DNA from: an uncultured Smithella sp.
Lineage (GTDB): Bacteria > Desulfobacterota > Syntrophia > Syntrophales > Smithellaceae
DNA length: 64,000 nt
NCBI GenBank assembly: GCA_964632255.1
Contig: CAZWCA010000004.1
Span: 489 to 64,488 of the forward strand
Direction of reading: 5' to 3'
In this document: piece after piece, positions 1-64,000 of the stretch
Layout: each line of letters starts with the position of its first letter
How positions within the stretch are numbered: position 1 is the first letter of the stretch
Program-made: the position numbers and the translations under genes
The notes under the pieces: model-generated
The model's input: the letters and a program-made list of their open reading frames with translations, nothing else
Told to the model about the DNA's origin: nothing
Database searches by the model: none

Positions 1-20
1 TAAACCTTTTGTTAATTTTA

Positions 21-47
21 TTATCGGATAATGCATGCAAAACTTTA
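21..47 (-). promoter_or_regulatory. sigma-28 (FliA)-type promoter firing leftwards out of the window
   Basis: Minus strand reads TAAA-N15-TCCGATAA (plus strand ttatcgga 21-28, ttta 44-47). This is a 7/8 match to the -10 GCCGATAA with the canonical 15-nt spacer. The target gene lies beyond position 1. Confidence 0.5.
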
Positions 48-74
48 GAATCCGGAATAATTTTTTAGACTATT

Positions 75-101
75 AGACTGAAGGCTGAAGACTGGAGCTG
101 A
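75..101. repeat. Degenerate heptamer tandem array AGRCTGR x4
   Basis: agactga aggctga agactgg agctga read directly. It is preceded by two tagact units (66-79). Confidence 0.45.
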
Positions 102-163
102 CAATTGAAGGTTATTCTTCTGCGAATGAAAAAACAAATAACAACTCCTGAGAACGTTAGTGT

Positions 164-200
164 CCTCCGCCGGCGGAGGTGTCACGAAGTGACGGAGGTG
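164..200. other. GC-rich 16-nt perfect palindrome followed by a small hairpin and a duplicated GGAGGTG
   Basis: CCTCCGCCGGCGGAGG at 164-179. gtcac-gaa-gtgac hairpin at 181-193. CGGAGGTG occurs twice (174-181 and 193-200). Function unknown. Confidence 0.4.
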
Positions 201-352
201 GAAAATAAAAGGTTTCCGGCAAAGACGTTGTGATCCAATTGAGGGAGAGATTGCTTTCCGCCTTCAGCTTTTTTTATTCTTCGTATTCAAGTTTCTTCCG
301 TTATCAGCCGATAATTCTAATAGACAATCCGATATCTAACGGAGACTATTTT

Positions 353-1609
353 ATGGCCGATTGTTTCATCACATCTTATGTAAACCGATACGCCGTACCT
401 TTGTATGAGAGCCCCTATGGTGTATCGGCGAACGCGATAGATGATTTGTTTGCCACGTCAGGAGGCAGTACTCAGGCTGGTCTTGACTCTCTGGCCGGGA
501 CTATTTTGTTACAGGGAATCGATTTCTATCAAAATGGGAATTATAACCGGGCGATTCAGTCCTTCAAAAGCGCTGCAGCCCTGTCGCCCTATTCCGATAA
601 TTCCGCCAAGTCTTATGAGTATATGGGACTGGCTTATCTTCAACTGGATAATACGGATGCAGCAATTAAGACTTATAAGGAAGCAGTCCGGCTTTATCCG
701 ACGGATGATACATTTTCCAAAGCCCTGGGTGATCTCTACCTGAAGGAGAACAGGACGGATGAAGCCGTTAGGCAATATAAGGCAGCGGTTTATGCCAATC
801 CGACTTCTGCCGACAACCTGTATTCTCTTGGACAAGCTTATCTCTCGGCAGGTGAACTAAGCAAAGCTCAAGAACAATTTACAGCTGTTACCCGCATCAG
901 CCCTAACAGTGCAGCTGGTTTCTATGGTTTAGGCCAGGTCGCCCATCTCTCCGGTAATTTGACCGATGCAGTCTCCCAATTAACTCATGCCATTAACGTC
1001 AATAAAAATTTTGAACTTGCCTACCTGGAACTGGGTTATGTCTATGCTGATCAGGGAGATTTTTCGAGCGCCGATGACCAACTGGCGACTTTAAAGAGCA
1101 AAAAATCCGATAAAGCCACCACACTTTCGTCTTATATTACACTGGCCGCAAAACCCAAAATGATCGCCGCCTTAGGCATCGATGGCTTCAACACTAATCT
1201 GGGGCCGAATACCAAAGTTTCATCTCTTTCTTCCTCACTGACAGCTGCGAATACATCCAAACTGTTCTCAATGAAGATCGCGTTTTCCAAAGACATGGAT
1301 CAAGCATCCATTATCAATCCTTACAACTGGAAGATATCCCGGGCCACCATCCGGAATAACGGCGGCGTATACAACAACGGGCTGACACCGCCGGCTACGG
1401 AAGCCGCCATTCTTCCCAAGCCTGCATATATTTTATTCAATCCGGAAAATAATACGGCAACCGTCCGTTTCTGGGTTTCTCAAAACGCCAATGCCAACGC
1501 GACGATTGATCCCAAGCATATTGTCTTCAAATTCTCAGGTGTGGATACTTATGGCAAGGCAATGGATACGTCCGCCGATGAATATAGCGGGTTTTCTCAA
1601 ATAGTATAA
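353..1609 (+). CDS. TPR-repeat protein with a C-terminal Ig-like/beta-rich domain
   Basis: The ORF opens at GTG 230, but ATG 353 has a GGAG 8 nt upstream. Repeated TPR-like units are present (AIQSFKSAAALSP, AIKTYKEAVRLYP, AVRQYKAAVYANP, AQEQFTAVTRISP). The C-terminal ~130 aa is beta-rich (SKLFSMKIAFSKDMDQAS...ATVRFWV). Confidence 0.7.
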   Translation: MADCFITSYVNRYAVPLYESPYGVSANAIDDLFATSGGSTQAGLDSLAGTILLQGIDFYQNGNYNRAIQSFKSAAALSPYSDNSAKSYEYMGLAYLQLDNTDAAIKTYKEAVRLYPTDDTFSKALGDLYLKENRTDEAVRQYKAAVYANPTSADNLYSLGQAYLSAGELSKAQEQFTAVTRISPNSAAGFYGLGQVAHLSGNLTDAVSQLTHAINVNKNFELAYLELGYVYADQGDFSSADDQLATLKSKKSDKATTLSSYITLAAKPKMIAALGIDGFNTNLGPNTKVSSLSSSLTAANTSKLFSMKIAFSKDMDQASIINPYNWKISRATIRNNGGVYNNGLTPPATEAAILPKPAYILFNPENNTATVRFWVSQNANANATIDPKHIVFKFSGVDTYGKAMDTSADEYSGFSQIV

Positions 1610-1613
1610 AAAA

Positions 1614-1674
1614 TAGGTAATAGGTAATAGGTAATAGGTAATAGGTAATAGGTAATAGGTAATAGGTAATAGGT
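1614..1674. repeat. Perfect heptanucleotide tandem repeat (TAGGTAA) x8 plus a partial copy
   Basis: Eight exact TAGGTAA copies at 1614-1669, then taggt. It starts 5 nt after the TPR gene stop, between convergent genes. Confidence 0.95.
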
Positions 1675-1763
1675 GCAAACGCACTTGCAGTGTTTTTTGT
1701 CAATTATAATTAATTCATTGATCTTTCATGCTAAACAAAGCAATTTGTTTTAGTGAATTTATT

Positions 1764-4292
1764 TTACAGATAATCAAGAATTGACATTTTTCCGATCTTC
1801 GCCGCCATGTTGTATGATGCCTCCATGGCTGTCTGTTCCAACTGATAGGACACGATTAATTTAGCCAGATCTACATCTTCGATCCCGGATTTCAATGACG
1901 TTATTTGTTCGTTGAGGGATGTAAGCCTTTCGCTGGTATTAGTTAAGGAGCCGGATTTGGCGCCGACTTTTGTTTGCGCCTGCAAAACCTGTGTTTGAAT
2001 ATTTTTTAAATCATCGATTTGTGCAGCCACTGCCGTTAAGTCATGATTATCCAGTGCAGTTTTCAGGGCTTTAAGCGTTTTTAAAAGATCAACTGTTCCC
2101 GGGCCATGAACTTCAATGGAGTTGACCTGTGGCTTGGTACCCGCTGTAATTTTAAAAGAAACCGTATTGCCGGTATTCCACTGGCCCGACAGAGCGATTT
2201 TTATGTCATCCGTTCCGTCATTATCGGCATCAATGGTCACTTGAGCCGCGCTCATCGAGGTTATCGTCATATGTGGATATAGGGCACTGCCGGTAATGGC
2301 CCAGCTGCCGACGGCAGCTCCCCGGGTAAGAGTAATCGTATCATCCGCAGTCAGACCGGTCCCTGCTCCGAGAACGGATGCGGAAGCAACGGGTCCGTTC
2401 GCCGCGGTAAAGGCGGAAGCCCCGGTAATGTTGTAAACAAAACTGCTGCCTTTACCGACCTGCATGGCGAGCTGGCCGTCGTTGCCCCGGTAGTAGCCGC
2501 CGGCATAACCGTTAACCGTAAACAAGTCATCAGCGGCCAGATTCTGCGTGCCTGCGGTAAAGTTCATCGTTACCCCGTCGCCTAAAGCAATAGAGGTGAA
2601 GGCGGTTGGGGTGAATGCGCCCAAAGCAAGGTTACCACCGGCAGGGTTGGTGACACTGAGGGTCATGGATAGATTGCTGGCTCCGGTCGCTTTATCTGTA
2701 AGGGTGATTTTCCCCGACGAATCGATGGCTGCCGATACCTTGCTGCTGCCGCCGAATGTTGTTTCAATTTGATCCAGCAAATCCTGCACTGTTCCTGCAG
2801 CTGCATCGGCTATCGTAAATGTATCAGGCCCGACAGCAATGCCATCGTGATCAACTCCCGAAATATCGATGGTTGTGCCGTTTTGGACATTGGCGCCGGT
2901 AATTGTGTTCCACACGGTCGCAGTTGTAATGGACAATCCGCCGGACGTATTCGCCACGCTTCCCTGAATTGTCCGGGGCGGCAGTGTTTGCTTGGCTCCC
3001 CAGGTTATACCGCCATCCGTAGATATTTTATAGGTCGCTGTTGTCAATGTTCCGCCATCAATAATTTTTACGGCGTACGTTTTGTTTTCTGTAGCCGTAT
3101 TAGTGCCGCCGGAAGCAACTGTGCCATTGAATTTATTGGCTGCGGATGCTGAGGCTGCACTAACACTGGGCGCAGCGATAGTCACCGGAATTGAAAAAAG
3201 ATCCCCGGCCGCCAGGTGATGAGTTCCCGAATCGTCAAGAGTTAAGTTTATTCCCTCGTCCAGGGGGATGGATGCCTTTGTCGATGCGGCGATGGCGCCG
3301 AAATTCAGAAAACCACCCACAGGATTGGTAATGCTCAGAGTCATCGACAGACTGCTGGCTCCGGTCGCCTGGTCCGTAAGGGTGATTCTCCCTGACGAAT
3401 CAATGGTTGCCGATACCTCGCTGCCGCCGCCGAATGTTGTTTCAATTTGATCCAGTAAATCCTGCACTGTTCCTGTAGCTGCATCGGTTATAGTAAATGT
3501 ATCAGGCCCGACAGCGTTACCATCGTGATCAAATCCTGAGATGTCAATGGTTGTGCCATTCTGGACATTACCGCCGGTAATTGTATTCCACACGGTCGCT
3601 CCCGTAATGGGTAATCCGCCGGCGATATTTGCCATGCTTCCCTGAACAATTTGAGGCGGAAAATTTTGTACCTCTCCCCAGGTTTCGCCGTTATCGGCGG
3701 AGATTTGATAAGTCGCCGCAGCCACTGTTCCGCCATCAATAATTTTTACTTTGTATGTCTTATCTTCTGTTCCCGTGTAAGTGCCGCCGGAAAGAGCTGT
3801 GCCGTCAAACTGATTGGATGCTCCCGTCTCAGCGCCTCCTATGCCGGCAACACCGGAAGTTGCCGAAAAAGGAGCGACATCCGTTCTTGATCCGCCGAAT
3901 ATATAGCTGTCGCCTGACTTGGCATTCATTAGTGATAAAGCGCTGTCAATTAAAGAAGAGGCAATCGAGGCATTGGCATCCATCGTATCCGCCGTCGTTC
4001 CAGTGGCGATAGAGCCGGCCTGGGCAAGAATGTTTTTAATGCCCTCAAGATTTGTATCCGTTAAAGACAACCATGTTTTTGCACTGGTTATATTGGTTTG
4101 GTACTGATCTATGGAGGCCAGGGTGGAAGCATAATTTAATATTTGACCGGCGCCGATGGGATTATCCGACGGCCGGTTGATATTTTTTTGCGTGGAGATC
4201 TTTTCCATCAGTTCCGCGGCTTTTCCCTGGACATTAAACAAACTGCCGGTCAGCGTAGTAAATTTCATGTTTTCCGTAACCCGGTTAATCAT
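1764..4292 (-). CDS. flgL: Flagellar hook-associated protein 3 (hook-filament junction), greatly expanded to 842 aa
   Basis: Flagellin-type N-terminus (RVTENMKF...STQKNINRPSDNPIG) and C-terminus (DLAKLIVSYQLEQTAMEASYNMAAKIGKMSILDYL). It directly follows flgK. AAAGGGGA RBS. Confidence 0.88.
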   Translation of the reverse strand: MINRVTENMKFTTLTGSLFNVQGKAAELMEKISTQKNINRPSDNPIGAGQILNYASTLASIDQYQTNITSAKTWLSLTDTNLEGIKNILAQAGSIATGTTADTMDANASIASSLIDSALSLMNAKSGDSYIFGGSRTDVAPFSATSGVAGIGGAETGASNQFDGTALSGGTYTGTEDKTYKVKIIDGGTVAAATYQISADNGETWGEVQNFPPQIVQGSMANIAGGLPITGATVWNTITGGNVQNGTTIDISGFDHDGNAVGPDTFTITDAATGTVQDLLDQIETTFGGGSEVSATIDSSGRITLTDQATGASSLSMTLSITNPVGGFLNFGAIAASTKASIPLDEGINLTLDDSGTHHLAAGDLFSIPVTIAAPSVSAASASAANKFNGTVASGGTNTATENKTYAVKIIDGGTLTTATYKISTDGGITWGAKQTLPPRTIQGSVANTSGGLSITTATVWNTITGANVQNGTTIDISGVDHDGIAVGPDTFTIADAAAGTVQDLLDQIETTFGGSSKVSAAIDSSGKITLTDKATGASNLSMTLSVTNPAGGNLALGAFTPTAFTSIALGDGVTMNFTAGTQNLAADDLFTVNGYAGGYYRGNDGQLAMQVGKGSSFVYNITGASAFTAANGPVASASVLGAGTGLTADDTITLTRGAAVGSWAITGSALYPHMTITSMSAAQVTIDADNDGTDDIKIALSGQWNTGNTVSFKITAGTKPQVNSIEVHGPGTVDLLKTLKALKTALDNHDLTAVAAQIDDLKNIQTQVLQAQTKVGAKSGSLTNTSERLTSLNEQITSLKSGIEDVDLAKLIVSYQLEQTAMEASYNMAAKIGKMSILDYL
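2145..2342 (-). repeat. Copy of the shared axial-protein insertion module (FlgL aa ~651-716)
   Basis: TITLTRGAAVGSWAITGSALYPHMTITSMSAAQVTIDADNDGTDDIKIALSGQWNTGNTVSFKIT aligns with the FlgK and FlgE copies. Confidence 0.7.
2502..3821 (-). repeat. Tandem in-frame duplication inside flgL, period 678 nt (226 codons)
   Basis: gtttcaatttgatccag... at 2761 recurs at 3439 (offset 678) with roughly 85-90 percent nucleotide identity by eye. The protein units (aa ~158-383 and ~384-597) are co-linear. Confidence 0.9.
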
Positions 4293-4305
4293 GATCGTCC
4301 CCTTT

Positions 4306-5997
4306 TTATCGGCCGAGGTTAATCAAAATATCCATCATATCCGAAATGGTTTTGGTCATTCTGCTCGCGGCATTGTAAGCCATCTGATATTTAATCAGAT
4401 TCAACATTTCTTCATCCAGAGAAACACCGGAGAGCTGTTCTCTTTGATCATTCTTCTGAGAAGCTATGGCCTGCTCGCGAGTCAGGTTTGCAGCTGCATT
4501 GGAAACATCCTGCCCGACTTTAGCAATAAATGTGCTGTAATAGCCGCTGATATTTGTCGTGCTGTCTTTTTTGGATAAAGAAAACGAAAGTGTATCGCCG
4601 GCATTCCAGAAACCGGATAAATTTAAAGTGATGTCTGCGGTGCCGTTGTTATCCAGGTCAACAGTCAACCTGCTGTCACTGGACGATAGGACAACTGCAT
4701 TGTCATAGCCGCCATTGTCGGATGCCGCGGCAATTGACCAGGAATTGGCCGTGGCCCCGCGGGTAATCACAATTGGTGAATCTGTATTTTTATAAGCTTG
4801 TCCGGTATTATTAATAATTCCCGTAGCTGAACCTGTAGCGCCTCCCCCTGCCGAAATCTGTCCCAGTGACGCATATATATTATCATCCTGAATTGCGGAC
4901 ATGGCTGCAGCATTATCGCCGTCGGCGTTGGCTGTGGCGGAAGCGGCGATCTTTCTTGTATCAGCGGCTATCGCCGCACTTACCGCCATATCCTTGGCTT
5001 CAGTAGTTTTTTTGAAAAACAAACCGCCGATATTGCCGTCCTGATCATAACCCGCCATATGTTGGGAGTTTACTTTATTGACAATGCTGGACGCTGTCTG
5101 GTTCAGATCATTAATATAAGACGGCAGGGTGACATCTCTGATATTTAATAATCCGCCCAGCTCACCCCCGGTGATTTCATTATTCAATGATGTATTCGGA
5201 TCATTGGTAAAAACGATGTCATTTAAATTAGAATTGTTGACATTCCTCTGCACTTTTAATTGCCAGTTATTGCTTTCTTCCACAAGCGCCCTGCCGCTTT
5301 CAGGCAGATAAATGTACAAAGACCCGTTGCTCTTCTCAACGTAATTAATATCAATCAGCGAGCTTATTTTGTTAAGCAGGGCGGCCCGGTTATCCCGCAG
5401 TGCCGATGCCGTACCACCCGCACTTTCTGCTGTGGCGATCCCGGCATTTAAAGAAGACATGTCTTTGAGATATCCGTTCAGCTTATCAATATCATCGGCT
5501 ATCGTCTGGTTGGCATTATTCTGGATAGTTAATAGCTGATCAGCTCTTTGATTAAAAATATAGGTGAGATTTTGGGCTGCCGATACTACTGAGTCCCTCT
5601 CGGACTGGCCCGAAGGATTGGCCGAAAGATTGTCCCAGGCGCTCCAAAAGGCGCTCAGCGCATCATTTACGCCGTTTCCCTTGCTTTCATTCAGAATACC
5701 TTCAATTTGAGTTAATAAATCCTTACGGGTTTTGGCATTGCCAACGGACGCGTTTTGCGAAACTATCTGCGATTCCAGAAATTTATCATAGACTCTCTCA
5801 ATATCGGCTATTCTTACACCGACCTGCTCCTGGCTCGATGTGGAATCACTCGAACCTACGGCTTCGAATACCGGACGAAGTCTTGTATAGCCTTCGGTAT
5901 TAACGTTGGAAATATTTGCCCCGGTAACATTGATCGCCGCCAGATTACTGAGGATAGCCTGCTGCGCCGTATATAAAACTCTTCCAATATCGCCCAT
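4306..5997 (-). CDS. flgK: Flagellar hook-associated protein 1
   Basis: N-terminus LYTAQQAILSNLAAINVTGANISNVNTEGYTR and C-terminus LDEEMLNLIKYQMAYNAASRMTKTISDMMDILINL are typical FlgK. Synteny is flgN-flgK-flgL. Confidence 0.92.
   Translation of the reverse strand: MGDIGRVLYTAQQAILSNLAAINVTGANISNVNTEGYTRLRPVFEAVGSSDSTSSQEQVGVRIADIERVYDKFLESQIVSQNASVGNAKTRKDLLTQIEGILNESKGNGVNDALSAFWSAWDNLSANPSGQSERDSVVSAAQNLTYIFNQRADQLLTIQNNANQTIADDIDKLNGYLKDMSSLNAGIATAESAGGTASALRDNRAALLNKISSLIDINYVEKSNGSLYIYLPESGRALVEESNNWQLKVQRNVNNSNLNDIVFTNDPNTSLNNEITGGELGGLLNIRDVTLPSYINDLNQTASSIVNKVNSQHMAGYDQDGNIGGLFFKKTTEAKDMAVSAAIAADTRKIAASATANADGDNAAAMSAIQDDNIYASLGQISAGGGATGSATGIINNTGQAYKNTDSPIVITRGATANSWSIAAASDNGGYDNAVVLSSSDSRLTVDLDNNGTADITLNLSGFWNAGDTLSFSLSKKDSTTNISGYYSTFIAKVGQDVSNAAANLTREQAIASQKNDQREQLSGVSLDEEMLNLIKYQMAYNAASRMTKTISDMMDILINLGR
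4573..4776 (-). repeat. Copy of the shared axial-protein insertion module (FlgK aa ~408-475)
   Basis: PIVITRGATANSWSIAAASDNGGYDNAVVLSSSDSRLTVDLDNNGTADITLNLSGFWNAGDTLSFSLS. Confidence 0.7.
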
Positions 5998-6000
5998 AAA

Positions 6001-6549
6001 TCAGCCTACCTTATGTAAGTATGTGCCGTTTCTCTGCCCTGATTTCATTTTTCCGCTCTCCAGATAAACTGTTTCCGAAGATATGATGGAATTGATAAAA
6101 TCCAGGGAGCTTTTAATATTGCCAAGCGAGGCATCCAGCAAATCTTTATTCGCTGCATTTAATGCATTGACTTCCCGTGAAATTATCGACAAATTATCAC
6201 GAATTTCCTCGATTTCTTTCCTTTGTTCAGAACCGGCGTAACCGGCTAATTGGGTGAGTTTGATATCTTTTGTATCCAGATCAAGATTACGGGCGATCTT
6301 CTTCAAGACGGTTGTTCTTGCTTCCCCCAGCATCCGTGCTTTCAGAATTATATTTTCTTTCAGGGCATTGTTCCGATTGAGTTCCTCAAGAACGGGTTTA
6401 TTGAGTATTTTCTTCTCATAAATAATCGTACTTCTCAGTTCCTGATAAACCATCAGTTCTTTTCTCAATATATCTATCAGAGAAGCAAAAATACTTTCGC
6501 AGAAATTTTCCTGTTGCGAGTTCATCAACCCCATACACTGATCGAGCAT
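6001..6549 (-). CDS. flgN: FlgN-like export chaperone for FlgK/FlgL
   Basis: 182-aa helical protein in the canonical position between flgM and flgK. Assignment rests on synteny and composition. The true start may be a later Met. Confidence 0.6.
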   Translation of the reverse strand: MLDQCMGLMNSQQENFCESIFASLIDILRKELMVYQELRSTIIYEKKILNKPVLEELNRNNALKENIILKARMLGEARTTVLKKIARNLDLDTKDIKLTQLAGYAGSEQRKEIEEIRDNLSIISREVNALNAANKDLLDASLGNIKSSLDFINSIISSETVYLESGKMKSGQRNGTYLHKVG

Positions 6550-6695
6550 AATAATATCCTTATATTAATTAGATAGTAATTTAGCTTTTGTACGCCCGCC
6601 TGAAAGCGGGCCTGAAAAAAGACGGACCGAGACCTGCCGGAAAGGAAATGCAAATGAGGAATAATCTGTTTAAATAACGGAATCTTTTTGCTTTT

Positions 6696-7004
6696 TCAGG
6701 CAAAAAGGTCAACAATTGACTCTCCCACCATTTTTCCGGCAATGTCTTCTCCACTAACGTTGTATGTGCCTTTCTCCACCTGACTTTTTATTTCCTGTAT
6801 TTTTTCTTCACGAACGTCAGGTAATTGAGACAACGTATTTTTTATTTGCTGGATATCTTTTGCCTGGGTGGAAAGATTAACTTTTTCTTCCGTTATTGTC
6901 GCCGCACCGGCATTTTGCTTATCAGAATTGACGACGTAGTTATCGTTTTTCTGATACTGCTGAACCATTTGCGAGCTTAAATCTTTAACATCGGAAATTT
7001 TCAT
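6696..7004 (-). CDS. flgM: Anti-sigma-28 factor FlgM
   Basis: 102 aa. The C-terminal IQEIKSQVEKGTYNVSGEDIAGKMV resembles the FlgM sigma-28-binding helix region. It is preceded by a sigma-28 promoter. Confidence 0.8.
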   Translation of the reverse strand: MKISDVKDLSSQMVQQYQKNDNYVVNSDKQNAGAATITEEKVNLSTQAKDIQQIKNTLSQLPDVREEKIQEIKSQVEKGTYNVSGEDIAGKMVGESIVDLFA

Positions 7005-7035
7005 TTAACTTTCTCCTTGATTTGTCTTATCACAC

Positions 7036-7063
7036 CTATCGGCAAAAATAGCAAATAACTTTA
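7036..7063 (-). promoter_or_regulatory. sigma-28 promoter for flgM(-flgN-flgK-flgL)
   Basis: Minus strand reads TAAAG-N15-GCCGATAG (plus strand ctatcggc 7036-7043, cttta 7059-7063), about 30 nt upstream of the flgM ATG. Confidence 0.7.
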
Positions 7064-7066
7064 ATC

Positions 7067-7417
7067 CTATTTAATTTTCTCCGGGGAAACTTCCTCCTTT
7101 GGGTAATTTCTTGTCAATTGTTCAAAAAGAACCTTTTGCAACCCCAGTCCATTTCCTTTTCTTGATAAATCTTCAGCAATTTTTTGATCCATAATCATAT
7201 AATATGTATCCTTGCCTGGTCCTGACAAACTGGCGGCACTGGAATTTTTGGGAACAGTCTGACGCATTATTTTTAAAAGCTGATAAGTAAAAATTGATTC
7301 AAAATCCTGGCATGCTTTTTTAATTTTTTGCAAATCAGCCCGGTTTTGTTTCGAAGCGATATCCGAATCTTTTATCAATTGAGTTGTATTTTGGGGATTT
7401 TTATTTATAGTGTTCAT
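7067..7417 (-). CDS. flgJ: Rod-binding protein (FlgJ N-terminal domain only, no muramidase domain)
   Basis: 116 aa. ACQDFESIFTYQLLKIMRQT matches the FlgJ rod-binding motif (FE..F...ML..MR). It lies downstream of flgI. Confidence 0.75.
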   Translation of the reverse strand: MNTINKNPQNTTQLIKDSDIASKQNRADLQKIKKACQDFESIFTYQLLKIMRQTVPKNSSAASLSGPGKDTYYMIMDQKIAEDLSRKGNGLGLQKVLFEQLTRNYPKEEVSPEKIK

Positions 7418-7432
7418 ACTTCTTCCTCGATC

Positions 7433-8614
7433 TTAGATGATGCGTAAATCCGCCTGCAATGCGCCTGCGGCCTTGATCGTCTGCAAGATAGTGATCAAAT
7501 CGCGGGGCGAAACTCCCAGAGCGTTAAGAGCCTTCACCACATCATAAATTGTGACCCCCTGAGGAAGCATCATCAATGATCTTTTCTCTTCTGCAACATT
7601 GATCGTGGTTTGGGGAACGACAACTGTCTGTCCACCGGGAGCAATCGTTGTACCCCCAGGACCGAGAGCAGGAGTGGTCAAACCGGCAGGAGCACCGGGA
7701 GCAAAAGGCAGCGGTTGCGATACCCGGGCGTCCTCTTTTATCTGAATGCTGAGGTTTCCATGGGCAATAGCCACCGTTGATATACGTACATTGTCGCCCA
7801 TGACAACTGTACCGGTTTTCTCATTTAACATGACCACAGCGGCGGCATCGACTGGAACATCAAGAGATTCAATAAAATAAACAAGCTCGGACAAAGATCC
7901 TTCAAACGAATCTCTTGCTTTTACCGAGACTGAAATGGAATCAATTTGTTTTGCTTCAACAAAAGATATCGTTTTATTGATCATTGCGGCCATTCTGGTG
8001 GTAGTGGTGAAGTCAGGACGCAGTAAATTAATTACCAGTGATCGCCGTTGATCAAAATCATACTTAAGTTCTTTCTCGACAAAGGCCCCATTGGCAATAT
8101 TGCCGGCTGTAGTATGATTTTTCGATACACTTCCTGCAGCTCCGCTCGCTGAAAATCCTCCCAATGTCACGGCTCCCTGCGCTACTGCATATACTTCACC
8201 GTCAACACCGCGAAGCGGAGTTAATAAAAGCGTTCCGCCCAAAAGACTTTTTGATGATCCTAAAGATGAAACACTTACATCGATTTTCGTGCCGATTTTG
8301 GCAAAAGGAGGCAGTGCGGCGGTGACCATAACAGCGGCTACGTTATCTGCTTTTAAATTCGATATTTTATCTTTCATGGAAAGCCCCTGCCTGACCATCA
8401 TGTTGGCGAGAGATTCCTGAGTAAAAAGATTTTTTGTCAAGTCATCTCCGGTTCCGGCCAAACCAACAACCATCCCATAACCGATCAACTGGTTATCCCT
8501 GACCCCGCCGATCGCTGCAATATCTTTTATACGGGCGGCAAACACAGTGCTTGTCAATAGCAGCAGTGTCAATAAAACTATGGCCGAATAAATTGTAATT
8601 CCACCTTTATTCAT
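7433..8614 (-). CDS. flgI: Flagellar P-ring protein
   Basis: The ORF extends to 8698, but ATG 8614 has a GGGAG RBS and lies after the flgH stop. A signal peptide is followed by RIKDIAAIGGVRDNQLIGYGMVVGLAGTGD. The C-terminus is IKAAGALQADLRII. Confidence 0.93.
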   Translation of the reverse strand: MNKGGITIYSAIVLLTLLLLTSTVFAARIKDIAAIGGVRDNQLIGYGMVVGLAGTGDDLTKNLFTQESLANMMVRQGLSMKDKISNLKADNVAAVMVTAALPPFAKIGTKIDVSVSSLGSSKSLLGGTLLLTPLRGVDGEVYAVAQGAVTLGGFSASGAAGSVSKNHTTAGNIANGAFVEKELKYDFDQRRSLVINLLRPDFTTTTRMAAMINKTISFVEAKQIDSISVSVKARDSFEGSLSELVYFIESLDVPVDAAAVVMLNEKTGTVVMGDNVRISTVAIAHGNLSIQIKEDARVSQPLPFAPGAPAGLTTPALGPGGTTIAPGGQTVVVPQTTINVAEEKRSLMMLPQGVTIYDVVKALNALGVSPRDLITILQTIKAAGALQADLRII

Positions 8615-8658
8615 TTTTCCACTCCCGCCGGTTTTACTGAATTCTTTAAAATTTTTAC

Positions 8659-9429
8659 TTAAAAAGGCCATACCCAATCCACAACTCTCGTCAGCCATCC
8701 CGGCCTCATTTTGTCATTGATTACACCATCACCCGTGTAAACTATCCGGGCATCGGCTATGTATCGTGAAGCTACGGTATTATCAGCCGAAACATCTTCC
8801 GGCCGGATAATGCCGGAAATGATGATAAACTGGTCTTCGGCATTGACGGTCAGGTGTCTTCTCCCTTCAATTAACATATTACCGTTATCCAGCACTCTTA
8901 AGACACGGGCGCTGATTCTTGCTTCCAGCGAGCTGCTGCGGTCGGTGTCCCCCGCTCCTTTGAGTGAATTGCTGGATGTCCCGCTCAAAGCGATTTTTCC
9001 ATTCATGTTGGCATTTTTACCGATAATTTCATTCTCCAGTCCTAAAAGTGATGTAATGGCGGCTGATGTGCTGGTATCCCTGCTGGTATTCGTTGAAGCT
9101 TTGTTTCCGCCGGCTGCTGTTTCCGAAACAATTATGGTAACAAGATCATTCATATAGCGCGCTTTTTTAGCCGAACAAATCAAATTATTGCCGTTTTCAC
9201 CATTCCAGATGGAGCCTGCCACAGGTTGAGACCGAATTACATGGGGAGGAACAATAACATTATTATCCAGATGCGCCTTTTCCGCTTTTTGTGCAGCACA
9301 ACCGGTTAATATAAAGACTGTCAACACCAGTAAATTAGAAATCATCTTAATCTTTTTTCCGGCAAAACATAATTGCGTTTGCTCACTTATCTTCATCGAT
9401 CGTCTGTTATTCCGGATTCTATTCAACAT
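8659..9429 (-). CDS. flgH: Flagellar L-ring lipoprotein
   Basis: Lipobox LTGC, then LVTIIVSETAAG...LKGAGDTDRSSSLEARISARV...GNMLIEGRR...IISGIIRPEDV. GGAG RBS before ATG 9429. Later Mets (9396, 9345) are possible starts. Confidence 0.9.
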   Translation of the reverse strand: MLNRIRNNRRSMKISEQTQLCFAGKKIKMISNLLVLTVFILTGCAAQKAEKAHLDNNVIVPPHVIRSQPVAGSIWNGENGNNLICSAKKARYMNDLVTIIVSETAAGGNKASTNTSRDTSTSAAITSLLGLENEIIGKNANMNGKIALSGTSSNSLKGAGDTDRSSSLEARISARVLRVLDNGNMLIEGRRHLTVNAEDQFIIISGIIRPEDVSADNTVASRYIADARIVYTGDGVINDKMRPGWLTRVVDWVWPF

Positions 9430-9441
9430 GAGAAAACTCCA

Positions 9442-10179
9442 TTATCTAAAATCAACTCTAACTTTTGATTCCCCGATTACCCGGGCATAAATAATTTTAT
9501 TGGATGTAATATTGCGTACTCTGACAAAAGATCCCTCAGCGCCATCCTCTTCGGCCATACCCGTGGTGGTAATATTTATCGGGCCGTTTTCCAGAATAAC
9601 CTGTACCATTTTATGTCTTCTCACGGCTGTAACTTCTTTGATCATATTACGAGTAATTTCAGTATTTTGACGTAGACTGACGCCAAGTGACTTACCAATG
9701 ACTTCATCAATCGCGGATATTGAATTTATCGGAATTGAACGAACCCATCTTTTCTGAACAAAGACGTCGTCTTCATTAATAATGGTTTCTCTGCTTAAAT
9801 TTTTGGCGCTGAGAACAAATCCCTGGAGAATTTCAATTCTTACTTTGATTGGCTCTTCTTTAAACAAAACCCCTTTATGATAAAGTTTCAGGACAAAGTA
9901 TGTATCACCAAGGTAACCTTCGTTTCCTTTAATCTCCACTTTCCAGGCAACCTTCTTTGATGGCAGAACAAACTCAGGCAGTGGTGAAAGTACTTCAAAG
10001 CGCACGGTATCTTTCGCCCATGGCATATTTTTTTCTATACTCAATCCAATTGCCTTATTCAGTTGTTCCTGATCAATTAACGGCTTTTCCGCGGCCGATA
10101 AAATTCCCGGCTTAAGGCAAATGAGCAGAAAAGATATAACAGAAAAAATTATTAATTTGCCGCCAAGTAGTTTAAACAT
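9442..10179 (-). CDS. flgA: P-ring assembly chaperone FlgA
   Basis: Signal peptide. The C-terminal SAF-like part is GKSLGVSLRQNTEITRNMI...GAEGSFVRVRNITSNKIIYARVIG. Position is between flgG and flgH. Confidence 0.85.
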   Translation of the reverse strand: MFKLLGGKLIIFSVISFLLICLKPGILSAAEKPLIDQEQLNKAIGLSIEKNMPWAKDTVRFEVLSPLPEFVLPSKKVAWKVEIKGNEGYLGDTYFVLKLYHKGVLFKEEPIKVRIEILQGFVLSAKNLSRETIINEDDVFVQKRWVRSIPINSISAIDEVIGKSLGVSLRQNTEITRNMIKEVTAVRRHKMVQVILENGPINITTTGMAEEDGAEGSFVRVRNITSNKIIYARVIGESKVRVDFR

Positions 10180-10967
10180 TATGACCTCTTGAGGTTGTTA
10201 ATGATGGAAAGAAGGCTATCCGCCGTTTGAATGGCCTTGGAATTGATTTCATAGGCGCGCTGGCCGACGATCATCCGGACCATTTCATCGACGACACTTA
10301 CATTAGACATTTCCAGGTAATACTGGGATACTGTTCCAATACCATTTTCTCCCGGATTACCTACTGTCGGATCCCCCGAAGATTCCGTTTTTTCATAGAG
10401 ACTTCTGCCAAGACTGGTTAATCCCGATGGATTGATAAAGTTTGCCAGTTGTATGCGGCCTGTGGCCAGTGATACTCCGGTACTGTCGGCTGCAGTCCAT
10501 GTTCCGCCGGCATCAACAGTAAAAGATACTGTTCCGGTTGGAATAGTTATATTGGGAAGAAGTTTCAATCCTTCGGAATTAACCAGGACACCTTCCTTGC
10601 TGATTTTAAGACTGCCTGCACGGCTGTAGACAGTCGTTCCATTATTATCGAACTGAAAGAAGCCATCCTGTTCAATTGCCAAATCAAATTTATTTCCTGT
10701 TTGCTGATAATCACCCTGAGTAAATATTTTTTGCGTTGATGTTGGCTTTACGCCCATTCCGACTTCAATACCGACCGGCAATTGATTGCCCTGAGTGGTT
10801 TCTGAGCCGGCCTTATTGATTATTTGATACATAAGATCGCTAAAATCGGCCCTGGATTTTTTAAAACCAGCGGTGTTGACATTGGCCAGGTTGTTGGCAA
10901 CCACATCCTGCTCCAACTGTTGTGCAACCATACCTGTTGCCGCAGTGTACAAAGCTCTGATCATCAA
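10179..10967 (-). CDS. flgG: Distal rod protein
   Basis: MIRALYTAATGM...NNLANVNTAGFK at the N-terminus and YLEMSNVSVVDEMVRMIVGQRAYEINSK at the C-terminus. Confidence 0.93.
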   Translation of the reverse strand: MMIRALYTAATGMVAQQLEQDVVANNLANVNTAGFKKSRADFSDLMYQIINKAGSETTQGNQLPVGIEVGMGVKPTSTQKIFTQGDYQQTGNKFDLAIEQDGFFQFDNNGTTVYSRAGSLKISKEGVLVNSEGLKLLPNITIPTGTVSFTVDAGGTWTAADSTGVSLATGRIQLANFINPSGLTSLGRSLYEKTESSGDPTVGNPGENGIGTVSQYYLEMSNVSVVDEMVRMIVGQRAYEINSKAIQTADSLLSIINNLKRS

Positions 10968-10975
10968 ATACCTCC

Positions 10976-11689
10976 TTAAGCCAATTTGCCTATTCTATTG
11001 GTCGAAATTTTATCCAGGTCGGACATAGTTTGAATTATTTTTTCATATGCCTCAAAAGAACGATGACCGCCCATCATCTCCACCATTTCTTTCATTGCAT
11101 TGACATTGGACATTTCCAGATAGCCGCCCGATACTCGACCGGAATCTTTTTTTATTCCGGCATTTCCATTATCAATAAATTGCCCTTCGGCACCCCGAAT
11201 AAGTTGATCGGGATAAGCAAATGAAACGATTTTTAATTTTCCCGCCATATTTCCATCAACCCGGATAGTGCCGTCGGTATCTATATTTATTTGTGAACCG
11301 TTGATGACTATCGGTCCGGATTGACCCAAGACCTTTGCTCCGTTTTTTGTCACCAACTCCTTATTTTTATTAATAACAAAGCTGCCGTTGCGGGTATAGG
11401 CAGTGCTGCCGTTACTTTGTTGAATTGAAAAAAAACCGTCGCCGTCAATTGCTGCATCCAGTTGATTACCGGTACGATGGATAGTGCCCTGAGTAAAATC
11501 AGTGGTAATTGATGTTGTTCCCAAGCCGGCCCGGGCTCCTTCTTGAGCCTGCCTTCCCTTCATCGCATAATAAAGATGTTCTGATTTAAATCCACTGGTG
11601 GAGATGTTGGCAAGATTATTAGCTATAAAATCCAACTGAGTCAGCTCTCTTGAGCCGCCGATAGCAATTTCTCTAATATCGTAACTCAT
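10976..11689 (-). CDS. flgF: Proximal rod protein
   Basis: NNLANISTSGFK at the N-terminus and GYLEMSNVNAMKEMVEMMGGHRSFEAYEK at the C-terminus. It lies upstream of flgG. Confidence 0.88.
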   Translation of the reverse strand: MSYDIREIAIGGSRELTQLDFIANNLANISTSGFKSEHLYYAMKGRQAQEGARAGLGTTSITTDFTQGTIHRTGNQLDAAIDGDGFFSIQQSNGSTAYTRNGSFVINKNKELVTKNGAKVLGQSGPIVINGSQINIDTDGTIRVDGNMAGKLKIVSFAYPDQLIRGAEGQFIDNGNAGIKKDSGRVSGGYLEMSNVNAMKEMVEMMGGHRSFEAYEKIIQTMSDLDKISTNRIGKLA

Positions 11690-11720
11690 TATTATCTCCT
11701 TTTAGCTTTGCATTTCTTTT

Positions 11721-11736
11721 TGCAATAGATGTGCCA
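11721..11736 (-). promoter_or_regulatory. sigma-54 promoter for flgF operon
   Basis: Minus strand TGGCAC-atcta-TTGCA, an exact match to TGGCAC-N5-TTGCW, about 32 nt upstream of the flgF ATG. Confidence 0.75.
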
Positions 11737-11929
11737 TATGATTTTCACCGATCATCATGAATGGAATATCCGCAATAAGCAATTTTCGAAATCGATCTAT
11801 GGTCAATTATTAAAAGATATCTAGGGTTTGCATGGCTTTAAAAAATTATTAATTAAACCTGATTGAAAAATAAGGAGTAGGAAATAAAGTGCCGGAAGGA
11901 AATTTTTTCCTTTTTAAGATTAAGAATTT

Positions 11930-12208
11930 TTATCTTTGATTTTCATTGATTGAATAAACGAAGGCAAGAATTTCAGCTACGGCCCGGTACAATTCCACCG
12001 GAATTTCAGCACCGACCTTTAATTTACTCAATACCTGGATTAAGTCGGGATCATTCTTGACGGGGATGTCATTGTTCTGCGCTATTGCGATTATTTTCTC
12101 TGCAATAAGACCGCGTCCGCTTGCCGTTACTTTCGGAGCATTATCCTTTGCACTGTCATACTTTATTGCAGCAGCCAGAGTTTGTTCCGGTTTCGTCTGT
12201 TTTTTCAT
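11930..12208 (-). CDS. Stand-alone FlhB C-terminal (FlhB-CC) like protein, YlqH/FhlB-domain type
   Basis: The 92-aa protein aligns to the flhB product of this window after its NPTH site. LAAAIKYDSAKDNAPKVTASGRGLIAEKI...IPVELYRAVAEILAFVY aligns with HLAVAVKYDPENMMAPKVVAKGANLIAEKI...IPEDLYRAVAEVLAFVY. The NPTH motif is absent. Confidence 0.85.
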   Translation of the reverse strand: MKKQTKPEQTLAAAIKYDSAKDNAPKVTASGRGLIAEKIIAIAQNNDIPVKNDPDLIQVLSKLKVGAEIPVELYRAVAEILAFVYSINENQR

Positions 12209-12219
12209 AGTTCCTTATA

Positions 12220-12360
12220 CAATGTCATTGACTTAAGGGTCATTCCCGCATTTTTTTGGCGAGAATCCAGGAATCACCGAACATGGATGCCCGACAAGAA
12301 CATTCGGTACCCGACAGAAAATTTCGGGTATGACACGAGGTGCTTAAGTCAATGACATTG
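12220..12360. mobile_element. 141-bp MITE-like element with 18-bp perfect terminal inverted repeats and a 9/10 flanking direct repeat
   Basis: Left inverted repeat caatgtcattgacttaag (12220-12237); right inverted repeat cttaagtcaatgacattg (12343-12360). Flanks are gttccttata (12210-12219) and gttccttaca (12361-12370). The interior has small hairpins (acccgacagaaaatttcgggt) and no ORF. Confidence 0.6.
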
Positions 12361-12365
12361 GTTCC

Positions 12366-13523
12366 TTACACAAAAAAATTGACCAAATTATCAGCGAAAA
12401 AAGATTGACTTGATAAAAATTCTTCCTTCTTCTGCATAAGCCCTTCTTCCTGAATACAATCAATATAGCCGACCTGATAACCGGTCTTCGCCAGTGAATT
12501 TTTAAGTTTATCGAGATCACTGCTGATTAAATTTTTGACTTCTTCTTTTTCACATTTGATTACGCAATTGAAACTTCCTTCACGAACATTTGCCTTGACC
12601 GCAATCTTCCCTAAGCAATCCAAGTCCAAAAAAATGGCGACTGAGCAGGAGGAAAATTTTTTTATCGCCTCGGGATTTTTTCCCTCCGGAGTAATAAATA
12701 TATCCGCCAAACGAAAACCATCGGCCAGGGCTATTGGAATTTGCAACATCAATCCATTTTCACTCTCCTGAAAAACCGAATTGATTATCTGATGTACTTC
12801 GAGAGTGTTGATTGCGTCATCAGTGAATGACGCGATATTGACAAGCTTCGCCATGATTCCGTCATCAAGCTTCGGGTTTTCCCTTAGAATAGCATTTATG
12901 GAAATTGCTATTTTTTGTAATAAAGTTTTTAAATTATCCTCCTGCGGATTTTCCATTCCCGCTTCAACCATGCCGGCGACAAGTTGTTTCAATGAATTTC
13001 CCTGAATTAAACCGATTCGGGAAACAAACTCTTTTAAAAATAAGGGATTATTCATAGTGCGTGGTGAAAATATGACTTTTTCAAATAATTTTATTAATTT
13101 TTCAAGATCACTTTTAAAAATTGCCGACGCCGGTTCTCCGGAATGAAAAAGTTTGGCAAGTCCGGCGAATTTATCAATAACCTGCAAAAATGATTCGGGA
13201 TTCATCCTCCATTGCAATAATTTTTCATTAATTTGCGCATTATTTTGACTTTTTCTGTCGATAATATTTAAAAAAATTTGCGGCTGCAGATTGTCGACTC
13301 TTACCAGTAGTTTTTCGCCTCTATTCAAAGGAATATCGCTTATTGCCGAAGCCTGCTGATTCTTCCAGGCAAGGATATATTTGTTGCCGGCCAGCTTTTC
13401 CAAAACAGTTGCTTCGATGGTTTCTCCCAAAACCAGCCCCGAAAGAGCTCCATTGGAACGGACTGTTGCTACGTTACTTTCAATTGTGATGTTGTTGGCT
13501 TGAGATATTGATGTGATAAACAT
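12366..13523 (-). CDS. Second FliK-like protein (hook-length-control-type C-terminal domain)
   Basis: The C-terminal SVAIFLDLDCLGKIAVKANVREGSFNCVIKCEKEEVKNLISSDLDKLKNSLAKTGYQVG parallels the canonical FliK motif seen in the 29400..31079 gene (ITLDPPSLGRLEMDVTVRNGKVDVVLVADNKDVQQTLNIHIDKLKGGLQNQGLTI). Confidence 0.55.
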   Translation of the reverse strand: MFITSISQANNITIESNVATVRSNGALSGLVLGETIEATVLEKLAGNKYILAWKNQQASAISDIPLNRGEKLLVRVDNLQPQIFLNIIDRKSQNNAQINEKLLQWRMNPESFLQVIDKFAGLAKLFHSGEPASAIFKSDLEKLIKLFEKVIFSPRTMNNPLFLKEFVSRIGLIQGNSLKQLVAGMVEAGMENPQEDNLKTLLQKIAISINAILRENPKLDDGIMAKLVNIASFTDDAINTLEVHQIINSVFQESENGLMLQIPIALADGFRLADIFITPEGKNPEAIKKFSSCSVAIFLDLDCLGKIAVKANVREGSFNCVIKCEKEEVKNLISSDLDKLKNSLAKTGYQVGYIDCIQEEGLMQKKEEFLSSQSFFADNLVNFFV

Positions 13524-13987
13524 CAGGTATTCTCGTTTTTAATGCGGGAAAGATCAATAATCAGCGCAATTTCAGCCTGGGTAAAGCCGGTTTTGCCCGC
13601 TATTTCCTCTTCTGTACAGCCATCATTGATCATATTTATTACTTCTGAGTATTTATTTTGAGAAATGTCGGCGGAATCCTTGATTCTTGCTTTTGTATTA
13701 ATTTCTTTTTCCTTTTCCAGAATTGCTTTTACCCTCTTTTCTTTCAGCTCAAGTTCCAAAGCTATTTCTTTCAAGGCAAGTCTGCTTTGTTCCATAGCTT
13801 GCAAAAATTTATCGGCATTGGTTTGAGAATCAGTAATTAAAGTTTGTAATTCCGCAGTCATTTTCCGCAGTGGCTCCAGAGGGGGATTTTTAATATTGGC
13901 ATTTACCCGCCAAAGTAGAATAATTACCGCTGTAAATAAAATGAAATCGAGAATAATCTGCAAAAATACGGGATCGAAAAAGTTCAT
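13523..13987 (-). CDS. Membrane-anchored protein with coiled coil and small C-terminal HTH-like domain (DUF2802-like)
   Basis: N-terminal TM segment (ILDFILFTAVIILLW). The C-terminus is DGCTEEEIAGKTGFTQAEIALIIDL. From memory, DUF2802 proteins sit next to FlhB-like genes in other flagellar loci. Not verified. Confidence 0.45.
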   Translation of the reverse strand: MNFFDPVFLQIILDFILFTAVIILLWRVNANIKNPPLEPLRKMTAELQTLITDSQTNADKFLQAMEQSRLALKEIALELELKEKRVKAILEKEKEINTKARIKDSADISQNKYSEVINMINDGCTEEEIAGKTGFTQAEIALIIDLSRIKNENT

Positions 13988-13989
13988 TC

Positions 13990-14298
13990 TTAAACCTTAA
14001 TATTGATATTTTCGCCTTCACCTTCGAAAACGCTGTCTTCGCCTGCAACGATGGTTTCTTTTGCATGACGTTGATCTTTACTTTTTCGTCCGCTTTCGTG
14101 TTCTTCCTTTTCTTTTATGAAGGTCTTTTCCGACTCTTCCGCTTTTTTAATCTTTTCTTTTAAAACGCTATCCTGCTCGGATAAATCAAGGGCAAAATAC
14201 CGTTGCTGCATATCCGGATTTTGCTGCTGAATTTGTTGAATTTTTTCTGCTATACTTGATTGGAGAATCACTTGTTGTGTATCTATTGCCCTGACCAC
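13990..14298 (-). CDS. Small highly charged hypothetical protein
   Basis: GTG start with a GGAGGTG RBS 6 nt upstream. 102 aa, Gln-rich N-terminus (IQQIQQQNPDMQQ), Lys/Glu-rich centre. No recognisable family. Confidence 0.5.
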   Translation of the reverse strand: MVRAIDTQQVILQSSIAEKIQQIQQQNPDMQQRYFALDLSEQDSVLKEKIKKAEESEKTFIKEKEEHESGRKSKDQRHAKETIVAGEDSVFEGEGENINIKV

Positions 14299-14386
14299 GA
14301 TACACCTCCGACTTTTTTTTCCATGAAAAACAGGAGTTTTAATATTAAATCGTCAGAATAGCAGAATTTCTTAAATTCCTTTCCAA

Positions 14387-15166
14387 TTATTTCTTTATTC
14401 GATAGGGAAAACTAATAGAAATATTACTAAAGCCTTCCTCATTAAAAAAGTTAATTATTGCCTGATACTTATCAAAGAGCATCAGAGATAACAAAATTCC
14501 CTGATTAACGGCATCGGATACTTGATGGGAAACCGAATCCAAATTTTCCATTAAAGCCGCAAAATCAGTTGAAGGTTTGGAATTTATCGAGCTCTTAATC
14601 AATATACTTATGTATTTATCATCGTGATCCGTCTGAATAGTAAATTCTTTAAGCCGGCTTTCCCGCGCCTGAGTCATTGCAAAGCGAATAATTCTCCAAA
14701 AAGCCAATGACAAATCCGCCGTGTTCCCTTTAAATTCGGGAAGATCCTGATCTAATTGAATATCTTTTTTTATTTCATGCTTAAAATCCAGATAAAAATC
14801 AACAAAGCGCATTTCCGCCGCCAGTAATTGGGAAAAATTAATTCTGTCTTCATTTTTTGCGGCAAGTGCATAAAACTTACTTGCAACATCTTTGAACATA
14901 TCGAAGAAAGAATCGGATTCCTGACTGACGGCCCGGATATCCGTCCGGATGCGCTGCAGATCATCAGCCATTCCCGCCGCTACATCAGGATGATTTTCTT
15001 CCATCTTTTTTATGATATTTTCAATACGGCGCTGCAAAAGTTTTGACCTGCCCATTATACCGTTTAAAGGATTGGCAAAATTATGTAAAATACCGGGGAT
15101 GAGTTCATCAATAAAAGTTGCTGAAAAATCTTTCTCCAATGCCCGGTATATTTCGCCTTTATCCAT
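14387..15166 (-). CDS. Soluble HisKA-type protein with H-box but no recognisable ATP-binding boxes (pseudo-kinase or phosphatase candidate)
   Basis: H-box LHNFANPLNGIMGRSKLL. The region where the N-box is expected reads LSLAFWRIIRFAMTQA (no Asn). I found no DxGxG or GxGxG motifs in the C-terminal 90 aa. No TM segment. Confidence 0.55.
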   Translation of the reverse strand: MDKGEIYRALEKDFSATFIDELIPGILHNFANPLNGIMGRSKLLQRRIENIIKKMEENHPDVAAGMADDLQRIRTDIRAVSQESDSFFDMFKDVASKFYALAAKNEDRINFSQLLAAEMRFVDFYLDFKHEIKKDIQLDQDLPEFKGNTADLSLAFWRIIRFAMTQARESRLKEFTIQTDHDDKYISILIKSSINSKPSTDFAALMENLDSVSHQVSDAVNQGILLSLMLFDKYQAIINFFNEEGFSNISISFPYRIKK

Positions 15167-15239
15167 TTGCTGCTCTCCTTATTTTTTTAACATCAATCGG
15201 TCTTTATCTTTGCCGTCCGATTCACTTTCCGTGAAAGAC

Positions 15240-15875
15240 CTACATAATAACATAGTTAGTAAAGTAAATATTTTTAACAAAGCCGGCGCCCAGCGTTTTA
15301 TTTAATTCCTGTAATAATTCTTTTTTCAAATTATTTCGTTCTTCAATGGATCTTAAGGCTACGGCGCTTCTCCCTGTTACAGTTTGGTATATTATATTTC
15401 TAATGTCTTCTCTATTTTCTAATCCGGCAAGGTTTTCCGCCGTATTTACCACAAGAACGAAATCACATGCCAGAATTTTGCTTTTACCTGCTTTATCCTT
15501 TAAATCAATTAAAAAATCTTTAAAATTTACGCTTTTTTCTATTACGGGTTGGACTGCAGCCCGTCCATTTACCATATCAGCATCTTGAAATTTCTTCTCT
15601 ATTACAATTGACGCTGTTTCTGTGGGCGCTTTGGATTGTTTTGGTGCGATATTTGTTGTTCGGGCAAAATAAAACCATAAAAAACCAACCATGATGAGAA
15701 CCACGATTACTACAGGAGCAAAAATTACAAGAAGCTTATTTAAAGCCCATTTTTCCGAAGTTACAGGAAGCGGCAATTCCGGGTCAATCGGAATTGTGTC
15801 ATCTATCAAATCTATGTCAGGCAAATCTATATCAGGCAGATTCTCAATGACATCTAATTTTGCTTTTTTTACCAT
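15240..15875 (-). CDS. FliL-family paralogue
   Basis: One TM segment (LLVIFAPVVIVVLIMVGFLWFYF). The C-terminal FliL signature is FKDFLIDLKD...ILACDFVLVV...REDIRNIIYQ...KELLQELNKTLG..FVKNIYFTNYVI. The N-terminus has a LPDIDLPDIDL repeat. Confidence 0.7.
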   Translation of the reverse strand: MVKKAKLDVIENLPDIDLPDIDLIDDTIPIDPELPLPVTSEKWALNKLLVIFAPVVIVVLIMVGFLWFYFARTTNIAPKQSKAPTETASIVIEKKFQDADMVNGRAAVQPVIEKSVNFKDFLIDLKDKAGKSKILACDFVLVVNTAENLAGLENREDIRNIIYQTVTGRSAVALRSIEERNNLKKELLQELNKTLGAGFVKNIYFTNYVIM

Positions 15876-15890
15876 AGCTATAGGAAAAAT

Positions 15891-16613
15891 TTATCGGGAA
15901 AATTTGACCGAACTTCTTAATCTTAAAACAGCCTGCGCATGAAGTTGACAAACCCGCGATTCAGTTAAATCCATTACTCTGCCTGTTTCCTTCATGGTCA
16001 ATTCTTCATAATAATAAAGTGAGAGAACAAGTCTTTCTTTTTGCGGAAGATCATCGATTGCATTTTTCAACTTATCTTTTGTTTCCATTGTCATGAGCAG
16101 GTTCAGCGGATTTCCGGAACTGATTTCTTCCATAATATCTTCACTACTGAAGCGCTCCAGATAATCAGGCGGTAAATCTTCAGTCGAGATCAGAGAAATA
16201 TATTTGGCCTCGTCCAATAGTTTATAATATTCTTCCAGTGTAATATCCAGTTCCCGGGCGATCTCCTCCTCAGCCGGTGCTCTTCCTAATTTTTTTCTCA
16301 GTACCTCCATTGCATTTTCCAGTTTATTGTCTTTGCTTCTGGTCGCCCGGGGCACCCAATCTTTAGCTCTTAATTCATCAAGCACAGCTCCTCTGATCCG
16401 GAAGCTGGCATATGTTTCGAATTGCACATTCCTTGCTTTATCAAATTTATCCAAAGCGGACATTAAACCCATAATACCGACATTGATTAAATCTTCTTTA
16501 TCCGCCGAATCAATGGGTAGCTTAGCAGCCAGACGCCCGACAATATTCTTTACCAGCGGCGCATACTGCATTATGAGTTCATCCCGTTTTTTCTTACCCG
16601 CCATTTTTATCAA
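15891..16613 (-). CDS. fliA: Flagellar sigma factor sigma-28
   Basis: Region 2 LINVGIMGLMSALDKFD...FETYASFRIRGAVLDELR and region 4 LVLSLYYYEELTMKETGRVMDLTESRVCQLH. The ORF start at 16613 is TTG. ATG 16604 or 16571 are alternatives. Confidence 0.92.
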   Translation of the reverse strand: MIKMAGKKKRDELIMQYAPLVKNIVGRLAAKLPIDSADKEDLINVGIMGLMSALDKFDKARNVQFETYASFRIRGAVLDELRAKDWVPRATRSKDNKLENAMEVLRKKLGRAPAEEEIARELDITLEEYYKLLDEAKYISLISTEDLPPDYLERFSSEDIMEEISSGNPLNLLMTMETKDKLKNAIDDLPQKERLVLSLYYYEELTMKETGRVMDLTESRVCQLHAQAVLRLRSSVKFSR

Positions 16614-17508
16614 TGATTTTTTCCCAGAAGAAATTTATGCCGCAGTCTTCATTATCCAGTATAGCCTCACTGCATATCTTCTCGGCAATTGCCGCCAGAC
16701 ATTTCGCAGAAGGAGAATTAGGATAAATTTCGGCCACTGCTTTTTGTTGTAAAACAGCCTGTCTTACCTTTTCATCCAATAACACATGCCCCAAATACTC
16801 AATAGTTAAATTTAAAAATTGATCTGTTGCATTGCTTAATCTTTCATATACTTCTTTTGCTTCGAAAGAATTTCTCACCATATTGACAATCAGGCGGAAA
16901 CGCTTCTTGGCATGGCGCTGGTAAAGAACTTTAATTAAAGCATAAGCATCGGTTAAAGCGGTCGGCTCCGGAGAGGTAACTACAATTATCTCCCGCGCGG
17001 CCATATTGAAATACGTGACGTTTGACGAAATACCGGCGCCAGTATCAATTAATATATAATCAAACAACCTGTTGAGAGAATTCAATTCATCAATCAGTGT
17101 TAATTTCTGACCACGGGAAAGATCCGTCATTTCCGGAATTCCCGAAGCTGAAGGCAGGATTTTGATGCCGCCCGGTCCCTCTACCAGGGTTTCGGAAAGC
17201 ATTCTTTCCCCGCTTAATACATGATACAAATTATAATGGGAATTAATTCCAAGAATAACATCGATATTGGCAAGCCCGGCATCAGCATCCAATATCATTG
17301 CTTTCCTGTTCGTTTTGGCAAGAAGATAAGCAAGGTTAGCCGTTATATTTGTTTTGCCCACTCCGCCCTTTCCGCTGGTAACAGACATCATCCGTACTTG
17401 CGATGCAGAACAATTTTTGTATGTGCTTTTACTATTCACGGCCTCGCTTTTAGAAGATTTTTCCTTTTTTCTTAACGTGCGAAGAGCCTCTGCTTGATCG
17501 GTTCCCAT
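16594..17508 (-). CDS. flhG: MinD/ParA-family flagellar number regulator FlhG (YlxH/FleN)
   Basis: Deviant Walker A VTSGKGGVGKTNITANLA. The ORF opens at TTG 17526, but ATG 17508 has an AAGGAGA RBS 5 nt upstream. Confidence 0.9.
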   Translation of the reverse strand: MGTDQAEALRTLRKKEKSSKSEAVNSKSTYKNCSASQVRMMSVTSGKGGVGKTNITANLAYLLAKTNRKAMILDADAGLANIDVILGINSHYNLYHVLSGERMLSETLVEGPGGIKILPSASGIPEMTDLSRGQKLTLIDELNSLNRLFDYILIDTGAGISSNVTYFNMAAREIIVVTSPEPTALTDAYALIKVLYQRHAKKRFRLIVNMVRNSFEAKEVYERLSNATDQFLNLTIEYLGHVLLDEKVRQAVLQQKAVAEIYPNSPSAKCLAAIAEKICSEAILDNEDCGINFFWEKIIDKNGG

Positions 17509-17527
17509 ATATCTCCTTGGCAACAAA

Positions 17528-18685
17528 TTAATGAATAACTTTTCTCATAATTAAATCAGCCATTCTTTGCGGCGTCACCTCTTCAATATCCTGCGGAACA
17601 TTTTGTCCGCAGGTCAAAAAGCTGACCGGTTTTCGGGCCTTATTGATCACATCATAAAGAATGCCGAAACGCCTTGATTCATCTACCTTGGTGACGATCA
17701 GATTATCATAATCAAAAGGAGAATATTTCTTAACTGTATCCAGTAAATTATCTTCGCTGGATGTTGAGCTGATAAGGAGATTGGTTTCAATATTTTTACT
17801 TTGCAGCATCGAATCCATAAGACCAAGATAGCCGTCATCAACACAGCTCCTGCCCGGAGTATCAATCAGGATAATATCCTTATCCGCTAATAACTGCAGT
17901 GATTTTTGAAATGATTCTTTTGTCGATGCTACTTCCATCCTTATCCCCATTATCCGGGCATAAGTTTTCAGTTGTTCGATGGCCGCAATACGAAAGGTAT
18001 CAATGGTAATCAAACCGATATTCTTTTTTTTCATTAACGAATAGCGTGCGGCAAGTTTGGCCAGAGTTGTTGTCTTCCCGACACCTGTTGCACCGATATA
18101 AGCTTTAATTCGTTTTTCTTCCTTTACTTTGTTTATTGCCGGCATGGATTTAATAATAAATTCCTCGGCAATACGGAAAACTTTTTCTTCTGTCAATTCA
18201 TCCAGAGAGGATATTTGCGGTCCGATCTCTTCCATGATGCCGCAGGCGCTCATACGTGTAAACCCGCAGGTAAGCAGATGATAATAAATCCGGGACTGAA
18301 TATCCTGCTGTCCTTTTCTTTTTCGCGCTCCCAGGATATCAAAGAATTTGTCCATTGTTTCTTTTAATTCTTCCAGCTCTCCGCCCAATGATTTCCGTCT
18401 TTGCTCCGACTGGATAATTTCTTTTAATTCCCCTATTTCCTGACGAATAACTTTACAAACATCCTCCCTGCTTTCTATTGAACGGCTGTTTTCGGGCGGC
18501 AAAGGATGGAAACGCTTCTCCGGCTGATTTACCCTTTCATCACGGGCTGCCACTACCTCTAATGTGGAGTTGACCGTATTATTTAACTTCTTTGATGAAA
18601 GAATAATTGCATCAGGACCCATGTCTTCCTTTATTTTAGCCAGAGCTTCACTGATGCTGGATACTTCGTAACGTTTAACCTGCAT
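17528..18685 (-). CDS. flhF: SRP-type GTPase FlhF
   Basis: G1 IGATGVGKTTTLAKLAA, G3 DTPGRS, G4 TKVDES. It lies downstream of flhA. Confidence 0.92.
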   Translation of the reverse strand: MQVKRYEVSSISEALAKIKEDMGPDAIILSSKKLNNTVNSTLEVVAARDERVNQPEKRFHPLPPENSRSIESREDVCKVIRQEIGELKEIIQSEQRRKSLGGELEELKETMDKFFDILGARKRKGQQDIQSRIYYHLLTCGFTRMSACGIMEEIGPQISSLDELTEEKVFRIAEEFIIKSMPAINKVKEEKRIKAYIGATGVGKTTTLAKLAARYSLMKKKNIGLITIDTFRIAAIEQLKTYARIMGIRMEVASTKESFQKSLQLLADKDIILIDTPGRSCVDDGYLGLMDSMLQSKNIETNLLISSTSSEDNLLDTVKKYSPFDYDNLIVTKVDESRRFGILYDVINKARKPVSFLTCGQNVPQDIEEVTPQRMADLIMRKVIH

Positions 18686-18686
18686 T

Positions 18687-20765
18687 TTATAATTCTACCA
18701 TCCCCAAAGATTTTACATTAGTTTCCCGGGTAATTTCATTGTGCGACAAAATTACGATACCGGGATAAAATTTTTCAAGTATTTTGCGGAAATGAATTCT
18801 GGTGTTCGGCGAACAAAGAATTATCGGCTGCAGACCGGCAGTGGTAAATGCATTTACCAGCCGCTGTAAATTCGCTGCCAGTCTCTTCACAATGTTGGGA
18901 TCAGGCAAAGCAAAGGATTCGAAATCAGTATGCTGGATAGAACGGTTGATTTGTTCCTCAACATCCGGCGACATAACCATCACAGTGATGTTCCCGTCTC
19001 GATCCTGATACTGTTTTGTTATTGCCCGCCCCAGGTTTTGTCTTACATATCCGGTAAGAATATCGGCGTTTTTCGTAACCTGCGCATACTCCCCGATTGT
19101 TTCCACAATCGTCATTAAGTCCCGAATCGAAACACGCTCGCGCAGCAACCGCTGGAGAACCCTGTGTATGACCGTTACCGGAACAAGTTTGGGAACGATA
19201 TCTTTCACCATCCGGGGATACTGCTCGTCCAGATTATCCAGAAGCGCCTGCACTTCATGACGTCCCAGAATTTCATCGGCATAAGATTTGATCAGCTCCG
19301 TAATGTGGGTTGTTATCACTGTGGCCGGATCAACAACAACATGACCTTTTGACTGAGCCAGATCTTTGTCCCTTTCCGCGATCCACATTGCGGGCAACCC
19401 GAAAGCAGGTTCCTTGGCCGGAATGCCTTTAATCTTCAAATCACCTTCATCGGCTGTAATGAGGAGATGATGGCCCATCATTATGCTGCCGCGTGCTATT
19501 TCTACGCCTTTAAGCAACACGGTATATTCATCGGGCTTGAGTTTTAAGTTGTCCCGGATATGTATTGACGGAACGATAAAACCCATCTCCGAAGCCAGTT
19601 GACGGCGCAGCGCTTTGATACGATGCAGCAGTTCCCCTCCCTGAGCGGAATCAACCAGGGGAATCAAACCATAGCCTACTTCAAGGCCCATGAGATCGAG
19701 CGGCGCAATAGTATCCACCGTTTCCGCGGGAGCCGGAACCGCTTCCTGCTCGGCTGCTTCCTGTTCCTGGATTTTTTTGATGCTTTGAACGATGCGGAAC
19801 GCTAAAAAAGCAACAACAGCCGAGACGACAATAAAGGAAAACTTGGGCATTCCCGGAATTAAGGCGAAGACAAAAAGCATAATGGCGGCGGTGGCAATAA
19901 CCCGTGGCTGCATAAATAATTGTGTTTTTACTTCTTCTCCAAGGTCCGCCGACGCGGCGCTCCTCGTCACCAGTATGCCCGCCGCCGTGGAAACGATCAG
20001 CGCGGGCACCTGCGTCACCAAACCGTCACCGATAGTCAAAAGAGTGTAATTTCTGGCGGCATCGGCGACCGGCATCCCTTTTTGGAGCACGCCGATAATC
20101 AAACCGCCGATGATATTGACGAAAACGATGATAATACCTGCTACTGCATCACCCCGCACAAATTTACTGGCGCCATCCATCGATCCGTAAAAATTGGCTT
20201 CCTGCTCAATTTCACTGCGGCGGCGGCGGGCGTCATTGTCGGTTATCAAACCGGCGTTCAAATCCGCATCAATACTCATTTGCTTTCCCGGCATGGCATC
20301 CAGAGTAAAACGCGCTGCCACCTCGGCAACGCGAGTCGCACCCTTGGTGATAACGACAAAATTAATCAAAACCAAAACCATAAAAACAATCAATCCGATA
20401 ACATAGTTACCGCCCACAACAAATGTGCCGAAAGATTTAATAACCTGGCCGGCGGCGGCGGCGCCTTCATTGCCGTGCAATAAAATCAGGCGGGTGGACG
20501 CCACGTTCAGCGCCAGCCGCAAAAGAGTGACCATTAACAAGACGGAAGGAAATACGGAAAATTGCAGAGGTTTTAATATATTCATGGACATCAGCAAAAT
20601 AATGATTGAAATGGTAATGCTGAAAGCCAGAAAAATATCCAGTAAAAAGGTTGGAATAGGGATGATCATGATCATCAGGATGGCAATAACAGCCATGGCC
20701 GTCATTGCCGAACTGGATTGCATGGTGTCAAAAAAAGTGCCCCTGTCCGCTGCAGCAGTGGTCAT
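18687..20765 (-). CDS. flhA: Flagellar export gate protein FlhA
   Basis: 692 aa. Contains FPSVLLMVTLLRLALNVASTRLIL, the FHIPEP region GSMDGASKFVRGDAVAGIII and a large cytoplasmic C-domain. Confidence 0.96.
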   Translation of the reverse strand: MTTAAADRGTFFDTMQSSSAMTAMAVIAILMIMIIPIPTFLLDIFLAFSITISIIILLMSMNILKPLQFSVFPSVLLMVTLLRLALNVASTRLILLHGNEGAAAAGQVIKSFGTFVVGGNYVIGLIVFMVLVLINFVVITKGATRVAEVAARFTLDAMPGKQMSIDADLNAGLITDNDARRRRSEIEQEANFYGSMDGASKFVRGDAVAGIIIVFVNIIGGLIIGVLQKGMPVADAARNYTLLTIGDGLVTQVPALIVSTAAGILVTRSAASADLGEEVKTQLFMQPRVIATAAIMLFVFALIPGMPKFSFIVVSAVVAFLAFRIVQSIKKIQEQEAAEQEAVPAPAETVDTIAPLDLMGLEVGYGLIPLVDSAQGGELLHRIKALRRQLASEMGFIVPSIHIRDNLKLKPDEYTVLLKGVEIARGSIMMGHHLLITADEGDLKIKGIPAKEPAFGLPAMWIAERDKDLAQSKGHVVVDPATVITTHITELIKSYADEILGRHEVQALLDNLDEQYPRMVKDIVPKLVPVTVIHRVLQRLLRERVSIRDLMTIVETIGEYAQVTKNADILTGYVRQNLGRAITKQYQDRDGNITVMVMSPDVEEQINRSIQHTDFESFALPDPNIVKRLAANLQRLVNAFTTAGLQPIILCSPNTRIHFRKILEKFYPGIVILSHNEITRETNVKSLGMVEL

Positions 20766-20771
20766 ATTTCT

Positions 20772-21848
20772 TTATCCGAATATCTTAATTCTTTTCTGTT
20801 CATAAACAAATGCCAGTACTTCCGCGACCGCCCGGTAGAGATCTTCCGGTATGGGATGATTTATATCAACCATCTTATACAATACCTGTGCCAAAGGCTT
20901 ATCTTCGATTATGGTCACATCATTTTCCCGGGCGATCTCTTTTATTTTTTCTGCAATCAGGTTTGCTCCTTTAGCCACTACTTTGGGCGCCATCATGTTT
21001 TCGGGATCGTACTTGACAGCCACTGCCAGGTGGGTCGGATTGGTGATAATGACGTCTGCTTTCGGCACTTCGGCCATCATCCGCTTTTTGGCCATTTCCC
21101 GCTGCAGCCGGCGGATCCGGGATTTGATCAGGGGATCGCCTTCGGTATTCTTATATTCATCCTTAATCTCCTGCTTGGTCATCCGCAGGCTTTTTTCATA
21201 TTCCCAGCGCTGATAAATGTAATCGAGAATTGCCAGAATAACGAGTACTATCGCCGTACTCAGAACAATTTTAAAGCATATCCGGCCTAAATAAGCCGTT
21301 ATTCCCGAAATGCCCTGATCCATCAGCAGGATCATATTAGCCAGTTCGCTTTTTATAACCAAATAGGCAACGATGCTGATAATGCAAATTTTGAAGATGT
21401 TCTTTATCAATTCCACGATCGAACGCAATGAAAACAGCCTTTGAAAACCTTTAATGGGATCAATCTTGGAAACTTTTGGAGTTATTGATTCCGAGGAAAA
21501 CATTACCCCGATTTGCAGAACATTTCCCAAAACAGCCGCCACCAGAACGGTCAGCATAAGCGGGAAAAGAATAACAAAGCCTTTAAAAATATAATTACTG
21601 ATCAGGCTGGTCAGACTGGATGGAGTAAGATCGTTTACATTAACATCCCGGAATCCGGAACTCATCAAATCCATGATATTTTCGAGAAAGCCTGCAGCAC
21701 CAAAGTAAAAATAAATCAGACAGGCCACCAGAATGCTTACAGACACAATTTCCGTCGAACGGGCAACCTGGCCTTTTTCGCGGGCTTCATCACGGCGATG
21801 CGATGTCGCCTGTTCGGTTCGTTCCTGATCCTGGTCGTTCTCCGCCAT
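20772..21848 (-). CDS. flhB: Flagellar export switch protein FlhB
   Basis: N-terminal EQATSHRRDEAREKGQVARS, four TM segments, and the autocleavage site ITNPTHLAVAVKYD. Confidence 0.96.
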   Translation of the reverse strand: MAENDQDQERTEQATSHRRDEAREKGQVARSTEIVSVSILVACLIYFYFGAAGFLENIMDLMSSGFRDVNVNDLTPSSLTSLISNYIFKGFVILFPLMLTVLVAAVLGNVLQIGVMFSSESITPKVSKIDPIKGFQRLFSLRSIVELIKNIFKICIISIVAYLVIKSELANMILLMDQGISGITAYLGRICFKIVLSTAIVLVILAILDYIYQRWEYEKSLRMTKQEIKDEYKNTEGDPLIKSRIRRLQREMAKKRMMAEVPKADVIITNPTHLAVAVKYDPENMMAPKVVAKGANLIAEKIKEIARENDVTIIEDKPLAQVLYKMVDINHPIPEDLYRAVAEVLAFVYEQKRIKIFG

Positions 21849-21893
21849 ACATACCTATCGCTTTAATGACATAGGCGTCAATATTCCGCTGTT

Positions 21894-22673
21894 TCACATC
21901 AGGCGCAACAGTGTTATGATTTTTGACTCAATATTAAGGAAATATCCCTGAGTCAATTTAATAAACATCGGCGCAGTCAAACCAAGAAAAATAAGTCCGA
22001 TTGCTATCTGCAAAGGCATGCCGACAATAAAGATATTGATTTGCGGTACTGTACGGGCGACAATTCCCAGGCCGACATTGGTAAAAAGCATTACAGCCAT
22101 GAGAGGGACAGCCAGTTTTATCGCTATTACAAACATTTCTTTCGAATAACTTAAAATTGCCTGCATTAATGGACCCGAAAAATGAAATTCCAAAGGCTTT
22201 AAAATGGAATAACTCTGGATTAAAGCGGCAAAAAAAATGTGATGAGCATTAATTGTCAGGAAAACGAGCAAAGCGATAAGATATTGCAGCTCAGTAACGA
22301 TCGATACTTGTTCACTGGACATCGGATCGATAATATTGGCGATTGACAATCCCATTTGAAAACCGATCATATCGCCGGCCATCTGAATACCGGCAAGAAC
22401 GAGCCTCGCCGCATAACCAATGATCAGGCCGATCATTACTTCACCGGCCATCCGGTACATAAGAATCAACACCTGGAAATTTGATGTTTGTGGAATCTTC
22501 GGTGCAACAAGCGGAAATATGATTAAGGTTATAAGAATAGTTAAAGCTGCCTTAAACCGCGCCGGAACAGAGGCTTCGCTGATCACCGGAATGGTGACAA
22601 TAATGGCACCGACTCTCAATAGAATAAGAATAAAAGCATCCAACTGGCCGGGCGATAAAAAGGGTAAACTCAT
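21894..22673 (-). CDS. fliR: Flagellar export protein FliR
   Basis: 259-aa polytopic membrane protein between fliQ and flhB. Contains FILILLRVGAIIVTIPV. Confidence 0.92.
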   Translation of the reverse strand: MSLPFLSPGQLDAFILILLRVGAIIVTIPVISEASVPARFKAALTILITLIIFPLVAPKIPQTSNFQVLILMYRMAGEVMIGLIIGYAARLVLAGIQMAGDMIGFQMGLSIANIIDPMSSEQVSIVTELQYLIALLVFLTINAHHIFFAALIQSYSILKPLEFHFSGPLMQAILSYSKEMFVIAIKLAVPLMAVMLFTNVGLGIVARTVPQINIFIVGMPLQIAIGLIFLGLTAPMFIKLTQGYFLNIESKIITLLRLM

Positions 22674-22713
22674 TTTTCGCGGCTCCCTCTTCCTTCCCTT
22701 CCATTGCGTTCCC

Positions 22714-22983
22714 TCATTTGATATATGCCGGTATATTGGTGAAGATATTTTGAGTAAAGTTGATCATCAAACTCATCATCCAGGGCAGGGCCGCCACCAT
22801 AGCAATCATGACCGCCACTATCTTCGGTACAAATACGAGTGTCATTTCCTGAATTTGCGTCACTGCCTGGAATAAACTGATCAAAACACCCACGACCAAA
22901 CCAACGATCAGCATGGGGGCGGATATCATAAGCGTTACCTTGATTGTTTCAATCATCAATCCCACAACTGTATCCGGTGTCAT
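22714..22983 (-). CDS. fliQ: Flagellar export protein FliQ
   Basis: The ORF extends to 23034, but ATG 22983 has an AAGGAAGGG RBS and follows the fliP stop. The 89-aa product contains LISLFQAVTQIQEMTLVFVPKI. Confidence 0.92.
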   Translation of the reverse strand: MTPDTVVGLMIETIKVTLMISAPMLIVGLVVGVLISLFQAVTQIQEMTLVFVPKIVAVMIAMVAALPWMMSLMINFTQNIFTNIPAYIK

Positions 22984-23002
22984 TTTTTTACCCTTCCTTA
23001 AA

Positions 23003-23776
23003 TTAATGAAAACTCTGTACCAACGAACCGACAATTAAATACCAGCCGTCAACCAGGACAAATAAAAGCAATTTAAACGGTAAACTGACCATAATGGGCG
23101 GAAGCATCATCATGCCCATGGAAAGTAAAACACTTGCCACAACCATATCCAAAACCAAAAAAGGCAGATAAATCATAAACCCGATCTGAAAAGCCGTTTT
23201 CAATTCACTGATCGCAAAAGCCGGAATTAAGGTTGAAAAGGAAATATCTTCCGGTTTCGCCGGACGCTTCTCGTTTGCTATTTTGACAAAAAGAGCCAGA
23301 TCTTTTTCCCGCACCTGCTTCAGCATAAAAGCCTTTATTGGAGCCGAGCCCTTTTCGAAAGCCTGTTCACCGGAAATTTGTTCATCATAGTAAGGTTTGA
23401 GAGCTTCATTGTTTACCCGGTTAAAAACCGGAGACATGATAAATAATGTCAGAAATAAGGATAACCCGATAATGACCTGATTTGGAGGCATTGTTTGCGT
23501 TCCCAAAGCATGTCTCAACAGGGATAAAACGATCACAATCCGGGTAAAAGAAGTGGCCATTAACAAAATGGCCGGAGCCATGGAAAGTATCGTCAGTAAA
23601 ATTACAATCTGAATAAGAGAGGAAACCTTTTCCGGCTCAGTTGTGCCGCCATTCATACTGAAATTGATATTCGGGAGAGCAAAGGGTGAGGCAGCGTAAG
23701 CGCTGGTCGAAGTAATTGCCGCGGCAATGACGACAAGCAGGGGAATTAATATTATCAGTACCGTTTCTTTTTTCAT
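23003..23776 (-). CDS. fliP: Flagellar export protein FliP
   Basis: Signal peptide, then ILLTILSMAPAILLMATSFTRIVIVLSLLRHALGTQ and FLVLDMVVASVLLSMGMMMLPP. Confidence 0.96.
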   Translation of the reverse strand: MKKETVLIILIPLLVVIAAAITSTSAYAASPFALPNINFSMNGGTTEPEKVSSLIQIVILLTILSMAPAILLMATSFTRIVIVLSLLRHALGTQTMPPNQVIIGLSLFLTLFIMSPVFNRVNNEALKPYYDEQISGEQAFEKGSAPIKAFMLKQVREKDLALFVKIANEKRPAKPEDISFSTLIPAFAISELKTAFQIGFMIYLPFLVLDMVVASVLLSMGMMMLPPIMVSLPFKLLLFVLVDGWYLIVGSLVQSFH

Positions 23777-24168
23777 TTTCCCGTCTTGTCCTTTGTCTTA
23801 TTCAGAGAAAGATTAAGCTGAGACATATATTTCGCCAGCTTACTTCCCGGAAAATCAACTATTTTCGGATTAACCATGCCGGCCTTAATTTTCATTACAG
23901 CCTGGGGATCGTCAATTGAGGCCAGGGTCGTCATTTGCTGATTGGAAATACCGACAACCAGGATTTGGCCTAAAACTTCAACCAAAATGATTCTGTTTTT
24001 CGGACCCAAATATTTAGATGAGATTATATTGATTAATTGACCATCGGATACGGGACTCGTCTGCTGCATAAAAACTTTGACGAAATACATAACACCGATT
24101 AATAAGCCCAAGACAACGGCAAGCGCAAAAATCATTTTTAAAAATGAAGCAATTAAAGAAATTTCCAT
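23773..24168 (-). CDS. fliO: Flagellar export protein FliO/FliZ
   Basis: Single N-terminal TM segment (FALAVVLGLLIGVMYFV), ILVEVLGQILVVG core, position between fliN and fliP. Confidence 0.8.
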   Translation of the reverse strand: MEISLIASFLKMIFALAVVLGLLIGVMYFVKVFMQQTSPVSDGQLINIISSKYLGPKNRIILVEVLGQILVVGISNQQMTTLASIDDPQAVMKIKAGMVNPKIVDFPGSKLAKYMSQLNLSLNKTKDKTGK

Positions 24169-24258
24169 TTAGAATCACACCCAGACTAGTTTCCGTCAGG
24201 AAAGGCTCTTTCACGGTTAGGAAACAATTATTATTTCATCCATAGTATCCGATGGATG

Positions 24259-24720
24259 CTAGGCTAATTTGTTAACTCTTTCCGCCGGAGAGACTATATC
24301 CGTCAGTCGCACACCGAATTTTTCATTCACGACAACTACTTCACCACGGGCAATCAACCTTTGATTAACATAAACATCCATAGGCTCACCGGCCAGTTTG
24401 GTCAGTTCCAGTACGGAACCCTGTCCGAGTTGCAGTAATTCGCTGATCAACATTTTACTTCTGCCGAGCTCGCATGTTAAAGTAAGAGGGATGTCCAGAA
24501 TGAAATCCAAATCAAGTGATTCTTTATTATCCGGCTTTTTATTCTTTAACTCATCGAAATTAACATTAGTAACTTCCGTTTTTGGCTGCATCGGCGCTCT
24601 GGAGAGTTCCATCTCCTCCTTTACGTCATCCCAGCTGATATTATCGTCATTATTTGCAGGCGCCGGTTCCGTGGATAAATTTATACCTTTCATCAATTCA
24701 TCTATTTCACTTTGTTCCAT
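24259..24720 (-). CDS. fliN: C-ring protein FliN
   Basis: SpoA domain ILDIPLTLTCELGRSKMLISELLQLGQGSVLELTKLAGEPMDVYVNQRLIARGEVVVVNEKFGVRLTDI. Confidence 0.94.
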   Translation of the reverse strand: MEQSEIDELMKGINLSTEPAPANNDDNISWDDVKEEMELSRAPMQPKTEVTNVNFDELKNKKPDNKESLDLDFILDIPLTLTCELGRSKMLISELLQLGQGSVLELTKLAGEPMDVYVNQRLIARGEVVVVNEKFGVRLTDIVSPAERVNKLA

Positions 24721-24721
24721 A

Positions 24722-25708
24722 TTAATCGTCCTCTTTTCCCGTCACTATACCGGAAATTTGCACAGCCTGGTTTCCCTTGTAGTTGCCAGGATAAGCATTA
24801 AATTTTTTAATACCTTCCACGTAAACGTCAAGCGGATCAGAAGCATAATGCTCCAGTTGAATAACGTCACCTTTCTTAAGATTTATAACATCTTTGCTCA
24901 AAACCTGAGCCCGCCCCAATTCGACAAAAATATTTACATAAGATTTAAGAAGACCTGCTTTGAATCTGTTTGCCCATGCCTTGTCTACTTCAAGATGTTC
25001 GCTTTGAAAACCGGCGGCCAGTTTTTCTTTAACAGGTTCAAGCATGGAATAAGGAATACAAATTGATATAACGCCCGATGTATATTCCACTTCGACTTCA
25101 AAATTCATAACAACAACAACGTCCGTAGGCGGCACAATTTGTGCAAACTGCGGGTTTACCTCTGCACGTTGATAAGCTATCTTCAAATCAATTAAAGGTT
25201 TCCAGCATTTTTCCAAATCGGAAAGAGCCGACAAAACAACTTTTTTAATCAGGTTATTTTCAATTGCGGTAAATTCCCGGCCTTCAATCTTGTAAGCAGC
25301 AGTTCCCGAACCACCGAATATTATGTCCACCAATGTAAAAATTATCTTGGATTCCAAAATAAAAATTGCATTGCCGCGCATGGGATCCATCCGGAACAAA
25401 TGCAGGCTTGTCGGGACAGGCAATGTCTTTAAAAATTCCCCGAATTTAATCATATCGGCTGAAACTGCTGAAACCGAAATTACTTTACGCAACATGGAAG
25501 AAAGAGTCGTGCGAAACATGCGTGCAAACTTTTCATTAGTCATCTCCAGAGTGGGCATGCGTCCACGAATTATCCTGTCCTGACTGGTCAGGTCATAGGC
25601 AATTACATCGCCCGGCTCATGATATTCTTCCGGTTCGGTTTCAATTTCACCGCCGGATATACCGCGCAACAGGGCATCAACTTCTTCTTGTGAAAGAATA
25701 TTGGTCAT
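24722..25708 (-). CDS. fliM: C-ring switch protein FliM
   Basis: N-terminal CheY-P binding motif ILSQEEVDALL, FliM middle domain, and a C-terminal SpoA-like domain (GDVIQLEH...DVYVEG). Confidence 0.95.
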   Translation of the reverse strand: MTNILSQEEVDALLRGISGGEIETEPEEYHEPGDVIAYDLTSQDRIIRGRMPTLEMTNEKFARMFRTTLSSMLRKVISVSAVSADMIKFGEFLKTLPVPTSLHLFRMDPMRGNAIFILESKIIFTLVDIIFGGSGTAAYKIEGREFTAIENNLIKKVVLSALSDLEKCWKPLIDLKIAYQRAEVNPQFAQIVPPTDVVVVMNFEVEVEYTSGVISICIPYSMLEPVKEKLAAGFQSEHLEVDKAWANRFKAGLLKSYVNIFVELGRAQVLSKDVINLKKGDVIQLEHYASDPLDVYVEGIKKFNAYPGNYKGNQAVQISGIVTGKEDD

Positions 25709-25743
25709 GAAGCCTCACTAATGATTTTTCCAATCTTTTCTCA

Positions 25744-26253
25744 TTATTGAATTACGAATTCGGTAAAATATACTTTGATAATTTTTCCTTTTGTCAAATA
25801 CCCGCTTGACCGCAGTGCGATTTCATCCCGTAATCGCTGTTTACCGATAGGGTCCATCATTTCTTTGAAATTTTTTGATGAAAGCAGATCAAGAATGCTA
25901 TCCCGCACTTTAGGCTTAATAATATTTAATTCGTCTACTGTTGATTGATCAGATAATTCAAATTGCATTATTACTTTTAAATATCTTTCTCCTTCATTAT
26001 CATTAAGATTGACAATAAAAGGATCAAGAGGCCAAAATATGGCTGCCGCGGGTTTTGCCGATTCCGCCTGCTTTTTATCTTGAGCAGGCGAATGAGACTT
26101 GAACAGGAAAAAATACGCCCCTGCCCCGCCGCCGCCCAGAACAACCACAGCTATAACGGCGATAATAATCCATTTCATTGCCGAGCCTTTTTTCTTTTCC
26201 AGAGACTGCTCTTCTATTTCTTGTTCGTCTTTTTCATCTTTTGAATCTGCCAT
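25744..26253 (-). CDS. fliL: Basal-body associated protein FliL
   Basis: One TM segment, then DPFIVNLNDNEGERYLKVIMQFEL...KPKVRDSILDLLSSK...GKQRLRDEI...VYFTEFVIQ. Confidence 0.92.
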   Translation of the reverse strand: MADSKDEKDEQEIEEQSLEKKKGSAMKWIIIAVIAVVVLGGGGAGAYFFLFKSHSPAQDKKQAESAKPAAAIFWPLDPFIVNLNDNEGERYLKVIMQFELSDQSTVDELNIIKPKVRDSILDLLSSKNFKEMMDPIGKQRLRDEIALRSSGYLTKGKIIKVYFTEFVIQ

Positions 26254-26298
26254 TGTTTTTCTCCCTAAGCAGTAATATTTCTTTTTGCTTTGTTATTT

Positions 26299-26314
26299 AG
26301 CAAAAAACATACCA
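26299..26314 (-). promoter_or_regulatory. sigma-54 promoter for the fliL...fliA operon
   Basis: Minus strand TGGTAT-gtttt-TTGCT (GG-N10-GC geometry), about 45 nt upstream of the fliL ATG. Confidence 0.6.
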
Positions 26315-26462
26315 AATGAAAGATGCTTTTATTGATATAATTTTTACTTGAAAAATCATATATTAGGTCTAACGGAAATATAAATCTTTTGGCCGGTATT
26401 GATTCTTTTTATTGACGAAAAGTCAAATAATTGACGTGAAATGAAAGGGTAATTATGGAAAA

Positions 26463-26513
26463 GGCTGAAGCTAAAGGGAGAGAAAGGAGAGGCAAAATCT
26501 TTAGTCTTCAGCC
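26463..26513 (-). terminator. Long hairpin after flgE (candidate terminator or attenuator)
   Basis: ggctgaagctaaag at 26463-26476 pairs with ctttagtcttcagcc at 26499-26513 (14 bp with one bulge). The loop is purine-rich. A short U tract (tttt) follows on the minus strand. Confidence 0.4.
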
Positions 26514-26554
26514 CGTTATGGTTTGGGAATAACAATATACTTGAAAAGCATTTT

Positions 26555-28681
26555 TTATTGTTTAATGCTCATCAATACCGACATCATTTGATCCTCGGTT
26601 GTTACAACTTTAGCATTGGCCTGATAAGCCTTTTGCGCTGTAATCATTTTAACGAACTCCGAAGCGATATCCGTGTTGGACATTTCCAGTGTACTTGGGG
26701 TCAGTGAGCCCATTCCGGAAGCACCCGGTATATTGCGGAGTGATGATCCGGAGGTGATGGTTTCACCAAAAAGATTTTTTCCCAATTTACTGAGCCCCCA
26801 TGGATTGGGAAATGAAGCCAGAATAAGTTGCGCAAGTTCAGATGTCTGACCGTTGGTAAAAAATCCGCTGATTTTGCCGTCGTTATCAATGGATAATGAC
26901 TTTAGCTGACCGGAGGCGTAACCATCGGCGCTTATGGAACGGGTAACCGAAGAGGAAGAGTATTGCGTAATATCAAGGGCGCCATCTCCTACCAATTTCC
27001 ATTTTATATTCCCTTCAGTGCCAATTGTCGCCCCCCCGTTAAGAGGCGGAGTGGTATAAGTAAGTGTAATATCATTAATGGCTGAGGGTGTATTGGTCAG
27101 TGTGAAGACCGCCGTGTCTCCGTTAGCCCAAACACTGGTAGGGGTTAAAGTTATATCTGTAGTACCGGTACCGTCGAGACTGATCGTGACAGGTTCTGTA
27201 AGACCGGGGGAAGTCACAATGGCTTTAGCATATACGCTACCGCCTTCTACACGCCAGGCCGCCCCATCTCTGGTTATCCGTATTTCTCCTGTCTGATAAA
27301 TCATGCCCGGCCGGTCAAGTGTAACTGTTGCCGTAGACGCATCGGGAACATTATTCAGTGTAAATGTGGCCGTATCATCGTTCGCCCAGGTGCCGGCTAA
27401 AGCTAAATGCGCATCTGTTATACCATCACCATCAAGATCGACATTCACTGTTGTCGCGTTGGCGGAAACAATATTGGCATTGGTGTATCCGCCTTTGTTA
27501 GAGATTGACCAGGAGTTGGTGCTGATATCATCGCACTTTAAAGTCATTGTACCGGTCAGAGAAACCGCTCCCGGATGATCCAGAGCGGCAGTTGCGGTAG
27601 CAGCGTGAGTCAAGCTTAAAGATACTGTGCCATCGGCTCCGGCAGTTGCCGGAGTAAAATGTAAATCAGGGCCACCCACACCGTCGAGATTAATGTTGAT
27701 TACACCGCCGACATCAGTTAAAGTGGCTCCGGCAAAGCCGCCGTCATTGGAAAGGGTCCAAGTTCCGGCAACCTCATCCCATGAGCAAACTAAGTTACCT
27801 ACGCTGTTTTTATAAATATTTGCCGCCTGATCTACAATAATTCCGCCTGGTACAGTAATTCCGCCCGTCGTTCCGGCAAGAGCAGCTGAACTGGCGTGAG
27901 AAACAGTACCGACACTGCTCACTGTATTATGCTCGGCTGTGATCGTACTGGAGGTTCCCGTGTACAACCCCGTGCAAATACCATCAGAATTAAAAATAAA
28001 TCCGTTGGCGGAAATTGAATTTACCGGGCTTGAATCCAGAAAGCATTGCACCGACCAGCAACTGGCCGAATCATCCGCTCCGGCATATGCTGTTTTAGTA
28101 AAAGTGGTATTCAACGTATGTTTGGCACCCAGAGAATCATACACGGTTTGCGTCGTGGTATATTTTCCGCCGGTGGCGGTTGTGGCATTTAAATTAGCGC
28201 CTAGAGAAACGGTTGTGGTCACAGCAGGCGCAGATTGCAGCCCCTGCAGATTAATATCTCCCAGAGGACTCAACACACCGTTTATAATCATTTGCCCCTG
28301 AACTTTATAATCATTGATATCCACCAGCAGACCATCGGAATTCAAATGAAACGCACCTGCGCGGGTATAATAAGTACCGCCTTCGGCGTCGTTTACCATA
28401 AAGAAGCCGTCCCCATCAATGGCCGTGTCCGTAGCGTTGCCTGTGGACTGAAATGATCCGGCGCCGAATTGCGTCTGAACTTCGGAAACGGCAACACCAC
28501 GCCCCACCTGCATTGTTCCCGATGCACCGCCCGAAATACTGGAACTCAATACATCTCCAAAGAACGTCTCGCCGGATTTAAAACCGATTGTATTCACATT
28601 AGCCAGATTGTTGGCAATAACGTCCAGTTGCTTGGAGCTGGCGCTTAATCCCGATATCCCCGCCCATAGTGCACTGCCCAT
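26555..28681 (-). CDS. flgE: Flagellar hook protein, expanded (708 aa)
   Basis: N-terminal SGLSASSKQLDVIANNLANVNTIGFK, DGDGFFMV, and C-terminal LEMSNTDIASEFVKMITAQKAYQANAKV. It lies downstream of flgD. Confidence 0.94.
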   Translation of the reverse strand: MGSALWAGISGLSASSKQLDVIANNLANVNTIGFKSGETFFGDVLSSSISGGASGTMQVGRGVAVSEVQTQFGAGSFQSTGNATDTAIDGDGFFMVNDAEGGTYYTRAGAFHLNSDGLLVDINDYKVQGQMIINGVLSPLGDINLQGLQSAPAVTTTVSLGANLNATTATGGKYTTTQTVYDSLGAKHTLNTTFTKTAYAGADDSASCWSVQCFLDSSPVNSISANGFIFNSDGICTGLYTGTSSTITAEHNTVSSVGTVSHASSAALAGTTGGITVPGGIIVDQAANIYKNSVGNLVCSWDEVAGTWTLSNDGGFAGATLTDVGGVININLDGVGGPDLHFTPATAGADGTVSLSLTHAATATAALDHPGAVSLTGTMTLKCDDISTNSWSISNKGGYTNANIVSANATTVNVDLDGDGITDAHLALAGTWANDDTATFTLNNVPDASTATVTLDRPGMIYQTGEIRITRDGAAWRVEGGSVYAKAIVTSPGLTEPVTISLDGTGTTDITLTPTSVWANGDTAVFTLTNTPSAINDITLTYTTPPLNGGATIGTEGNIKWKLVGDGALDITQYSSSSVTRSISADGYASGQLKSLSIDNDGKISGFFTNGQTSELAQLILASFPNPWGLSKLGKNLFGETITSGSSLRNIPGASGMGSLTPSTLEMSNTDIASEFVKMITAQKAYQANAKVVTTEDQMMSVLMSIKQ
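27092..27835 (-). repeat. Three tandem copies of the shared insertion module inside FlgE (aa ~283-530)
   Basis: Copy A: LVCSWDEVAGTWTLSNDGGFAGATL...VININLDGVGGPDL. Copy B: LKCDDISTNSWSISNKGGYTNANIV...VNVDLDGDGITDAHLALAGTWANDDTATFTL. Copy C: IRITRDGAAWRVEGGSVYAKAIV...VTISLDGTGTTDITLTPTSVWANGDTAVFTL. Confidence 0.75.
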
Positions 28682-28714
28682 AATATATTCCTCCTGTCTA
28701 TGCTGTTTATGGAA

Positions 28715-29377
28715 TTAATTTGTTGGTTTAGTTATTGATATAATTTTCGAGAAGGCCACGTCCTGACCGTTTATGGTCAGATAGGCCGTGTCATCTTTAA
28801 ACGTAACTCCGGTAACTGTGCCGGAAATTAATGTCGTGGCGGTCACGGCCTTTCCACTTTTATCCTGGGCGCTGATATCAAAGGTGTATTCGCCGGGACT
28901 GACACTGCTGGTATTCCATGAAATAAAATTGATGCCCGAGCTCATGTTGCCCAAGTCGGCACTGCCCACTTCGGCGCCGTTTGAGTCATAAATTTTAAGA
29001 GTTCCGCTGGCGATATCCGAAGGCAGACTGAAAGAAATATCGGTTTGGGAACCGCTGACGGTAATGGTATTTCCGGAAGCGGTGGCTACATCGCCGATTA
29101 AGTCCGACATTTGGGCATTGCTGAATGCCTGCAGATAAGTAGGCAAGGAGCTCATCGTCGTATTTAAGTTGCTCAATTGCTGCAATGAAGAAAACTGCGC
29201 CAGTTGAGCGGCAAAATCTTTACCTTCCATAGGATTCAGCGGATCCTGGTTTCTTAATTCGGCCAGAAGCATGGTCATAAATTCATCCTGCCCCAAAGAA
29301 GAGGCACTGCCTGTTGATTTTGAACTGCTTGTTGTACCGCTCGTGAGACCTGCTGTTACATAATCTACTGTCGTCAT
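28715..29377 (-). CDS. flgD: Hook capping/scaffold protein FlgD
   Basis: ATG 29377 has a GGGGAGGGAAA RBS; the ORF extends to 29407. Contains LGQDEFMTMLLAELRNQDPLNPM and a FlgD Ig-like C-terminal part. Confidence 0.93.
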   Translation of the reverse strand: MTTVDYVTAGLTSGTTSSSKSTGSASSLGQDEFMTMLLAELRNQDPLNPMEGKDFAAQLAQFSSLQQLSNLNTTMSSLPTYLQAFSNAQMSDLIGDVATASGNTITVSGSQTDISFSLPSDIASGTLKIYDSNGAEVGSADLGNMSSGINFISWNTSSVSPGEYTFDISAQDKSGKAVTATTLISGTVTGVTFKDDTAYLTINGQDVAFSKIISITKPTN

Positions 29378-29399
29378 TTTCCCTCCCCATATTGCCCTT

Positions 29400-31079
29400 T
29401 CAGGCAAATAAACTAATATTATCCGTTGATATTCCGGATACGGTTCCGGATCTCATGGAAATAGTTGCGCCGGCCGGAACTTTTTCCTCAGGCTTATTCT
29501 GTTGATTGTTACCGTTTTGCCTTGAACCACTTTCCTGATAGAATGTCTGCCGGCTGAAATTTTGTTGATATTCACCCCGGTTGTCCTGCATGAACACATC
29601 ACAGCGGTCAATTGTCAGTCCCTGATTTTGCAGACCACCTTTTAATTTATCGATATGAATATTCAATGTTTGTTGAACATCTTTATTATCGGCAACCAAT
29701 ACGACGTCTACCTTTCCATTGCGGACGGTTACGTCCATTTCCAGTCTCCCCAAAGAAGGCGGATCTAACGTAATTTTTATCCGTCCGCCTTCATTTACCG
29801 CCGCTTCTTTAATTTCACCTGTTATCTGCCCGACTAGTTTATCAGCGGAAACATCATTGATTCTCTCATTTCCTGCGTAATTGCCGGCGAATGTATTAAC
29901 CGAACCCAAAGGAACCTCTTCCCTGCCTTTTTCATTCGCAATATTTTTTCCTTTTTGTTCAAATTTGATACCGGATACTTCTCTTGCGACTACCTGCACC
30001 TTTTCCGCCTGAAATTTATTTCCGGAAGCAGGATTGGTGGTATCCGGACGCTGTTGTTTTTCTGCAAAATGAATACTTTTCTCTTTGCCCATTTGAGACT
30101 CTTTTATTTCAGGCATGCTTGAACTGATTTTAGTGCCGGATTCAGAATCTTCATTTTTTGCATCTTCAGGCGGAACAGCTTGACTTATTGAATTTTCTTT
30201 GAAGGTTTTAGATGAATCAAGGTTGATTTTATCAAAAACTTTCTCTGCAAGCTGATCGGGATTTTCCAAGTAATTCATCATCTGCTGTTTTACTGTTTTT
30301 TCAGAATCGTTTATTGCAGACTCCTTGTCTTTATTCTGCATGTTAAAAGCAGTTTCGCTATCGGCAGCTTCTTTTTCCAGCCTTGACTGAAAGTTGGCGT
30401 TATCAGCTTTTACTGCATCAAACTTATTAGCGGCTGTATTTGTCGATTCCATTTTCATTATTTCAATTTGAGCTTCTTCGGAAGATTGATCCCCTTGAAG
30501 AAAGTTATTCTTCACTGTTTCCAAAGTCATTAAACCTGGCTGATTCAAGGCTGCATTTTGATTGTTTAGTGTTGCTGATTCATTTTTTTCATTGCTTTTT
30601 TCTGATTCCGGTTTTTTTCCCGTAATTGCAGATAACGCATCCGCTGCATTGCCTTTGCTTAAAACTTCCTCTTGATTGTTGACTTGTTCAACGCTTGCCG
30701 AAAATAAATGATTTATTACTCCCGTATCTGTTTTATTATTTAACCGATTCATTTCATTTAACAGATTATGAACGGAAATATCTTTTTGACCTTTTTGTTC
30801 CTCGTCTATGCCAGCCGTTTCCCGGGACAATGCCTGTTCAAGACCAATATTTATCTTTGCCGTATTGTCACAATCAGAATGTTTATCGGCCTGAGACATT
30901 TGCTGATTCAGGAAGTGAAGAAAAGGAACAAGATTATTCACATCTTCATCTTTTGCGGATTGATCATTTGCATTTCTAATCTTGTCAATAGAAGAACCGG
31001 TCATTTTAAACAAGCCTGCAAACTCAAGTCCTTTATTTTGAGCATTTTCTCCGGATGTTGCCGGTATTATCTGTCCCAT
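29400..31079 (-). CDS. fliK: Hook-length control protein FliK
   Basis: Low-complexity N-terminal ruler. C-terminal Flg_hook motif GRIKITLDPPSLGRLEMDVTVRNGKVDVVLVADNKDVQQTL. Position is upstream of flgD. Confidence 0.88.
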   Translation of the reverse strand: MGQIIPATSGENAQNKGLEFAGLFKMTGSSIDKIRNANDQSAKDEDVNNLVPFLHFLNQQMSQADKHSDCDNTAKINIGLEQALSRETAGIDEEQKGQKDISVHNLLNEMNRLNNKTDTGVINHLFSASVEQVNNQEEVLSKGNAADALSAITGKKPESEKSNEKNESATLNNQNAALNQPGLMTLETVKNNFLQGDQSSEEAQIEIMKMESTNTAANKFDAVKADNANFQSRLEKEAADSETAFNMQNKDKESAINDSEKTVKQQMMNYLENPDQLAEKVFDKINLDSSKTFKENSISQAVPPEDAKNEDSESGTKISSSMPEIKESQMGKEKSIHFAEKQQRPDTTNPASGNKFQAEKVQVVAREVSGIKFEQKGKNIANEKGREEVPLGSVNTFAGNYAGNERINDVSADKLVGQITGEIKEAAVNEGGRIKITLDPPSLGRLEMDVTVRNGKVDVVLVADNKDVQQTLNIHIDKLKGGLQNQGLTIDRCDVFMQDNRGEYQQNFSRQTFYQESGSRQNGNNQQNKPEEKVPAGATISMRSGTVSGISTDNISLFA

Positions 31080-31111
31080 GTTCTTCCTCTAATCTTTTCT
31101 ACAGACTAATG

Positions 31112-31127
31112 AGCAAAAGGCATGCCA
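31112..31127 (-). promoter_or_regulatory. sigma-54 promoter for fliK-flgD-flgE
   Basis: Minus strand TGGCAT-gcctt-TTGCT, about 33 nt upstream of the fliK ATG. Confidence 0.7.
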
Positions 31128-31345
31128 TTAATCATATTGGTTTTTGTTATTTAATAACGGCAAGTTACAAATCAATGTCTTTTGGGGAAATTAATAATGG
31201 GAAAATATTTCCGGGCCGATACAGTAAATATGGATCATTATCTCAGACTTTATTCAGAGCACGAAGCGCGACAACGGGAAAGGAAGGTAAAGGAAAATGG
31301 TATGGTATTTACCGAGTAGAAAGTAACTTGCTGCCTGTACCATCG

Positions 31346-31376
31346 ACAAAAAAAGCCCCCATAATAGAGGGCTTTC
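31346..31376 (-). terminator. Rho-independent terminator ending the flgB...ylxF-like operon
   Basis: Minus strand AAAGCCC-tctattatgg-GGGCTTT followed by TTTT, about 105 nt after the stop at 31482. Confidence 0.5.
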
Positions 31377-31481
31377 AACGGCAATGAAAATCAAATCCTG
31401 AGAAGGTCGAAACCAAACGAATTATAATCTATTTCTAAAAGCCGGCAATAACTTCAGCAAGGTCAGCTTTGGACAGCGGCA

Positions 31482-32108
31482 TTAGTCAGTTTGACGACCT
31501 CCGTTGCGGGTTATCTCTTTCGTGATCTCGGCAGCTTTTTGTGGTGTAATATATCCCCAGACGGCACCCGCCTTATCTTTCTTCATATTCATGGTAAGTC
31601 CCGCTGCTGTCTTTATGTCCAGTTGCTCCAGCATTTTTCCGGCCTTTGCCGGAGGAGCAGACTCATAAACTTTCGCCAAATCCTTGTATCTCTTTGTTTC
31701 CGCGGCTTTGCCGGCATCCAGGGATGAAGTTAATTTTTCTTCCTGACTTTTTAATAATGCAATCTTATCGGTTATTTCTTTTCTTAATGCAAGAAGGCGC
31801 TGCTCATCCGCGCGAAGATTACTTTCCCGAATATCCAATTCATTCTTCCTGGCTATAAGTGCAGCCGCTAAATCTTTCTCTTTAGACAGATCATCATTGG
31901 AAATCCCATTCGCCGTCTGTTCCTGGGGCGCAGGGGCAATTGCCGAAGGAAGAACCGATGCGGGCCGCTGTTGCGCCAGGGCTTGGCTGGTAACAAGTGA
32001 TGTTGCAGGGAGAATATCCTGCTTTTTGATAAGGCCGATTACTAATGCAACTTTAGTAAGAATCAAAATTAATATCAGTATCTGGGCGCCGATTAACAGT
32101 TTTTTCAT
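31482..32108 (-). CDS. YlxF/MotE-like flagellar protein (MgtE-N-like C-terminal region)
   Basis: N-terminal TM segment, coiled coil, and C-terminal YESAPPAKAGKMLEQLDIKTAAGLTMNMKKDKAGAVWGYITPQKAAEITKEI. It occupies the ylxF slot between fliJ and fliK, as in the Bacillus fla/che order. Confidence 0.55.
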   Translation of the reverse strand: MKKLLIGAQILILILILTKVALVIGLIKKQDILPATSLVTSQALAQQRPASVLPSAIAPAPQEQTANGISNDDLSKEKDLAAALIARKNELDIRESNLRADEQRLLALRKEITDKIALLKSQEEKLTSSLDAGKAAETKRYKDLAKVYESAPPAKAGKMLEQLDIKTAAGLTMNMKKDKAGAVWGYITPQKAAEITKEITRNGGRQTD

Positions 32109-32545
32109 TTTTCTCTCCTGCCGAATTTTAATACAGCCATTTCATCGGAGTTTTTTTGTTCAAATGCCCGCTCAGCATTAGCATATTCTTCAGCATGCCG
32201 GTCTTTGAGCATTTCGATGACCTTTCTTTTTTTTACTGCTTCCAGTAACTCTACTCTTTTGGCTTCCAGTTGTTCGGATGCCTGGGCAATTACTATATTT
32301 TGCTTTTTTTCATTTTCTCTGATCCGCTCGATATAAGAAACATAGCGGGCTATGTCGTCAATAGGCAGTGATTTGTTTTGCGTGTTTCTCAATTCGCCGA
32401 TTGAATTGTTTCTTTCTTCGATCAATTTTTGCAGCTTTAATTCTTCCAATTCGAGTTCGCGCTTTTTTTCCGAAAAGGCATTAAGAGTTCTTTCTTCGAT
32501 ATTTTTTCTATAATCTAAAACTGTTTGAAGAGAAAAAACAAACAT
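32105..32545 (-). CDS. fliJ: Export chaperone/stalk protein FliJ
   Basis: 146-aa coiled coil. N-terminal FSLQTVLDYRKNIEE. Downstream of fliI. Confidence 0.85.
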   Translation of the reverse strand: MFVFSLQTVLDYRKNIEERTLNAFSEKKRELELEELKLQKLIEERNNSIGELRNTQNKSLPIDDIARYVSYIERIRENEKKQNIVIAQASEQLEAKRVELLEAVKKRKVIEMLKDRHAEEYANAERAFEQKNSDEMAVLKFGRREK

Positions 32546-32551
32546 AATTCC

Positions 32552-33877
32552 TTATTTATTTTTAAGAAGTTCCAAAAGCTGGTGAACCGCCGATGCAAAG
32601 TCGATTCTTTCTCCTATATTTTGTTTGAGAAAAGAATTGACCTTATCGATCATTTTGATGGCGTAATCTATTTCCGGATTGGAACCCTGCACATAAGCGC
32701 CGATGTTGATCAAATCCTCTGCCTTCTTATAAGTGGCAACAATTCTTAAAAGTTCGCCGGCTTTCTCTTTTTGTTCTTTATTGACAATATCGATCATCAC
32801 CCTGCTGATGCTTTGCAGGACATCAATTGCCGGATAATGATTTTTATGGGCAAGGCTGCGGGAAAGCGAAATGTGGCCATCCAGTATTGAGCGCGCCGCA
32901 TCGGAAATCGGTTCATTAAAGTCATCGCCCTCGACTAAAACGGTGTAAAGTCCTGTTACCGAGCCTACTCCTTCAACAATTCCGGAGCGTTCCAGCAGTT
33001 TTGGAAGCAAACTGAAGACGGAAGGCGTATAACCTTTTGTAGTAGGCGGTTCACCGACAGATAAGCCTACTTCTCTCTGGGCCATGGCAAATCTGGTTAA
33101 AGAATCAACCATCAAAAGGACATCATTGCCTTGATCACGAAAGTATTCAGATACTGTCGTGGCAACATAGGCGGCCCTCATGCGAACCAGCGGATGCATA
33201 TCCGATGCCGCAACAACAACAACCGATCTTCTGAGGCCTTCTTCTCCCAGGTTCTTTTCCAGAAATTCCCGGACCTCCCTGCCCCGTTCCCCAATCAATC
33301 CGATTACATTTACATCTGCTTTCGTGTTCAGAGCAATCATTCCCATGAGCACACTTTTGCCTACGCCCGATCCGGCAAAAATACCCATCCTCTGCCCCTT
33401 GCCGCAGGTAAAAAGCGCATTGAGCGAACGGATGCCTAAATCCATGGGTTCAATAATACGGCCCCGGTCCAGAGGATTAATCGGATCTGCATAAATCGGA
33501 TATTCATCGGCGAAATTAATCGGTCCTTTGTTGTCAATGGGATTTCCCAATCCGTCGATCACTCTTCCCAAAAGGCCATTGCCTACTCCTATTGAAGCTT
33601 TTCGTCCGAGTGAAAGTATTTTACAGCCCGGCCCTAATCCCTGAATGCTTTGCAAAGGCATTAAAAGGACACGCCCCTTTTTGAAACCAACTACCTCCGC
33701 CTCCAGCAGAGCATCGCCATTCACCGGCATTATGCCGCATATGTCGCCTATTGACGCCGCCGGTCCGCTCCCTTCAACGATTAATCCCACTATTTCAGTC
33801 ACCTTGCCGTTGACACGAATCGGATTAATTCGTTCCAAAAGCTTTTCATATCTGGTCAAATCGATAGCTTCGTTCAT
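32552..33877 (-). CDS. fliI: Flagellum-specific ATPase FliI
   Basis: Walker A GSGVGKSVL, Walker B VLLMVDSLTRFA, F1-ATPase-like fold signature. Confidence 0.96.
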   Translation of the reverse strand: MNEAIDLTRYEKLLERINPIRVNGKVTEIVGLIVEGSGPAASIGDICGIMPVNGDALLEAEVVGFKKGRVLLMPLQSIQGLGPGCKILSLGRKASIGVGNGLLGRVIDGLGNPIDNKGPINFADEYPIYADPINPLDRGRIIEPMDLGIRSLNALFTCGKGQRMGIFAGSGVGKSVLMGMIALNTKADVNVIGLIGERGREVREFLEKNLGEEGLRRSVVVVAASDMHPLVRMRAAYVATTVSEYFRDQGNDVLLMVDSLTRFAMAQREVGLSVGEPPTTKGYTPSVFSLLPKLLERSGIVEGVGSVTGLYTVLVEGDDFNEPISDAARSILDGHISLSRSLAHKNHYPAIDVLQSISRVMIDIVNKEQKEKAGELLRIVATYKKAEDLINIGAYVQGSNPEIDYAIKMIDKVNSFLKQNIGERIDFASAVHQLLELLKNK

Positions 33878-33936
33878 AATTACATTATCTGAGAGTGATA
33901 TAGCACCAAGCAGGCAGCGTCTGATCCGGAATGGAA

Positions 33937-34617
33937 TTAAAGCTTCAGCATCGCCGTCTTTATCTCTTTTAACTGACTTTCCAGTCTGGCATCAACTTCA
34001 CCAAACATTGTTTCCACAACTGCCCCCCCTCTTTTGATGGACAGATCTTCTTCAAAGATGACATTTCGGACACCGTCAATTGACTGCAAAAAATCTTTCT
34101 TTACTTCCATTATATGCCGGAAATCCTGAGGGTTAATTCTGATCTTCATTCCTTCTGTTTCTGAGATATTCCTCAGTACGCCTTTGAGCACTCCCAAAAT
34201 AACTTCTTTTCTTGTTGCCACTTCCTGATTAATTATTTTTTCAGCAATGGCGAGCGCCAATTTAACTATCTGTTCCTCCATTTTTGCCACAATATCTTTT
34301 CGAACAGGGGGCATTTTTTCGATCATCGCAGCAATGGCATCAAGTACCGGAGAAATCTCTTTTTTTTGAAATTCCAAGCCTTCATTAAATCCTTTTCGAT
34401 AATACTCATCACTCACCCGGCTGAGATGCTGTTCCATTTCAGCCTTGAGTTTTTCCTGCTGGATTTGATCCGGCGCCGGCGATGATTCGGCCTCTGCCGG
34501 TAAATTAGCCCCCTCTTTTTTATAAGGAAAATTCTGGGATAAAGATACCGGTTTGCGGGAATCAATTACCTCGCTGGCCTTAATAACCTTAGCTTTATAC
34601 GAATCCATCTTCTTCAT
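33937..34617 (-). CDS. fliH: FliI regulator FliH
   Basis: 226 aa between fliG and fliI. Contains EGLEFQKKE..., and C-terminal RINPQDF...GGAVVETMFGEVDARLESQL. Confidence 0.85.
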   Translation of the reverse strand: MKKMDSYKAKVIKASEVIDSRKPVSLSQNFPYKKEGANLPAEAESSPAPDQIQQEKLKAEMEQHLSRVSDEYYRKGFNEGLEFQKKEISPVLDAIAAMIEKMPPVRKDIVAKMEEQIVKLALAIAEKIINQEVATRKEVILGVLKGVLRNISETEGMKIRINPQDFRHIMEVKKDFLQSIDGVRNVIFEEDLSIKRGGAVVETMFGEVDARLESQLKEIKTAMLKL

Positions 34618-35587
34618 CGCCGCGCAGAATGACTATTCTGCCTTCTGCTTCCAGTTTTTTAGTTACTTCCACAATCTTACGCTGACTTGCTTCCACTTCG
34701 GAAATTCTGATCGGCGGCATAAGTGTAATCTCTTCCCGTAACATTTCCGCACCGCGTTTGGACATATTCTTGAAAATCTTTTCGCGCATTGTTTCATCAA
34801 CCATTTTCAGCGCACGAGCCAAATCTTCAGAACTGACATCTTTCATTAATTCCTGGAGTGATTTGTCATCCAGCTTCAAAACATCATCGAAGCTGAACAT
34901 GAAGTTGCGGATTTGAGCCGCCAATTCCGGCTCGGAATCTTCAAGTGACGTCATAATGGCATTTTCCGTGGAACGGTTCATCCGGTTCAGAATATTCGCC
35001 ATCAATTCGGCGCCACCCAACTGTTGATCAACCGTATTGCCGATAATCAATTCTTTCTCCAGTGTACTGGCGATTTCCTCAATAAATTCCTTGGGCACAC
35101 TTTTGAGAGTAGCCATACGCTTGGAAATTTCATACTGAATATCCGGAGAGAAATGTTCCAGCACTTGGGCTGATTTCTCCGGTTTCAAATGAACCAGAAT
35201 CAAGGCTATCGTTTGCGGGTGTTCCGTTCGGGTGAAATCCGCCAATACTTTGGGATCAATATCATGTAATCTGTCAATAATAGGATTATCAACAGTTGAA
35301 TTCTCAACTTCGGTTAAAATCGTTTGAGCATCTTTTTCACCCAATGCCAAAACAACAAGATTTTTTGGAGCGCCTTCCCGCACCGAAATCATTCCGCCCC
35401 GCTCTTTAGCCATGGTACAAAATTCTTTGGCCACGGCACTCAGAGTTTCTGAAGGGATACTCGTAACCCGGCTCATTTGTTTTCCCAATTTGCGAATTTC
35501 CGCCGGCCGCAAATTCTTCATAACATTTGCCGCTAAATCTTCATCTAATGATAACAGCAATATTGCCGCTTTTTCTTCGCCTGTCAT
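34595..35587 (-). CDS. fliG: Rotor switch protein FliG
   Basis: GEEKAAILLLSLDEDLAANVMKNL, and a C-terminal torque helix region SKRGAEMLREEI. Confidence 0.96.
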   Translation of the reverse strand: MTGEEKAAILLLSLDEDLAANVMKNLRPAEIRKLGKQMSRVTSIPSETLSAVAKEFCTMAKERGGMISVREGAPKNLVVLALGEKDAQTILTEVENSTVDNPIIDRLHDIDPKVLADFTRTEHPQTIALILVHLKPEKSAQVLEHFSPDIQYEISKRMATLKSVPKEFIEEIASTLEKELIIGNTVDQQLGGAELMANILNRMNRSTENAIMTSLEDSEPELAAQIRNFMFSFDDVLKLDDKSLQELMKDVSSEDLARALKMVDETMREKIFKNMSKRGAEMLREEITLMPPIRISEVEASQRKIVEVTKKLEAEGRIVILRGDEEDGFV

Positions 35588-35617
35588 CGGATTTTATCCT
35601 TACAATTCAAAGGGATT

Positions 35618-37168
35618 CTATTTAATCCAGTTTCGCAATATATCGGCAAATTGTTTGGAATCAGCCCTTGCCATTTCTCTGGCAATTTCAGCATCAGTAA
35701 GCTCGTGGTTTCCTGAAGCCTGCCGCATTGCAACATGCGGTGTATATTGTTCTGAATGAGTTTCTCCGGGAAGACCGACCGGGAAAGGCATGTCCGGTAA
35801 TTGTGGAACCGGCTCGGGAGCTGCTTTTGTAATAGTGGTAATCATCGGGCGCACAATGAATAACAAAATGAATATTATTACGCCGGCTATTGCCATATAA
35901 CCAAATATCGGTGTGAATGTTTCTACTCTTTCTTTGAATGTTGGAGTCTCTTTTTCTTCCGCATCAACCTTGCGGAAAGGCATGTTTGTTACGACAACCT
36001 GATCGCCTCTTTGTGCATTGAACCCTGCTGCTTTACGTACCAACTCTTCAATTGAGTCGATTTCATTCTTTGTGCGCGGCTGATAAATCTCTTCGCCTTT
36101 TTCATTTTTCTTGTATGTACCGTCCACCAGAACAGCAATAGAAAGTTTTTTTGTATCTCCTAAAGGCATAACCGTTTTATTTACCACCTTGTTAATTTCA
36201 TAGTTAATTACTTCATCCAGTTTCTCCTTTTCCGGATTATCCGACACTGCTCCCGATTTTGAGACAGCATTATTTTTTTCCGAATTACGCTGTACGCTTC
36301 TGACCACCTGTGCTTCCGGGTCATATGATTCTTCGGTTTTTTCAGTTACACGAAAGTCAAGTTCCGCAGTTACCCTGACTACGGCTTTTTCTTTCCCTAC
36401 TACGTTTTCTATCAAAGACTGAATTCGGTTGGATAATTCTTTTTCCGTATTTCTCTGAAAATCAGCCTGTTGGACGGTTAACTTGGAAAATTTGGAATCA
36501 TTCTGAGAGGAAGAAAGGATAGTTCCCCTTGAATCCACAACCATCACATCTTCAGGATTCATACCTTCTATGGAACTGGCCACCAGATGAACTATACCTT
36601 CTATTTGTCCCGGCCGGATAGTTTTCCCTGATTTTAACCGCAGGGTAACAGAAGCAGTCGGCCTCTTTTGCTGTTCGGAAAAAAGTGAATCCTTCGGAAG
36701 CGCAATATGCACACGGCTGGACTGGATTTCATCGAGACCGTTAATCGTTCGCGCCAGCTCGCCCTGCAAGGCACGCCGGTAATTCAGTTGTTGTTCAAAT
36801 TCAGTCGCTCCGAGTGTTTTATTATCAAAAATTTCAAATCCGACCCCGCTGCCCTGCGGAAGTCCGGCAGCGGCAAGTTCCAGTCGTAATTCGGATACTT
36901 TTTCCGAAGGTACGGAAACGGCGTTTCCGGATGACGATATTTTATATGGAATCTTTTTTTCATTTAATTTGGCAACGATAGAACCTGCATCCTCAGCAGA
37001 TAAATTAGAAAAAAGAACTTTATAATCGATTTGATTTGTTAAGTAGACCATTAGACCGATACTGGCCGCTGCAGCCAGTGCAACCGACATCACCATGATT
37101 TTGCGGCCTAAACTCAGAGAATTAAAACCTGCCCATAATTTTGCTAAGAACAGTAAAATTGAATCCAT
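35618..37168 (-). CDS. fliF: MS-ring protein FliF
   Basis: 516 aa. N-terminal TM segment, LSAEDAGSIVAKLNEKKIPYK, LPQGSGVGFEIFD, and a second TM segment near the C-terminus. Confidence 0.95.
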   Translation of the reverse strand: MDSILLFLAKLWAGFNSLSLGRKIMVMSVALAAAASIGLMVYLTNQIDYKVLFSNLSAEDAGSIVAKLNEKKIPYKISSSGNAVSVPSEKVSELRLELAAAGLPQGSGVGFEIFDNKTLGATEFEQQLNYRRALQGELARTINGLDEIQSSRVHIALPKDSLFSEQQKRPTASVTLRLKSGKTIRPGQIEGIVHLVASSIEGMNPEDVMVVDSRGTILSSSQNDSKFSKLTVQQADFQRNTEKELSNRIQSLIENVVGKEKAVVRVTAELDFRVTEKTEESYDPEAQVVRSVQRNSEKNNAVSKSGAVSDNPEKEKLDEVINYEINKVVNKTVMPLGDTKKLSIAVLVDGTYKKNEKGEEIYQPRTKNEIDSIEELVRKAAGFNAQRGDQVVVTNMPFRKVDAEEKETPTFKERVETFTPIFGYMAIAGVIIFILLFIVRPMITTITKAAPEPVPQLPDMPFPVGLPGETHSEQYTPHVAMRQASGNHELTDAEIAREMARADSKQFADILRNWIK

Positions 37169-37199
37169 GGAGAAACCTGATTAAGAAGATTAAACAAAT

Positions 37200-37502
37200 T
37201 TATACCTGCATCCTCATAACTTCCTGATAAGCATCAAGAATTTTATTGCGAACCTGCATCATAACCTGGAAGGAGATACCGGCTTTTTCCAAAGCGATCA
37301 TTGCTTCATGAATTGAGCCTGCATCTTCCAGTTGAACCTTGGCAATTGATTTATCCGCATCATTTTGCAGTTTATTGATGTCCGAGATAGCATCTTTCAG
37401 CACGGAACCGAATGAGCTTCCACCGGCCTGTTTTTCGCCATCCGGTTTTTCAGGAGTTATACCAGTTGGGTTTATACCACCATGAATAATGACATCCGTC
37501 AT
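37200..37502 (-). CDS. fliE: Basal-body protein FliE
   Basis: FGSVLKDAISDINKLQNDADK...HEAMIALEKAGISFQVMMQVRNKILDAYQEVMRMQV. Confidence 0.93.
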   Translation of the reverse strand: MTDVIIHGGINPTGITPEKPDGEKQAGGSSFGSVLKDAISDINKLQNDADKSIAKVQLEDAGSIHEAMIALEKAGISFQVMMQVRNKILDAYQEVMRMQV

Positions 37503-37522
37503 GTTTTTGGCTCCATTATTAT

Positions 37523-37948
37523 TTATTTACCAATACTAATGGCTGTTACCGCCATGCTCTTCGCCGCATCAAAGGCGGTGGCACATGCTTCGTAAGTTCG
37601 GCCGGCCATTATCATGTCCGCCATCTCCAGCATTGCATTGACATTGGAGAAAGATACATAGCCGTCTTTATCAGCATCAGGATGAGCGGGATCATATACT
37701 CTTTTGAATCCTTCTTTTTCTTCAGTTATTCCCTTGACTTTCACTGCCCGTACTGCGCCTTCCAGAGTTTTATCAAAACCATTTTTTAAAGGGTCGGATG
37801 TAAAAGTGATTATTTTTCTTTTATAAGGGCCGCCCTCCGGAGTGCTGGTTGTGTTGACATTAGCCAAATTACTTGTAATTACATCCATTTTAGCCCGTTG
37901 GACTGAAAGCCCTGTGCCACAAATCTTGAAAGCGGTAAAAAATTCCAT
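37523..37948 (-). CDS. flgC: Proximal rod protein FlgC
   Basis: SGLSVQRAKMDVITSNLANVNTT...GYVSFSNVNAMLEMADMIMAGRTYEA. Confidence 0.95.
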   Translation of the reverse strand: MEFFTAFKICGTGLSVQRAKMDVITSNLANVNTTSTPEGGPYKRKIITFTSDPLKNGFDKTLEGAVRAVKVKGITEEKEGFKRVYDPAHPDADKDGYVSFSNVNAMLEMADMIMAGRTYEACATAFDAAKSMAVTAISIGK

Positions 37949-37949
37949 C

Positions 37950-38330
37950 TTACTTAGCCTCGGTTAAAATATTTTTTATACCTTTGAATTTTCTGGACAA
38001 TAATTCAACATTAAAATTAAACATTAAATGATTTTCAGCTAAATTCGTCATTTCCTTATCTAAATCGGCTTTTTCATCAGATTTTACCAATTCAAAATCA
38101 TCTTTGGTAATTTCTTTCTTCGTGTTGGGAAAATGTTTCTCATTTGTTCTTGTCAGAGGAACTTTCATTTCTATGGCCCTACGCAGGTTCTCTTTGAATA
38201 CATAATCCGCCGCCTTATAATCAGCAGAGTCCAAGTTGCTGATATTAGAAGCTATCACCTTGTTACGTTCCGAACGGTAATCAAGCATGGTGGATAGTAA
38301 ATTAAATGTCTTCCCGAATAATGATTCCAT
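37950..38330 (-). CDS. flgB: Proximal rod protein FlgB
   Basis: LDYRSERNKVIASNISNLDSADYKA. First gene after a sigma-54 promoter. Confidence 0.92.
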   Translation of the reverse strand: MESLFGKTFNLLSTMLDYRSERNKVIASNISNLDSADYKAADYVFKENLRRAIEMKVPLTRTNEKHFPNTKKEITKDDFELVKSDEKADLDKEMTNLAENHLMFNFNVELLSRKFKGIKNILTEAK

Positions 38331-38353
38331 CTTCGATCCTTTGCCAAATTATT

Positions 38354-38369
38354 TGCAAATCATGTACCA
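38354..38369 (-). promoter_or_regulatory. sigma-54 promoter for flgB operon
   Basis: Minus strand TGGTAC-atgat-TTGCA, in the 52-nt gap between the regulator stop and the flgB ATG. Confidence 0.75.
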
Positions 38370-38382
38370 AATAATTTCTTTG

Positions 38383-39801
38383 TCATTTTTCGTCGGCGGC
38401 AAGATCATTAATTCCGTATTCATGAAGCTTATTCCTCATTGTTCGCACGCTGATGCCCAGTATTTTCGACGCCTTGGTCTTATTCCAGTTGAATTTGTTT
38501 AATGTATCGAAGATCATGTTTTTTTCCATCTCGTATAGAGTTGATATTTTTTCATCATCATCGTCATTATTATTTTGTATCAGCGTTATTTCTTGTACCG
38601 GCGTTTCTTCGTCAGCCCTGGAATTAGAGACAACGTTTTCCAGCAATAAGTGTTCGGCGCCAATGCCGGCAGCATTACAAATTAAAACAGCCCTTTCCAT
38701 TACATTCTCCAGTTCCCGTACATTTCCCGGCCAGGAGTAGGCCTTTAATATTGCTTCGGCGGCATCTGTAAGAATAGGTTCCTTTTTTTCATTAACCTGA
38801 CTGTACTTTTTAATAAAGTGCTCCGCCAATAAAATGACATCACCATTTCGTTCCCTCAACGGCGGCACGATAACCGGAATGACATTCAGCCGGTAATATA
38901 GATCACTGCGAAAAGTCTTTTGGGCAATTCGATCCTGCAGATCGGCATTTGTCGTGGCGATTATCCGGGTATCAATCGGTATGGGCATCTTTCCACCTAC
39001 CCTGTCTACTTCAGCTTCCTGGATTACGCGCAACAATTTAGCCTGAAGTTGAACGTCCATTTCCGATATTTCATCAAGCAGAAGAGTGCCTCCATTGGCC
39101 AGTTCGAACTTGCCGATTTTTCGTGTAGTTGCTCCCGTAAAGGCTCCCTTTTCAAAACCGAACATTTCGCTTTCTAAAAGCTGAGTCGGAATCGCCGCAC
39201 AATTTACCGCTACAAAAGGCATATTGCGGCGGTTGCTGTACCTGTAAATATAACGGGCAAAAAGTTCTTTTCCCGTGCCGCTTTCCCCCTGGATGAGGAT
39301 GCTGGACTTACTCTTGGCCACATTTTTCAGCATATCCAGAATGGCCAGAATCTTCTTATCTTGCGTAATTATCTCTCTCACGGGATAAATATCGTCGATT
39401 GCCGAATCTTTCCGGCCCGCGTTTACTTGAGCACATCCCGCCAATACATTTTTCACTGCAAATTCCAGGTCGTCCAGTGAAAAGGGCTTCATTATGAATT
39501 CCGCCGCCCCTTCTTTCATTGCTTCGACTGCCGTATTAACAGTTCCATAAGCTGTGATCAGAATAACCGGCGTTGGCGGTGATATCTTCTTAACTCCCCG
39601 CAGAACGTCCATACCGGTCATCATGGGCATGCGCATATCGGTTACGACAACGGCAAATTGACCTTCTTTGAACTTTACTAATGCATCGGCGCCGTTTTCA
39701 GCAGTCTCCACTTCATATCCACAACTGCTTAATGATTCGTAGAGAGCCGTGCGCATCGATTCATCGTCATCTACAACAAGTAGTCTTTCGGAATTAATCA
39801 T
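38383..39801 (-). CDS. Sigma-54-dependent response regulator (NtrC family; FlrC/FleR/FlbD-like by context)
   Basis: REC domain (VVVTDMRMPMMTG), AAA+ domain ([36 protein letters not shown]), and a C-terminal Fis-type HTH. Confidence 0.9.
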   Translation of the reverse strand: MINSERLLVVDDDESMRTALYESLSSCGYEVETAENGADALVKFKEGQFAVVVTDMRMPMMTGMDVLRGVKKISPPTPVILITAYGTVNTAVEAMKEGAAEFIMKPFSLDDLEFAVKNVLAGCAQVNAGRKDSAIDDIYPVREIITQDKKILAILDMLKNVAKSKSSILIQGESGTGKELFARYIYRYSNRRNMPFVAVNCAAIPTQLLESEMFGFEKGAFTGATTRKIGKFELANGGTLLLDEISEMDVQLQAKLLRVIQEAEVDRVGGKMPIPIDTRIIATTNADLQDRIAQKTFRSDLYYRLNVIPVIVPPLRERNGDVILLAEHFIKKYSQVNEKKEPILTDAAEAILKAYSWPGNVRELENVMERAVLICNAAGIGAEHLLLENVVSNSRADEETPVQEITLIQNNNDDDDEKISTLYEMEKNMIFDTLNKFNWNKTKASKILGISVRTMRNKLHEYGINDLAADEK

Positions 39802-39812
39802 TCAATGATCTC

Positions 39813-41036
39813 TCAATTTTCATTAACTTCCGGCAGGAGAGGGAAGCTGAGATTAACAACCGTCCCTCCCGCGAGTGAGTTTTCCACATTAATGGCGCCA
39901 TTATGCTGACTGACGATATTATGTACTATAGCCAGCCCCAAGCCTGCCCCTCCCTGTTTTGTACTGAAGAAAGGATCAAATATTCTCGATAAATTTTCCT
40001 TAGGTATTCCCGGCCCGGAATCTTGAAAGATAATTTCGATCCTGGACGGTTCTTCGAGAATAAATTCTTCTGATGATGTCATTGTTTTAATTTTCAGTGT
40101 TCCGCCATCCGGCATCGCTTGTTGTGCATTTAGTATTATGTTTAGAAACACCTGTTTGATCATATCGGCTTCACCCTCGATGCACGCATGACCACCGTCA
40201 TATTCAGCAGCAATATCTATGCCGCCCTGTTCCATTATTTGTTCTGAAAAATCAATGACTTCATTTAAAATATGATGAATATTGATTCTCTTTTTTTCCG
40301 GCCGTTGTTTGCGGGTAAACATGAGCAGATTGGATATTTTGTTATCGACGTTTTTCACTGAAGAAATAATATGGACAACACGTTCCCGATCCTTCTTTTC
40401 CGGCAGATTTTTTAACAAAAGCGAAGCAAAAAGTTCAATGCTGCCTAAAGGATTGCGAATTTCATGAGCGATATTTGCCGCCATTTCCCCCATTGCCGCA
40501 AATTTTTCCGTTCGCTTGGCCATGTCTTCCAGTTTTTCAATGCGGGTAATATCCCGCAACACAAAAACATTTCCAATCGCAGCACCTCCCGGCGCCTTGA
40601 ACGGTGAGCAGAATATTTCCAGCGTCCGGCCATTTATTTTAACTTTGTTTCCCGATTCACCTTTGAAATATTCAGCCAAATTTATGGTGGGCCAGTCATT
40701 GACAACAATATTTTCAAAAAGAATACTGATATGCTGTCCGGCGGCACCGGCTTGACTCGTGCCGACAAACATTTCCGCGCAATGGTTCATCGTCTGAATT
40801 TTCCCATCCAGATCGGTGACAATAATGCCGGTGATCAAGCTTTCCAAAATGTTTTGCAGATAATTTTTTGTTTGTTCCTTTTCATGAACAGTCTTGACCA
40901 ATTCGGCATTTTTCTCTTCCAGCTCTTTATTTAAACCGGCAAAACGATCTTCCAGCCTGGCATAAGCCATTTGAAGGTCGGCTGTGGCTTTGTTAAAATT
41001 TTCAAAAGTCTGCTGAAGCAAAGCTATGTCTTTCAT
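39813..41036 (-). CDS. Cytoplasmic PAS sensor histidine kinase (FlrB/FleS-like by context)
   Basis: Coiled coil plus PAS domain. H-box AHEIRNPLGSI, N-box NIILNAQQAM, G-boxes DSGPGI and GGAGLGLAIV. Confidence 0.88.
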   Translation of the reverse strand: MKDIALLQQTFENFNKATADLQMAYARLEDRFAGLNKELEEKNAELVKTVHEKEQTKNYLQNILESLITGIIVTDLDGKIQTMNHCAEMFVGTSQAGAAGQHISILFENIVVNDWPTINLAEYFKGESGNKVKINGRTLEIFCSPFKAPGGAAIGNVFVLRDITRIEKLEDMAKRTEKFAAMGEMAANIAHEIRNPLGSIELFASLLLKNLPEKKDRERVVHIISSVKNVDNKISNLLMFTRKQRPEKKRINIHHILNEVIDFSEQIMEQGGIDIAAEYDGGHACIEGEADMIKQVFLNIILNAQQAMPDGGTLKIKTMTSSEEFILEEPSRIEIIFQDSGPGIPKENLSRIFDPFFSTKQGGAGLGLAIVHNIVSQHNGAINVENSLAGGTVVNLSFPLLPEVNEN

Positions 41037-41052
41037 CGGCGTTCTTTAACCT

Positions 41053-43533
41053 TTACTTTTTCAAATAATCTCCATACTTATCCCACCATTCACGATCGGC
41101 CGCGCAATAATCGGCAATCTTCGCCCAGAAACTTTCCGGTCCCGATTCAGTTTTGACTTTAGTAAATATTTTCTGAGCCTCGGCATATTCACCTTTTTTC
41201 AAATGATCCTGCCCCATTTGAATCATTGACCAGTACCTATTATCCGCTCCCGGAGACTGTGTTGAAGCCGCGTCATTTACCCGCTTTCGCTCAGCAAGGC
41301 CTGCCATATCTTTTTTAATTGAAGCCAATGATTTCTTGTTTTTGGGTGATGTTTGCGCAAGCGATTCATGCAGAACTTTTTCCGCTTCGTCAAATTTACC
41401 ACTTCCTATTTCCGCCTCGGCTATTCGATTTCTAATTTTAGCCGCGGTTTTACTATCCTTGCAGATATTTTTAAAATTTTTCAGAAGCCGGATACAGTCA
41501 TCGATAAGGCCGACATTCCTTAAACTGACTGCTATCTTATCAACGGTTTCATATTCTTCAGGCTGAAGGGGAACAGCTATATAGGCTTTAAAATAAGTGT
41601 CGGATACCGTAAAAAAATCATTCTTCCTGAAACTTTCATCAATCAAAGCAACCGCGGCCTGCTTTAGGCCCCTTCTTGCCTCATTCGCCATTTTACTTTG
41701 TGAATGCATTTTAAAAAATTCCAAATAAGTATCAATAGCAGCCTTGTTCTGCTTTAATTTATATAATGCATTGCCTTTCTGTAAGAGGGCGTTCTCAGCA
41801 ATTTCTCCTGTACTATTTTTTTTAAGCAGCAGATTGTATGCTTCAAGAGGGGCTTTATAATATTGAAAATTGCCGGCTGCAAAAAACACTCGATATCCCG
41901 GTTTGTCAATGCCAAGGGAAGCCATGGCCAAAATACTTTCGGTGGCTTCTCTACTTTCCGGATATCTATCAATTATTAAATTATAGATGTTCAGAGCTGC
42001 TGATATCTGATCCGCCGCTTTATAGGAATGGGCAAGCAATAGCAAAACCTCTTTTATCTTCTCATCATTTGGATAAATATTGGCATAAAAGGAAAATATT
42101 TTGCCTGCTTCGACATAGCTGCGCACAGAATATTTATGCTGTCCCATATCCCAAATAACTTCTTTCGGGACACCGCTGAAATTCGGCCATTTTTTTTGTG
42201 CATCATGAAACCATACCTCAGCACTGGCGGATTGTTGCATTCTGTAATTACAATCGGCCACCAAATAGAAAGCCTGTTTGGAAAAAGTTCCTCCCCGGTA
42301 TTTTAGAAGATAAGCGATCAGTTTATCTGATGCCAATCCGTATTTTCCGGTCTTATGTAACAATGAACCAATCCTGAAAGAAGCTTCGGAAACATAAACA
42401 GATTGGGGATATTTGTTAAGCAGGTTTTCATAATTTTTCATCGCTTCGAGGAAATTATCCAAAAATTCAAAAGTTCTGGCCAGCCGGAAATAGACTGCGG
42501 CATTTTCCCGTCTCTCATCAGGAAAACTTTGCAATGTATTTTGATAAAATTTAACGGCAAGAGATTGGTGTTCTTTACTTCCCTTTTCTCCCAGAAAGAA
42601 GTGGCAATCCGCCATATGCCGAAGTGCTCGTTCTCCTAAATCACTCCCGGTATCCGGACGCGCTACAAATTCTTTGAATGTGACCAGCGCTTTTTCATAA
42701 TTTTTATCTTTCAGTTCACCCAAAGCTTTGTCGTAAAGTACTGAACCGGAATTGGCTTCATCTTTTTCCGCGTAAAATTGTTCAGGCGCTTTGAGTTTGC
42801 CGGCTGATTTTTCCGATAGTGGATTATTAGGAACTTGCTGGATTTTCTTCCCGGCTTTTGCTTTCTTCTCCGCGATTACGGCGTTATTTTTTACGAGAGA
42901 CTCGCGAAGCTTGTTTTCATTTATAATCTGCGACCAGTTATTTTTATCAGGTTTTTCTTCCTTTGATTCATGATTCTCCTGTTTTAGTGCATTTTGACTG
43001 ATATTATTGTTTTCGCCGGCTTTGCGATAGCCGGCCTTAATGGCTTCGCTCTCCGATTTGAATAATACCCGGTGAGATTTCTTGACCTTGTTATAAAAAG
43101 GCATCCCCGGCAGGTGATAGCGTTTTGAATCCCTGTTCCCGATAACGATCACTGCTTTATCTGTTGACGCACCGGCGGATTTATAATTCTTTTCTTTACT
43201 TTGAGTTGCCTGATTTCCGGAAACCGGTAATATAAAGTACTTACTGAGTACCTTTTTTTTCACCATTTCTTCCGCAGACTGTACAGCCTTGTCTCTCGTT
43301 TCAAATTTTCCGGAGCATACTCTGTACCATATACCTTTTTTATTAATTTTTACCCGCGTAAAAAAAGCGGGATATCCATTCGCCTTCAAATTCTCAACAT
43401 CAAGTGCAGCCTGTTTACTTGTTTTATAAGAAGCGCAATGAACAGTATATAAATTCGCCCAGGCAATACCGGAGAAATTTAATGAAAGAAGAACGGTAAA
43501 TATAATAAAAAAATTTAGAGTTTTTATTGCCAT
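41053..43533 (-). CDS. Secreted SPOR-domain plus TPR-repeat protein (826 aa)
   Basis: Signal peptide. SPOR-like YTVHCASYKTSKQAALDVENLKANGYPAFFTRVKINKKGIWYRVCSGKF. A GN..SK.YH.PG...F.S..EA..AGYR motif (Cys-less Ada-Zn-like). More than 450 aa of TPR-like repeats. Confidence 0.75.
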   Translation of the reverse strand: MAIKTLNFFIIFTVLLSLNFSGIAWANLYTVHCASYKTSKQAALDVENLKANGYPAFFTRVKINKKGIWYRVCSGKFETRDKAVQSAEEMVKKKVLSKYFILPVSGNQATQSKEKNYKSAGASTDKAVIVIGNRDSKRYHLPGMPFYNKVKKSHRVLFKSESEAIKAGYRKAGENNNISQNALKQENHESKEEKPDKNNWSQIINENKLRESLVKNNAVIAEKKAKAGKKIQQVPNNPLSEKSAGKLKAPEQFYAEKDEANSGSVLYDKALGELKDKNYEKALVTFKEFVARPDTGSDLGERALRHMADCHFFLGEKGSKEHQSLAVKFYQNTLQSFPDERRENAAVYFRLARTFEFLDNFLEAMKNYENLLNKYPQSVYVSEASFRIGSLLHKTGKYGLASDKLIAYLLKYRGGTFSKQAFYLVADCNYRMQQSASAEVWFHDAQKKWPNFSGVPKEVIWDMGQHKYSVRSYVEAGKIFSFYANIYPNDEKIKEVLLLLAHSYKAADQISAALNIYNLIIDRYPESREATESILAMASLGIDKPGYRVFFAAGNFQYYKAPLEAYNLLLKKNSTGEIAENALLQKGNALYKLKQNKAAIDTYLEFFKMHSQSKMANEARRGLKQAAVALIDESFRKNDFFTVSDTYFKAYIAVPLQPEEYETVDKIAVSLRNVGLIDDCIRLLKNFKNICKDSKTAAKIRNRIAEAEIGSGKFDEAEKVLHESLAQTSPKNKKSLASIKKDMAGLAERKRVNDAASTQSPGADNRYWSMIQMGQDHLKKGEYAEAQKIFTKVKTESGPESFWAKIADYCAADREWWDKYGDYLKK

Positions 43534-43580
43534 TTTTTATAAAAATTCTTTTTTTTATTCATTTTTACTCTTCATAATTA

Positions 43581-43596
43581 AGCAATTTATATACCA
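43581..43596 (-). promoter_or_regulatory. sigma-54 promoter for SPOR-TPR / kinase / regulator operon
   Basis: Minus strand TGGTAT-ataaa-TTGCT, about 48 nt upstream of ATG 43533. Confidence 0.6.
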
Positions 43597-43848
43597 GATC
43601 GTCTTTTGCCTGTTTTATTCAGGTATTGTCTTTAAAAAGCTCTTTAAATTCTTCTTAAATCCTGTTTCTGTCAATTAGTCAGCTTAAGAGCCAATATTTT
43701 GACTTGTTCAAGTCAATCATGATTTTTTTAGAAGAAGTTCGGAATGACTTCTGAAAAATATGTGGTCCCGATAAATTTCAAACAGCCTAACCATACTAAT
43801 CCACCGATATTATATTTGATGTTGTATAAAGATTATGATTAATAAAAA

Positions 43849-43864
43849 TGGCAAATTATTTGCA
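43849..43864 (+). promoter_or_regulatory. sigma-54 promoter for pilZ-motA-motB
   Basis: Plus strand TGGCAA-attat-TTGCA, 35 nt upstream of ATG 43899. Confidence 0.7.
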
Positions 43865-43898
43865 TGATATTTTTTAAAAAAACATTTTAGGATGAACC

Positions 43899-44438
43899 AT
43901 GGATGATCAGGATATACTAAACGATGAAAGTCAAAGACAATATTCACGTGTCGATGCTTACATCCCTCTGGAGTATAAATTAATAGATCCCGAACATAGG
44001 CAATATATGCGTTCCCGCGTGGCCGGAGATATAGTTCTTTCCGAATTCAAGTCTTTACCTGATCCTGACGATCAAATAATAGCTGAATGGTTGAAGACAA
44101 TTAACACCAAATTAAATACCATCATCCGTATGTTGACTATGCATCATGAAGGATTTGATCAAATGCCTTTAAGAAAAGTGAATATCAGCGGTGGTGGAAT
44201 CAGTTTTTCTGCGGATTCATCATTCACACCCGGAGAGATCATTGAATTCAAATTAATATTGACCATGCAATATCCTTTATCACTTTTTTTATACGGCGAA
44301 GTAATTGAAATATGCAACCACAATACTGAATACAATACATTTGTTCGATTTATCGCAATTGATGATTTTGTTCGGGATGAAATTATCAGATTTGTCTTTG
44401 AAAGGGAGAGGGAAATTCTTCGGGAAAAAAGGAAGTAG
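43899..44438 (+). CDS. PilZ-domain protein (candidate c-di-GMP receptor coupled to the stator genes)
   Basis: RxxxR motif (QRQYSRV, aa 12-18) and (D/N)xSxxG motif (NISGGGISF, aa 95-103). About 75 aa with a predicted helix (IIAEWLKTINTKLNTIIRMLT) lie between them. It is immediately upstream of motA. Confidence 0.8.
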   Translation: MDDQDILNDESQRQYSRVDAYIPLEYKLIDPEHRQYMRSRVAGDIVLSEFKSLPDPDDQIIAEWLKTINTKLNTIIRMLTMHHEGFDQMPLRKVNISGGGISFSADSSFTPGEIIEFKLILTMQYPLSLFLYGEVIEICNHNTEYNTFVRFIAIDDFVRDEIIRFVFEREREILREKRK

Positions 44439-44451
44439 CCCTAATTAATTC

Positions 44452-45321
44452 ATGTTTCCTATAATCGGCATTATCATTGTTACTGGCTGCGTAATCGGCG
44501 GTTATTTGCTGGAACACGGCAACATGTCCGTTATTTTTCAGCCCGTCGAATTTATGATTATCGGTGGTGCAGCTATCGGCAGCTTTGTTATAGCATCCCC
44601 AATCCATGTCATTAAATCCGTAATTTCTGCTTTTATCGGTCTGTTCAAACATTCACCCAGGAACAAGCAGGATTATATTGATATTCTAATGCTGCTCAAT
44701 GGAATTTTTTATAAAATAAGACAACAGGGACTTGTTTCTATCGAATCCGATGTAGATTCACCTCAGGAAAGTCCTTTATTTACAAAGTATCCCATTATAT
44801 TAAAAAATCATGCGGCGATTGATCTGATAACAGATACATTGCGTACAGTTATGACAACGACAATTGCCCCCCATGAACTGGAAGCACTCATCGACCACGA
44901 ATTGGAAACCCACCATGAAGAGGCGCTGATCCCTGCACATAGTGTTAACACCATCGCCGACGGACTCCCCGGTTTGGGAATTGTTGCCTGCGTTCTGGGA
45001 ATTGTTTTAACCATGGGTAAAATCAAGGAACCTCCTGAAATTTTGGGTGCCAGTGTCGGCGCCGCTCTGGTCGGAACATTCATGGGTGTTCTCTTATCTT
45101 ACGGTTATGTCGGCCCGATGGGAAAACATCTGGAATTTATTGCTGCAGAAGATCTGCAATATATGAATGTAATTAAAGTCGCCCTGCTCGCTTTCATCGG
45201 CGGTGGTGCCGCACCAAAAGTCGCAGTTGAATTCGGCCGCCGGGTTATACCGGCAAAAATGAAACCTTCTTTCATTGAAATGGAAGATGCATTCCGGGAA
45301 GCAAAGAAAATACAAGCATAA
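44452..45321 (+). CDS. motA: Stator protein MotA
   Basis: 289 aa, four TM segments, MotA/TolQ/ExbB channel region GLPGLGIVACVLGIVLTMG...ALVGTFMGVLLSYG. Confidence 0.93.
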   Translation: MFPIIGIIIVTGCVIGGYLLEHGNMSVIFQPVEFMIIGGAAIGSFVIASPIHVIKSVISAFIGLFKHSPRNKQDYIDILMLLNGIFYKIRQQGLVSIESDVDSPQESPLFTKYPIILKNHAAIDLITDTLRTVMTTTIAPHELEALIDHELETHHEEALIPAHSVNTIADGLPGLGIVACVLGIVLTMGKIKEPPEILGASVGAALVGTFMGVLLSYGYVGPMGKHLEFIAAEDLQYMNVIKVALLAFIGGGAAPKVAVEFGRRVIPAKMKPSFIEMEDAFREAKKIQA

Positions 45322-45361
45322 CCATGATAATAATGGAAACGATTAATTTTATAGGATTGAT

Positions 45362-46174
45362 ATGGATGAACGGCCTCAACCAATAATAATAAAGAAAAAA
45401 AAGAAACTTCAAAGCGGTGCCCATGGCGGATCATGGAAAGTTGCTTATGCCGACTTTGTAACGGCAATGATGGCTTTTTTTCTTATGCTTTGGCTTTTAA
45501 GCATGGTTTCCGAGGAAAAAAAAGCTGCTCTTTCCGAGTATTTTAATAAGTACAGTCTTTTTCAGGAAAGTGGTAGATCAGCAATAACCACTAAAAATGC
45601 AAAAGTGACTGATCCGAACTTTGTTACACCAATAAAAATGGAAGCTTCTTCCATGGCTTTACAGGGAAATAAATCAGGTGAAACCTTTCGTAGATTGAAA
45701 CAAAAAATAGAAATAAAAGACGAAGAATCAGTTAGAAAAATAAGAGCATCAATTGACAAAAAAATGGCCGGCTTTCGTGATCAAATTTTGGTTGATGTAG
45801 TTGAAGGAGGTATCAGAATTCAAATTATCGATACGGAAGGAAGTGAAATGTTTTCTTTGGGATCGGCACAGCCGACGCCAAAGGCAAAGGCAATATTGAA
45901 GCTTTTATCGGACAATATGAAAGAAATGCCCGGACGCATTATTGTCGAAGGTCACACCGATTCCGCGCCGTTTCAAAAAGGCAGGTCAACAAACTGGGAA
46001 CTCTCCACATCCCGGGCTTCATCGGCACGTAAATTACTGGAAGAAAACGGGATCGATTCGACAAGGATTGCCAGAGTTGTAGGTTATGCAGATACTGAAC
46101 TTTTGATCCCCCTTGATGCCCGGGATCCGCGCAACAGAAGGATCAGTCTTATTGTTCTGAATGCTAAAAATTAA
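45362..46174 (+). CDS. motB: Stator protein MotB
   Basis: GGSWKVAYADFVTAMMAFFLMLWLL carries the conserved Asp in the plug/TM region. The C-terminal OmpA-like domain reads EGHTDSAPF...NWELSTSRASSARKLL...NRRISL. Confidence 0.93.
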   Translation: MDERPQPIIIKKKKKLQSGAHGGSWKVAYADFVTAMMAFFLMLWLLSMVSEEKKAALSEYFNKYSLFQESGRSAITTKNAKVTDPNFVTPIKMEASSMALQGNKSGETFRRLKQKIEIKDEESVRKIRASIDKKMAGFRDQILVDVVEGGIRIQIIDTEGSEMFSLGSAQPTPKAKAILKLLSDNMKEMPGRIIVEGHTDSAPFQKGRSTNWELSTSRASSARKLLEENGIDSTRIARVVGYADTELLIPLDARDPRNRRISLIVLNAKN

Positions 46175-46258
46175 TAAAAATTGTTTTTTTAAATTTTAAC
46201 AATTGCCTTTTATGGATTGGCCTTGAAAGAGGCCGCACAGGCCAGGCGAATAAATCAT

Positions 46259-46284
46259 AAAAAAAGGCGTACTCAGCGTACGCC
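46259..46284 (-). terminator. Rho-independent terminator after cheX
   Basis: Minus strand GGCGTAC-gctga-GTACGCC followed by TTTTTTT, 38 nt after the stop at 46322. Confidence 0.7.
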
Positions 46285-46321
46285 GTTGTGATGAAGGAAA
46301 AGCGCAACATAATATCCGGTA

Positions 46322-46783
46322 TTATTCTGCAAGACAGATATCCACAACAAAAACGCCTTCATTAATTTCAAAAGGAATAATTAAACTGGGGCCGCCCATA
46401 ACGTGAGCTATGGAATGATTCTTACCGGAAACAACAGTGGGAATAGCTGCTTGAATGTTAAATCCTTCCGCCTCCAAATTTTTCCGGGCCACACCGGAAA
46501 TCATGTTTGTAATCTCACCTACGGCATCTTTAATATCACCGTTAATTGATTTTATATCTTCTCCCAGCATATTGGATACTATCTTTAATATAGCACCCTC
46601 GCTGAAACTCAAGGCTAGAGATCCGGCGGCGGATCCCGTCAAACCGATAATGCCGGAAATGTCACCTTTAGCCAGACTGTCCATCTTCAGATAGGGTTTT
46701 CCAGCCCGAGGTTCTACGAAAGCCATTGTCTTTAAAACGCTTACAGTACCTTCAAGAAACGGATTAATAAATTTTACGTTCAT
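46322..46783 (-). CDS. cheX: CheX-type CheY-P phosphatase
   Basis: FINPFLEGTVSVLKTM...DISGIIGLTGSAAGSLALSF...DAVGEITNMISG. Confidence 0.82.
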   Translation of the reverse strand: MNVKFINPFLEGTVSVLKTMAFVEPRAGKPYLKMDSLAKGDISGIIGLTGSAAGSLALSFSEGAILKIVSNMLGEDIKSINGDIKDAVGEITNMISGVARKNLEAEGFNIQAAIPTVVSGKNHSIAHVMGGPSLIIPFEINEGVFVVDICLAE

Positions 46784-46817
46784 AAATTGCCTTTCTCATA
46801 TAAACACCGGACTTTTC

Positions 46818-47207
46818 TTATTTCTGTAAACCATCTATGATCTTCTTAATTTTCTCATTTAGCACTTCCGCCGTAAACGGCTTAACAATATAATTGTTTA
46901 CTCCGGCTTTTACAGCAGCAACTACATTGTCCTGCAGCGCTTCCGCGGTTACCATGAGAAAGGGCGTTTTCGCCAATTCAGCATCAGCCCGAACCGCCTT
47001 AAGCAATTCCAAACCTGACATATTCGGCATATTCCAATCGGAAACAACAAAATCAATCTTTTGCGATTTTAGAGCTTTTAGAGCCATAACACCATCTTCA
47101 GCTTCCACAATATCGTCATATCCGCTTTGCTTTAACAAGTTGCGGACGACCTTTCTCATTGTCGCAAAATCATCAACGACCAGGATTTTGAGATTTTTAT
47201 CACTCAT
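46818..47207 (-). CDS. cheY: Chemotaxis response regulator CheY
   Basis: KILVVDDFATMRK, phospho-acceptor VVSDWNMPNMSG, TAEA, NNYIVKPF. Confidence 0.93.
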   Translation of the reverse strand: MSDKNLKILVVDDFATMRKVVRNLLKQSGYDDIVEAEDGVMALKALKSQKIDFVVSDWNMPNMSGLELLKAVRADAELAKTPFLMVTAEALQDNVVAAVKAGVNNYIVKPFTAEVLNEKIKKIIDGLQK

Positions 47208-47245
47208 AATTCAACCTCGCTTTTATCTTTTCACGATAAAATTTA

Positions 47246-49450
47246 TTAACAACGTCCTTCACTTAATTCAAACAATCCTTCAATATCAATAATTAAACCG
47301 ATTCGTCCGTCACCCAAAATCGCACCGCCGGCAACACCTTTAATGCTCTTTAAACCTTCACCAAGGCTCTTGACGACCACTTCCGCTTTACCGACAATTT
47401 CATCAACAAGCAGGCATTTGGAACCGCTTTCGCTATCAACCACCACGACAATACCGTCCCACGGTTCTCTATGTTTTGGTTCGATATCAAAAATTTCATA
47501 AAGCCTGAGCAGAGGCATTAAACGGCCCATCGCATTGATCATTTCTCCCTTGCCGACTACGTTGGTGTAAGCATCAAGCGAAGGCCGCAGAGCCTGGCGT
47601 ATTGATATTGTCGGTAAAATGTAACTTTCAGCACCCACTTTCACGATCATGCCGTCAATGATGGCCAGTGTCAGCGGAAATCTCGTAATAAAAGTCGTTC
47701 CAATACCTAGGGAACTTTCAATTTCGATCTTGCCCCGTAATTTTTCTACAGCCTGCCGGACAACATCCATTCCAACACCACGACCGGATACATCGGTTAC
47801 CTTTTCCGCCGTAGATAAACCCGGCAGAAAAATAAACTTATATATTTCCTGATCGCTAAGGCCTTCATCGCTTTGAATCATTCCGTTTTTCAAAGCTTTT
47901 TGTAATATTTTGTTTTTATCAAGGCCTCTTCCGTCATCCGTTATTTCAATGACAATATTCCCTCCCCGGTGGTAAGCTTTCAGTTGAATCAAGCCTTTTT
48001 CAGTTTTGCCCAGCTTTATCCTTTCCTCAGGAGTTTCCAGGCCATGATCAACTGAATTACGGATCATATGGACAAGGGGATTATATATTTCATCAACCAT
48101 ATTTCTGTCTATTTCCGTATCTTCGCCGATCAGTTCCACAAAAACGGATTTACCGGTGTTTTTTGCCAGATCCCGAACAAGCCGGGACATGCGCTGAAAA
48201 GTCTGTTTGATCGGTATCATCCGGAGTGTTGTGGAAACCTGTTGCAGAGTCGATGTAATCCGGAAAAATTGTGAAATATCCCTTATGAGCTGTTTGTCGG
48301 CATTTACCTGATTATTCAAATCCTGCTGAATCATCGACTGGGTAATGACCAGTTCCCCCACCATATCAATCAAATCATCAAGCTTTGTTGTATCCACACG
48401 TATCGTGGTCATATCAGAGACTTGATCAGCCTGTTTCCGTAAAGCCTGTGAAAGCTGTTTAGGTTTTACTACTCCCTCCTCAATCAAAGCCCGGCCTATT
48501 TTTCTTTCCGGTGTAGCTTCATTTGCTCTTAAAGTCTTTTCCAGTTCTTCTTTGGAAATGACGCCATCATCGATCAGAATTTCACCGATTTTTTTGGGAC
48601 CCGATTCATTTTCAAATCCCTGCTCGATTTTCTTGATTCTTGCCTTTAGAGAAGGAACATCAACCACACTTTCGTCAAATTTCTTACCTTCCAGGATTTC
48701 CCGAAGCCCGCCGATTAATGTTTTTAGAACGTCAGCTCCGTCCAAAACCACATCAATGAGCATGGGTGTAACCGAGATTTCATCATTCCTGGCTTTATCC
48801 AGAAGGTTCTCCAGGCTGTGTGCCAAATCACGGATTTTTTCTAAATTAAGAAAACTGGCCACCCCTTTAATAGAATGAAACGGCCTGAATATTGTGTTAA
48901 TGTAATCCTTGTTTCCCGGTTCGTTTTCTAAATTTAAAATATTGACTTCAATTTCTTCAATATATTCCAATCCTTCTGCAATAAAATCTTTCAGCAGAGA
49001 TTCATCCTGGATTTGAAAGGACTCTTCCTTTTCCGCCAAAGTACTGCTCCCAGTATTTTCTGTGGATGGTGAAGAGTTTTCACTTGCAATAGTAATACCG
49101 GGAACTACAGCAGCTAATTTTCCCATAAATTCTTGAATATCACCGTCAAATTTGCCTGTATTTTTAAAATTGTCGGTAATTTGCTGCATTAAACGGATTC
49201 CCTCTTCCAGTAAATCAGCAGCCTTACTTTTATCAGGAATCGCATCAAGAATGACTTTTTCCAAAACCTGACTCAGACCCGTAGCGCAACTGTTTAACTG
49301 AGGTATTTTGATTTTCTCTGATTCATTACCGATGTTTTCCAGATGATTCAGCAGTTTTCCCGCTGTAGGAATATCAATATCTTTACAATCCAGGAAAAGA
49401 TATTCTTGAGCCAATGCATCCAGCAAGCTGATCATTTCATCATAGTCCAT
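47246..49450 (-). CDS. cheA: Chemotaxis histidine kinase CheA with atypical N-terminal extension and MshEN-like insert
   Basis: Hpt FRPFHSIKGVASFL (His ~192), dimerisation IRVDTTKLDDLIDMVGELV, HATPase (NSVDHGLE, DDGRGLD, GRGVGMDVV), and a C-terminal CheW-like domain. Confidence 0.93.
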   Translation of the reverse strand: MDYDEMISLLDALAQEYLFLDCKDIDIPTAGKLLNHLENIGNESEKIKIPQLNSCATGLSQVLEKVILDAIPDKSKAADLLEEGIRLMQQITDNFKNTGKFDGDIQEFMGKLAAVVPGITIASENSSPSTENTGSSTLAEKEESFQIQDESLLKDFIAEGLEYIEEIEVNILNLENEPGNKDYINTIFRPFHSIKGVASFLNLEKIRDLAHSLENLLDKARNDEISVTPMLIDVVLDGADVLKTLIGGLREILEGKKFDESVVDVPSLKARIKKIEQGFENESGPKKIGEILIDDGVISKEELEKTLRANEATPERKIGRALIEEGVVKPKQLSQALRKQADQVSDMTTIRVDTTKLDDLIDMVGELVITQSMIQQDLNNQVNADKQLIRDISQFFRITSTLQQVSTTLRMIPIKQTFQRMSRLVRDLAKNTGKSVFVELIGEDTEIDRNMVDEIYNPLVHMIRNSVDHGLETPEERIKLGKTEKGLIQLKAYHRGGNIVIEITDDGRGLDKNKILQKALKNGMIQSDEGLSDQEIYKFIFLPGLSTAEKVTDVSGRGVGMDVVRQAVEKLRGKIEIESSLGIGTTFITRFPLTLAIIDGMIVKVGAESYILPTISIRQALRPSLDAYTNVVGKGEMINAMGRLMPLLRLYEIFDIEPKHREPWDGIVVVVDSESGSKCLLVDEIVGKAEVVVKSLGEGLKSIKGVAGGAILGDGRIGLIIDIEGLFELSEGRC

Positions 49451-49452
49451 AC

Positions 49453-50520
<1,068 letters not shown>

Positions 50521-50641
50521 TTAAAAAAATCTTTTAAAGCAGCAGCGATTAGTGACTCTTGCATTTTCCGGGCCTTGCTTTTAAATTAATTTATAGAAAC
50601 TGCAAATGCCGGCCAAAATATTTGCGGCGATTGTCAGTTAA

Positions 50642-51094
50642 TTAAAAAAAATTCATCTTTACTCCCAGCAAGCCTTCACCTGATTCAAAACATAAATTCC
50701 ACATAGTCCCGCCTTTCGCTGCCTCCTGCGCTGCAAAGTCTAAGGTTTCATTTTTAAAAGCTGGAATTGAAAGATCAAATACTTTTGATGAATCATATTT
50801 TTGTAAAAAATTACCGGCGATCATGTTTGCAGACTCTTTTGCACAATCTTCGATCAGCCTGGTAGTTATGCTGTCTTCATCAATACTAAGCATATTTTGC
50901 ACCATAGCGGAGGCCAGATCGGCGGAAAGTAGAACATCGATAGTTCCTTTTACCGGACCGGTAAAGTTAATTGATGCAATCATGTCGCATTTGATATCTT
51001 CATCTACAGGCTCCAGAAAGACGAAGAACATTTTCTCAAATACCTCAAAAATCGCATTCGTCAGCAGCTCTTGTATCTTCTCCGTATTCTCCAT
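50642..51094 (-). CDS. Second CheX/CheC-like protein
   Basis: AIFEVFEKMFFVF...INFTGPVKGTIDVLL...AKESANMIAGNF. AGGAG RBS 9 nt before ATG 51094. It overlaps the upstream REC gene by 50 nt. Confidence 0.6.
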   Translation of the reverse strand: MENTEKIQELLTNAIFEVFEKMFFVFLEPVDEDIKCDMIASINFTGPVKGTIDVLLSADLASAMVQNMLSIDEDSITTRLIEDCAKESANMIAGNFLQKYDSSKVFDLSIPAFKNETLDFAAQEAAKGGTMWNLCFESGEGLLGVKMNFF

Positions 51095-51476
51095 TTTCGG
51101 AAACTCCTATAACTTGATGAAGGATTTTTTTTATATCTTCCGGCAAGAAAGGTTTTTTTATGAAGCCTTTTGCCCCCCGGTTGAAGGCTTCCTGCTTTCG
51201 CTCCGCACTTCCTTCAGTTGTAATCATGATTACCGGAATGTCTTTAAAAGTCTCATCCTTTTTTATTTGGTCAAGAAGTTCCAGACCATTTACTTCCGGC
51301 ATATTTATATCGGAAATTATTACATCAACCCAATTTTGAGAAAGAATTTCCAAGGCTTCCCTGCCATTTCCGGCCTCCAGGCATTGATTCATCCGGAATC
51401 CGGAAATAGTTACAATTTTTTTGATAACGGCCCTCATAGCATTGGAATCATCAACGATTAATACATTGAACGACAT
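51045..51476 (-). CDS. Single-domain CheY-like response regulator
   Basis: VLIVDDSNAMR, IISDINMPEVNG, MITTEG, FIKKPF. The C-terminal 20 aa is acidic and overlaps the next gene. Confidence 0.85.
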   Translation of the reverse strand: MSFNVLIVDDSNAMRAVIKKIVTISGFRMNQCLEAGNGREALEILSQNWVDVIISDINMPEVNGLELLDQIKKDETFKDIPVIMITTEGSAERKQEAFNRGAKGFIKKPFLPEDIKKILHQVIGVSENGEYGEDTRAADECDF

Positions 51477-51515
51477 AACGTTACCTTCCCTTTTTTATGT
51501 TCGATTATGTTATTG

Positions 51516-52367
51516 TCATATGATACTGATGAGTTCCCTGGCACGGTTCAAATCTTCAGTCAATAAAACCATGCTCATTTCCAAATCTTTCATCCTCAAA
51601 TTTAATTTCTTCAAAACCTGGCCTACGGCGCGGTACGACAGACCGTCAATTCCGCCGCCGACACCCAGCATTAAGCACGCCTGGTCGGCAATATAGACAA
51701 TCCAAGGCATCATCTTTTCTTCTTTTTCCAATAGATCCGGTCGATGATGATAAGATATGGCATCTACGATCTCCGCCGGAAATTTCCAGTATGAAGCAAT
51801 TTTTCCCCCTAAATCAGCATGGTTAATTCCTATGACAATCTCTTCCGCTTCTAAAAAAGATACTTTTTGGGTTGATACCAAAGCAGAGATTTTAACCAGC
51901 GCATCACGGACGAATTCACCCATGATTATTTTTCCTACATCATGAAGAAGAGCTGCTGTATAGAGAGTATTATCTTCCTCGCCGGTTATTTTTTTGGATA
52001 AAATCTGTGACATGAGCGCTACGGCCACGGAATGTTCCCATAAATCGGTCACTTTGTCGAAATAACCCGTAGCACCCTTTTTATAATATTTGGAAACACC
52101 CGCAATCTGAATCGCTCTTAATAAGTTTTTCTGCCCAAGATAGACCACGGCGTCGTTAATGTTACTGATTTTGTGCCGGGGCCCGAAATAGGCGGAATTG
52201 GCCATTTTTAAAATGTTTGCAGTAATGGAAGGATCAAATTTAATAACGTTGGCTACTTCATTGATCGAATAATCCGGATTTGTCAGCAGTTGCGCCACCT
52301 TGTTTCCGGTTGCCGGAAAAGCGGGGATTGTATTGATTGATTTTAATATACGATCTAGCGGCTTCAT
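51516..52367 (-). CDS. HDOD-domain signalling protein
   Basis: LPAFPATGNKVAQLL...VANVIKFDPSITANILKMANSAYFG...AVVYLG, and a degenerate HD region ALLHDVGKII. Confidence 0.8.
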   Translation of the reverse strand: MKPLDRILKSINTIPAFPATGNKVAQLLTNPDYSINEVANVIKFDPSITANILKMANSAYFGPRHKISNINDAVVYLGQKNLLRAIQIAGVSKYYKKGATGYFDKVTDLWEHSVAVALMSQILSKKITGEEDNTLYTAALLHDVGKIIMGEFVRDALVKISALVSTQKVSFLEAEEIVIGINHADLGGKIASYWKFPAEIVDAISYHHRPDLLEKEEKMMPWIVYIADQACLMLGVGGGIDGLSYRAVGQVLKKLNLRMKDLEMSMVLLTEDLNRARELISII

Positions 52368-52846
52368 AATTCTTTCATTTCACCTCCGGAACCACGAACA
52401 AATACTCTCCCAGTGGACATTTCCAGACGAATGGTCCGATTAAAATTCAATCCCGTGTCTTCCTTGTCGATCATGACATTGTTTTTCCAAAATATTTTCC
52501 GCATGGCCATAATATTCTTCTGTCCGATACGGAAAAAATTGGTGTCATCCAATATGCTGGCTCCTCCTGCAGCCTTGACAACCATTCTTCTTTTTTCAGC
52601 GCCTAACTTGTAACAGGACTTAAACAGGAGAGGAATTCCCGTATCGGCAAACATAGCCGGATTCTCTCTGGCCTTATTTTGATCAAGAGCAGATTCCGGC
52701 AACATGTAATGTAGAAGGCCGCCGACTTTAGCAATTGGATCAAAAACAACTATTCCGATACAGGAACCTAATGCATAGGTTATAATAACATCTTCCGCTT
52801 TACTACTCACCTTAATATCTGATATTCCTACAATCAAATCACTCAT
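52364..52846 (-). CDS. cheD: Chemoreceptor glutamine deamidase CheD
   Basis: ITYALGSCIGIVVFDPIAKVGGLLHYMLP with the catalytic Cys and His context. Confidence 0.9.
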   Translation of the reverse strand: MSDLIVGISDIKVSSKAEDVIITYALGSCIGIVVFDPIAKVGGLLHYMLPESALDQNKARENPAMFADTGIPLLFKSCYKLGAEKRRMVVKAAGGASILDDTNFFRIGQKNIMAMRKIFWKNNVMIDKEDTGLNFNRTIRLEMSTGRVFVRGSGGEMKEL

Positions 52847-52850
52847 ATAA

Positions 52851-53681
52851 TCACTTCTGATAAACGCTTGGTTCGATATATTTAAAAGGATGTTTGAGGC
52901 CGGTTAAGCTTTCCGAGTGCCCCACAAAAAAATAGCCGTCTTTTTTTAAACTTTCATAATATTTGTTAACCAGTTGGGTCTGGGTATATTTATCAAAGTA
53001 AATCATCACGTTACGGCAAAAAATTATATCAAAATTAGCTTCGAATGGAAATTTTTCCATCAGATTAAACCGTTGAAAGACAATTAAATCTCTTAAATTT
53101 TTTTTAACCTTATAGTATCCTTCAGAACGGCCCGTTCCTATCTGGAAATATTTCGCAAGGAGAGAAGAGTTGATTTTTTTAACTCTCTCTGCGGGATAAA
53201 TTGCCGAATGAGCTATTTTTAATACTTTTGTGGAAATATCCGTAGCAAGAATTCGAATGTCTAAAGGCCTTGACTGGGCTGCTTCTTTTATCGTTATGGC
53301 GATAGTGTACGGCTCCTCTCCTGTGGAACAGCCGGCAGACCAAATATTAAATTTGGGAATAGAACCGTGGGAATCAGCTTTTTCAAGCAGTGAAGATACT
53401 ATTACCTGCAACCTGGCAAAATGACTTTCTTCACGATAAAAAGACGTTAAATTGGTAGAAATGGAATCGATCATGGCGATCAATTCGTCTTTACCTTCTT
53501 CGGTCGTCACGTAATGACAATAGTCGGTGAAAGATTTATAGTTGCCTTCGCGCAATCTTTTGCCTAAACGGGCTTTAACTAATTCCTTCTTACCTTCATG
53601 CAGATTTATCCCGCACAATTCATAAACAAGCCTGCTGATCTTTCCAAAATCGCTATCTTTAAGTTCGGATATCATTGTCAA
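52851..53681 (-). CDS. cheR: Chemotaxis methyltransferase CheR
   Basis: TNLTSFYREESHF, SAM-binding IWSAGCSTGEEPYTIA, and IFCRNVMIYF. Confidence 0.94.
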   Translation of the reverse strand: MTMISELKDSDFGKISRLVYELCGINLHEGKKELVKARLGKRLREGNYKSFTDYCHYVTTEEGKDELIAMIDSISTNLTSFYREESHFARLQVIVSSLLEKADSHGSIPKFNIWSAGCSTGEEPYTIAITIKEAAQSRPLDIRILATDISTKVLKIAHSAIYPAERVKKINSSLLAKYFQIGTGRSEGYYKVKKNLRDLIVFQRFNLMEKFPFEANFDIIFCRNVMIYFDKYTQTQLVNKYYESLKKDGYFFVGHSESLTGLKHPFKYIEPSVYQK

Positions 53682-54047
53682 CCGTTAATCAATCATAAGA
53701 TTAAATTATAGAAATTTTTGATCAGCTCTATACCTATCTTTATAAAAAAAATAAAGATTTTTCGTAAAAGTAATACCAAGAATTCAATATTATTTTTCAA
53801 TATTTGGAAATCGACAAAAACCATAAATTACTTAAATAAATATTCTTTCCTTGAGATCTTAGACGAACCAGACAAGAAGAACGTCAAAAAACCTTCGTTT
53901 TTTTTAGATTTAAGTAAAACAGTGTTATTTTTCTGACATTAATAGGGTTTTACTATTGTATTTTGACCACTTTTATCCTAAAATGCCGCCCGGCTTTGGA
54001 TTAAGGCGGCAGTTCTTCAACAATATTCATAATCAAATGGACATGAA

Positions 54048-55439
54048 ATGAGACACGGTAAAATTCTGATTGCGGAAGATGATGAGCTCAATAGAGATAA
54101 CCTTGCACAATTACTGAGAGAAAATGGACATGAAGTTAATACAGTCTGTGATGGAAGGGAAGGAATCGAATCCTTTCTGGAAAATAAATTTGACTTAGTA
54201 ATTACAGACCTGCGCATGCCGAACGTTGACGGTCTGGAATTCCTTAAATATATTAAAGAAATTAATCGAGATAACATCGTCATCATGATCACGGGCTACG
54301 GCACAATAAATTCAGCAGTAGAATCGATGAAAATCGGTGCGTTTGATTTTATTACCAAGCCTATTAAAGATGACCTGGTTATCCTTGCCGTAAATCGAGC
54401 CATGTCATTCGCCAACCTGCGCGATGAAAATATTTCTCTAAAAGAACATCTCAAAGAGAGACAAAATTTTGATAAAATAATCGGTTATAGTGATTGTATG
54501 CGAAAAATTTTCCATACAATAGATAAAGTTTCCACATCAGACAGTACAATTCTTATTGAAGGTGAAAGCGGAACGGGCAAAGAATTGGTGGCGAGGGCTA
54601 TTCATTTTAAAAGCGACCGAAGCACCCAGCCCATGATTTCCGTAAACTGCGGCGCCATACCTGAAGATTTGCTGGAAAGTGAACTGTTCGGTCATGAAAA
54701 AGGTGCTTTTACGGGAGCAATTCGCAGTAGAATGGGACGGTTTGAACTTGCCCAGGGCGGAACAATATTTCTCGACGAAATAGGCGATATGAGTCCGGCG
54801 CTGCAAGTTAAACTTCTCAGAGTAATTCAGGAAAAACAGTTCGAACGGATCGGCGGAGTAAAAACAATCAATGCCGATGTCCGCATAATAACTGCGACCA
54901 ATCAAAATCTGGAAAAAGCTGTTGAAGAAAAACGATTTCGTGAGGATCTTTATTACCGCATTAATGTTATCCCGATTCATTTGCCGGCACTGCGTGAACG
55001 CGGTTCGGACATCCTGATTCTGGCAAATCATTTTTTGTCGTATTTTAATAAATTGAAAAAAAAGAATGTAAAAGGCATTGCGGCGGATGCCATTAATTTT
55101 TTCAAACAATATCCATGGCCCGGCAATGTTCGTGAATTGCAGAATTTAATCGAGATGCTTGTGGTTATGAAAGAAGAGGGTGAAATTTGTGCGGAAGACT
55201 TGCCGCCGAAATTCCGCAATATTCAAAAACCGGCCGATAACGGCTCCGGTATTGATTTAACGGAAGAAGGTATCAATTTTAACGATTGCGTAAATCAGTT
55301 GGAAAAAGATCTCCTGATGAAAGCTTTGAAAATGAGCGGCGGAGTGAAAAACAGGGCGGCCAAACTCCTTGATTTGAACCGTACAACTCTTGTAGAAAAA
55401 TTAAAGAGACTTAATATCGCCGGCAGTTGGGTTGACTAA
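54048..55439 (+). CDS. Second sigma-54-dependent response regulator (NtrC family)
   Basis: REC domain ([13 protein letters not shown]), AAA+ domain ([21 protein letters not shown]), and a C-terminal HTH ([18 protein letters not shown]). Confidence 0.9.
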
Positions 55440-55508
55440 GCAGTTACGAGCAAACATTTAAATCACTTGAGTTTAAAACCTTATTATTTTTTAAGTCTTT
55501 GTTCATAA

Positions 55509-56459
55509 TTAAGCATAATTGTTTTGCAGCTCATCAAAAGTTTTATTTACTATGTCAATATAATTATCCCGATGATGAGTTTTATATATTTTCTTTTGAA
55601 TTTTTACACCGTTTTCAAAAAAGCCGCCGAGATAGGTCCAGATTTCTTTCATTTTATTGGTGATGTGCGAGGGACCGGATAAAATTTTTGAATATTCAGC
55701 AAACAGCCGGTCATGAAAGGCTCTGACAATTCTTATTTTTTCATCATAAGATTTTGTTACATCGAACTTAATTTCTTCAGCAAGAAACGGGTTGGCAAGC
55801 AAACCCCTGCCGATCATCCACCGGTCAATCGATCCGAACCGTTCAGAGAGAATCTTCAGTTTGTCAACTGAATTTATATCCCCGTTATAGACAATGTCAT
55901 GCAGTGACAGGTTAAGACATTTCTCGAACATATCCAGGTCAACCTCTCCTGTGTACATTTGTTCACCGGTTCGGGGATGGATGATCAGTTTTTCAAGCGG
56001 GAACCGGTTAAAGATCGGAAGTAAATCCAATATTTCATCACGATATTTCAAGCCGATCCTCAGCTTTACTGATAAGCGCAATTTTATGGCAGGTATCGTC
56101 TTCTCGAGAAATGATTCAATCTTTGCCGGATAACAAAGCATACCCGCTCCCCTTCCCTTTTTCACAACTATCCGGAAGGGACAACCGATATTCCAGTTTA
56201 CCGTTTCATACCCCATATCGTAGAGGATATTGGCGAGTTTTATAAAATCATCCGGATCGGAACTCATTATTTGCGGAACCGTGGGAATACCCGTGTACCC
56301 GTCAGGATTCAATTCGCGAAGGAGATTATTTTCCGGGGACATATTCTTTGTTGGAGTAATAAATGGCGCCACCGCCAAATCAACTCCCTTAAAGTAGATA
56401 GGAAAGAGAGTACGATAAATCCTGTCGGTCGTTCCCTGGATTGGTGCAAGGTAAATCAT
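55509..56459 (-). CDS. tRNA-dihydrouridine synthase (Dus) family protein
   Basis: Contains LAPIQGTTDRIYR and TVNWNIGCP (candidate catalytic Cys), with an overall TIM-barrel-type layout. Assignment is from motif memory only. Confidence 0.65.
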   Translation of the reverse strand: MIYLAPIQGTTDRIYRTLFPIYFKGVDLAVAPFITPTKNMSPENNLLRELNPDGYTGIPTVPQIMSSDPDDFIKLANILYDMGYETVNWNIGCPFRIVVKKGRGAGMLCYPAKIESFLEKTIPAIKLRLSVKLRIGLKYRDEILDLLPIFNRFPLEKLIIHPRTGEQMYTGEVDLDMFEKCLNLSLHDIVYNGDINSVDKLKILSERFGSIDRWMIGRGLLANPFLAEEIKFDVTKSYDEKIRIVRAFHDRLFAEYSKILSGPSHITNKMKEIWTYLGGFFENGVKIQKKIYKTHHRDNYIDIVNKTFDELQNNYA

Positions 56460-57086
56460 AAAATATCTATCTGACCTTTGTTTAAATTAATTTTTACGAA
56501 ATCTCATTTTCCCGACAACGGATAGTTTGTCAAGTTCAACTTTATTTATAAGAAAGATCTTTGCAAATAACATCGGCATTGGCTGGGCAACAACTGCTAA
56601 TCTCTCAATGCGGAAAATTAATTTATACTAATTTTTACTGTTAGATATTAGTTAATTTTTTTGTATTGAATGCTGTGTCTCGATTGACATAATAAAATGA
56701 TTTTATCATATCATAGCATTTTTTCTATTTTGAAATTTACAGAGACATAATCCGAAATGTTTTTTCTACTTAACTTTTCTAAAATATCCTTTAATCATAA
56801 ATTTTTTTTATAGGTTCCTTTAGTATGACAACTACGGTAAAAATGATCAAAAGCAATTCAATTATAAACCAATCATTTCGCTCTAAAATATTAAAATATT
56901 GATTTCGCATATATTCAAATTCCAAAACAGATAGGCGGTGCACGGAATCAGTCTAAATTAATAGTCAACCGATTTATACAATTGTCTCCTGGCTAAAAAT
57001 AAGGAGCTTAAGCCTTTATACAAAAGGTGCGAGAAAACTATATATGTTTTGTTCTTAAAAATTCATTAATTTTTAATGAGGTTGAT

Positions 57087-58445
57087 ATGGCGGATATAGA
57101 AGATGTTGAAGAATCAAATATATTCTTCCGAAATATTTTTGAATACTCTGGCGTTGCTAAGTTCATCTATGGAGAAGATGGTATCATATCATTAGTTAAT
57201 AATGAGTTTGAAAATTTTTTGAAGTACACGAGAAATGAGGTTGAAGGCAAAAAGAAGTTGACAGATCTTTTCAGGAATAAAGATTTTGGATTGTTGATGG
57301 AGTATCTTCTAATGCATAGAAACGACTCACAAATATTCATAAAAAATTATCGGGCGCAGGTAGTTGACCGCAATAACGCTATGAGAGATACATATGTAAC
57401 AATCGCCCTGATACCGGGAACAGAAAAAAAGGTTGCTTCTCTGGTGGATATATCTCAACTTAAAAAAGATGAGAAAGCTTTAAGTAAAAACAAAGCTTAT
57501 TATTGGGAACTATTTGAAAGTATTGGACTGCCAATTGTCCATGTCGATGCCAAGGGAAGGCATTTGTTTTTCAACGATGCTTTTGCTGAATTTACCGGTT
57601 ACTCACATATGGAATTAAAGCATATGAGCTTTTCAGATTTTTTTTCACCTAACTCTTTTATGCAGATTCAAGATCTAAACATGAAGCAAATGGCCTGTCA
57701 ATTAGACTGCTTTAACATTGATATTCATTTTCTCTGCAAGGATAATTCTCTGCGCTGGGGTAAGATGAGAGCCATTCCTGTGCACAATCAACATGATTCA
57801 TTTTCTGCATTTTTTGTCATTGTTGACAAAACTATTCAGAAACAGACTGAAGAGAATTTTCTGGCAACTCAAAATGAATTAAATATTAAAGAAAGAAAAC
57901 TTGAAGAAGCTTATACAAGTGTACAATTTATTATGGAAGCTATGGAAAGGAAACAGAATAAATTACAGGAAAGGTTTATATGCAATATAAGAGAACTCGT
58001 TCTTCCATTCCTGGATAAATTGGAGAAGACGCCATTAAATAATAACCAAAGAAAATTAGTTAAAATGACTGAAACTTATTTGGAAAGAATTGCTTCACCC
58101 TTTATACATAATTTATCTTCAAGTTATTTCAATCTTACGGAAAAAGAGATCCAGGTTTCTGCACTCGTCAAAGAGGGGAAAACATCAAAGGAAATAGCAG
58201 AACTTTTAAATTTATCTCAGCGTGCCATCGACTTCCACAGAGGAAGAATCAGAGACAAACTTGGCTTGAAAAATAAGAGCTGCAACCTTCAGATGCTGCT
58301 TCATAATTACGATGTTTCCTCAAATATGGAGGAAACACCAGGATACATGAAGACTGTAATACCTTTAAATGAAGATCGAGATTATAATCATAAACAGTCC
58401 AAGCATCATTTGGAAGGCAAGAAGATGGGTTCGAAACATGAATAA
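57087..58445 (+). CDS. PAS-domain LuxR-family transcriptional regulator
   Basis: ATG 57087 has a GAGG RBS; the ORF opens at GTG 57027. Two PAS-like regions. The C-terminal LuxR HTH reads LTEKEIQVSALVKEGKTSKEIAELLNLSQRAIDFHRGRIRDKLG. Confidence 0.82.
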   Translation: MADIEDVEESNIFFRNIFEYSGVAKFIYGEDGIISLVNNEFENFLKYTRNEVEGKKKLTDLFRNKDFGLLMEYLLMHRNDSQIFIKNYRAQVVDRNNAMRDTYVTIALIPGTEKKVASLVDISQLKKDEKALSKNKAYYWELFESIGLPIVHVDAKGRHLFFNDAFAEFTGYSHMELKHMSFSDFFSPNSFMQIQDLNMKQMACQLDCFNIDIHFLCKDNSLRWGKMRAIPVHNQHDSFSAFFVIVDKTIQKQTEENFLATQNELNIKERKLEEAYTSVQFIMEAMERKQNKLQERFICNIRELVLPFLDKLEKTPLNNNQRKLVKMTETYLERIASPFIHNLSSSYFNLTEKEIQVSALVKEGKTSKEIAELLNLSQRAIDFHRGRIRDKLGLKNKSCNLQMLLHNYDVSSNMEETPGYMKTVIPLNEDRDYNHKQSKHHLEGKKMGSKHE

Positions 58446-58820
58446 ATTAAACCACTTCTTTCTAAAAGCACGTAAAAGCATGGACTTGCAAGTTCTTCGG
58501 TAAAATTTGCCTAATGTCTGTTTTGAAAATAAGCATAAAGTATTTTATGCTGTTATGAATACCAAATATAATTGTAAATTATCTGTTATTTACTTAGTAT
58601 TGTATATTTCTTTCTTTTTTTTTAATTTTACAATCTATTTTCTTTAATAAATATTTGAAATAATTAATTGGAATATAACAACTAAAAATTCTTCATTTCG
58701 GCCATCGAATCATCCTCTAAATAAAATAATCCTGCACAAAAATTTGCGGAAAAGAGGTGGTATAAAGATTTTTTTAAGTAACGGCCAATACACTCATACA
58801 GTAATCTAACAGGGATATAG

Positions 58821-59113
58821 AGAACCTTTCCGGACATCACTCCAATCATAAGCCAACTGAGGCAACGCTCAAACCAGCGAGGAAAGTACCGGAAAATTTT
58901 TGACATCACCATTAAAGATATATTTCAGACAACTTCCGAAGGATATCTCTTAGTGTAAATCCGGCTTTGCAAAAAAGTTATATGTTTATGGAGGATGAAA
59001 TCAATTTCATAAGAGATTATCCATATTTTTCATGATACTTCGGAAAATATTTTATCTTCGAAGTTGCAAACAGGAAATTACGCAGAATATCCTTACTAAA
59101 GGAGAATACGAAT
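58821..59113 (+). pseudogene. Possible decayed PAS-coding 5' portion of the downstream hybrid kinase
   Basis: Frame 0 reads ...GKYRKIFDITIKDIFQTTSEGYLLV then a stop (58956). The kinase frame reads NPALQKSYMFMEDEINFIRDYPYFS, then TGA (59033-59035), then continues open into GTG 59114. Confidence 0.35.
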
Positions 59114-61426
59114 GTGCGGTTTGTAAATTTTATACCTCAGATTGTTATGGATGCAAATACCGGTGCCTTCATAGATTGTAATGAAGCCGCAGTTAAGATC
59201 TACGGATATGCCAGCAGAGGAGATTTTATAAATAAAACAATTTTCAATATTGATGAAAAATCTGCGCCGATCCGATATAACGGCTTGGCTTCAGCAACAG
59301 ATGTTCAGAAGCATATTCAATTATGCCTTAAAAATGGTTCGCATATCTTCGAACGGCGTCATCAGAGGCCTAATGGCGAGATATGGGATGCCGAAATTCA
59401 CTTGAAACTTTTCTATCGTAAGGGCAAACCCCTTATACAGTTCGCTCTTCATGACATCACCGCACGCAAACAGGCAGAGGAGGCCTCGAAGAGATCAGCT
59501 TATTTATACTGGTCAATTTTCGAAAATACAGGTGTTGCGAATATAGTCGTGCACGAAAACACAAAAATAATTCTGGCAAATCCTGAGTTTGAAATATTGT
59601 CCAGTTATTCTAAAAAAGAAATTGAAGGGAAAAAAAGATGGACGGAATTTTTTATCGAAGAGGATTTAAGCCGGATGAAGAAGTACAGTCAACTGCGAAG
59701 AACAAGTAAAGATATTGTACCGCGGAAGTATGAGTGTAGATTAAGAGACAGGCATGACAAAATAAAAGATATAGCCATTAGCTTTGACAGGATTCCCTGC
59801 ACAAAAGAAAGCATAATTTCCCTTCATGACATAACTGAACGTAAACAAGCCGAGAGAATTCTTCAGGAATCACAACGGAGACTGTCTGATATAATCGAAT
59901 TTTTGCCTGATGCTACTTTGATTATTGATAAGGACGGAAAAGTTATTGTCTGGAACCGGGCTATGGAGACCATGACCGGTGTTAAGAAAGAAGATATGCT
60001 GGGCAAGGGTAATTATGAGTACGCTCTGCCCTTTTATTCTGAAAGAAGACCTATCATAATTGATCTGGCCCTTCATCCGGACAAAGAAAGAGAAAAACAA
60101 TACACCACAATCCAGAGAAAGGGAAACCTGCTTTTTGGTGAATCCTTTACACCGAATCTGCCGCCAGGGGATATACATCTTTCCGCTACGGCATCTGTTC
60201 TTCGTAATGAGGAAGGTGAGATCATCGCAGCTATAGAATGCATCCGGAATAACACGGAACGTAAGAAATTAGAGGAACATTTAAAACGAGTGGAAAAGAT
60301 GGAGTCTCTGGGTACTCTGGCCGGCGGAGTTGCCCATGATCTAAACAATATTCTGGGAGTATTAATCGGATATTCTGAACTGCTTATTGAATCTCTGCCT
60401 GGAGATAGTTTTACCAGAAAGTACGCTGATAATATCCTGAAATCCAGCATGAAAGGAGCCGCCATAATCCAGGATCTTTTGATTTTAGCAAGGCGTGGTG
60501 TAAATGTTTCGGAAGTAGTTGATCTGAACAAACTGGTCCTTGATTATCTTAATTCACAAGAGTTTGAAAAACTTAAATCTTCTTATCCGAATGTAAAAAT
60601 ATCAACTGAACTCGAAACTGGATATTTGGATATTAAAGGCTCCCCCGTACATCTAAGCAAGACAGTCATGAACCTTGTTTCCAATGCGGCAGAAGCTATA
60701 TCAGGCAGGGGAAATGTGACAGTAAGAACGGAGAACCGCTACCTGGACCATCCTCTCCACAACTATGACGCCATACAGGAAGGTTACTATGCGGTTTTAG
60801 CTGTATCTGATACAGGCGATGGCATATCAACCCATGATTTGGAAAAAATATCCGAACCTTTTGATACGAAGAAAGTCATGGGAAGCGGAGCAGGTGTAGG
60901 TTTGGCTGTTGCTTGGGGAACGATAAAGGATCATAATGGTTATATTGATGTCCAAAGTAAAAAAGGAAAAGGAACCACCTTCACTCTCTACTTTCCCATT
61001 ATCAAAGAGGAAGCCGGAAAAATAAAAAAAGCAACATTACCTGATTCCAACATAAGCAAAGGGGAATCCATCCTTGTCGTTGATGATGTTAAAGAACAGC
61101 GTGAGCTGGCTATGGACATGCTGGAGAGCATGGGATACAGGGTTACGGCTGTTTCCAGTGGAGAAGAAGCAGTTGAATATATCAAACATAAGAAAGCTGA
61201 TCTGATCGTTTTGGATATGATCATGAAACCTGGGATTAACGGGCTGGAGACCTATCAGAAAATACTGGAATACAACCCTGGACAAAAAGCAATTATTGTT
61301 AGCGGTTTTTCTGAAACTGACCAGATCAGGAAAGTTCAAAAAATGGGTGCCGGAGCTTTCATTCAAAAGCCCTACACGATGGAGCAGATTAGCCTTGGAA
61401 TCAGGAAGGAACTGGATCGGAAATAA
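59114..61426 (+). CDS. Hybrid sensor histidine kinase (multiple PAS, HisKA, HATPase, REC)
   Basis: GTG start with an AAAGGAGAA RBS. Three PAS-like units each end in HDITxRKQAE(E). H-box VAHDLNNILGVL, N-box NLVSNAAEA, DTGDGI, GAGVGLAVA. REC domain (LIVLDMIMKPGING). Confidence 0.88.
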   Translation: MRFVNFIPQIVMDANTGAFIDCNEAAVKIYGYASRGDFINKTIFNIDEKSAPIRYNGLASATDVQKHIQLCLKNGSHIFERRHQRPNGEIWDAEIHLKLFYRKGKPLIQFALHDITARKQAEEASKRSAYLYWSIFENTGVANIVVHENTKIILANPEFEILSSYSKKEIEGKKRWTEFFIEEDLSRMKKYSQLRRTSKDIVPRKYECRLRDRHDKIKDIAISFDRIPCTKESIISLHDITERKQAERILQESQRRLSDIIEFLPDATLIIDKDGKVIVWNRAMETMTGVKKEDMLGKGNYEYALPFYSERRPIIIDLALHPDKEREKQYTTIQRKGNLLFGESFTPNLPPGDIHLSATASVLRNEEGEIIAAIECIRNNTERKKLEEHLKRVEKMESLGTLAGGVAHDLNNILGVLIGYSELLIESLPGDSFTRKYADNILKSSMKGAAIIQDLLILARRGVNVSEVVDLNKLVLDYLNSQEFEKLKSSYPNVKISTELETGYLDIKGSPVHLSKTVMNLVSNAAEAISGRGNVTVRTENRYLDHPLHNYDAIQEGYYAVLAVSDTGDGISTHDLEKISEPFDTKKVMGSGAGVGLAVAWGTIKDHNGYIDVQSKKGKGTTFTLYFPIIKEEAGKIKKATLPDSNISKGESILVVDDVKEQRELAMDMLESMGYRVTAVSSGEEAVEYIKHKKADLIVLDMIMKPGINGLETYQKILEYNPGQKAIIVSGFSETDQIRKVQKMGAGAFIQKPYTMEQISLGIRKELDRK

Positions 61427-61521
61427 GCATTAATTATACGAGGACGGACTTGACTTGACAAATAAGTAAAAAGAGTGGTCAGTTACCTTCTAACTCCCTC
61501 ATGACTCTCAAGCTTAGAGAT

Positions 61522-62859
61522 TCAGCTATTTTTTTCATCTTGAACTTCGGTATCTTTTTTATCGTCATTTACTCTTGATACTAAAATTTTATCGACACGC
61601 CTGCCATCCATATCAACAACTTCGATTCTTAACCCTTCCCATACAAAATAATGTCCTTCTAAAGGCACAGCCTCAAGTTTCGCCATTACGAAACCGCCTA
61701 CAGTGTTAATCCCCGCATGCTCTTTGTCGCTCAGTCCTGCAATTTCCATATAATCGAGGAACTCATCCAGCGGCAGACTGCCGGATATGAGCAATGATCC
61801 ATCCTCCCGTTTCACAATGTCTTTTTCACCTTCAACCTCATCTTCGACATCTTCAAACACAGAGTGCAAGATATCGCCGAAGGTAACGAGCCCTTGGATT
61901 GTACCATATTCATCCACCACAAAACCGACATTCATTTTAGATTTTTTGAATAACTCCATCACCTTTACTGCCGGAGTCGTCTCCAAAACAAAAAGCGGCT
62001 TACGGGAAGTTTTTTTAAGGTCAAGCGGCTTTTCCTCCATGGCTAGTGAAAGTAATTCTTTTCCCTTGACAATCCCAACAACGTTATCGAGCGTATCCTC
62101 CGCCACCGGATATGCAGAATATCTATATTGGGCAATTTTGTGCTTTGTTTCATCTTCGCTTTCATTAAGGTCAAGCCAGACAATATCCGCTCTTGGTGTC
62201 ATCAGGACTGCTACACGACGATCAGCCAAGCGAAAAACACGCTCGATTGTATCCTGTTCAAACTCTTGAAAAGTCCCGTCCTGTGTTCCTTTGTCAATTA
62301 ACAGCTTTATTTCTTCTTCCGTTACGGCTGGCTCCGGTGAAGTTTTGAATCGAAAAATACGAAGCAGCAAATTTGTTGAGCCGCTGAGCAGGATCACCAA
62401 GGGACGAGCCAGTTGCGAAAGACGATGTATTAAGGGAGCGACAAGAAGAGAAATATTTTCCGGATTATTAAGTGCAAGACGTTTTGGAATCAATTCGCCT
62501 ATTATTACTGATAAATACGTTATAAAGATGACTATGATGGCAACACCGATTGTTTCGCTGTATGGGGCAAGCAAAGGGAAAGCGGCAAAGTATCGAGCCA
62601 GCAATTCAGCAATGGTTGCACCTCCAAAAGCGCCGGCTAAAATACCGACAAATGTTATACCGATTTGAACGGTGGATAAAAAGCTGTCCGGCGAATTAGC
62701 AAGCTGAAGCGCTATGTGCGCTCTGGAACTACCTTCTTTGGCCAACTGTTCAAGTTTGGTTCTTTTGGCAGCTACAAGAGCAATCTCAGACAATGCAAGT
62801 AAACCGTTCAAGATAATTAGTAAAAAGATTAAAAATATTTCAATAACTATTGAATTCAT
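61522..62859 (-). CDS. CNNM/HlyC-CorC family transporter (DUF21, CBS pair, CorC_HlyC)
   Basis: N-terminal DUF21 region (LNGLLALSEIALVAAKRTKL, GELIPKRLAL), central CBS pair, and C-terminal TVGGFVMAKLEAVPLEGHYFVWEGLRIEVVDMDGRRVDKILV. Confidence 0.85.
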   Translation of the reverse strand: MNSIVIEIFLIFLLIILNGLLALSEIALVAAKRTKLEQLAKEGSSRAHIALQLANSPDSFLSTVQIGITFVGILAGAFGGATIAELLARYFAAFPLLAPYSETIGVAIIVIFITYLSVIIGELIPKRLALNNPENISLLVAPLIHRLSQLARPLVILLSGSTNLLLRIFRFKTSPEPAVTEEEIKLLIDKGTQDGTFQEFEQDTIERVFRLADRRVAVLMTPRADIVWLDLNESEDETKHKIAQYRYSAYPVAEDTLDNVVGIVKGKELLSLAMEEKPLDLKKTSRKPLFVLETTPAVKVMELFKKSKMNVGFVVDEYGTIQGLVTFGDILHSVFEDVEDEVEGEKDIVKREDGSLLISGSLPLDEFLDYMEIAGLSDKEHAGINTVGGFVMAKLEAVPLEGHYFVWEGLRIEVVDMDGRRVDKILVSRVNDDKKDTEVQDEKNS

Positions 62860-63571
62860 AAGTTTCTGATCTGCACATTTGGAACGCTGTTAAATTTTTA
62901 ACTTTCTCTCGTTAAAACAATAACGGCGTTATTTCTAAAGATTGGGCATGGGCTCCTTTTTGTTTGTGCAGTGTTTTCATTTTTTTCAATTTCAGAGTCC
63001 AGTACCATTTTTGAATTCAGGTTATTAACAATTTCTTAAGAACAATGCAATACAAAACAATAAGTTGCCCTCTTGCTGCCTGCATTCGAAGAGGATATTC
63101 AGAACGACCAACGACCATTGGAAAGATTCTACAATGATTTTTTTGAAAAGCAAAAGATCGCTGACGCCACCGGCTATGCTTGCCCGCAGAATAACGCTGT
63201 AAGCTACCAGTAATCCCGCCACGGTTACACCGCGCTCAAGTTGCCGTCTTTAACACATTGAACATTGAACAATGTCAAACCGGTAATTTTTTTCATGGAC
63301 GTATATTGCCGCAATCATGAAAACCTGCCCCAGGAAGAAAAAAACAACCGCACTTAAAATGCCGCCGACATAGCCGGCGATATAGATGCATTAAGCCCAT
63401 AGGGTAGCAATTGATAGCGCCGTAGGTGCGGCATGCTAACAATCGAAATTATAACGATTTCTTAATATATTTCCTAGCCACACCAGCTTTCAGCCTGCTT
63501 GTTTGTCCTTGCATTGTTTCAAGGAAGTTGTAGTATTCAAATGATTTTGCAAAAAAGGAAAACATAAATTC

Positions 63572-64000
63572 GTGTCTTCTTTACTACCTACCAATAACGA
63601 ATCTTCAGGGACGATTGTAACACGCCGGGCAGTAGGTACATTTATTGCTCTTCTCGTTGCGCATATCATGATTGATTTCATGGGCTTAAGCGTCTGGCCG
63701 GTTTACAAGACACTGGCCGGCCTGGATGTCGCCAAAGCAGGTTGGATTGCCACCGTTATCGGTATGAGCGGAACTGCGCTGCAGCCATTGTTCGGTTCCA
63801 TCGCCGACCGGTTCGGGCCGAGGCGTGTTATTTTGCTCGGTACACTGCTCACCTCGCTTGCCCTGCTTCTCGGCCCGCTTGCCGATTACCGGGCAACACT
63901 TGATCTTCATCTTCCGGCGCTGTTCGGATTGAGCGGTTTTTACCTTGTAATTTTCATTATTCTCGCCGCCGGCCGCCTTGGACAGGACATGTTTCACCCT
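63572..64000 (+). CDS. MFS transporter, 5' part (runs off the window end)
   Basis: My own translation gives (GTG 63572) MSSLLPTNNESSGTIVTRRAVGTFIALLVAHIMIDFMGLSVWPVYKTLAGLDVAKAGWIATVIGMSGTALQPLFGSIADRFGPRRVILLG..., with the MFS loop 2-3 motif G..ADR.G.RR. The start codon is uncertain. Confidence 0.6.
   Translation, partial: MSSLLPTNNESSGTIVTRRAVGTFIALLVAHIMIDFMGLSVWPVYKTLAGLDVAKAGWIATVIGMSGTALQPLFGSIADRFGPRRVILLGTLLTSLALLLGPLADYRATLDLHLPALFGLSGFYLVIFIILAAGRLGQDMFHP

What the first reader, a model, noticed from the sequence alone, without database searches (positions are those of the whole stretch)
2145..4776. The same module also sits in FlgK and FlgL, so one decoration domain is shared by hook, HAP1 and HAP3
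FlgK aa ~408-475 reads PIVITRGATANSWSIAAASDNGGYDNAVVLSSSDSRLTVDLDNNGTADITLNLSGFWNAGDTLSFSLS. FlgL aa ~651-716 reads TITLTRGAAVGSWAITGSALYPHMTITSMSAAQVTIDADNDGTDDIKIALSGQWNTGNTVSFKIT. Both align residue for residue with the FlgE units. In all three proteins the module lies just before the C-terminal axial helix. Sharing one variable-region domain across three different axial proteins suggests domain shuffling. It may also indicate a common partner or a continuous surface layer along hook and junction. I am not aware of this being described.
Basis: partly seen in the sequence, partly recalled or inferred. Interest (0 to 1): 0.75.

Follow-up and report, generated by a model that had tools for sequence, protein, structure and literature searches.

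The report
Shared surface domain on hook and junction
Three different building blocks of this bacterium's flagellum (the hook protein FlgE and the two hook-filament junction proteins FlgK and FlgL) carry copies of one small, previously uncatalogued surface domain that comes and goes as a roughly 100-residue cassette among related deltaproteobacterial genomes, which makes it a clear case of domain shuffling inside a molecular machine but one whose function is still only inferred.

Summary
FlgK aa 408-475, FlgL aa 652-716 and three FlgE units are homologous. Composition-preserving shuffles give z = 12-21, and BLASTP of FlgK against FlgL gives 41% identity at E about 1e-12. HMMs built only from other genomes' copies recover every window copy and nothing else in the window.

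The module matches no Pfam-A or NCBIfam family. It has no PDB relative by sequence or by Foldseek. An exhaustive HMM search of 1.84 billion cluster representatives placed near-full-length copies almost only in flagellar axial proteins: 24 FlgE, 12 FlgL, 7 FlgK and 1 flagellin. All named sources are Syntrophales or Desulfobacterales.

The module behaves as a cassette of about 100 aa. Relatives carry 0-3 copies in FlgE, 0-2 in FlgK and 0-1 in FlgL (two in one distant FlgL). The closest relative lacks it cleanly in all three genes.

Copies group by gene, not by genome. An L-type copy also occurs as an extra module in some FlgKs. So the shuffling is old, followed by vertical descent with gain and loss.

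The core resembles one FG-GAP-type repeat with a DxDxDGxxD loop, which suggests calcium binding.

Any role as an outer layer on hook and junction is inferred, not shown. This is a new variant of a known kind, of moderate interest.

The parts
4306..5997 (-). flgK (HAP1), 563 aa
   Evidence: PF22638 FlgK_D1 at 1.7e-56; TIGR02492 at 305 bits against a cut-off of 171. The AF2 model matches solved FlgK structures 9go6, 2d4y, 4ut1 and 5xbj.
4564..4866 (-). FlgK cassette, aa 378-478 (101 aa). It consists of a Gly/Ala/Ser-rich lead-in plus the module. It is inserted between the conserved 'ADGDNA...' segment and the C-terminal D1 helix.
   Evidence: It is absent as one clean block from the 462-aa ortholog P0011 / locus L001, which is 84.8% identical in all aligned columns. 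pLDDT is about 85-90 in the whole-FlgK AF2 model, with extra strands at aa 382-395.
4573..4776 (-). FlgK module core, aa 408-475. The loop DLDNNGTAD fits D-x-[DN]-x-[DN]-G-x-x-D.
   Evidence: The AF2 model of the module alone has pLDDT 89.9.
1764..4292 (-). flgL (HAP3), 842 aa
   Evidence: TIGR02550 at 200.7 bits against a cut-off of 127; Flagellin_N and Flagellin_C.
2106..2399 (-). FlgL cassette, aa 632-729 (98 aa), inserted directly before the C-terminal helix (…AFTA | cassette | GPGTVDLL…).
   Evidence: It is absent as one block from the 497-aa FlgL of the closest relative, locus L001.
2145..2339 (-). FlgL module core, aa 652-716. The loop DADNDGTDD is canonical.
26555..28681 (-). flgE (hook), 708 aa
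   Evidence: Flg_bb_rod, LlgE_F_G_D1, FlgE_D2 and Flg_bbr_C; TIGR03506 at 296 bits.
27056..27964 (-). FlgE insertion, about aa 240-542, in a loop of domain D2. It holds three tandem modules.
   Evidence: The 405-aa ortholog P0319 (83% identical in aligned columns) lacks about 304 aa here. PF07559 FlgE_D2 matches only aa 162-255, upstream of the insert.
27608..27799 (-). FlgE module 1, aa 295-358. It is degenerate: the loop is NLDGVGGPD and the second Trp is lost.
   Evidence: The foreign-FlgE HMM scores it 1e-12 and the foreign-FlgK HMM 1.5e-5.
27353..27553 (-). FlgE module 2, aa 377-443. The loop DLDGDGITD is canonical.
27095..27289 (-). FlgE module 3, aa 465-529. The loop SLDGTGTTD is relaxed.

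Best explanation
**What it is (shown).** The module is a lineage-restricted protein domain. Its core is about 70-80 aa and the cassette with its Gly/Ser-rich lead-in is about 100 aa. It is inserted into the non-axial, variable parts of three different flagellar axial proteins.
- FlgE carries three tandem copies in a loop of domain D2.
- FlgK carries one copy immediately before the C-terminal D1 helix.
- FlgL carries one copy immediately before the C-terminal D1 helix.

**How it got there (shown or strongly indicated).** The domain was duplicated and moved among these genes in an ancestor within the Desulfobacterota, covering Syntrophales and Desulfobacterales. Each gene's copy has since evolved vertically, with frequent gain and loss of whole cassettes.

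**Origin (suggestive).** The first two thirds of the module resemble one FG-GAP_3-type repeat unit. This includes the D-x-[DN]-x-[DN]-G-x-x-D loop, which binds calcium in such repeats.

**How it most likely works (inferred).**
1. Axial proteins are exported unfolded through the flagellar type III channel, so they must fold at the tip.
2. A small, autonomously folding beta domain, perhaps stabilised by calcium, suits that route.
3. It would end up on the outer surface of the hook. I estimate roughly 120 FlgE subunits with 3 modules each, from my own knowledge of hook size.
4. It would also sit on the two 11-subunit junction rings.
5. There it most likely forms an extra outer layer whose lateral contacts stiffen or protect the hook and keep the outer lattice matched across the hook/junction boundary. 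This would be analogous to the D3/D4 domains of Campylobacter FlgE and their contact with FlgK.

**Confidence split.** About 0.85 for the identity and evolutionary statements, and about 0.35 for the mechanical outer-layer role.
For: **Homology.**

**Specificity to flagellar axial proteins.** The exhaustive HMM search of 1.84e9 representatives gave 281 hits at E <= 1e-3. Of the top 150, 48 carry a near-full-length module:
- 24 FlgE, 12 FlgL, 7 FlgK and 1 flagellin.
- 3 short fragments that could not be classified.
- 1 VCBS/tandem-95 repeat protein.

**Taxa.** Smithella and Smithellaceae, Syntrophaceae, Syntrophales, Desulfobacterales, Desulfobotulus, Desulfobacterium, Desulfobacula, Desulfobacteraceae and Thermodesulfobacteriota.

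**Cassette behaviour.**
- FlgK orthologs: 0 modules in 7, 1 in 99, 2 in 14, at about 462, 560 and 665 aa.
- FlgE orthologs: 0 in 14, 1 in 77, 2 in 19, 3 in 10, at about 403, 510, 610 and 700-745 aa.
- The closest relative is 79-82% identical at nucleotide level, with both contigs from sample SRR22334944. It lacks the cassette as clean blocks in flgK (101 aa), flgL (98 aa) and flgE (about 304 aa).

**By gene, not by genome.** In 100 bootstrap resamplings, the nearest neighbour of each window copy was usually a same-gene copy from another genome:
- K 100%, L 96%, E3 100%, E1 87%, E2 67%.
- Another window copy was nearest in at most 1%.

Identity of the window FlgK module to other K copies has a median of 56%, against 39% to its own FlgL copy.

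**Shuffling.** The first module of two-module FlgKs groups with FlgL modules.

**Fold.**
- AF2 of the module alone: pLDDT 89.9, six strands and one helix.
- The cassette region in the whole-FlgK model has pLDDT about 85-90.

**FG-GAP link.**
- The 102 partial hits match profile positions of about 19-63 in 5-6 stretches each. The ten I scanned are FG-GAP or FG-GAP_3 proteins.
- hhalign of the module profile against the FG-GAP-unit profile gives probability 92.5%, E 4.8e-7 and score 34.4. Reversed or column-shuffled controls score at most 12.6.

**Motif conservation.** W22 100%, Y30 94%, D46 84%, [DN]48 89%, D54 92%.

**Co-occurrence.**
- Module-less FlgK goes with module-less FlgL in 3 of 3 loci, against FlgL with a module in 11 of 13 loci where FlgK has one (Fisher p = 0.018, uncorrected for phylogeny).

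**Analogy.** In Campylobacter, FlgK domain D2 is modelled to contact the extra FlgE D3/D4 domains, and FlgL is enlarged (PMC5691160). The junction is 11 FlgK plus 11 FlgL subunits (PMC12221982).
Against: - No structure, localisation or phenotype exists for any of these proteins. All sources are uncultured MAGs or metagenomes.
- I had no access to model coordinates. I could not show that the module points outward or that modules touch each other on the lattice.
- The canonical acidic loop is present in only about half of the copies: 64 of 132 FlgK, 4 of 14 FlgL and 6 of 39 FlgE. Calcium binding therefore cannot be general.
- Module load is not matched between genes. Locus L004 pairs a two-module FlgK with a module-less FlgL, locus L008 pairs a one-module FlgK with a module-less FlgL, and FlgE ranges from 1 to 3 copies with FlgK fixed at 1. 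Whole lineages do without the module. It is therefore dispensable for assembly.
- Exact-clade bootstrap support in the module tree is low, at most 46%.
- The FG-GAP units used for the profile comparison came from proteins that had been picked up by the module HMM. That E-value is therefore optimistic.
Confidence: 0.55

Rival explanations
1. The module is a variable surface decoration with no mechanical role. It is an exposed, dispensable domain whose gain, loss and divergence are driven by escape from flagellotropic phages, predators or other surface recognition. Alternatively it simply drifts because outer domains are unconstrained.
For: - Copy number differs between close relatives, and the nearest relative lost the module completely.
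- Module load is not matched between FlgK, FlgL and FlgE.
- Module sequences diverge faster than the cores. The window FlgK module is 56% identical (median) to other K modules, while the core of the closest ortholog is about 85% identical.
- Variable outer domains are the rule in flagellins (PMC6248924, PMC8306008).
Against: - Key residues are strongly conserved across two orders (W22 100%, Y30 94%, D54 92%). The module is retained in 113 of 120 FlgK orthologs and 106 of 120 FlgE orthologs. This argues for purifying selection on a function.
- The apparently coordinated absence in all three genes of one genome is not expected for independent drift.
- The hook and junction are a tiny, proximal target compared with the filament.
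Confidence: 0.22
2. The module is an adhesion or partner-recognition domain. It would bind a ligand on a syntrophic partner, a surface or a polysaccharide, possibly in a calcium-dependent way as FG-GAP propellers and many bacterial adhesins do.
For: - The hosts include syntrophic propionate oxidisers (Smithella). Flagellum-mediated contact with methanogens has been proposed for Pelotomaculum through FliD (PMC8892533, citing Shimoyama 2009).
- The module has FG-GAP-like similarity and a DxDxDG loop.
Against: - The module sits on the hook and junction, which are short and close to the cell. In the one Smithellaceae locus where flagellin and FliD could be read, both lack it (locus L004).
- Only one flagellin representative carries it.
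- It also occurs in Desulfobacterales such as Desulfobacula and Desulfobotulus.
- The acidic loop is degenerate in many copies.
Confidence: 0.1
3. The module has an export or assembly role. Because it abuts the C-terminal helix of FlgK and FlgL, it could modulate FlgN chaperone binding, export order or polymerisation rather than act on the finished structure.
For: - It sits immediately N-terminal to the C-terminal D1 helix in both FlgK and FlgL.
- flgN lies directly upstream of flgK.
Against: - In FlgE the module lies in a D2 loop, far from both termini. From my own knowledge, FlgE does not use FlgN.
- Close relatives assemble the same gene set without the module.
- An export signal would not be expected in 1-3 or more tandem copies.
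Confidence: 0.05
4. The similarity is chance or compositional, arising between Thr/Ser/Gly/Asp-rich beta segments.
For: - The segments are compositionally biased.
- FlgE unit 1 is only weakly similar to the FlgK and FlgL copies (z = 4.6 and 2.6).
Against: - Composition-preserving shuffles give z = 12-21 for the other pairs.
- Independent HMMs give E from 1e-10 to 1e-23, and 1.5e-5 or 1e-12 for unit 1.
- No other ORF of the window matches.
Confidence: 0.01

Closest known systems
Extra outer domains D3/D4 of Campylobacter or Helicobacter FlgE, with the co-adapted FlgK and enlarged FlgL (PDB 5jxl, 5xbj, 9gsx; PMC5691160)
   Same: - Extra domains are inserted in FlgE domain D2 and lie on the outside of the hook.
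- The junction proteins of the same organism are also enlarged.
- The FlgK outer domain is modelled to contact the extra hook domains, so hook and junction change together.
   Different: - In Campylobacter the extra domains of FlgE, FlgK and FlgL are not reported to be one homologous module.
- Here the same domain family is in all three proteins.
- There is no detectable sequence or fold relation. TIGR02489 and 5jxl match only the FlgE ends, and Foldseek of the module finds no PDB hit.
FG-GAP, FG-GAP_3 and VCBS repeats (PF01839, PF13517): blades of integrin-alpha-type beta-propellers with a DxDxDGxxD calcium loop
   Same: - The order of conserved elements matches: hydrophobic strand, Arg, Trp, aromatic residue, strand, then D-x-D-G-D-G-x-x-D-I.
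- The profile-profile match covers module columns 9-56 (probability 92.5%, E 4.8e-7), well above the controls.
- FG-GAP proteins are the only non-flagellar hits of the module HMM among those I classified.
   Different: - The modules reach no Pfam FG-GAP model even at E <= 10.
- They occur singly or as 2-3 linker-separated copies, not as a seven-blade propeller.
- They carry an extra C-terminal hairpin (L-x-G-x-W-x-x-G-D-T-x-x-F-x-L).
- AF2 folds one copy as a stand-alone domain.
- The FG-GAP HMM finds no unit in any of the flagellar proteins.
Flagellin hook IN motif (Pfam PF07196 Flagellin_IN). From my own knowledge, this is a short repeated motif shared by flagellins, FliD and hook-related proteins.
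   Same: It is a precedent for one sequence element recurring in the variable regions of several different flagellar axial or cap proteins.
   Different: - It is a different sequence family. PF07196 does not match FlgE, FlgK or FlgL of this window at E <= 1, nor the isolated modules at E <= 10.
- My literature search for it was uninformative.
Outer domains D2/D3 of Salmonella and Burkholderia FlgK (PDB 9go6, 2d4y, 4ut1)
   Same: They are surface-exposed non-helical domains of FlgK. The whole-FlgK AF2 model superposes on these structures through the helical core.
   Different: - The module lies at a different insertion point, after the conserved GDN segment and directly before the C-terminal D1 helix. 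Salmonella FlgK and the 462-aa orthologs have nothing there.
- In the module region the phmmer alignment to 9go6 has only low posterior probability.

Membership tests
FG-GAP / FG-GAP_3 repeat (PF01839, PF13517) | Match to the Pfam family HMM at or above the gathering score | tested here: not met
   None of the 17 module sequences matches an FG-GAP model even at E <= 10. Whole FlgE, FlgK and FlgL show no FG-GAP hit at E <= 1. An HMM built from FG-GAP_3 units finds no unit in any flagellar protein.
FG-GAP / FG-GAP_3 repeat (PF01839, PF13517) | D-x-[DN]-x-[DN]-G-x-x-D calcium-binding loop following a beta strand | tested here: inconclusive
   The loop is present in the window's FlgK, FlgL and FlgE-2 copies, relaxed in FlgE-3 and lost in FlgE-1. 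Across homologs it is canonical in 64 of 132 FlgK, 4 of 14 FlgL and 6 of 39 FlgE copies. Calcium binding itself was not tested.
FG-GAP / FG-GAP_3 repeat (PF01839, PF13517) | Profile-profile similarity over a whole repeat unit | tested here: met
   hhalign gives probability 92.5%, E 4.8e-7 and 47 aligned columns. Reversed and column-shuffled controls score at most 12.6 against 34.4. Caveat: the FG-GAP units came from proteins pre-selected by the module HMM.
FG-GAP / FG-GAP_3 repeat (PF01839, PF13517) | Tandem array of about seven units closing a beta-propeller | tested here: not met
   There are 1-3 copies per protein here, separated by linkers of about 20-30 aa. A single copy is predicted to fold alone with pLDDT 89.9.
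Flagellin hook IN motif (PF07196) | Match to the PF07196 HMM | tested here: not met
   There is no hit in FlgE, FlgK or FlgL at E <= 1, nor in the isolated modules at E <= 10.
FlgE D2 domain (PF07559) | Module lies within the region matched by the PF07559 HMM | tested here: not met
   PF07559 matches FlgE aa 162-255 only. The modules at aa 295-529 are an insertion that is absent from the 405-aa ortholog.
Epsilonproteobacterial FlgE outer domains D3/D4 (TIGR02489; PDB 5jxl) | Sequence or fold similarity to D3/D4 | tested here: not met
   TIGR02489 scores 202 bits, below its cut-off of 413, and its best stretch covers only aa 555-708. 5jxl aligns only to aa 500-708. Foldseek of the module against PDB gives a best E of 0.88 and no flagellar protein in the list shown.
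Known FlgK outer domains (PDB 9go6, 2d4y, 4ut1, 5xbj) | Homologous position and alignable sequence | tested here: not met
   The cassette lies between the GDN segment and the C-terminal D1 helix, where Salmonella FlgK and the 462-aa orthologs have no domain. The module profile has no PDB sequence hit better than E 0.14.
FlgK, FlgL and FlgE (the host proteins themselves) | Family HMMs above the curated cut-off, plus conserved N- and C-terminal axial segments | tested here: met
   TIGR02492 scores 305.5 bits (cut-off 170.75). TIGR02550 scores 200.7 bits (cut-off 127.2). TIGR03506 scores 295.9 bits (cut-off 70.25). The terminal Pfam domains are also present.

The most novel reading that the evidence does not exclude
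The module may be a domesticated beta-propeller blade. On the assembled flagellum it would pack side by side with copies from neighbouring subunits, helped by calcium. This would form a continuous proteinaceous outer sleeve running from the hook through the FlgK and FlgL rings, built from one domain family carried by three different axial proteins. The sleeve would be gained or lost as a unit. The closest relative lacks the module in flgE, flgK and flgL at once, and in some genomes the L-type copy is carried by FlgK instead of FlgL.
Probability: 0.15. Interest if true: 0.7.

Novelty: new variant of a known kind. Interest (0 to 1): 0.45.

Why it matters
Variable outer domains on flagellar axial proteins are well known. 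However, they are usually treated gene by gene, and mostly for flagellin.

Here one uncatalogued domain family is shared by the hook protein, both junction proteins and, rarely, a flagellin. Its cassette boundaries are clean and its copy number varies among close relatives. This gives three things:
- **A natural experiment.** Natural variants with 0, 1, 2 or 3 modules already exist. They can show what outer domains do for the mechanics of the hook and junction, and how neighbouring parts of the lattice stay compatible when one part changes.
- **A well-documented case of domain shuffling** between paralogous and non-paralogous subunits of one machine.
- **A candidate new Pfam-type family**, with a possible origin from FG-GAP repeats and a testable calcium-binding loop.

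It does not overturn any principle of flagellar biology. All carriers are uncultured or hard-to-grow anaerobes, which limits how soon it can be tested.

Tried and rejected
- **Word-indexed profile search.** Running the five-copy profile through the search for homologous proteins returned nothing because of the word-index limit. The exhaustive representative search replaced it.
- **Locus search with the 17-sequence alignment.** It was repeated with five close FlgK modules.
- **Searches for a known relative.** The PDB profile search and Foldseek of the module found nothing. The weak Foldseek tail contained a few WD40-type propeller proteins (Gβ, mLST8, UTP15) at E > 2, which I do not count as evidence.
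- **First bootstrap run.** It was invalid because the Kimura distance produced NaN at high divergence. It was redone with a cap. Exact-clade support stayed low, so I rely on nearest-neighbour frequencies and identity medians.
- **Pairing module-less FlgE with module-less FlgK.** Matching by assembly accession failed because the assemblies differ. Only one such pair exists, and it rests on a shared sample plus matching identity to the window.
- **Reaching flagellin and FliD of this genome.** The FlgL look-up was \"not on record\". The FlgK look-up returned a 9.8-kb contig that ends inside flgL.
- **Literature.** Searches found no description of the module. The PF07196 query was swamped by unrelated text.
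- **Rejected explanations.** Chance or compositional similarity; membership of FlgE_D2 or Flagellin_IN; homology to Campylobacter D3/D4; recent intragenomic spread or gene conversion, since the window copies are only 15-39% identical to each other.

Full report
**1. What is there**

The window is a flagellar gene cluster from a Smithella/Smithellaceae-type bacterium (Syntrophales). Orthologs that carry names are annotated Smithella sp., Smithellaceae, Syntrophaceae or Deltaproteobacteria.

Three genes matter here:
- ORF 1764..4292 (-) is FlgL, 842 aa. TIGR02550 scores 200.7 bits.
- ORF 4306..5997 (-) is FlgK, 563 aa. FlgK_D1 scores 1.7e-56 and TIGR02492 scores 305 bits.
- ORF 26555..28681 (-) is FlgE, 708 aa.

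- FlgK aa 408-475, window 4573-4776.
- FlgL aa 652-716, window 2145-2339.
- FlgE units at aa 295-358, 377-443 and 465-529.

**2. Is the similarity real?**

Yes. Against 500 composition-preserving shuffles the local alignment scores give these z values:

| Pair | z |
|---|---|
| K against L | 21.5 |
| K against E2 | 13.5 |
| K against E3 | 12.5 |
| L against E2 | 12.0 |
| L against E3 | 12.0 |
| E2 against E3 | 19 |

FlgE unit 1 is degenerate. It scores z = 4.6 against K, 2.6 against L and 8.7 against E2.

BLASTP of the full proteins finds only this segment in common. K against L is 41% identical at E about 1e-12.

HMMs built without any window sequence remove circularity:
- A FlgK-only HMM from other genomes hits the window's FlgL at 1.5e-16. 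It hits FlgE units 1, 2 and 3 at 1.5e-5, 7.7e-18 and 2.5e-10.
- A FlgE-only HMM hits FlgK at 2.4e-23 and FlgL at 1.3e-19.

Nothing else in the six-frame translation of the window matches.

**3. Is it a known domain?**

I found no evidence that it is.
- Pfam-A and NCBIfam models cover only the axial parts of the three proteins.
- The 17 isolated modules hit no Pfam family consistently, even at E <= 10.
- A profile search of PDB sequences gives nothing better than E 0.14.
- The AF2 model of the module has pLDDT 89.9, with six strands and one helix. It has no Foldseek match in PDB; the best E is 0.88.
- Solved FlgK, FlgE and FlgL structures align only through the conserved cores.
- Six literature searches found no description.

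**4. Where else does it occur?**

An exhaustive HMM search of 1.84 billion 50%-identity cluster representatives returned 281 proteins at E <= 1e-3 and 41 at E <= 1e-10. Among the best 150, 48 have a near-full-length module:
- 24 are FlgE, 12 are FlgL, 7 are FlgK and 1 is a flagellin.
- 3 are short fragments I could not classify.
- 1 is a VCBS/tandem-95 repeat protein.

The other 102 match only profile positions of about 19-63, in 5-6 stretches each. The ten I scanned are FG-GAP or FG-GAP_3 repeat proteins.

Named sources and GTDB species genomes place the module in these groups:
- Smithella and Smithellaceae.
- Syntrophaceae and Syntrophales.
- Desulfobacterales, Desulfobotulus, Desulfobacterium, Desulfobacula and Desulfobacteraceae.
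- \"Thermodesulfobacteriota\".

In Desulfobacterium and Desulfobacula loci the module again sits in more than one axial gene.

**5. Cassette behaviour**

Copy number among the closest orthologs:

| Protein | Copies: number of orthologs (typical length) | Source |
|---|---|---|
| FlgK (120 closest) | 0: 7 (about 462 aa); 1: 99 (about 560 aa); 2: 14 (about 665 aa) | |
| FlgE (120 closest) | 0: 14 (about 403 aa); 1: 77 (about 510 aa); 2: 19 (about 610 aa); 3: 10 (700-745 aa) | |

The closest relative of the window is represented by two contigs from sample SRR22334944. They are 79% and 82% identical to the window at nucleotide level. Its proteins are FlgK 462 aa, FlgL 497 aa and FlgE 405 aa, and none carries the module.

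Global alignments to this relative show the window-only blocks as clean units:
- FlgK aa 378-478, 101 aa.
- FlgL aa 632-729, 98 aa.
- FlgE about aa 240-542, about 304 aa for three units.

The unit of gain and loss is therefore about 100 aa: a Gly/Ala/Ser-rich lead-in plus the core of about 70 aa. In the whole-FlgK AF2 model the entire cassette is confidently folded, with pLDDT about 85-90 and extra strands at aa 382-395.

**6. Insertion sites**

In FlgK the cassette lies between the conserved \"ADGDNA…\" segment and the C-terminal D1 helix. Salmonella FlgK and the 462-aa orthologs have nothing at this site.

In FlgL it lies directly before the C-terminal helix.

In FlgE it lies in a loop of domain D2. 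PF07559 matches only aa 162-255, upstream of the insert. The rest of D2, D1 and D0 follow it.

**7. By gene or by genome?**

I aligned 99 non-redundant modules over 77 columns and built a neighbour-joining tree. It shows three patterns:
- A large FlgK group.
- An FlgL group that also contains the first module of two-module FlgKs.
- Several FlgE groups.

Exact-clade bootstrap support is low, at most 46%, as expected for so short an alignment.

The nearest-neighbour frequencies are clear, however. In 100 resamplings, the nearest neighbour of each window copy was usually a same-gene copy from another genome. The rates were K 100%, L 96%, E3 100%, E1 87% and E2 67%. Another window copy was nearest in at most 1%.

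Identity values point the same way:
- The window FlgK module is 56% identical (median) to other K modules, and 39% to its own FlgL copy.
- The window FlgL module is 50% identical (median) to the L group, and 34% to the K group.

The spread across genes is therefore old, and there is no concerted evolution. The L-type copy inside FlgK of other genomes (loci L004, L007, L012) shows that cassettes did move between the adjacent flgL and flgK genes.

**8. Do the three genes change together?**

Only partly.

FlgK and FlgL in the same locus:

| FlgK modules | FlgL status | Loci |
|---|---|---|
| 0 | no module | L001, L002, L019 (3 of 3) |
| 1 or more | one module | 11 of 13 |
| 2 | no module | L004 |
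| 1 | no module | L008 |

This table draws. Fisher's one-sided test gives p = 0.018. It is not corrected for phylogeny.

All have at least one module in each, but FlgE varies from 1 to 3 copies while FlgK stays at 1.

In locus L004, a 1001-aa FliD and a 491-aa flagellin lack the module.

This pattern fits a loose functional coupling. It does not fit a strict one-to-one partnership.

**9. Relation to FG-GAP**

The consensus of the module is:

…I-x-L-T-R-G-A-x-x-x-W-T-I-x-x-N-G-G-Y-…-V-T-x-D-L-D-G-D-G-T-A-D-I-T-L-x-L-x-G-x-W-x-x-G-D-T-x-x-F-x-L.

Conservation at key positions is W22 100%, Y30 94%, D46 84%, [DN]48 89% and D54 92%.

The FG-GAP_3-type unit from the partial hits reads:

D-x-A-V-Y-R-P-x-x-G-x-W-Y-…-G-F-…-P-V-P-A-D-Y-D-G-D-G-K-x-D.

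hhalign aligns module columns 9-56 to it with probability 92.5% and E 4.8e-7. The score is 34.4, against at most 12.6 for reversed or column-shuffled controls.

The loop fits the DxDxDG-type calcium motif. That assignment rests on established knowledge of the motif, not on a test here. The window's FlgK, FlgL and FlgE-2 copies have the canonical form.

There are three caveats:
- The FG-GAP units came from proteins that were picked up by the module HMM.
- The modules fail the Pfam FG-GAP models.
- They are not arranged as a propeller.

I therefore treat this as a likely distant origin, not as family membership.

**10. Mechanism**

*Shown.* This is a domain family restricted to the variable regions of flagellar axial proteins. 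It is inserted as a cassette, and it is conserved yet dispensable.

*Inferred.*
- Axial proteins leave the cell unfolded, so the module must fold on its own outside. A small beta domain, possibly locked by calcium, suits this.
- The insertion points are those from which known outer domains project, namely FlgE D2 and the return to the C-terminal D1 helix in FlgK and FlgL. The modules should therefore lie on the outside of the hook and of the two 11-subunit junction rings (PMC12221982).
- The best analogue is Campylobacter. There, extra FlgE domains D3/D4 are modelled to contact FlgK domain D2, and FlgL is enlarged (PMC5691160).
- I therefore favour an extra outer layer that stabilises the hook and junction and keeps their outer lattice compatible, at a confidence of about 0.35.

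*Rivals.*
- A functionally neutral or escape-driven decoration (0.22).
- An adhesion or partner-contact domain (0.1). Flagellum-mediated syntrophy has been proposed for FliD of Pelotomaculum (PMC8892533).
- An export or assembly role (0.05).

**11. Verdict**

Outer-domain decoration and co-adaptation of hook and junction are known. A single homologous cassette shared by FlgE, FlgK, FlgL and, rarely, flagellin, with per-gene copy-number variation, appears undescribed. I rate it as a new variant of a known kind, with interest 0.45.

Noticed in passing
window 2514-3860 (- strand), FlgL aa 145-368 and 371-593: FlgL contains a tandem duplication of about 225 aa at roughly 70% identity (score 741). 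Each unit has an Asp-box-like S-x-D-x-G-x-T-W motif (Pfam BNR, sub-threshold at E 2.6e-4). Each unit also has an inner sub-domain (window-only blocks of 126 and 124 aa) that is missing from the 497-aa FlgL of the closest relative. FlgL therefore carries at least two further kinds of variable outer domain besides the module.
   Followed up: partly
window 2001-4000: GC content rises to 0.516, against 0.40-0.46 in neighbouring 2-kb windows. The rise coincides with the Gly/Ala/Thr-rich outer-domain part of flgL. This is probably an amino-acid composition effect rather than foreign DNA, but I did not test that.
   Followed up: no
window 12366-13523 and 11930-12208 (- strand); also 29400-31079: The cluster has two FliK-like genes. 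In orthologous loci both carry PF02120 Flg_hook: a 559-aa one upstream of flgD and flgE, and a 385-aa one. The 385-aa gene sits next to a stand-alone 92-aa ORF that resembles the FlhB C-terminal domain (PF01312 in loci L021 and L001).
   Followed up: no
locus L021 (Logan contig from sample SRR9860463, same strain as the window), 7959-9842: The short-read contig that carries the identical FlgK ends inside flgL after 628 of 842 codons. The internal 225-aa repeat probably breaks the assembly. Module and repeat counts in FlgL taken from fragmented assemblies may therefore be underestimates.
   Followed up: no
locus L004 (Smithellaceae GCA_053578255.1), 15488-18493 and 18859-20334: This relative has a 1001-aa FliD and a 491-aa flagellin. 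Both are large and neither carries the module. Its FlgK has two modules and its FlgL (402 aa) has none.
   Followed up: partly
loci L017 and L018 (Desulfobacula) 2721-6965; proteins P0124, P0140 and P0219: Module-bearing axial proteins can be giant elsewhere. Examples are FlgK of about 1415 aa in Desulfobacula, FlgE of 1114 aa (Desulfobacterales) and 1124 aa (source unnamed) with up to five module-like stretches, and FlgL of 1422 aa.
   Followed up: no
locus L001 14593-16733 (closest relative, beyond the window's left end): In the closest relative, the TPR gene next to flgL is followed by a minimal 272-aa flagellin, an unassigned 155-aa ORF, then flbT and flaF. The corresponding region of this genome lies just outside the window and could not be fetched.
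   Followed up: no
window 4306-5997 (FlgK) in the protein collection: The window's exact FlgK is filed in a 90%-identity cluster whose representative is a 52-aa fragment. As a result the homology search did not return it, and the best listed hit was only 79% identical. This is a technical trap when judging whether a genome is in the database.
   Followed up: yes

Follow-up and report, generated by a model that had tools for sequence, protein, structure and literature searches.

Why would a bacterium with one flagellar system encode a further pair of proteins related to the two partners of its export-specificity switch? The question is raised by a 64,000-nucleotide stretch of DNA (the window) from an uncultured Smithella sp. 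of the Desulfobacterota, order Syntrophales. Six genes between fliA and flgF include, side by side, one for a protein with a FliK-type switch domain (FliK2) and one for a stand-alone homologue of the C-terminal part of FlhB (FlhX). A first-pass annotation had described the six as one accessory module and had proposed that the pair could be a decoy, a timer or a second switch.

Gene content and division of the block

An open-reading-frame check of the window found all six genes 3' of fliA on the minus strand, as had been claimed (Table 1), and the earlier domain calls (FliL, DUF2802-like, Flg_hook and FlhB-CC) largely held in Pfam, NCBIfam and fold comparisons, apart from one label corrected below. 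The fliK2 and flhX reading frames are intact and range from 25% to 71% in identity within the order. Conservation together in related flagellar loci was likewise borne out: the same six-gene order is found in 15 of 15 flagellated loci within Syntrophales, and in 48 of the 80 loci recovered via the kinase-like gene. All six truly belong to the flagellar cluster of a Smithella-like bacterium, where they are split into two units, and we are highly confident of the gene identities and operon structure described here. Unit 1 comprises the FliL paralogue (FliL2) and a kinase-like protein, and unit 2 comprises p102, a FipA-like protein, FliK2 and FlhX.

Table 1. Features of the block and its downstream boundary (window coordinates)
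Feature	Position	Strand	Remarks
FliL paralogue, 211 aa	15240..15875	-	PF03748, 53.4 bits (cut-off 24.6)
Degenerate histidine-kinase-like protein, 259 aa	14387..15166	-	HisKA, 18.8 bits (below cut-off 26.9)
Sigma-28-type promoter, TTAAG-N15-GACGAT	14346..14373	-	Upstream of p102; same place in 10 related loci
p102, small charged protein, 102 aa	13990..14298	-	No Pfam or PDB match
FipA/FlrD-like protein, 154 aa	13523..13987	-	DUF2802/DUF6115 C-terminal domain
FliK2, 385 aa	12366..13523	-	PF02120 Flg_hook, 37.8 bits (cut-off 29.8)
MITE, 141 bp	12220..12360		Between FliK2 stop and FlhX start; 18-bp terminal inverted repeats
FlhX, 92 aa	11930..12208	-	Stand-alone FlhB-CC (CCD) homologue; no NPTH, no CN strand
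Conserved motif GGAAAAAATTTCC..CGGCA	11880..11910	-	Directly 3' of FlhX stop; same position in several related loci
Sigma-54-type promoter, TGGCAC-N5-TTGCA	11721..11736	-	flgF-flgG-flgA operon

The constant order would suit the original proposal of a single module in which all six genes function together, but phyletic and rearrangement data contradict it, and we regard it as very improbable. The kinase-like gene is solitary in 27 loci, and of these genomes six were checked, none of which has FlhA; it is present in 26 of 41 relatives, eight of them without FlhA; and its slot in the equivalent operons of other families holds a CheY gene or is empty. In one rearranged genome (G333), p102-FliK2-FlhX remain together after fliA, whereas FliL2, the kinase-like gene and the FipA-like gene have been relocated. 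In addition, a conserved sigma-28-type promoter inside the block divides it into the two units, which have different phyletic patterns.

Unit 1 begins 15 nt past the stop codon of fliA, and no conserved promoter was found for its two genes themselves. The FliL paralogue has an acidic N-terminal repeat, a single transmembrane segment and, at the C-terminus, a FliL domain; it shows scant similarity to the canonical FliL (25744-26253, 82.3 bits), and it is syntenic in the order and also occurs in several other families of the phylum. The kinase-like protein had been labelled an "H-box-only" HisKA protein, a label that needs revision because a full histidine-kinase fold is predicted (DHp plus CA-like domain, AlphaFold pLDDT 79.8) with degenerate ATP-binding boxes. 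The DHp part keeps an invariant H28-N-F-A-N32-P-L-N-G motif in an alignment of relatives, while the N, G1 and G2 boxes are absent from the CA-like domain. Foldseek matched the model to HK853, DivL (4q20), ChpT phosphotransferase (4fpp, 4fmt) and RetS (6dk7) at E values of 1e-10 to 1e-8. The likeness to ChpT, DivL and RetS, which we take to be ATP-binding-deficient kinase-fold proteins, lies in the predicted helical hairpin of the DHp and the alpha/beta CA-like domain; the window protein differs from them in having no detectable sequence-family membership and in its own motifs HNFANPLNG and FKHEIKK. Because the phospho-acceptor histidine and the HxxxN phosphatase-type motif are kept and the ATP-binding boxes lost, it would act on a response regulator, either as its phosphatase or as its partner in phosphotransfer. 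Its gene usually lies inside the flagellar cluster, was not found outside Syntrophales in the phylum loci examined, and is retained in aflagellate relatives; the protein is not strictly flagellar.

Unit 2 is found repeatedly across the phylum, where small ORF, FipA, FliK2, FlhX, flgF is a recurrent gene order in many families. Just 2 nt lie between the genes for p102 and the FipA-like protein, and the stop of the latter overlaps the FliK2 start by 1 nt. The pattern of the promoter upstream of p102 also occurs upstream of flgM (7038-7062) and the cheR-cheD operon (53810-53834), and unit 2 is a predicted late operon transcribed from this promoter; read-through from the fliA operon could provide early expression too. 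The downstream boundary of the unit is the sigma-54-type promoter, kept as TGGCA[CT]-N5-TTGC in nine related loci. Between this promoter and flhX, the GGAAAAAATTTCC..CGGCA motif may serve as a terminator or, alternatively, as an enhancer site acting on the flgF promoter. The 'RNA' runs available for the organism, which is known from a metagenome-assembled genome, are unstranded contigs resembling DNA data sets.

A mobile element further distinguishes this copy of the unit. The MITE has a duplicated TAAGGAAC and 11 further matches on 10 contigs of the genome, one at another place on the contig that carries the window; six of the 11 are near full length, with 77-93% identity. Relatives have a FliK2-FlhX gap of merely ~5-60 bp, compared with the structured 141-bp element here, which may uncouple the expression of the two genes.

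The FipA-like protein and p102

The FipA-like protein scores 30.3 bits against DUF2802 (below the cut-off of 33.5) and 28.8 bits against DUF6115 (above 27). Its N-terminal transmembrane segment, coiled coil and C-terminal domain follow the same order as in FipA/FlrD of Vibrio parahaemolyticus, Shewanella putrefaciens and Pseudomonas putida (eLife 2024, PMC11620751), and its gene likewise lies downstream of flhF-flhG-fliA. In that study, the triad G110, E126 and L129 was reported to be 100% conserved, and interaction with FlhF occurred via DUF2802 residues G110 and L129, E126 being dispensable though equally conserved. The same G-x15-E-x2-L triad is present here with equal spacing (16 and 3): G123 and E139 never vary, and position L142 holds leucine in 11 of 13 sequences and methionine in two. 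The protein would be the expected membrane partner of FlhF, encoded just upstream. The published survey covered gammaproteobacteria only, whereas the window protein comes from Desulfobacterota, and its partnership with FlhF is proposed here on sequence grounds.

p102 is conserved in an N-terminal motif and in its C-terminal tail (NINIKV), with a variable low-complexity stretch between them. In 13 of 13 phylum loci, hhD[IVT]x[IVA] is the C-terminal sequence of the small ORF 5' of the FipA-like gene, and a tail of the form h-[DNS]-h-x-[VIA] is common to FliK, FliK2 and p102 while terminating just 12 of 2495 long ORFs of the genome. This common tail may be a new observation. It resembles the FlhB strand that leads up to NPTH; a profile comparison of p102 with FlhB was not significant. 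Of FliK-type features, p102 carries only the tail. It is not essential to the fliK2-flhX pair, since beta- and gammaproteobacterial pairs occur without it.

The fliK2-flhX pair

The genome has exactly two Flg_hook and two FlhB-type matches, that is, one flagellar system plus an extra pair. Bona fide FliK and FlhB are present, the latter with NPTH at residues 270-273, which confirms an extra FliK-C/FlhB-CC pair beside a single ordinary fliK and flhB. Among relatives, FliK2 occurs in exactly the FlhA-bearing genomes (18 of 18, plus one genome with a contig break). A stand-alone FlhX-type gene accompanies FlhB in ~107 of the 175 FlhB-positive genomes of the phylum, and of 30 loci sampled, 21 have FliK2 immediately 5' of FlhX. 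Across phyla the pair persists, in every case beside one flagellar system, and when FlhA is lost the pair goes with it. Paralogy alone would allow the pair to be a functionless, decaying leftover from duplication of a set of flagellar or injectisome genes, and the MITE between the genes could hint at locally relaxed constraint; the intact frames, the identity across the order and this conservation and joint loss already contradict such a remnant, the probability of which is negligible.

FlhX was annotated as an FlhB-CC mimic lacking NPTH, and this description stands: it aligns colinearly with the cleaved CC polypeptide (chain B) of PDB 3b1s and 3b0z, and shares 54% identity with FlhB residues 269-349, with KPEQT in place of NPTH. 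It scores 72.3 bits against Bac_export_2 and 100.1 bits against TIGR00789 flhB_rel, under the strict cut-off of 117.35. In the structure-chain alignment, A24, P25, A78 and L81 of FlhX align with A286, P287, A341 and L344 of FlhB, which we take to be the pocket residues (Evans et al. 2013). FlhX is by this alignment a free, 'pre-cleaved' copy of the FlhB CCD, with its substrate/FliK docking pocket predicted to be intact.

FliK2 has a Ser/Asn/Ile-rich variable N-terminus, a small beta-barrel (35-88), a helical middle (91-246), a T3S4/Flg_hook domain (250-360) and a conserved tail, LVNFFV. Both the Pfam profile and the fold support the Flg_hook-type domain first assigned to it (Foldseek to PscP 5cuk, probability 1.00, rmsd 1.9 A over 68 columns; FliK 2rrl, probability 1.00). 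The family comprises 135 representative clusters at E<=1e-10, mostly of 370-390 aa. Its position directly upstream of flgF-flgG-flgA in most phylum loci and its near-constant length in the order (383-391 aa, save shortened copies such as 335-aa and 370-aa ones) would fit a secreted second ruler that measures another axial structure, such as the downstream-encoded rod, with FlhX as a second switch. The N-terminal 30 residues, being Ser/Asn/Ile-rich and poorly charged, are a possible type III export signal, and FliK2 may therefore be exported. However, expression from a sigma-28-type promoter follows completion of the rod and hook, and flgF is served by a separate sigma-54 promoter. Across the phylum, FliK2 varies between 255 and 699 aa beside near-identical rod genes, and in Undibacterium the pair lies beside fliS-fliT, not rod genes. 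Furthermore, FliK2 has a Leu/Ile-rich body, modelled as a beta-barrel plus helices, unlike the polar, disordered N-part of true FliK; given the moderate model confidence (pLDDT 63.7), we only infer that this body is folded and not a ruler. Taken with the late promoter, it makes the timer first suggested, or a second ruler, improbable.

The window pair is fliK2-flhX, which has been named before but not explained functionally and which lies here in a late flagellar operon. In P. putida KT2440 (PP_4328-PP_4329; Leal-Morales et al.), a Flg_hook protein is likewise followed immediately by a small FlhB-CC-like protein in a FliA (sigma-28)-dependent operon (bioRxiv 10.1101/2021.08.29.457346), matched here by the sigma-28-type candidate promoter, and a DUF2802 gene (flrD/fipA) is also nearby in the flagellar cluster. 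The P. putida pair forms a separate operon, whereas the window pair is the distal half of a p102-FipA-like-FliK2-FlhX operon placed directly after fliA and before flgF, and p102 has no described counterpart in P. putida. H. pylori FlhX (HP1575), B. subtilis YlqH and NCBIfam TIGR00789 ('FlhB-like flagellar biosynthesis protein') are of the same type as the window FlhX, namely stand-alone ~90-aa homologues of the FlhB fragment 3' of the NPTH site; the description of H. pylori FlhX includes no FliK2, FipA-like or p102 partner and no late promoter. Earlier work thus covers FlhX from Helicobacter pylori as well as FipA from Vibrio and Pseudomonas.

A proposed role at the export switch

FlhB-CCD holds the gate in early mode and docks early substrates, and FliK ejects it through FliK's last residues (Chevance et al., mBio 2026, PMC13344023). 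The two domain types of this Salmonella FliK T3S4/FlhB-CCD system recur in FliK2 and FlhX: like Salmonella FliK, FliK2 has a conserved C-terminal tail after the T3S4 fold, and FlhX keeps the FlhB docking-pocket residues. In contrast to Salmonella, FliK2 and FlhX are separate soluble proteins, FliK2 is predicted to have no polar disordered ruler region, and FlhX has no tether to the membrane gate and does not depend on autocleavage. FliK2 and FlhX likely work, once the hook is complete, as a soluble system of switch domain and CCD, by a mechanism that we infer; a role at the export switch at that stage is, in our estimate, an evenly balanced proposition.

A decoy or sponge, one of the options first proposed, is an unlikely alternative in which late, soluble FlhX never sits on the gate and, through its hydrophobic pocket, mops up leftover rod/hook-type substrates and FliK, with FliK2 and p102 as its cytoplasmic ligands or antagonists. 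This would sharpen the early-to-late transition and shield new basal bodies from stray FliK, and it agrees with the conserved pocket residues, the docking of early substrates at the FlhB-CCD pocket, the late sigma-28-type promoter and the basic character of FlhX (pI 8.9) beside five acidic proteins. Yet a sponge has no obvious need for a dedicated T3S4 partner whose translation is coupled to its own across phyla, and H. pylori FlhX partly substitutes for deleted FlhB-CC (Wand 2006, Smith 2009, cited in 10.1101/2021.08.29.457346), so that FlhX-type proteins, on that account, can dock at the gate.

For a role of the pair at the export switch, the steps would be as follows. Hook completion would release sigma-28, and FlhX would be made as a trans-acting CCD that either occupies the FlhB CCD site just emptied by FliK or binds that site's normal ligands; re-occupation of FlhB-CN is a tentative and rather doubtful suggestion. 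FliK2, perhaps with p102, would engage FlhX via switch domain and tail and so load, hold or remove it. By these steps, the fliK2-flhX pair would act on the export-specificity switch, tuning or re-setting it, and would not serve to measure length.

Gene content and transcription units

Six minus-strand open reading frames occupy positions 11930-15875 between fliA and flgF, and profile searches bear out the domains that the first-pass annotation had assigned to them (see the table). They encode a FliL paralogue (FliL2), a degenerate kinase-like protein, a 102-residue protein (p102), a FipA-like protein, FliK2 and FlhX. A scan of the whole genome returns exactly two Flg_hook proteins and exactly two FlhB-type matches, and therefore points to one flagellar system plus an extra pair; the additional FliK-C/FlhB-CC pair that had been proposed here is thus real and stands beside one ordinary flagellar system. 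The canonical FliL is also encoded separately from FliL2. The latter has a transmembrane segment near residues 45-70 followed by the FliL domain, and opens with an acidic repetitive stretch, LPDIDLPDIDLIDD, that precedes the transmembrane segment and is absent from canonical FliL. We hold the six gene identities and the operon structure described below with high confidence.

Coordinates of the six genes, their neighbours and associated sequence elements
Feature	Position	Strand	Size and matches
FliL2	15240-15875	-	211 aa; FliL domain PF03748, 53.4 bits, above cut-off, residues 116-210
Kinase-like	14387-15166	-	259 aa; HisKA 18.8 bits, sub-threshold
p102	13990-14298	-	102 aa; no profile match
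FipA-like	13523-13987	-	154 aa; DUF2802 30.3 bits (cut-off 33.5), DUF6115 28.8 bits (cut-off 27)
FliK2	12366-13523	-	385 aa; Flg_hook 37.8 bits (cut-off 29.8), residues 297-359
FlhX	11930-12208	-	92 aa; Bac_export_2, last 75 positions, 72.3 bits; TIGR00789 'FlhB-like' 100.1 bits
fliA	15891-16613		
flgF	10976-11689		
flhF, flhG	16594-18685		
Canonical FliL	25744-26253		
flgM	6696-7004		
Acidic stretch of FliL2	15740-15875		
Motif before p102	14349-14373		TTAAG-N15-GACGAT
Motif upstream of flgM	7038-7062	-	sigma-28-type
Motif upstream of cheR operon	53810-53834	-	sigma-28-type
MITE	12220-12360		141 bp
Motif past FlhX stop	11880-11910	-	GGAAAAAATTTCC then CGGCA

The six genes fall into two units. 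FliL2 starts 15 nt past the fliA stop, and comparison of related loci shows no conservation and no promoter motif in the spacer between FliL2 and the kinase-like gene. The spacer before p102, on the other hand, carries TTAAG-N15-GACGAT, and 10 related loci have TAAG or TAAAG followed at similar spacing by GACGAT or GTCGAT in the same place. The genes for p102, the FipA-like protein and FliK2 are 2 nt apart or overlap by 1 nt, and flgF has a conserved sigma-54-type promoter of its own (TGGCAC-N5-TTGCA). The block therefore combines FliL2 and the kinase-like gene, which form the end of the fliA operon, with a putatively late operon of four genes. The conserved upstream motif suggests a putative FliA (sigma-28) dependence of the p102 operon. 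Matching sigma-28-type motifs occur upstream of flgM and upstream of the chemotaxis operon cheR-cheD-HDOD-cheX; flgM and the cheR-cheD operon are classic sigma-28 targets. The sequencing runs that hold the window sequence are metagenomes with unstranded contigs, and those labelled as RNA resemble DNA runs in size and were set aside.

Two further elements lie around flhX. Between the FliK2 stop and the FlhX start sits a MITE with perfect 18-bp terminal inverted repeats and a predicted RNA fold of -54 kcal/mol, at which a duplicated TAAGGAAC recreates the FlhX ribosome-binding site. The genome holds 11 further matches on 10 contigs, one of them on the window's own contig, and six of the 11 are nearly full-length (77-93% identity). 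At this position the MITE is found in this genome only; its insertion is recent, since the fliK2-flhX spacer of relatives measures only about 5-60 bp, and it may affect the coupling of the two genes. The sequence directly past the FlhX stop, GGAAAAAATTTCC and then CGGCA, is conserved: several related loci have it in the same place. It lies about 150 nt upstream of the flgF sigma-54-type promoter and might act either as a weak terminator or as an enhancer-binding site.

Conservation in Syntrophales and across Desulfobacterota

Close homologues carry the labels Smithella, Smithellaceae or Syntrophaceae. Fifteen loci were fetched, all from other species within the genus, family or order, and gene order was read as far as the contigs reach. 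The genes are conserved together in these flagellar loci: the order flhB-flhA-flhF-flhG-fliA-FliL2-kinase-like-p102-FipA-like-FliK2-FlhX-flgF-flgG-flgA is seen in 14 of the 15, and p102 was not detected in the fifteenth (L047). FliK2 and FlhX co-occur strictly with the flagellum. Among 41 related genomes, FlhA is found in 18, and FliK2 in the same 18 plus one genome with a contig break inside the cluster. That the extra pair is a product of decay is close to negligible as an explanation.

The kinase-like gene follows another pattern, being present in 26 of the 41 genomes, eight of which have no FlhA. Species-representative genomes scanned for the kinase-like protein yielded 80 loci, a sample biased towards that gene: 48 have the canonical order, 27 hold the gene alone among unrelated genes and five hold partial sets; FlhA is absent from all six genomes checked in the 'alone or partial' class. 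In three genomes, all flagellated, FliL2, the kinase-like gene and the FipA-like gene lie beside fliH-fliI and cheA. Two of these were looked at further: the main cluster of one (G333) reads fliA-p102-FliK2-FlhX-flgF and that of the other (G335) reads flhB-FliK2-FlhX-flgF, with p102 not detected. The view that all six genes form one accessory module, for which their shared order in 14 loci might speak, is thus contradicted by the phyletic data as well as by the two-unit structure, and a single six-gene machine is very improbable.

Beyond the order, an even sample of 301 phylum genomes was surveyed. An FlhB-type match is present in 175, about 107 of which have two, the second lying in an open frame some 90-150 aa long. 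A Flg_hook gene stands immediately upstream of flhX on the same strand in the window, in all 15 order loci and in 21 of 30 FlhX loci of the phylum, where flgF-flgG follows downstream in most. Among 20 longer phylum regions, the arrangement fliA-[FliL2]-small ORF-FipA-like-FliK2-FlhX-flgF-flgG-flgA recurs in many different families, so that the four-gene arrangement is phylum-wide; none of the 20 carries the kinase-like gene. The same adjacency of Flg_hook and FlhB-type genes is seen in a distant genome (fliA-CheY-72 aa-DUF6115-Flg_hook-Bac_export_2-flgF) and in Undibacterium, a member of Betaproteobacteria (fliS-fliT-Flg_hook(397 aa)-Bac_export_2(98 aa)-ycgR). The slot after fliA, which holds FliL2 and the kinase-like protein in Syntrophales, holds a gene for a 127-aa CheY-type response regulator in loci from two phylum families (L170 and L174) and in one unplaced locus (L048).

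The encoded proteins

The kinase-like protein is predicted by AlphaFold (pLDDT 79.8) to consist of a DHp hairpin and an alpha/beta domain, and Foldseek matches it to HK853, DivL, ChpT and RetS at E 1e-10 to 1e-8. Its HisKA score falls short of the cut-off of 26.9 bits, though the fold is that of a DHp domain and H28 with the surrounding H-box is invariant: in an alignment of 13 homologues, H28-N-F-A-N32-P-L-N-G and F128-K-H130 do not vary. A profile search gave no match to HATPase_c, and the N, G1 and G2 boxes were not found in the alignment (no conserved Asn in the N-box helix, no DxGxG, no GxGxG), while a CA-like fold is still predicted. In HisKA kinases, an acidic residue after the His is tied to autophosphorylation and the Asn at H+4 to phosphatase activity. 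Here the residue after the His is Asn instead of acidic, and the H+4 Asn is kept. We infer from the sequence and the predicted model that the protein may act as a phosphatase or phosphotransfer protein.

In many Smithellaceae and other Syntrophales genomes that lack FlhA and the rest of the flagellar cluster, the gene sits alone among unrelated neighbours (loci L060-L065, L082-L092, L100 and L056); in L100 it is kept together with flhG, fliA and che genes. This Syntrophales-specific pseudo-kinase of the cluster outlives flagellum loss, and its retention points to a role beyond the flagellum.

The FipA-like protein has a hydrophobic N-terminal segment (residues 3-28). Across 13 diverse homologues G123 and E139 do not vary, and the position of L142 is occupied by L in 11 and by M in two; the spacings of 16 and 3 are those of V. 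parahaemolyticus FipA (G110, E126, L129). FipA is a partner of FlhF in three gammaproteobacteria; its G, E, L triad is reported to be 100% conserved, with G and L needed for FlhF binding and E dispensable (PMC11620751). The FipA-like gene lies with and downstream of flhF-flhG, which are found just upstream of its block.

FliK2 does contain a Flg_hook-type domain, as had been proposed for this 385-aa protein: the profile score exceeds its cut-off (and reaches 40.2 bits in the genome scan), and Foldseek recognises a T3S4 fold, with the PscP SS domain 5cuk (prob 1.00, TM 0.59 on target, rmsd 1.9 A) and FliK-C 2rrl (prob 1.00) superposed on the C-terminal domain. The model as a whole is moderate (pLDDT 63.7), whereas the C-terminal domain is well predicted (72-90 in the T3S4 region). 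Ahead of that domain the predicted model shows a variable N-terminus, a small beta-barrel (35-88) and a helical region (91-246). The first 250 residues are Leu/Ile-rich, whereas the N-terminal part of the true FliK is rich in Asn, Glu, Ser and Lys, and the long, polar, disordered N-terminal ruler typical of FliK was not found in FliK2. Foldseek gave no credible match for the N-terminal two-thirds, nor did a FliK2 profile match PDB sequences in the N-terminal part. An exhaustive search of representatives placed 135 clusters in the family at E<=1e-10, mostly full-length and of 370-390 aa. A diverse FliK2 profile run against a word-indexed protein collection retrieved almost only close Smithellaceae relatives, and the alignment offered no stretch conserved enough for a locus scan. 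A second secreted ruler is a reading that the late-type promoter, the predicted folded body and the variable length disfavour, and one that we consider improbable.

Aligned with the FlhB encoded in the window, FlhX covers residues 269-349 with 54% identity and carries KPEQT at the position of the FlhB NPTH. Beginning at chain residue 4-5, it is colinear with chain B of 3b1s and 3b0z, which is the cleaved CC polypeptide (the structures matched are Aquifex and Salmonella FlhB-C). It is thus a small protein homologous only to the segment of FlhB after NPTH, like members of the FlhX/YlqH (TIGR00789) family. Its TIGR00789 score lies under the NCBIfam curated cut-off of 117.35 bits; this cut-off is strict for the Desulfobacterota lineage, because none of the 301 phylum genomes reached it. 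FlhX keeps A24, P25, A78 and L81, which align with A286, P287, A341 and L344 of Salmonella FlhB. In work by Evans et al. (2013), these four FlhB residues are reported to make up the pocket in which early substrates and FliK dock. Such a pocket would serve a wholly soluble FlhX acting as a decoy that captures early substrates and FliK, a role that we regard as unlikely.

The small ORF before the FipA-like gene, p102 in the window, ranges from 70 to 110 aa with a poorly conserved middle, and ends in hh-D-[IVT]-x-[IVA]-COOH in 13 of 13 phylum loci; within the order the tail reads I-N/D-I-K/R-V. FliK2 homologues end similarly (for example VSIVA, LSLTV and FLDLIV; LVNFFV in the window), and the true FliK of the window ends in NISLFA, so that FliK2 homologues share with the window's FliK a conserved tail, h-[DNS]-h-x-[VIA]. 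Of 2495 ORFs in the genome that are 150 aa or longer, only 12 end in the pattern [ILVMF][DNS][ILVFT]x[ILVA], FliK and FliK2 among them. The tail also resembles KADVIITN, the strand of FlhB-CN (the part before the cleavage site) that ends at that site. Searches with single p102 sequences and with a profile found no Pfam family and no PDB relative; a weak match to FeoB_Cyto in six of 13 members is below cut-off and compositional. An hhalign comparison with full-length FlhB rejects p102 as a homologue of FlhB-CN (probability 0.7%, E 0.08), with the weak alignment falling on the CN linker. The comparison not being significant, the likeness is a resemblance of motifs, not demonstrated homology.

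The fliK2-flhX pair and the export switch

In a study of the P. putida flagellar cluster, PP_4328-PP_4329 were named fliK2-flhX, found to be transcribed in a FliA-dependent manner and called uncharacterised in function; the study cites H. pylori FlhX as partly replacing FlhB-CC, and H. pylori is the only species for which such complementation is known (bioRxiv 10.1101/2021.08.29.457346). Work on Salmonella published in mBio in 2026 showed that FlhB-CCD (the cleaved C-terminal domain) is an inhibitory lock, holds the export gate in early mode and is needed for early-substrate export, and that FliK uses its folded switch domain and its last five residues to eject it and so bring about the hook-to-filament export switch; FlhX is not mentioned (PMC13344023). 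The pair of this uncultured organism is well conserved and of a known but unexplained kind, and had not been reported from this lineage before.

Whether the fliK2-flhX pair acts at the switch after hook completion is, in our estimate, an even question. Once the hook is complete, sigma-28 would drive expression of a free CCD (FlhX), a switch-domain protein that is not a ruler (FliK2) and a protein with the tail only (p102). FlhX would then re-occupy, or compete for, the CCD site on FlhB that FliK has emptied, and FliK2 and p102 would control FlhX at this site. As FlhX of H. pylori can serve an FlhB that lacks CC, and the action of FliK leaves exactly such an FlhB, this would be the simplest mechanism; we rate this step as less likely than not. 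More speculative, and rather doubtful, is the idea that p102 and FlhX copy the autocleaved cytoplasmic domain of FlhB in 'pre-split' form, as two genes, and that the conserved C-terminal strand of p102 (hh-D/N-h-x-h-COOH) would take the place of the CN strand ADVIITN and complete the FlhX fold by beta-strand addition. If this were true, FliK-type tails would flip the switch via strand displacement at the CN/CCD joint, and the sigma-28 operon would provide a soluble, reversible lock, with p102 loading or stabilising the free CCD and FliK2 unloading it. A switch now regarded as irreversible could then be re-armed or buffered.

Taken alone, the window is a further instance of a known, unexplained pair, with a FliK-type tail on a small upstream protein and a lineage-specific pseudo-kinase that outlives the flagellum as side results. 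Its wider meaning lies in the fact that in very many bacteria the CCD lock has a second, free counterpart (FlhX), encoded next to a second switch-domain protein (FliK2), which the recent model of the switch did not consider (PMC13344023). In Desulfobacterota, the pair lies in a conserved, putatively late operon, tracks the flagellum exactly in the relatives sampled and travels with a small FliK-tailed protein, and the content of this operon gives concrete predictions on the binding partners and the strand used.

Follow-up and report, generated by a model that had tools for sequence, protein, structure and literature searches.

We report that the hook protein FlgE encoded in a 64,000-nucleotide stretch of DNA from an uncultured Smithella sp. 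(the window, to which all coordinates refer) has a module of about 86 amino acids inserted within its D2 domain in three tandem copies, and that the junction proteins FlgK and FlgL encoded in the same window each carry one homologous copy. Among relatives the copy number is labile and the module is shared between the three proteins to different extents. We suggest, at a probability of roughly 55%, that the FlgE array and the FlgK and FlgL copies together cover hook and junction with an accessory, contact-adding outer layer.

The open reading frame at 26555..28681 (minus strand) codes for a protein of 708 aa, which is FlgE on the basis of domain content and gene context. Specifically, Pfam matches above the cut-offs were obtained for Flg_bb_rod (aa 8-35), D1 (aa 87-134), FlgE_D2 (aa 162-255) and Flg_bbr_C (aa 664-705), NCBIfam TIGR03506 scored 295.9 bits (cut-off 70.25), a PDB sequence search matched FlgE entries (e.g. 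5jxl, E 9e-48), and Foldseek with the full-length model matched 5jxl and 6k9q (E 1e-13). The gene order is FliK-FlgD-FlgE-FliL-FliM, such that the expected genes for the hook cap (flgD, 28715..29407) and hook-length control (fliK, 29400..31079) are neighbours of flgE, and FliL, FliM and FliN are encoded downstream.

A self dot-plot of FlgE (30-aa window, BLOSUM62) revealed parallel diagonals at offsets 86 (score 88), 88 and 170 (53 each) and 83-84 (39); the maxima over 50 shuffles, which served as control, had a mean of 37.7 (SD 4.0, highest 49). In pairwise BLASTP, units 2 and 3 are 40% identical (E 4e-20), while unit 1 is 29% identical to both unit 2 (E 1e-9) and unit 3 (E 3e-7). Together with the HMM matches given below, these data bear out a preliminary description of this DNA, in which a 708-aa FlgE with three tandem modules was noted from the letters (27092..27835, corresponding to aa 283-530). 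The module length, which was there put at about 75 aa, has to be corrected to a period of 86-88 aa as judged from the dot-plot and the HMM units. A repeat search detected no DNA-level self-similarity within flgE, which argues that the duplications are old. The assembly is of metagenome type, and breaks in other contigs of the locus fall at the repeated flgL or within it, and hence mis-assembled reads might be thought to have generated the repeats. We consider such an artefact exceedingly improbable, since the identical 708-aa protein is present on contigs of at least five separate sequencing-run assemblies; moreover, the three units are 26-40% identical with no DNA-level self-match, and ten other FlgE proteins have three units.

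The insertion spans 296 aa (aa 238-533; 27083..27970, minus strand) and comprises a stalk/linker and the three modules. It is missing, with clean boundaries, from the aligned 403-405-aa orthologues P0081, P0043 and P0112, and the alignment with these zero-unit orthologues places it between F-x-F-[ND]-x-x-G-x-x-T and A-x-x-D-I, within a part of the protein that corresponds in alignments to D2 of Salmonella and Campylobacter FlgE. Its composition is 17% Thr and 4% Lys+Arg+Glu. The N-terminal stalk/linker (aa 238-268; 27878..27970, minus strand) includes the motif GxYTGTxxxxT, which is kept in all module-bearing FlgE; the FlgE model has strands at 236-244 and 248-254 and, beyond them, low confidence over 265-294. 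Copy 1 (aa 269-360, HMM core 282-362; 27602..27877, minus strand; HMM E 7.9e-19) is divergent and a singleton in the module clustering. It has neither the LD[HR]PG opening nor the W-A-N-x-D-T-A motif, the latter of which had been ascribed to every unit, and with a pLDDT of 59-76 in the full-length model this poorly predicted unit may be partly disordered. Copies 2 (aa 361-447; 27341..27601, minus strand; HMM E 2.4e-33) and 3 (aa 450-533; 27083..27334, minus strand; HMM E 9.9e-35) both have pLDDT values >90 in the full-length model. Copy 2 is 63-71% identical to the same-position units of P0002, P0004 and P0003, and copy 3, which corresponds to the one unit of the 510-aa FlgE proteins, shares 60-66% identity with the C-terminal units found in other FlgE.

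The single-unit AlphaFold model (copy 2) has seven strands (pLDDT 92.1, pTM 0.82), and as modelled the module is an undescribed all-beta domain of approximately 86 aa with neither a family assignment nor a structural neighbour. The preliminary description had tentatively set the units apart from the ordinary FlgE D2 domain, and this was upheld: the D2 profile (PF07559) match, covering profile positions 10-108 of 142, ends just before the repeats, and aa 256-560 match no Pfam or NCBIfam family. Foldseek with the module model detected no neighbour in BFVD and in the PDB a best E of 0.59 with TM <0.4 and no FlgE chain listed; as a control, the full-length FlgE model does retrieve FlgE structures. 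Searching PDB sequences with the insert gave no matches, and the module profile gave seven, all non-significant and non-flagellar (best E 0.033). Nor did a word-indexed protein search with the insert alone give any matches, where Thr/Gly/Ala-rich words probably swamped the search; homologues were recovered by an exhaustive search and by using the full-length query. The exhaustive HMMER search of 1.84 billion representatives yielded only 45 matches at E<=1e-3, which after re-scoring with an 86-sequence profile were FlgE, FlgK and FlgL proteins, six fragments without an assigned type and one borderline non-flagellar protein (P0144, E ~1e-3). So far, the module appears from these matches to be confined almost wholly to axial proteins of flagella from Syntrophales and related Desulfobacterota. 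The 86-unit alignment shows no variation at Trp391 and Asp423, and a further five positions reach at least 90% conservation. With respect to bacterial Ig-like domains (Big_x, invasin-type), there was no above-threshold Pfam match and no Ig-like structural neighbour; sub-threshold Pfam hints were to Big_5 (in 6 of 86 modules) and also to Invasin_D3. The D3 domain of Salmonella FlgK was considered as a remote relative and rejected (4.6 bits only; no FlgK chain in the Foldseek output). A literature search retrieved no paper on the hook proteins of Smithella/Syntrophales or on the module.

The flgK gene (hook-associated protein 1, 563 aa; 4306..5997, minus strand) was identified by Pfam FlgK_D1 (1.7e-56), the PDB FlgK entry 9go6 (1.4e-30) and TIGR02492 (305.5 bits, cut-off 170.75), and flgL (hook-associated protein 3, 842 aa; 1764..4292, minus strand) by Pfam Flagellin_N and Flagellin_C and TIGR02550 (200.7 bits, cut-off 127.2); FlgN (6001..6549) completes the flgN-flgK-flgL gene order. 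The FlgK module covers aa 390-476 (4570..4830, minus strand; HMM E 3.5e-26, profile positions 2-84 of 87) and its loop reads DLDNNGTAD, while that of FlgL covers aa 645-717 (2142..2360, minus strand; HMM E 1.9e-21, profile positions 11-84 of 87) with the loop DADNDGTDD. In the module clustering, the FlgL copy groups with six further FlgL modules as well as units of some FlgE and FlgK, together referred to as the FlgL-type subfamily. The FlgK and FlgL copies had not been noted in the preliminary description. An exact look-up of FlgL returned no record, and the FlgK-carrying contigs of the locus end at flgL. Using the improved profile, the module was detected in no flagellin; the flagellin gene of this Smithella genome was not found within the window and would be expected just past its left end.

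Among 120 FlgE homologues from Syntrophales/Smithella, 13 have no unit, 78 have one, 19 have two and 10 have three, corresponding to lengths of approximately 403, 510, 610 and 710 aa, respectively; this range had also gone unmentioned before. FlgK has zero, one or two units at about 462, 560 and 665 aa, and the number in FlgL varies between zero and two. At least one module is kept by 107 of the 120 FlgE and about 112 of 120 FlgK, and on a core neighbour-joining tree the FlgE copy number has changed at least 26 times. Zero and three FlgE units occur in genomes of ~84% nucleotide identity. In a close relative with the same synteny (95, 94 and 92% identity for FliI, FliG and FlgG, respectively), FlgE (405 aa), FlgK (462 aa) and FlgL (497 aa) are all devoid of the module; relative to the 563-aa FlgK this FlgK lacks the module plus about 14 flanking residues, and the flagellin of this relative (272 aa) has neither an outer domain nor the module. 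Furthermore, FlgL-type modules constitute the first unit of some three-unit FlgE and of two-unit FlgK, which points to shuffling between the genes. Presence in the three proteins is not strictly concerted, e.g. one genome combines a two-module FlgK with an FlgL that has none. That the FlgL module moved to FlgK whenever FlgK has two was rejected as a rule, as genomes with both 2+0 and 2+1 modules (FlgK+FlgL) exist; the first module of a two-module FlgK remains FlgL-type.

The FlgE array is spliced into the D2 hairpin, in the same general D2 region as the Campylobacter D3/D4 and Caulobacter D3 domains (PMC5069557), from which we infer that the modules face outwards; because D2 is the outermost conserved layer in solved hooks, each hook subunit would show three modules outside the tube. 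FlgK and FlgL each have one module in the variable outer region, and since these modules are homologous to those of FlgE, a single uninterrupted outer layer made of this module probably coats both hook and junction. Such a layer would be accessory, with modules repeatedly duplicated, lost and moved among flgE, flgK and flgL, and its role would be to provide extra subunit-to-subunit contacts, module against module, and so make hook and junction thicker and stiffer. A mechanical role is most likely by analogy with Campylobacter, where the D3/D4 insertion in FlgE D2 adds contacts and robustness (PMC5097172); any mechanical benefit would be conditional, since the close relative does without the layer entirely.

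Whether calcium contributes to such rigidity can be weighed from the Asp/Gly loop. In copy 2, translation and model secondary structure place the loop DLDGDGITD (aa 415-423; 27413..27439, minus strand) between strands 5 and 6. The preliminary description had a DLDGDGxTD core in all three copies, while the full D-x-D-G-D-G-x-x-D core is present in FlgE unit 2 only; the corresponding residues are SLDGTGTTD in unit 3 and NLDGVGGPD in unit 1. Across 184 modules the family motif is [SD]-L-D-G-x-G-x-x-D, with Asp at position 9 in 179, Asp at position 3 in 148 and Gly at position 6 in 142; position 5 is mostly Thr, Ser or Ala, and most members have Ser/Thr rather than Asp at positions 1 and 5. If each loop binds Ca2+, hook and junction rigidity would be calcium-dependent. 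The high conservation of Asp 9, Asp 3 and Gly 6 is consistent with this, as are the DxDxDG-type spacing of DLDGDGITD and of the FlgK and FlgL loops, the predicted position of the loop as a hairpin joining two strands, like integrin/FG-GAP calcium sites, and the fact that a three-unit profile drew in FG-GAP proteins via the loop segment. The earlier reading of a DxDxDG-type calcium loop is supported in part only, as the spacing fits unit 2 but not units 1 and 3, which are non-canonical, and the strict pattern [DN]x[DN]x[DN]Gxx[DE], with Asp/Asn at 1, 3 and 5, fits only 29 of the 184 modules (104 if Ser and Thr are allowed). Moreover, the FG-GAP matches disappear with the improved profile, and homology to FG-GAP (PF13517/PF01839) was rejected, as the 86-unit profile, when aligned by hhalign with the FG-GAP protein P0132, reached a probability of 8.6% over 42 columns. 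The modules of unit 2, FlgK and FlgL share with FG-GAP/integrin calcium hairpins D-x-D-x-[DN]-G-x-x-D between two beta strands with hydrophobic flanks, a resemblance at the motif level that does not extend to homology or to the Ser/Thr-bearing majority. Given that the conserved D-G-x-G turn could be structural alone, we regard a calcium-dependent stabiliser as possible, albeit doubtful; in our preferred reading the almost invariant [SD]LDGxGxxD hairpin loop would serve as a structural turn, with putative calcium binding in the full Asp/Asn subset. A bolder proposal, which we consider unlikely, is that the module is a new fold and a portable "coat brick" shuffled among flgE, flgK and flgL, the bricks being interlocked, possibly via calcium at this hairpin, into a continuous proteinaceous sheath around hook and junction with a thickness set by copy number (0-3), which would tune joint stiffness to habitat.

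Explanations other than a mechanical one deserve consideration. The modules might recognise a partner instead of each other: a methanogen cell in syntrophy, a glycan, or the surface of a mineral or polymer. The host clade Smithella/Syntrophaceae lives in obligate syntrophy, and Shimoyama et al. are said to have described in 2009 that flagellar proteins of another syntroph contact methanogens. The probably exposed, Thr-rich nature of the module, its variable copy number between close relatives and the Ig-like adhesin hints in a few members would also suit adhesion. However, hook and junction make up very little of the flagellum and lie close to the cell, a bad site for an adhesin, every Pfam hint is below threshold, and no ligand-binding family or motif was detected, which makes surface recognition improbable. 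We judge it equally improbable that the modules are a variable surface cover, devoid of mechanical role, shaped by flagellum-binding phages, predators or grazers. Such evasion would account for the rapid turnover on the FlgE tree, the jump from zero to three units between related genomes, the shuffling between genes and the divergence of modules within one genome (just 17-40% identical), yet known flagellotropic phages mostly use the filament rather than the hook, and the 60-71% identity between positional counterparts in different species suggests purifying selection.

Lastly, the D2 hairpin might simply tolerate inserts, so that modules build up and decay with no selected function. Salmonella FlgE with the foreign Campylobacter D3/D4 is motile, so D2 accepts large inserts (PMC5069557), FlgE unit 1 looks degenerate and the close relative has no module at all. 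Against this, units 2 and 3 are confidently folded in the model and conserved between species, the alignment has invariant and near-invariant positions, the module is retained in three different proteins and most FlgE and FlgK homologues keep at least one copy, and we therefore find neutral accretion very hard to credit. Our preferred reading remains that the modules provide hook and junction with an accessory outer layer.

The basic picture of the flagellum is unchanged by these findings. Clade-specific D2 inserts were already known from two solved cases, both restricted to FlgE and fixed in number; what is new is a small, confidently predicted domain without a family or structural neighbour, its serial arrangement in FlgE with zero, one, two or three copies among close relatives, and its reuse in FlgE, FlgK and FlgL alike. 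The module is a candidate for a new Pfam domain family and a target for structure determination, its copy-number range offers a natural dosage series for the mechanics of outer hook domains, and it provides a clear example of domain shuffling between machine parts that are obliged to fit together.

The closest known counterpart is Campylobacter jejuni FlgE (PDB 5jxl, 5az4; PMC5097172, PMC5069557), in which the extra domains D3/D4 are likewise spliced into the middle of D2. The preliminary description had pointed to these domains for comparison, and the likeness extends to the insertion within D2 but not to homology: D3/D4 have no sequence or fold similarity to the module, the module has no Foldseek match to 5jxl or 5az4, and the full-length FlgE model matches both through the core. 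In C. jejuni, D3/D4 form additional outer rings of the hook and their deletion results in fragile flagella, whereas an outer position in Smithella is what we would expect from the insertion site. Also, D4 is nested in D3 and their number is fixed, while the Smithella FlgE has serial tandem copies (0-3 among relatives) of one module, which unlike D3/D4 is reused in FlgK and FlgL; the divergence of Campylobacter FlgK parallels that of the hook (PMC5691160). Most likely, the Smithella modules are analogous but unrelated to D3/D4. Caulobacter crescentus FlgE has one extra clade-specific domain, D3, at nearly the same D2 site; the inserted domains are unrelated between clades, with completely different D3 folds (PMC5069557), and neither a tandem array nor sharing with junction proteins is reported for Caulobacter, unlike for the Smithella module. 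Finally, flagellins with hypervariable outer domains, among them the internally duplicated "giant flagellins" (PMC6248924), follow the same plan of conserved terminal helices and a variable exposed middle that grows by domain insertion or duplication and thickens the structure, the difference being that this takes place in the filament protein and in Smithella in the hook and junction.

The flgE gene (26555..28681, minus strand) encodes a 708-aa hook protein, as indicated by its ORF and by matches to FlgE in Pfam, NCBIfam (TIGR03506, above its cut-off) and the PDB. Pfam assigns Flg_bb_rod to aa 8-35, the FlgE/F/G D1 domain to aa 87-134, FlgE_D2 to aa 162-255 (covering only profile positions 10-108 of 142) and Flg_bbr_C to aa 664-705, and solved FlgE structures align with the two ends of the protein only. 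In a self dot-plot (BLOSUM62, 30-residue window) diagonals appeared at offsets 86 (score 88), 88 and 170 (53 each) and 83-84 (39), while the maxima of 50 control shuffles had a mean of 37.7 (SD 4.0) and a top value of 49. The unit profile places three units, u1 to u3 in aa order, at aa 269/282-362, 361-447 and 450-533, and pairwise BLASTP gave 40% identity for u2/u3 (E 4e-20) and 29% for both u1/u2 (E 1e-9) and u1/u3 (E 3e-7). The three units and three parallel diagonals predicted in the preliminary description are present, with a period of 86-88 aa rather than its ~75 aa and with u1 as a divergent copy; its tentative view that the repeats are not the ordinary FlgE D2 domain holds, since the Pfam D2 match ends at aa 255 and aa 256-560 gave no Pfam match. 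The flgE DNA compared with itself gave no self-match and the protein is identical in contigs of at least five separate sequencing-run assemblies, which argues that the repeat is old and real; the latter finding also rules out an assembly product.

To characterize the module, 146 units were gathered from 120 FlgE homologues and 86 of them were aligned. W391 and D423 (FlgE numbering) are invariant in this alignment, and Y399, L416, G418, G420, W432 and T437 are at least 90% conserved. The AlphaFold2 model of u2 based on the same alignment (mean pLDDT 92.1, pTM 0.82) contains seven beta strands along with two one-turn helices; in the full-length FlgE model (pLDDT 78.6) u2 and u3 exceed 90, u1 lies at 59-76 and the linker 265-294 is below 50. 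The module belongs to no Pfam or NCBIfam family, and scanning each of the 86 members against Pfam returned sub-threshold scatter only (commonest Big_5, 6/86, best E 0.0019). The PDB sequence-profile search yielded no significant match, and Foldseek found no neighbour in the PDB (best E 0.59, TM ≤0.38) or BFVD (best E 0.46); as a control, the full-length FlgE model retrieved FlgE structures at E 1e-13. On the predicted model, and compared with the PDB and BFVD, the module is an unclassified small beta domain, and a new fold is possible but unproven.

Alignment with 403-405-aa orthologues delimits a clean insertion of 296 aa (aa 238-533; 27083..27970, minus strand) flanked by the D2 strands F-x-F-[ND]-x-x-G-x-x-T and A-x-x-D-I. 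The insert is rich in Thr (17%) and has almost no Lys, Arg or Glu. Module count and protein length correspond exactly in the 120 best FlgE homologues: 13 proteins of ~403 aa have none, 78 of ~510 aa have one, 19 of ~582-626 aa have two and 10 of ~700-745 aa have three. Window u3 shares 60-66% identity with the C-terminal units of other FlgE proteins, and u2 shares 63-71% with their second-from-last units; given such positional counterparts across species, the duplications are older than speciation. Fitch parsimony on a neighbour-joining tree of 403 core columns gave at least 26 copy-number changes, with a single copy inferred at the root, and although this tree is rough the scatter of copy number is plain. 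The nearest core relative of the window FlgE, the homologue P0043 (82% identity, 405 aa), has no module, and its locus shares the fliF...fliK-flgD-flgE synteny with ~84% DNA identity (FliF 92%, FliG 94% and FliI 95% identical). In the 1114-aa FlgE of a Desulfobacterales MAG (P0130) the module copies are widely spaced (aa 314-382, 505-594 and 723-802), which suggests that other, different domains lie between them.

When 1.84 billion cluster representatives were searched exhaustively by HMMER with a three-unit profile (E≤1e-3), only 45 proteins were returned; by termini and Pfam these grouped into FlgE/FlgK/FlgL, FG-GAP-type proteins and a few large repeat proteins. The FG-GAP-type proteins aligned via the Asp/Gly loop only. 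When re-scored with the 86-unit profile, requiring at least 55 profile positions, these and most repeat-protein matches vanished (P0144, a repeat-protein match, is borderline at E ~1e-3), leaving FlgE, FlgK or FlgL proteins and fragments without assigned type. The module is thus near-exclusive to axial proteins. In the window, flgK (4306..5997, minus strand; 563 aa) has one copy at aa 390-476 (E 3.5e-26), and flgL (1764..4292, minus strand; 842 aa) also has a single copy, at aa 645-717 (E 1.9e-21). The genome's five modules share 17-40% mutual identity. FlgK homologues also fall into length classes, i.e. ~462, ~560 and ~665 aa with zero, one and two modules. Clustering of 184 modules revealed an FlgL-type group (hallmarks Y-P-x-M, D-A-D-N-D-G and S-F-x-I-T). 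Every single-copy FlgL module belongs to it, as do the first units of several FlgE proteins with three modules (P0003, P0035, P0068 and others) and of FlgK proteins with two; hence modules have moved between the three genes.

FlgL also has an internal tandem duplication unrelated to the module (2634..3143 and 3312..3821, minus strand), whose copies are 80% identical at the nucleotide level across 510 nt. Each contains an Asp-box-like motif (YQISADNGETWG / YKISTDGGITWG) with a weak Pfam BNR match. FlgL lengths among relatives are 295, 402, 497, 842, 917 and 1057 aa. Contigs with identical FlgK from separate sequencing-run assemblies (L044-L047) stop inside flgL or ~120 bp past its end, probably due to this internal repeat.

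For a few genomes, the module counts of the three proteins could be put together. The FlgE, FlgK and FlgL counts are 3, 1 and 1 in the window, 1, 1 and 1 in JANYAY010000010.1, and 1 (linkage indirect), 2 and 1 in the ERZ27297441 contig; CAIVQG010000035.1 has 3 in FlgE, 1 in FlgK and an FlgL of 1057 aa whose count is not readable. JBHKXB010000002.1 has 2 in FlgK and 0 in FlgL, and the ERR14964774 contig 0 in both (FlgL 295 aa). The close relative in Logan sample SRR22334944 has none in FlgE (405 aa), FlgK (462 aa) or FlgL (497 aa), its two contigs (L048 and L049) being tentatively assigned to one genome from matching synteny and identity levels. In this small sample, presence and absence appear largely, not strictly, concerted. 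This relative has the same gene order as the window, with FliI 95%, FliG 94% and FlgG 92% identical; its FliK is only 55% identical, far below the neighbouring genes. L049 also carries (14593..16733) a 272-aa flagellin without outer domain just past flgL and a TPR gene, with flbT and flaF next in line; in the genome under study, the corresponding stretch falls just past the left end of the window.

The window represents a large flagellar and chemotaxis region with the minus-strand order flgL-flgK-flgN ... flgI-flgH-flgA-flgG-flgF ... fliA-flhG-flhF-flhA-flhB-fliR-fliP-fliO-fliN-fliM-fliL-flgE-flgD-fliK-fliJ-fliI-fliH-fliG-fliF, beyond which lie a sigma-54 regulator pair, motAB and cheA/cheB. 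All related reference-genome loci come from MAGs, namely those of Smithella, Smithellaceae, Syntrophaceae or Syntrophales plus a few Desulfobacterales. The cluster has two FliK-like genes (Pfam Flg_hook; 12366..13523 and 29400..31079), two fliL genes (15240..15875 and 25744..26253) and two ORFs without Pfam match (14387..15166 and 31482..32108, minus strand; 259 and 208 aa), the latter between fliJ and fliK and 82% identical in the relative. A small ORF of 92-104 aa upstream of flgF in other contigs (L044 42..320, L049 3792..4076 and L050 3815..4129) matches only the FlhB family (Bac_export_2) and is distinct from full-length flhB (window 20772..21848).

With respect to function, the Asp/Gly loop, which connects strands 5 and 6 in the u2 model, had been likened to a DxDxDG-type calcium loop, and a calcium switch is one rival reading of the array. 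Among the 184 modules, position 1 is Ser (85) or Asp (83), and Leu (159), Asp (148), Gly (156), Gly (142) and Asp (179) dominate positions 2, 3, 4, 6 and 9, with Thr (73), Ser (27), Asp (26), Ala (18) and Asn (16) at position 5. In 29/184 modules the loop fits [DN]x[DN]x[DN]Gxx[DE], a number that rises to 104/184 if Ser and Thr are also accepted. The likeness stands for u2 (DLDGDGITD), and the FlgK (DLDNNGTAD) and FlgL (DADNDGTDD) loops are also canonical, but it fails for u3 (SLDGTGTTD) and u1 (NLDGVGGPD); moreover, hhalign of the module profile against an FG-GAP protein gave 8.6% probability. Judged from sequence, Ca2+ binding is plausible for a subset of modules only and unproven for all, and we consider the switch tentative.

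The best-supported reading is that the array forms an accessory outer layer. D2 is the outermost conserved ring in solved hooks (PMC5097172, PMC5069557), so an array spliced into a hairpin of D2 is expected to stick out from the hook surface or to lie on it. FlgK and FlgL would carry the same brick in the variable outer parts of the junction proteins, and module-module contacts within this layer may thicken or stiffen hook and junction, with brick number as a tunable parameter; this mechanical role is the one we favour, by analogy with the Campylobacter hook. Recognition of partners or surfaces, in keeping with a syntrophic lifestyle, and evasion of flagellum-binding phages or grazers are alternatives that we regard as unlikely, and neutral accretion as more so, yet sequence data alone cannot tell the rivals apart. 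The module makes an attractive candidate for structure determination, and its copy-number classes offer a naturally occurring dosage series in which to study hook mechanics, while the finding does not change any paradigm.

Our literature search found no paper on the module. Clade-specific domains inserted in FlgE D2 are as such already known; new are the module itself, for which neither a family nor a structural neighbour turned up (PDB, BFVD), its serial tandem arrays of 0-3 copies among near relatives, and its use by all three of FlgE, FlgK and FlgL, between whose genes the evidence points to exchange. Both D3/D4 of Campylobacter and D3 of Caulobacter sit mid-D2 (PMC5069557), the same general place as the window insert. 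The extra Campylobacter domains add inter-subunit contacts, their deletion results in broken flagella (PMC5097172), and the divergence of Campylobacter FlgK parallels that of the hook (PMC5691160); these domains, however, share the place in D2 and are unrelated to the module.
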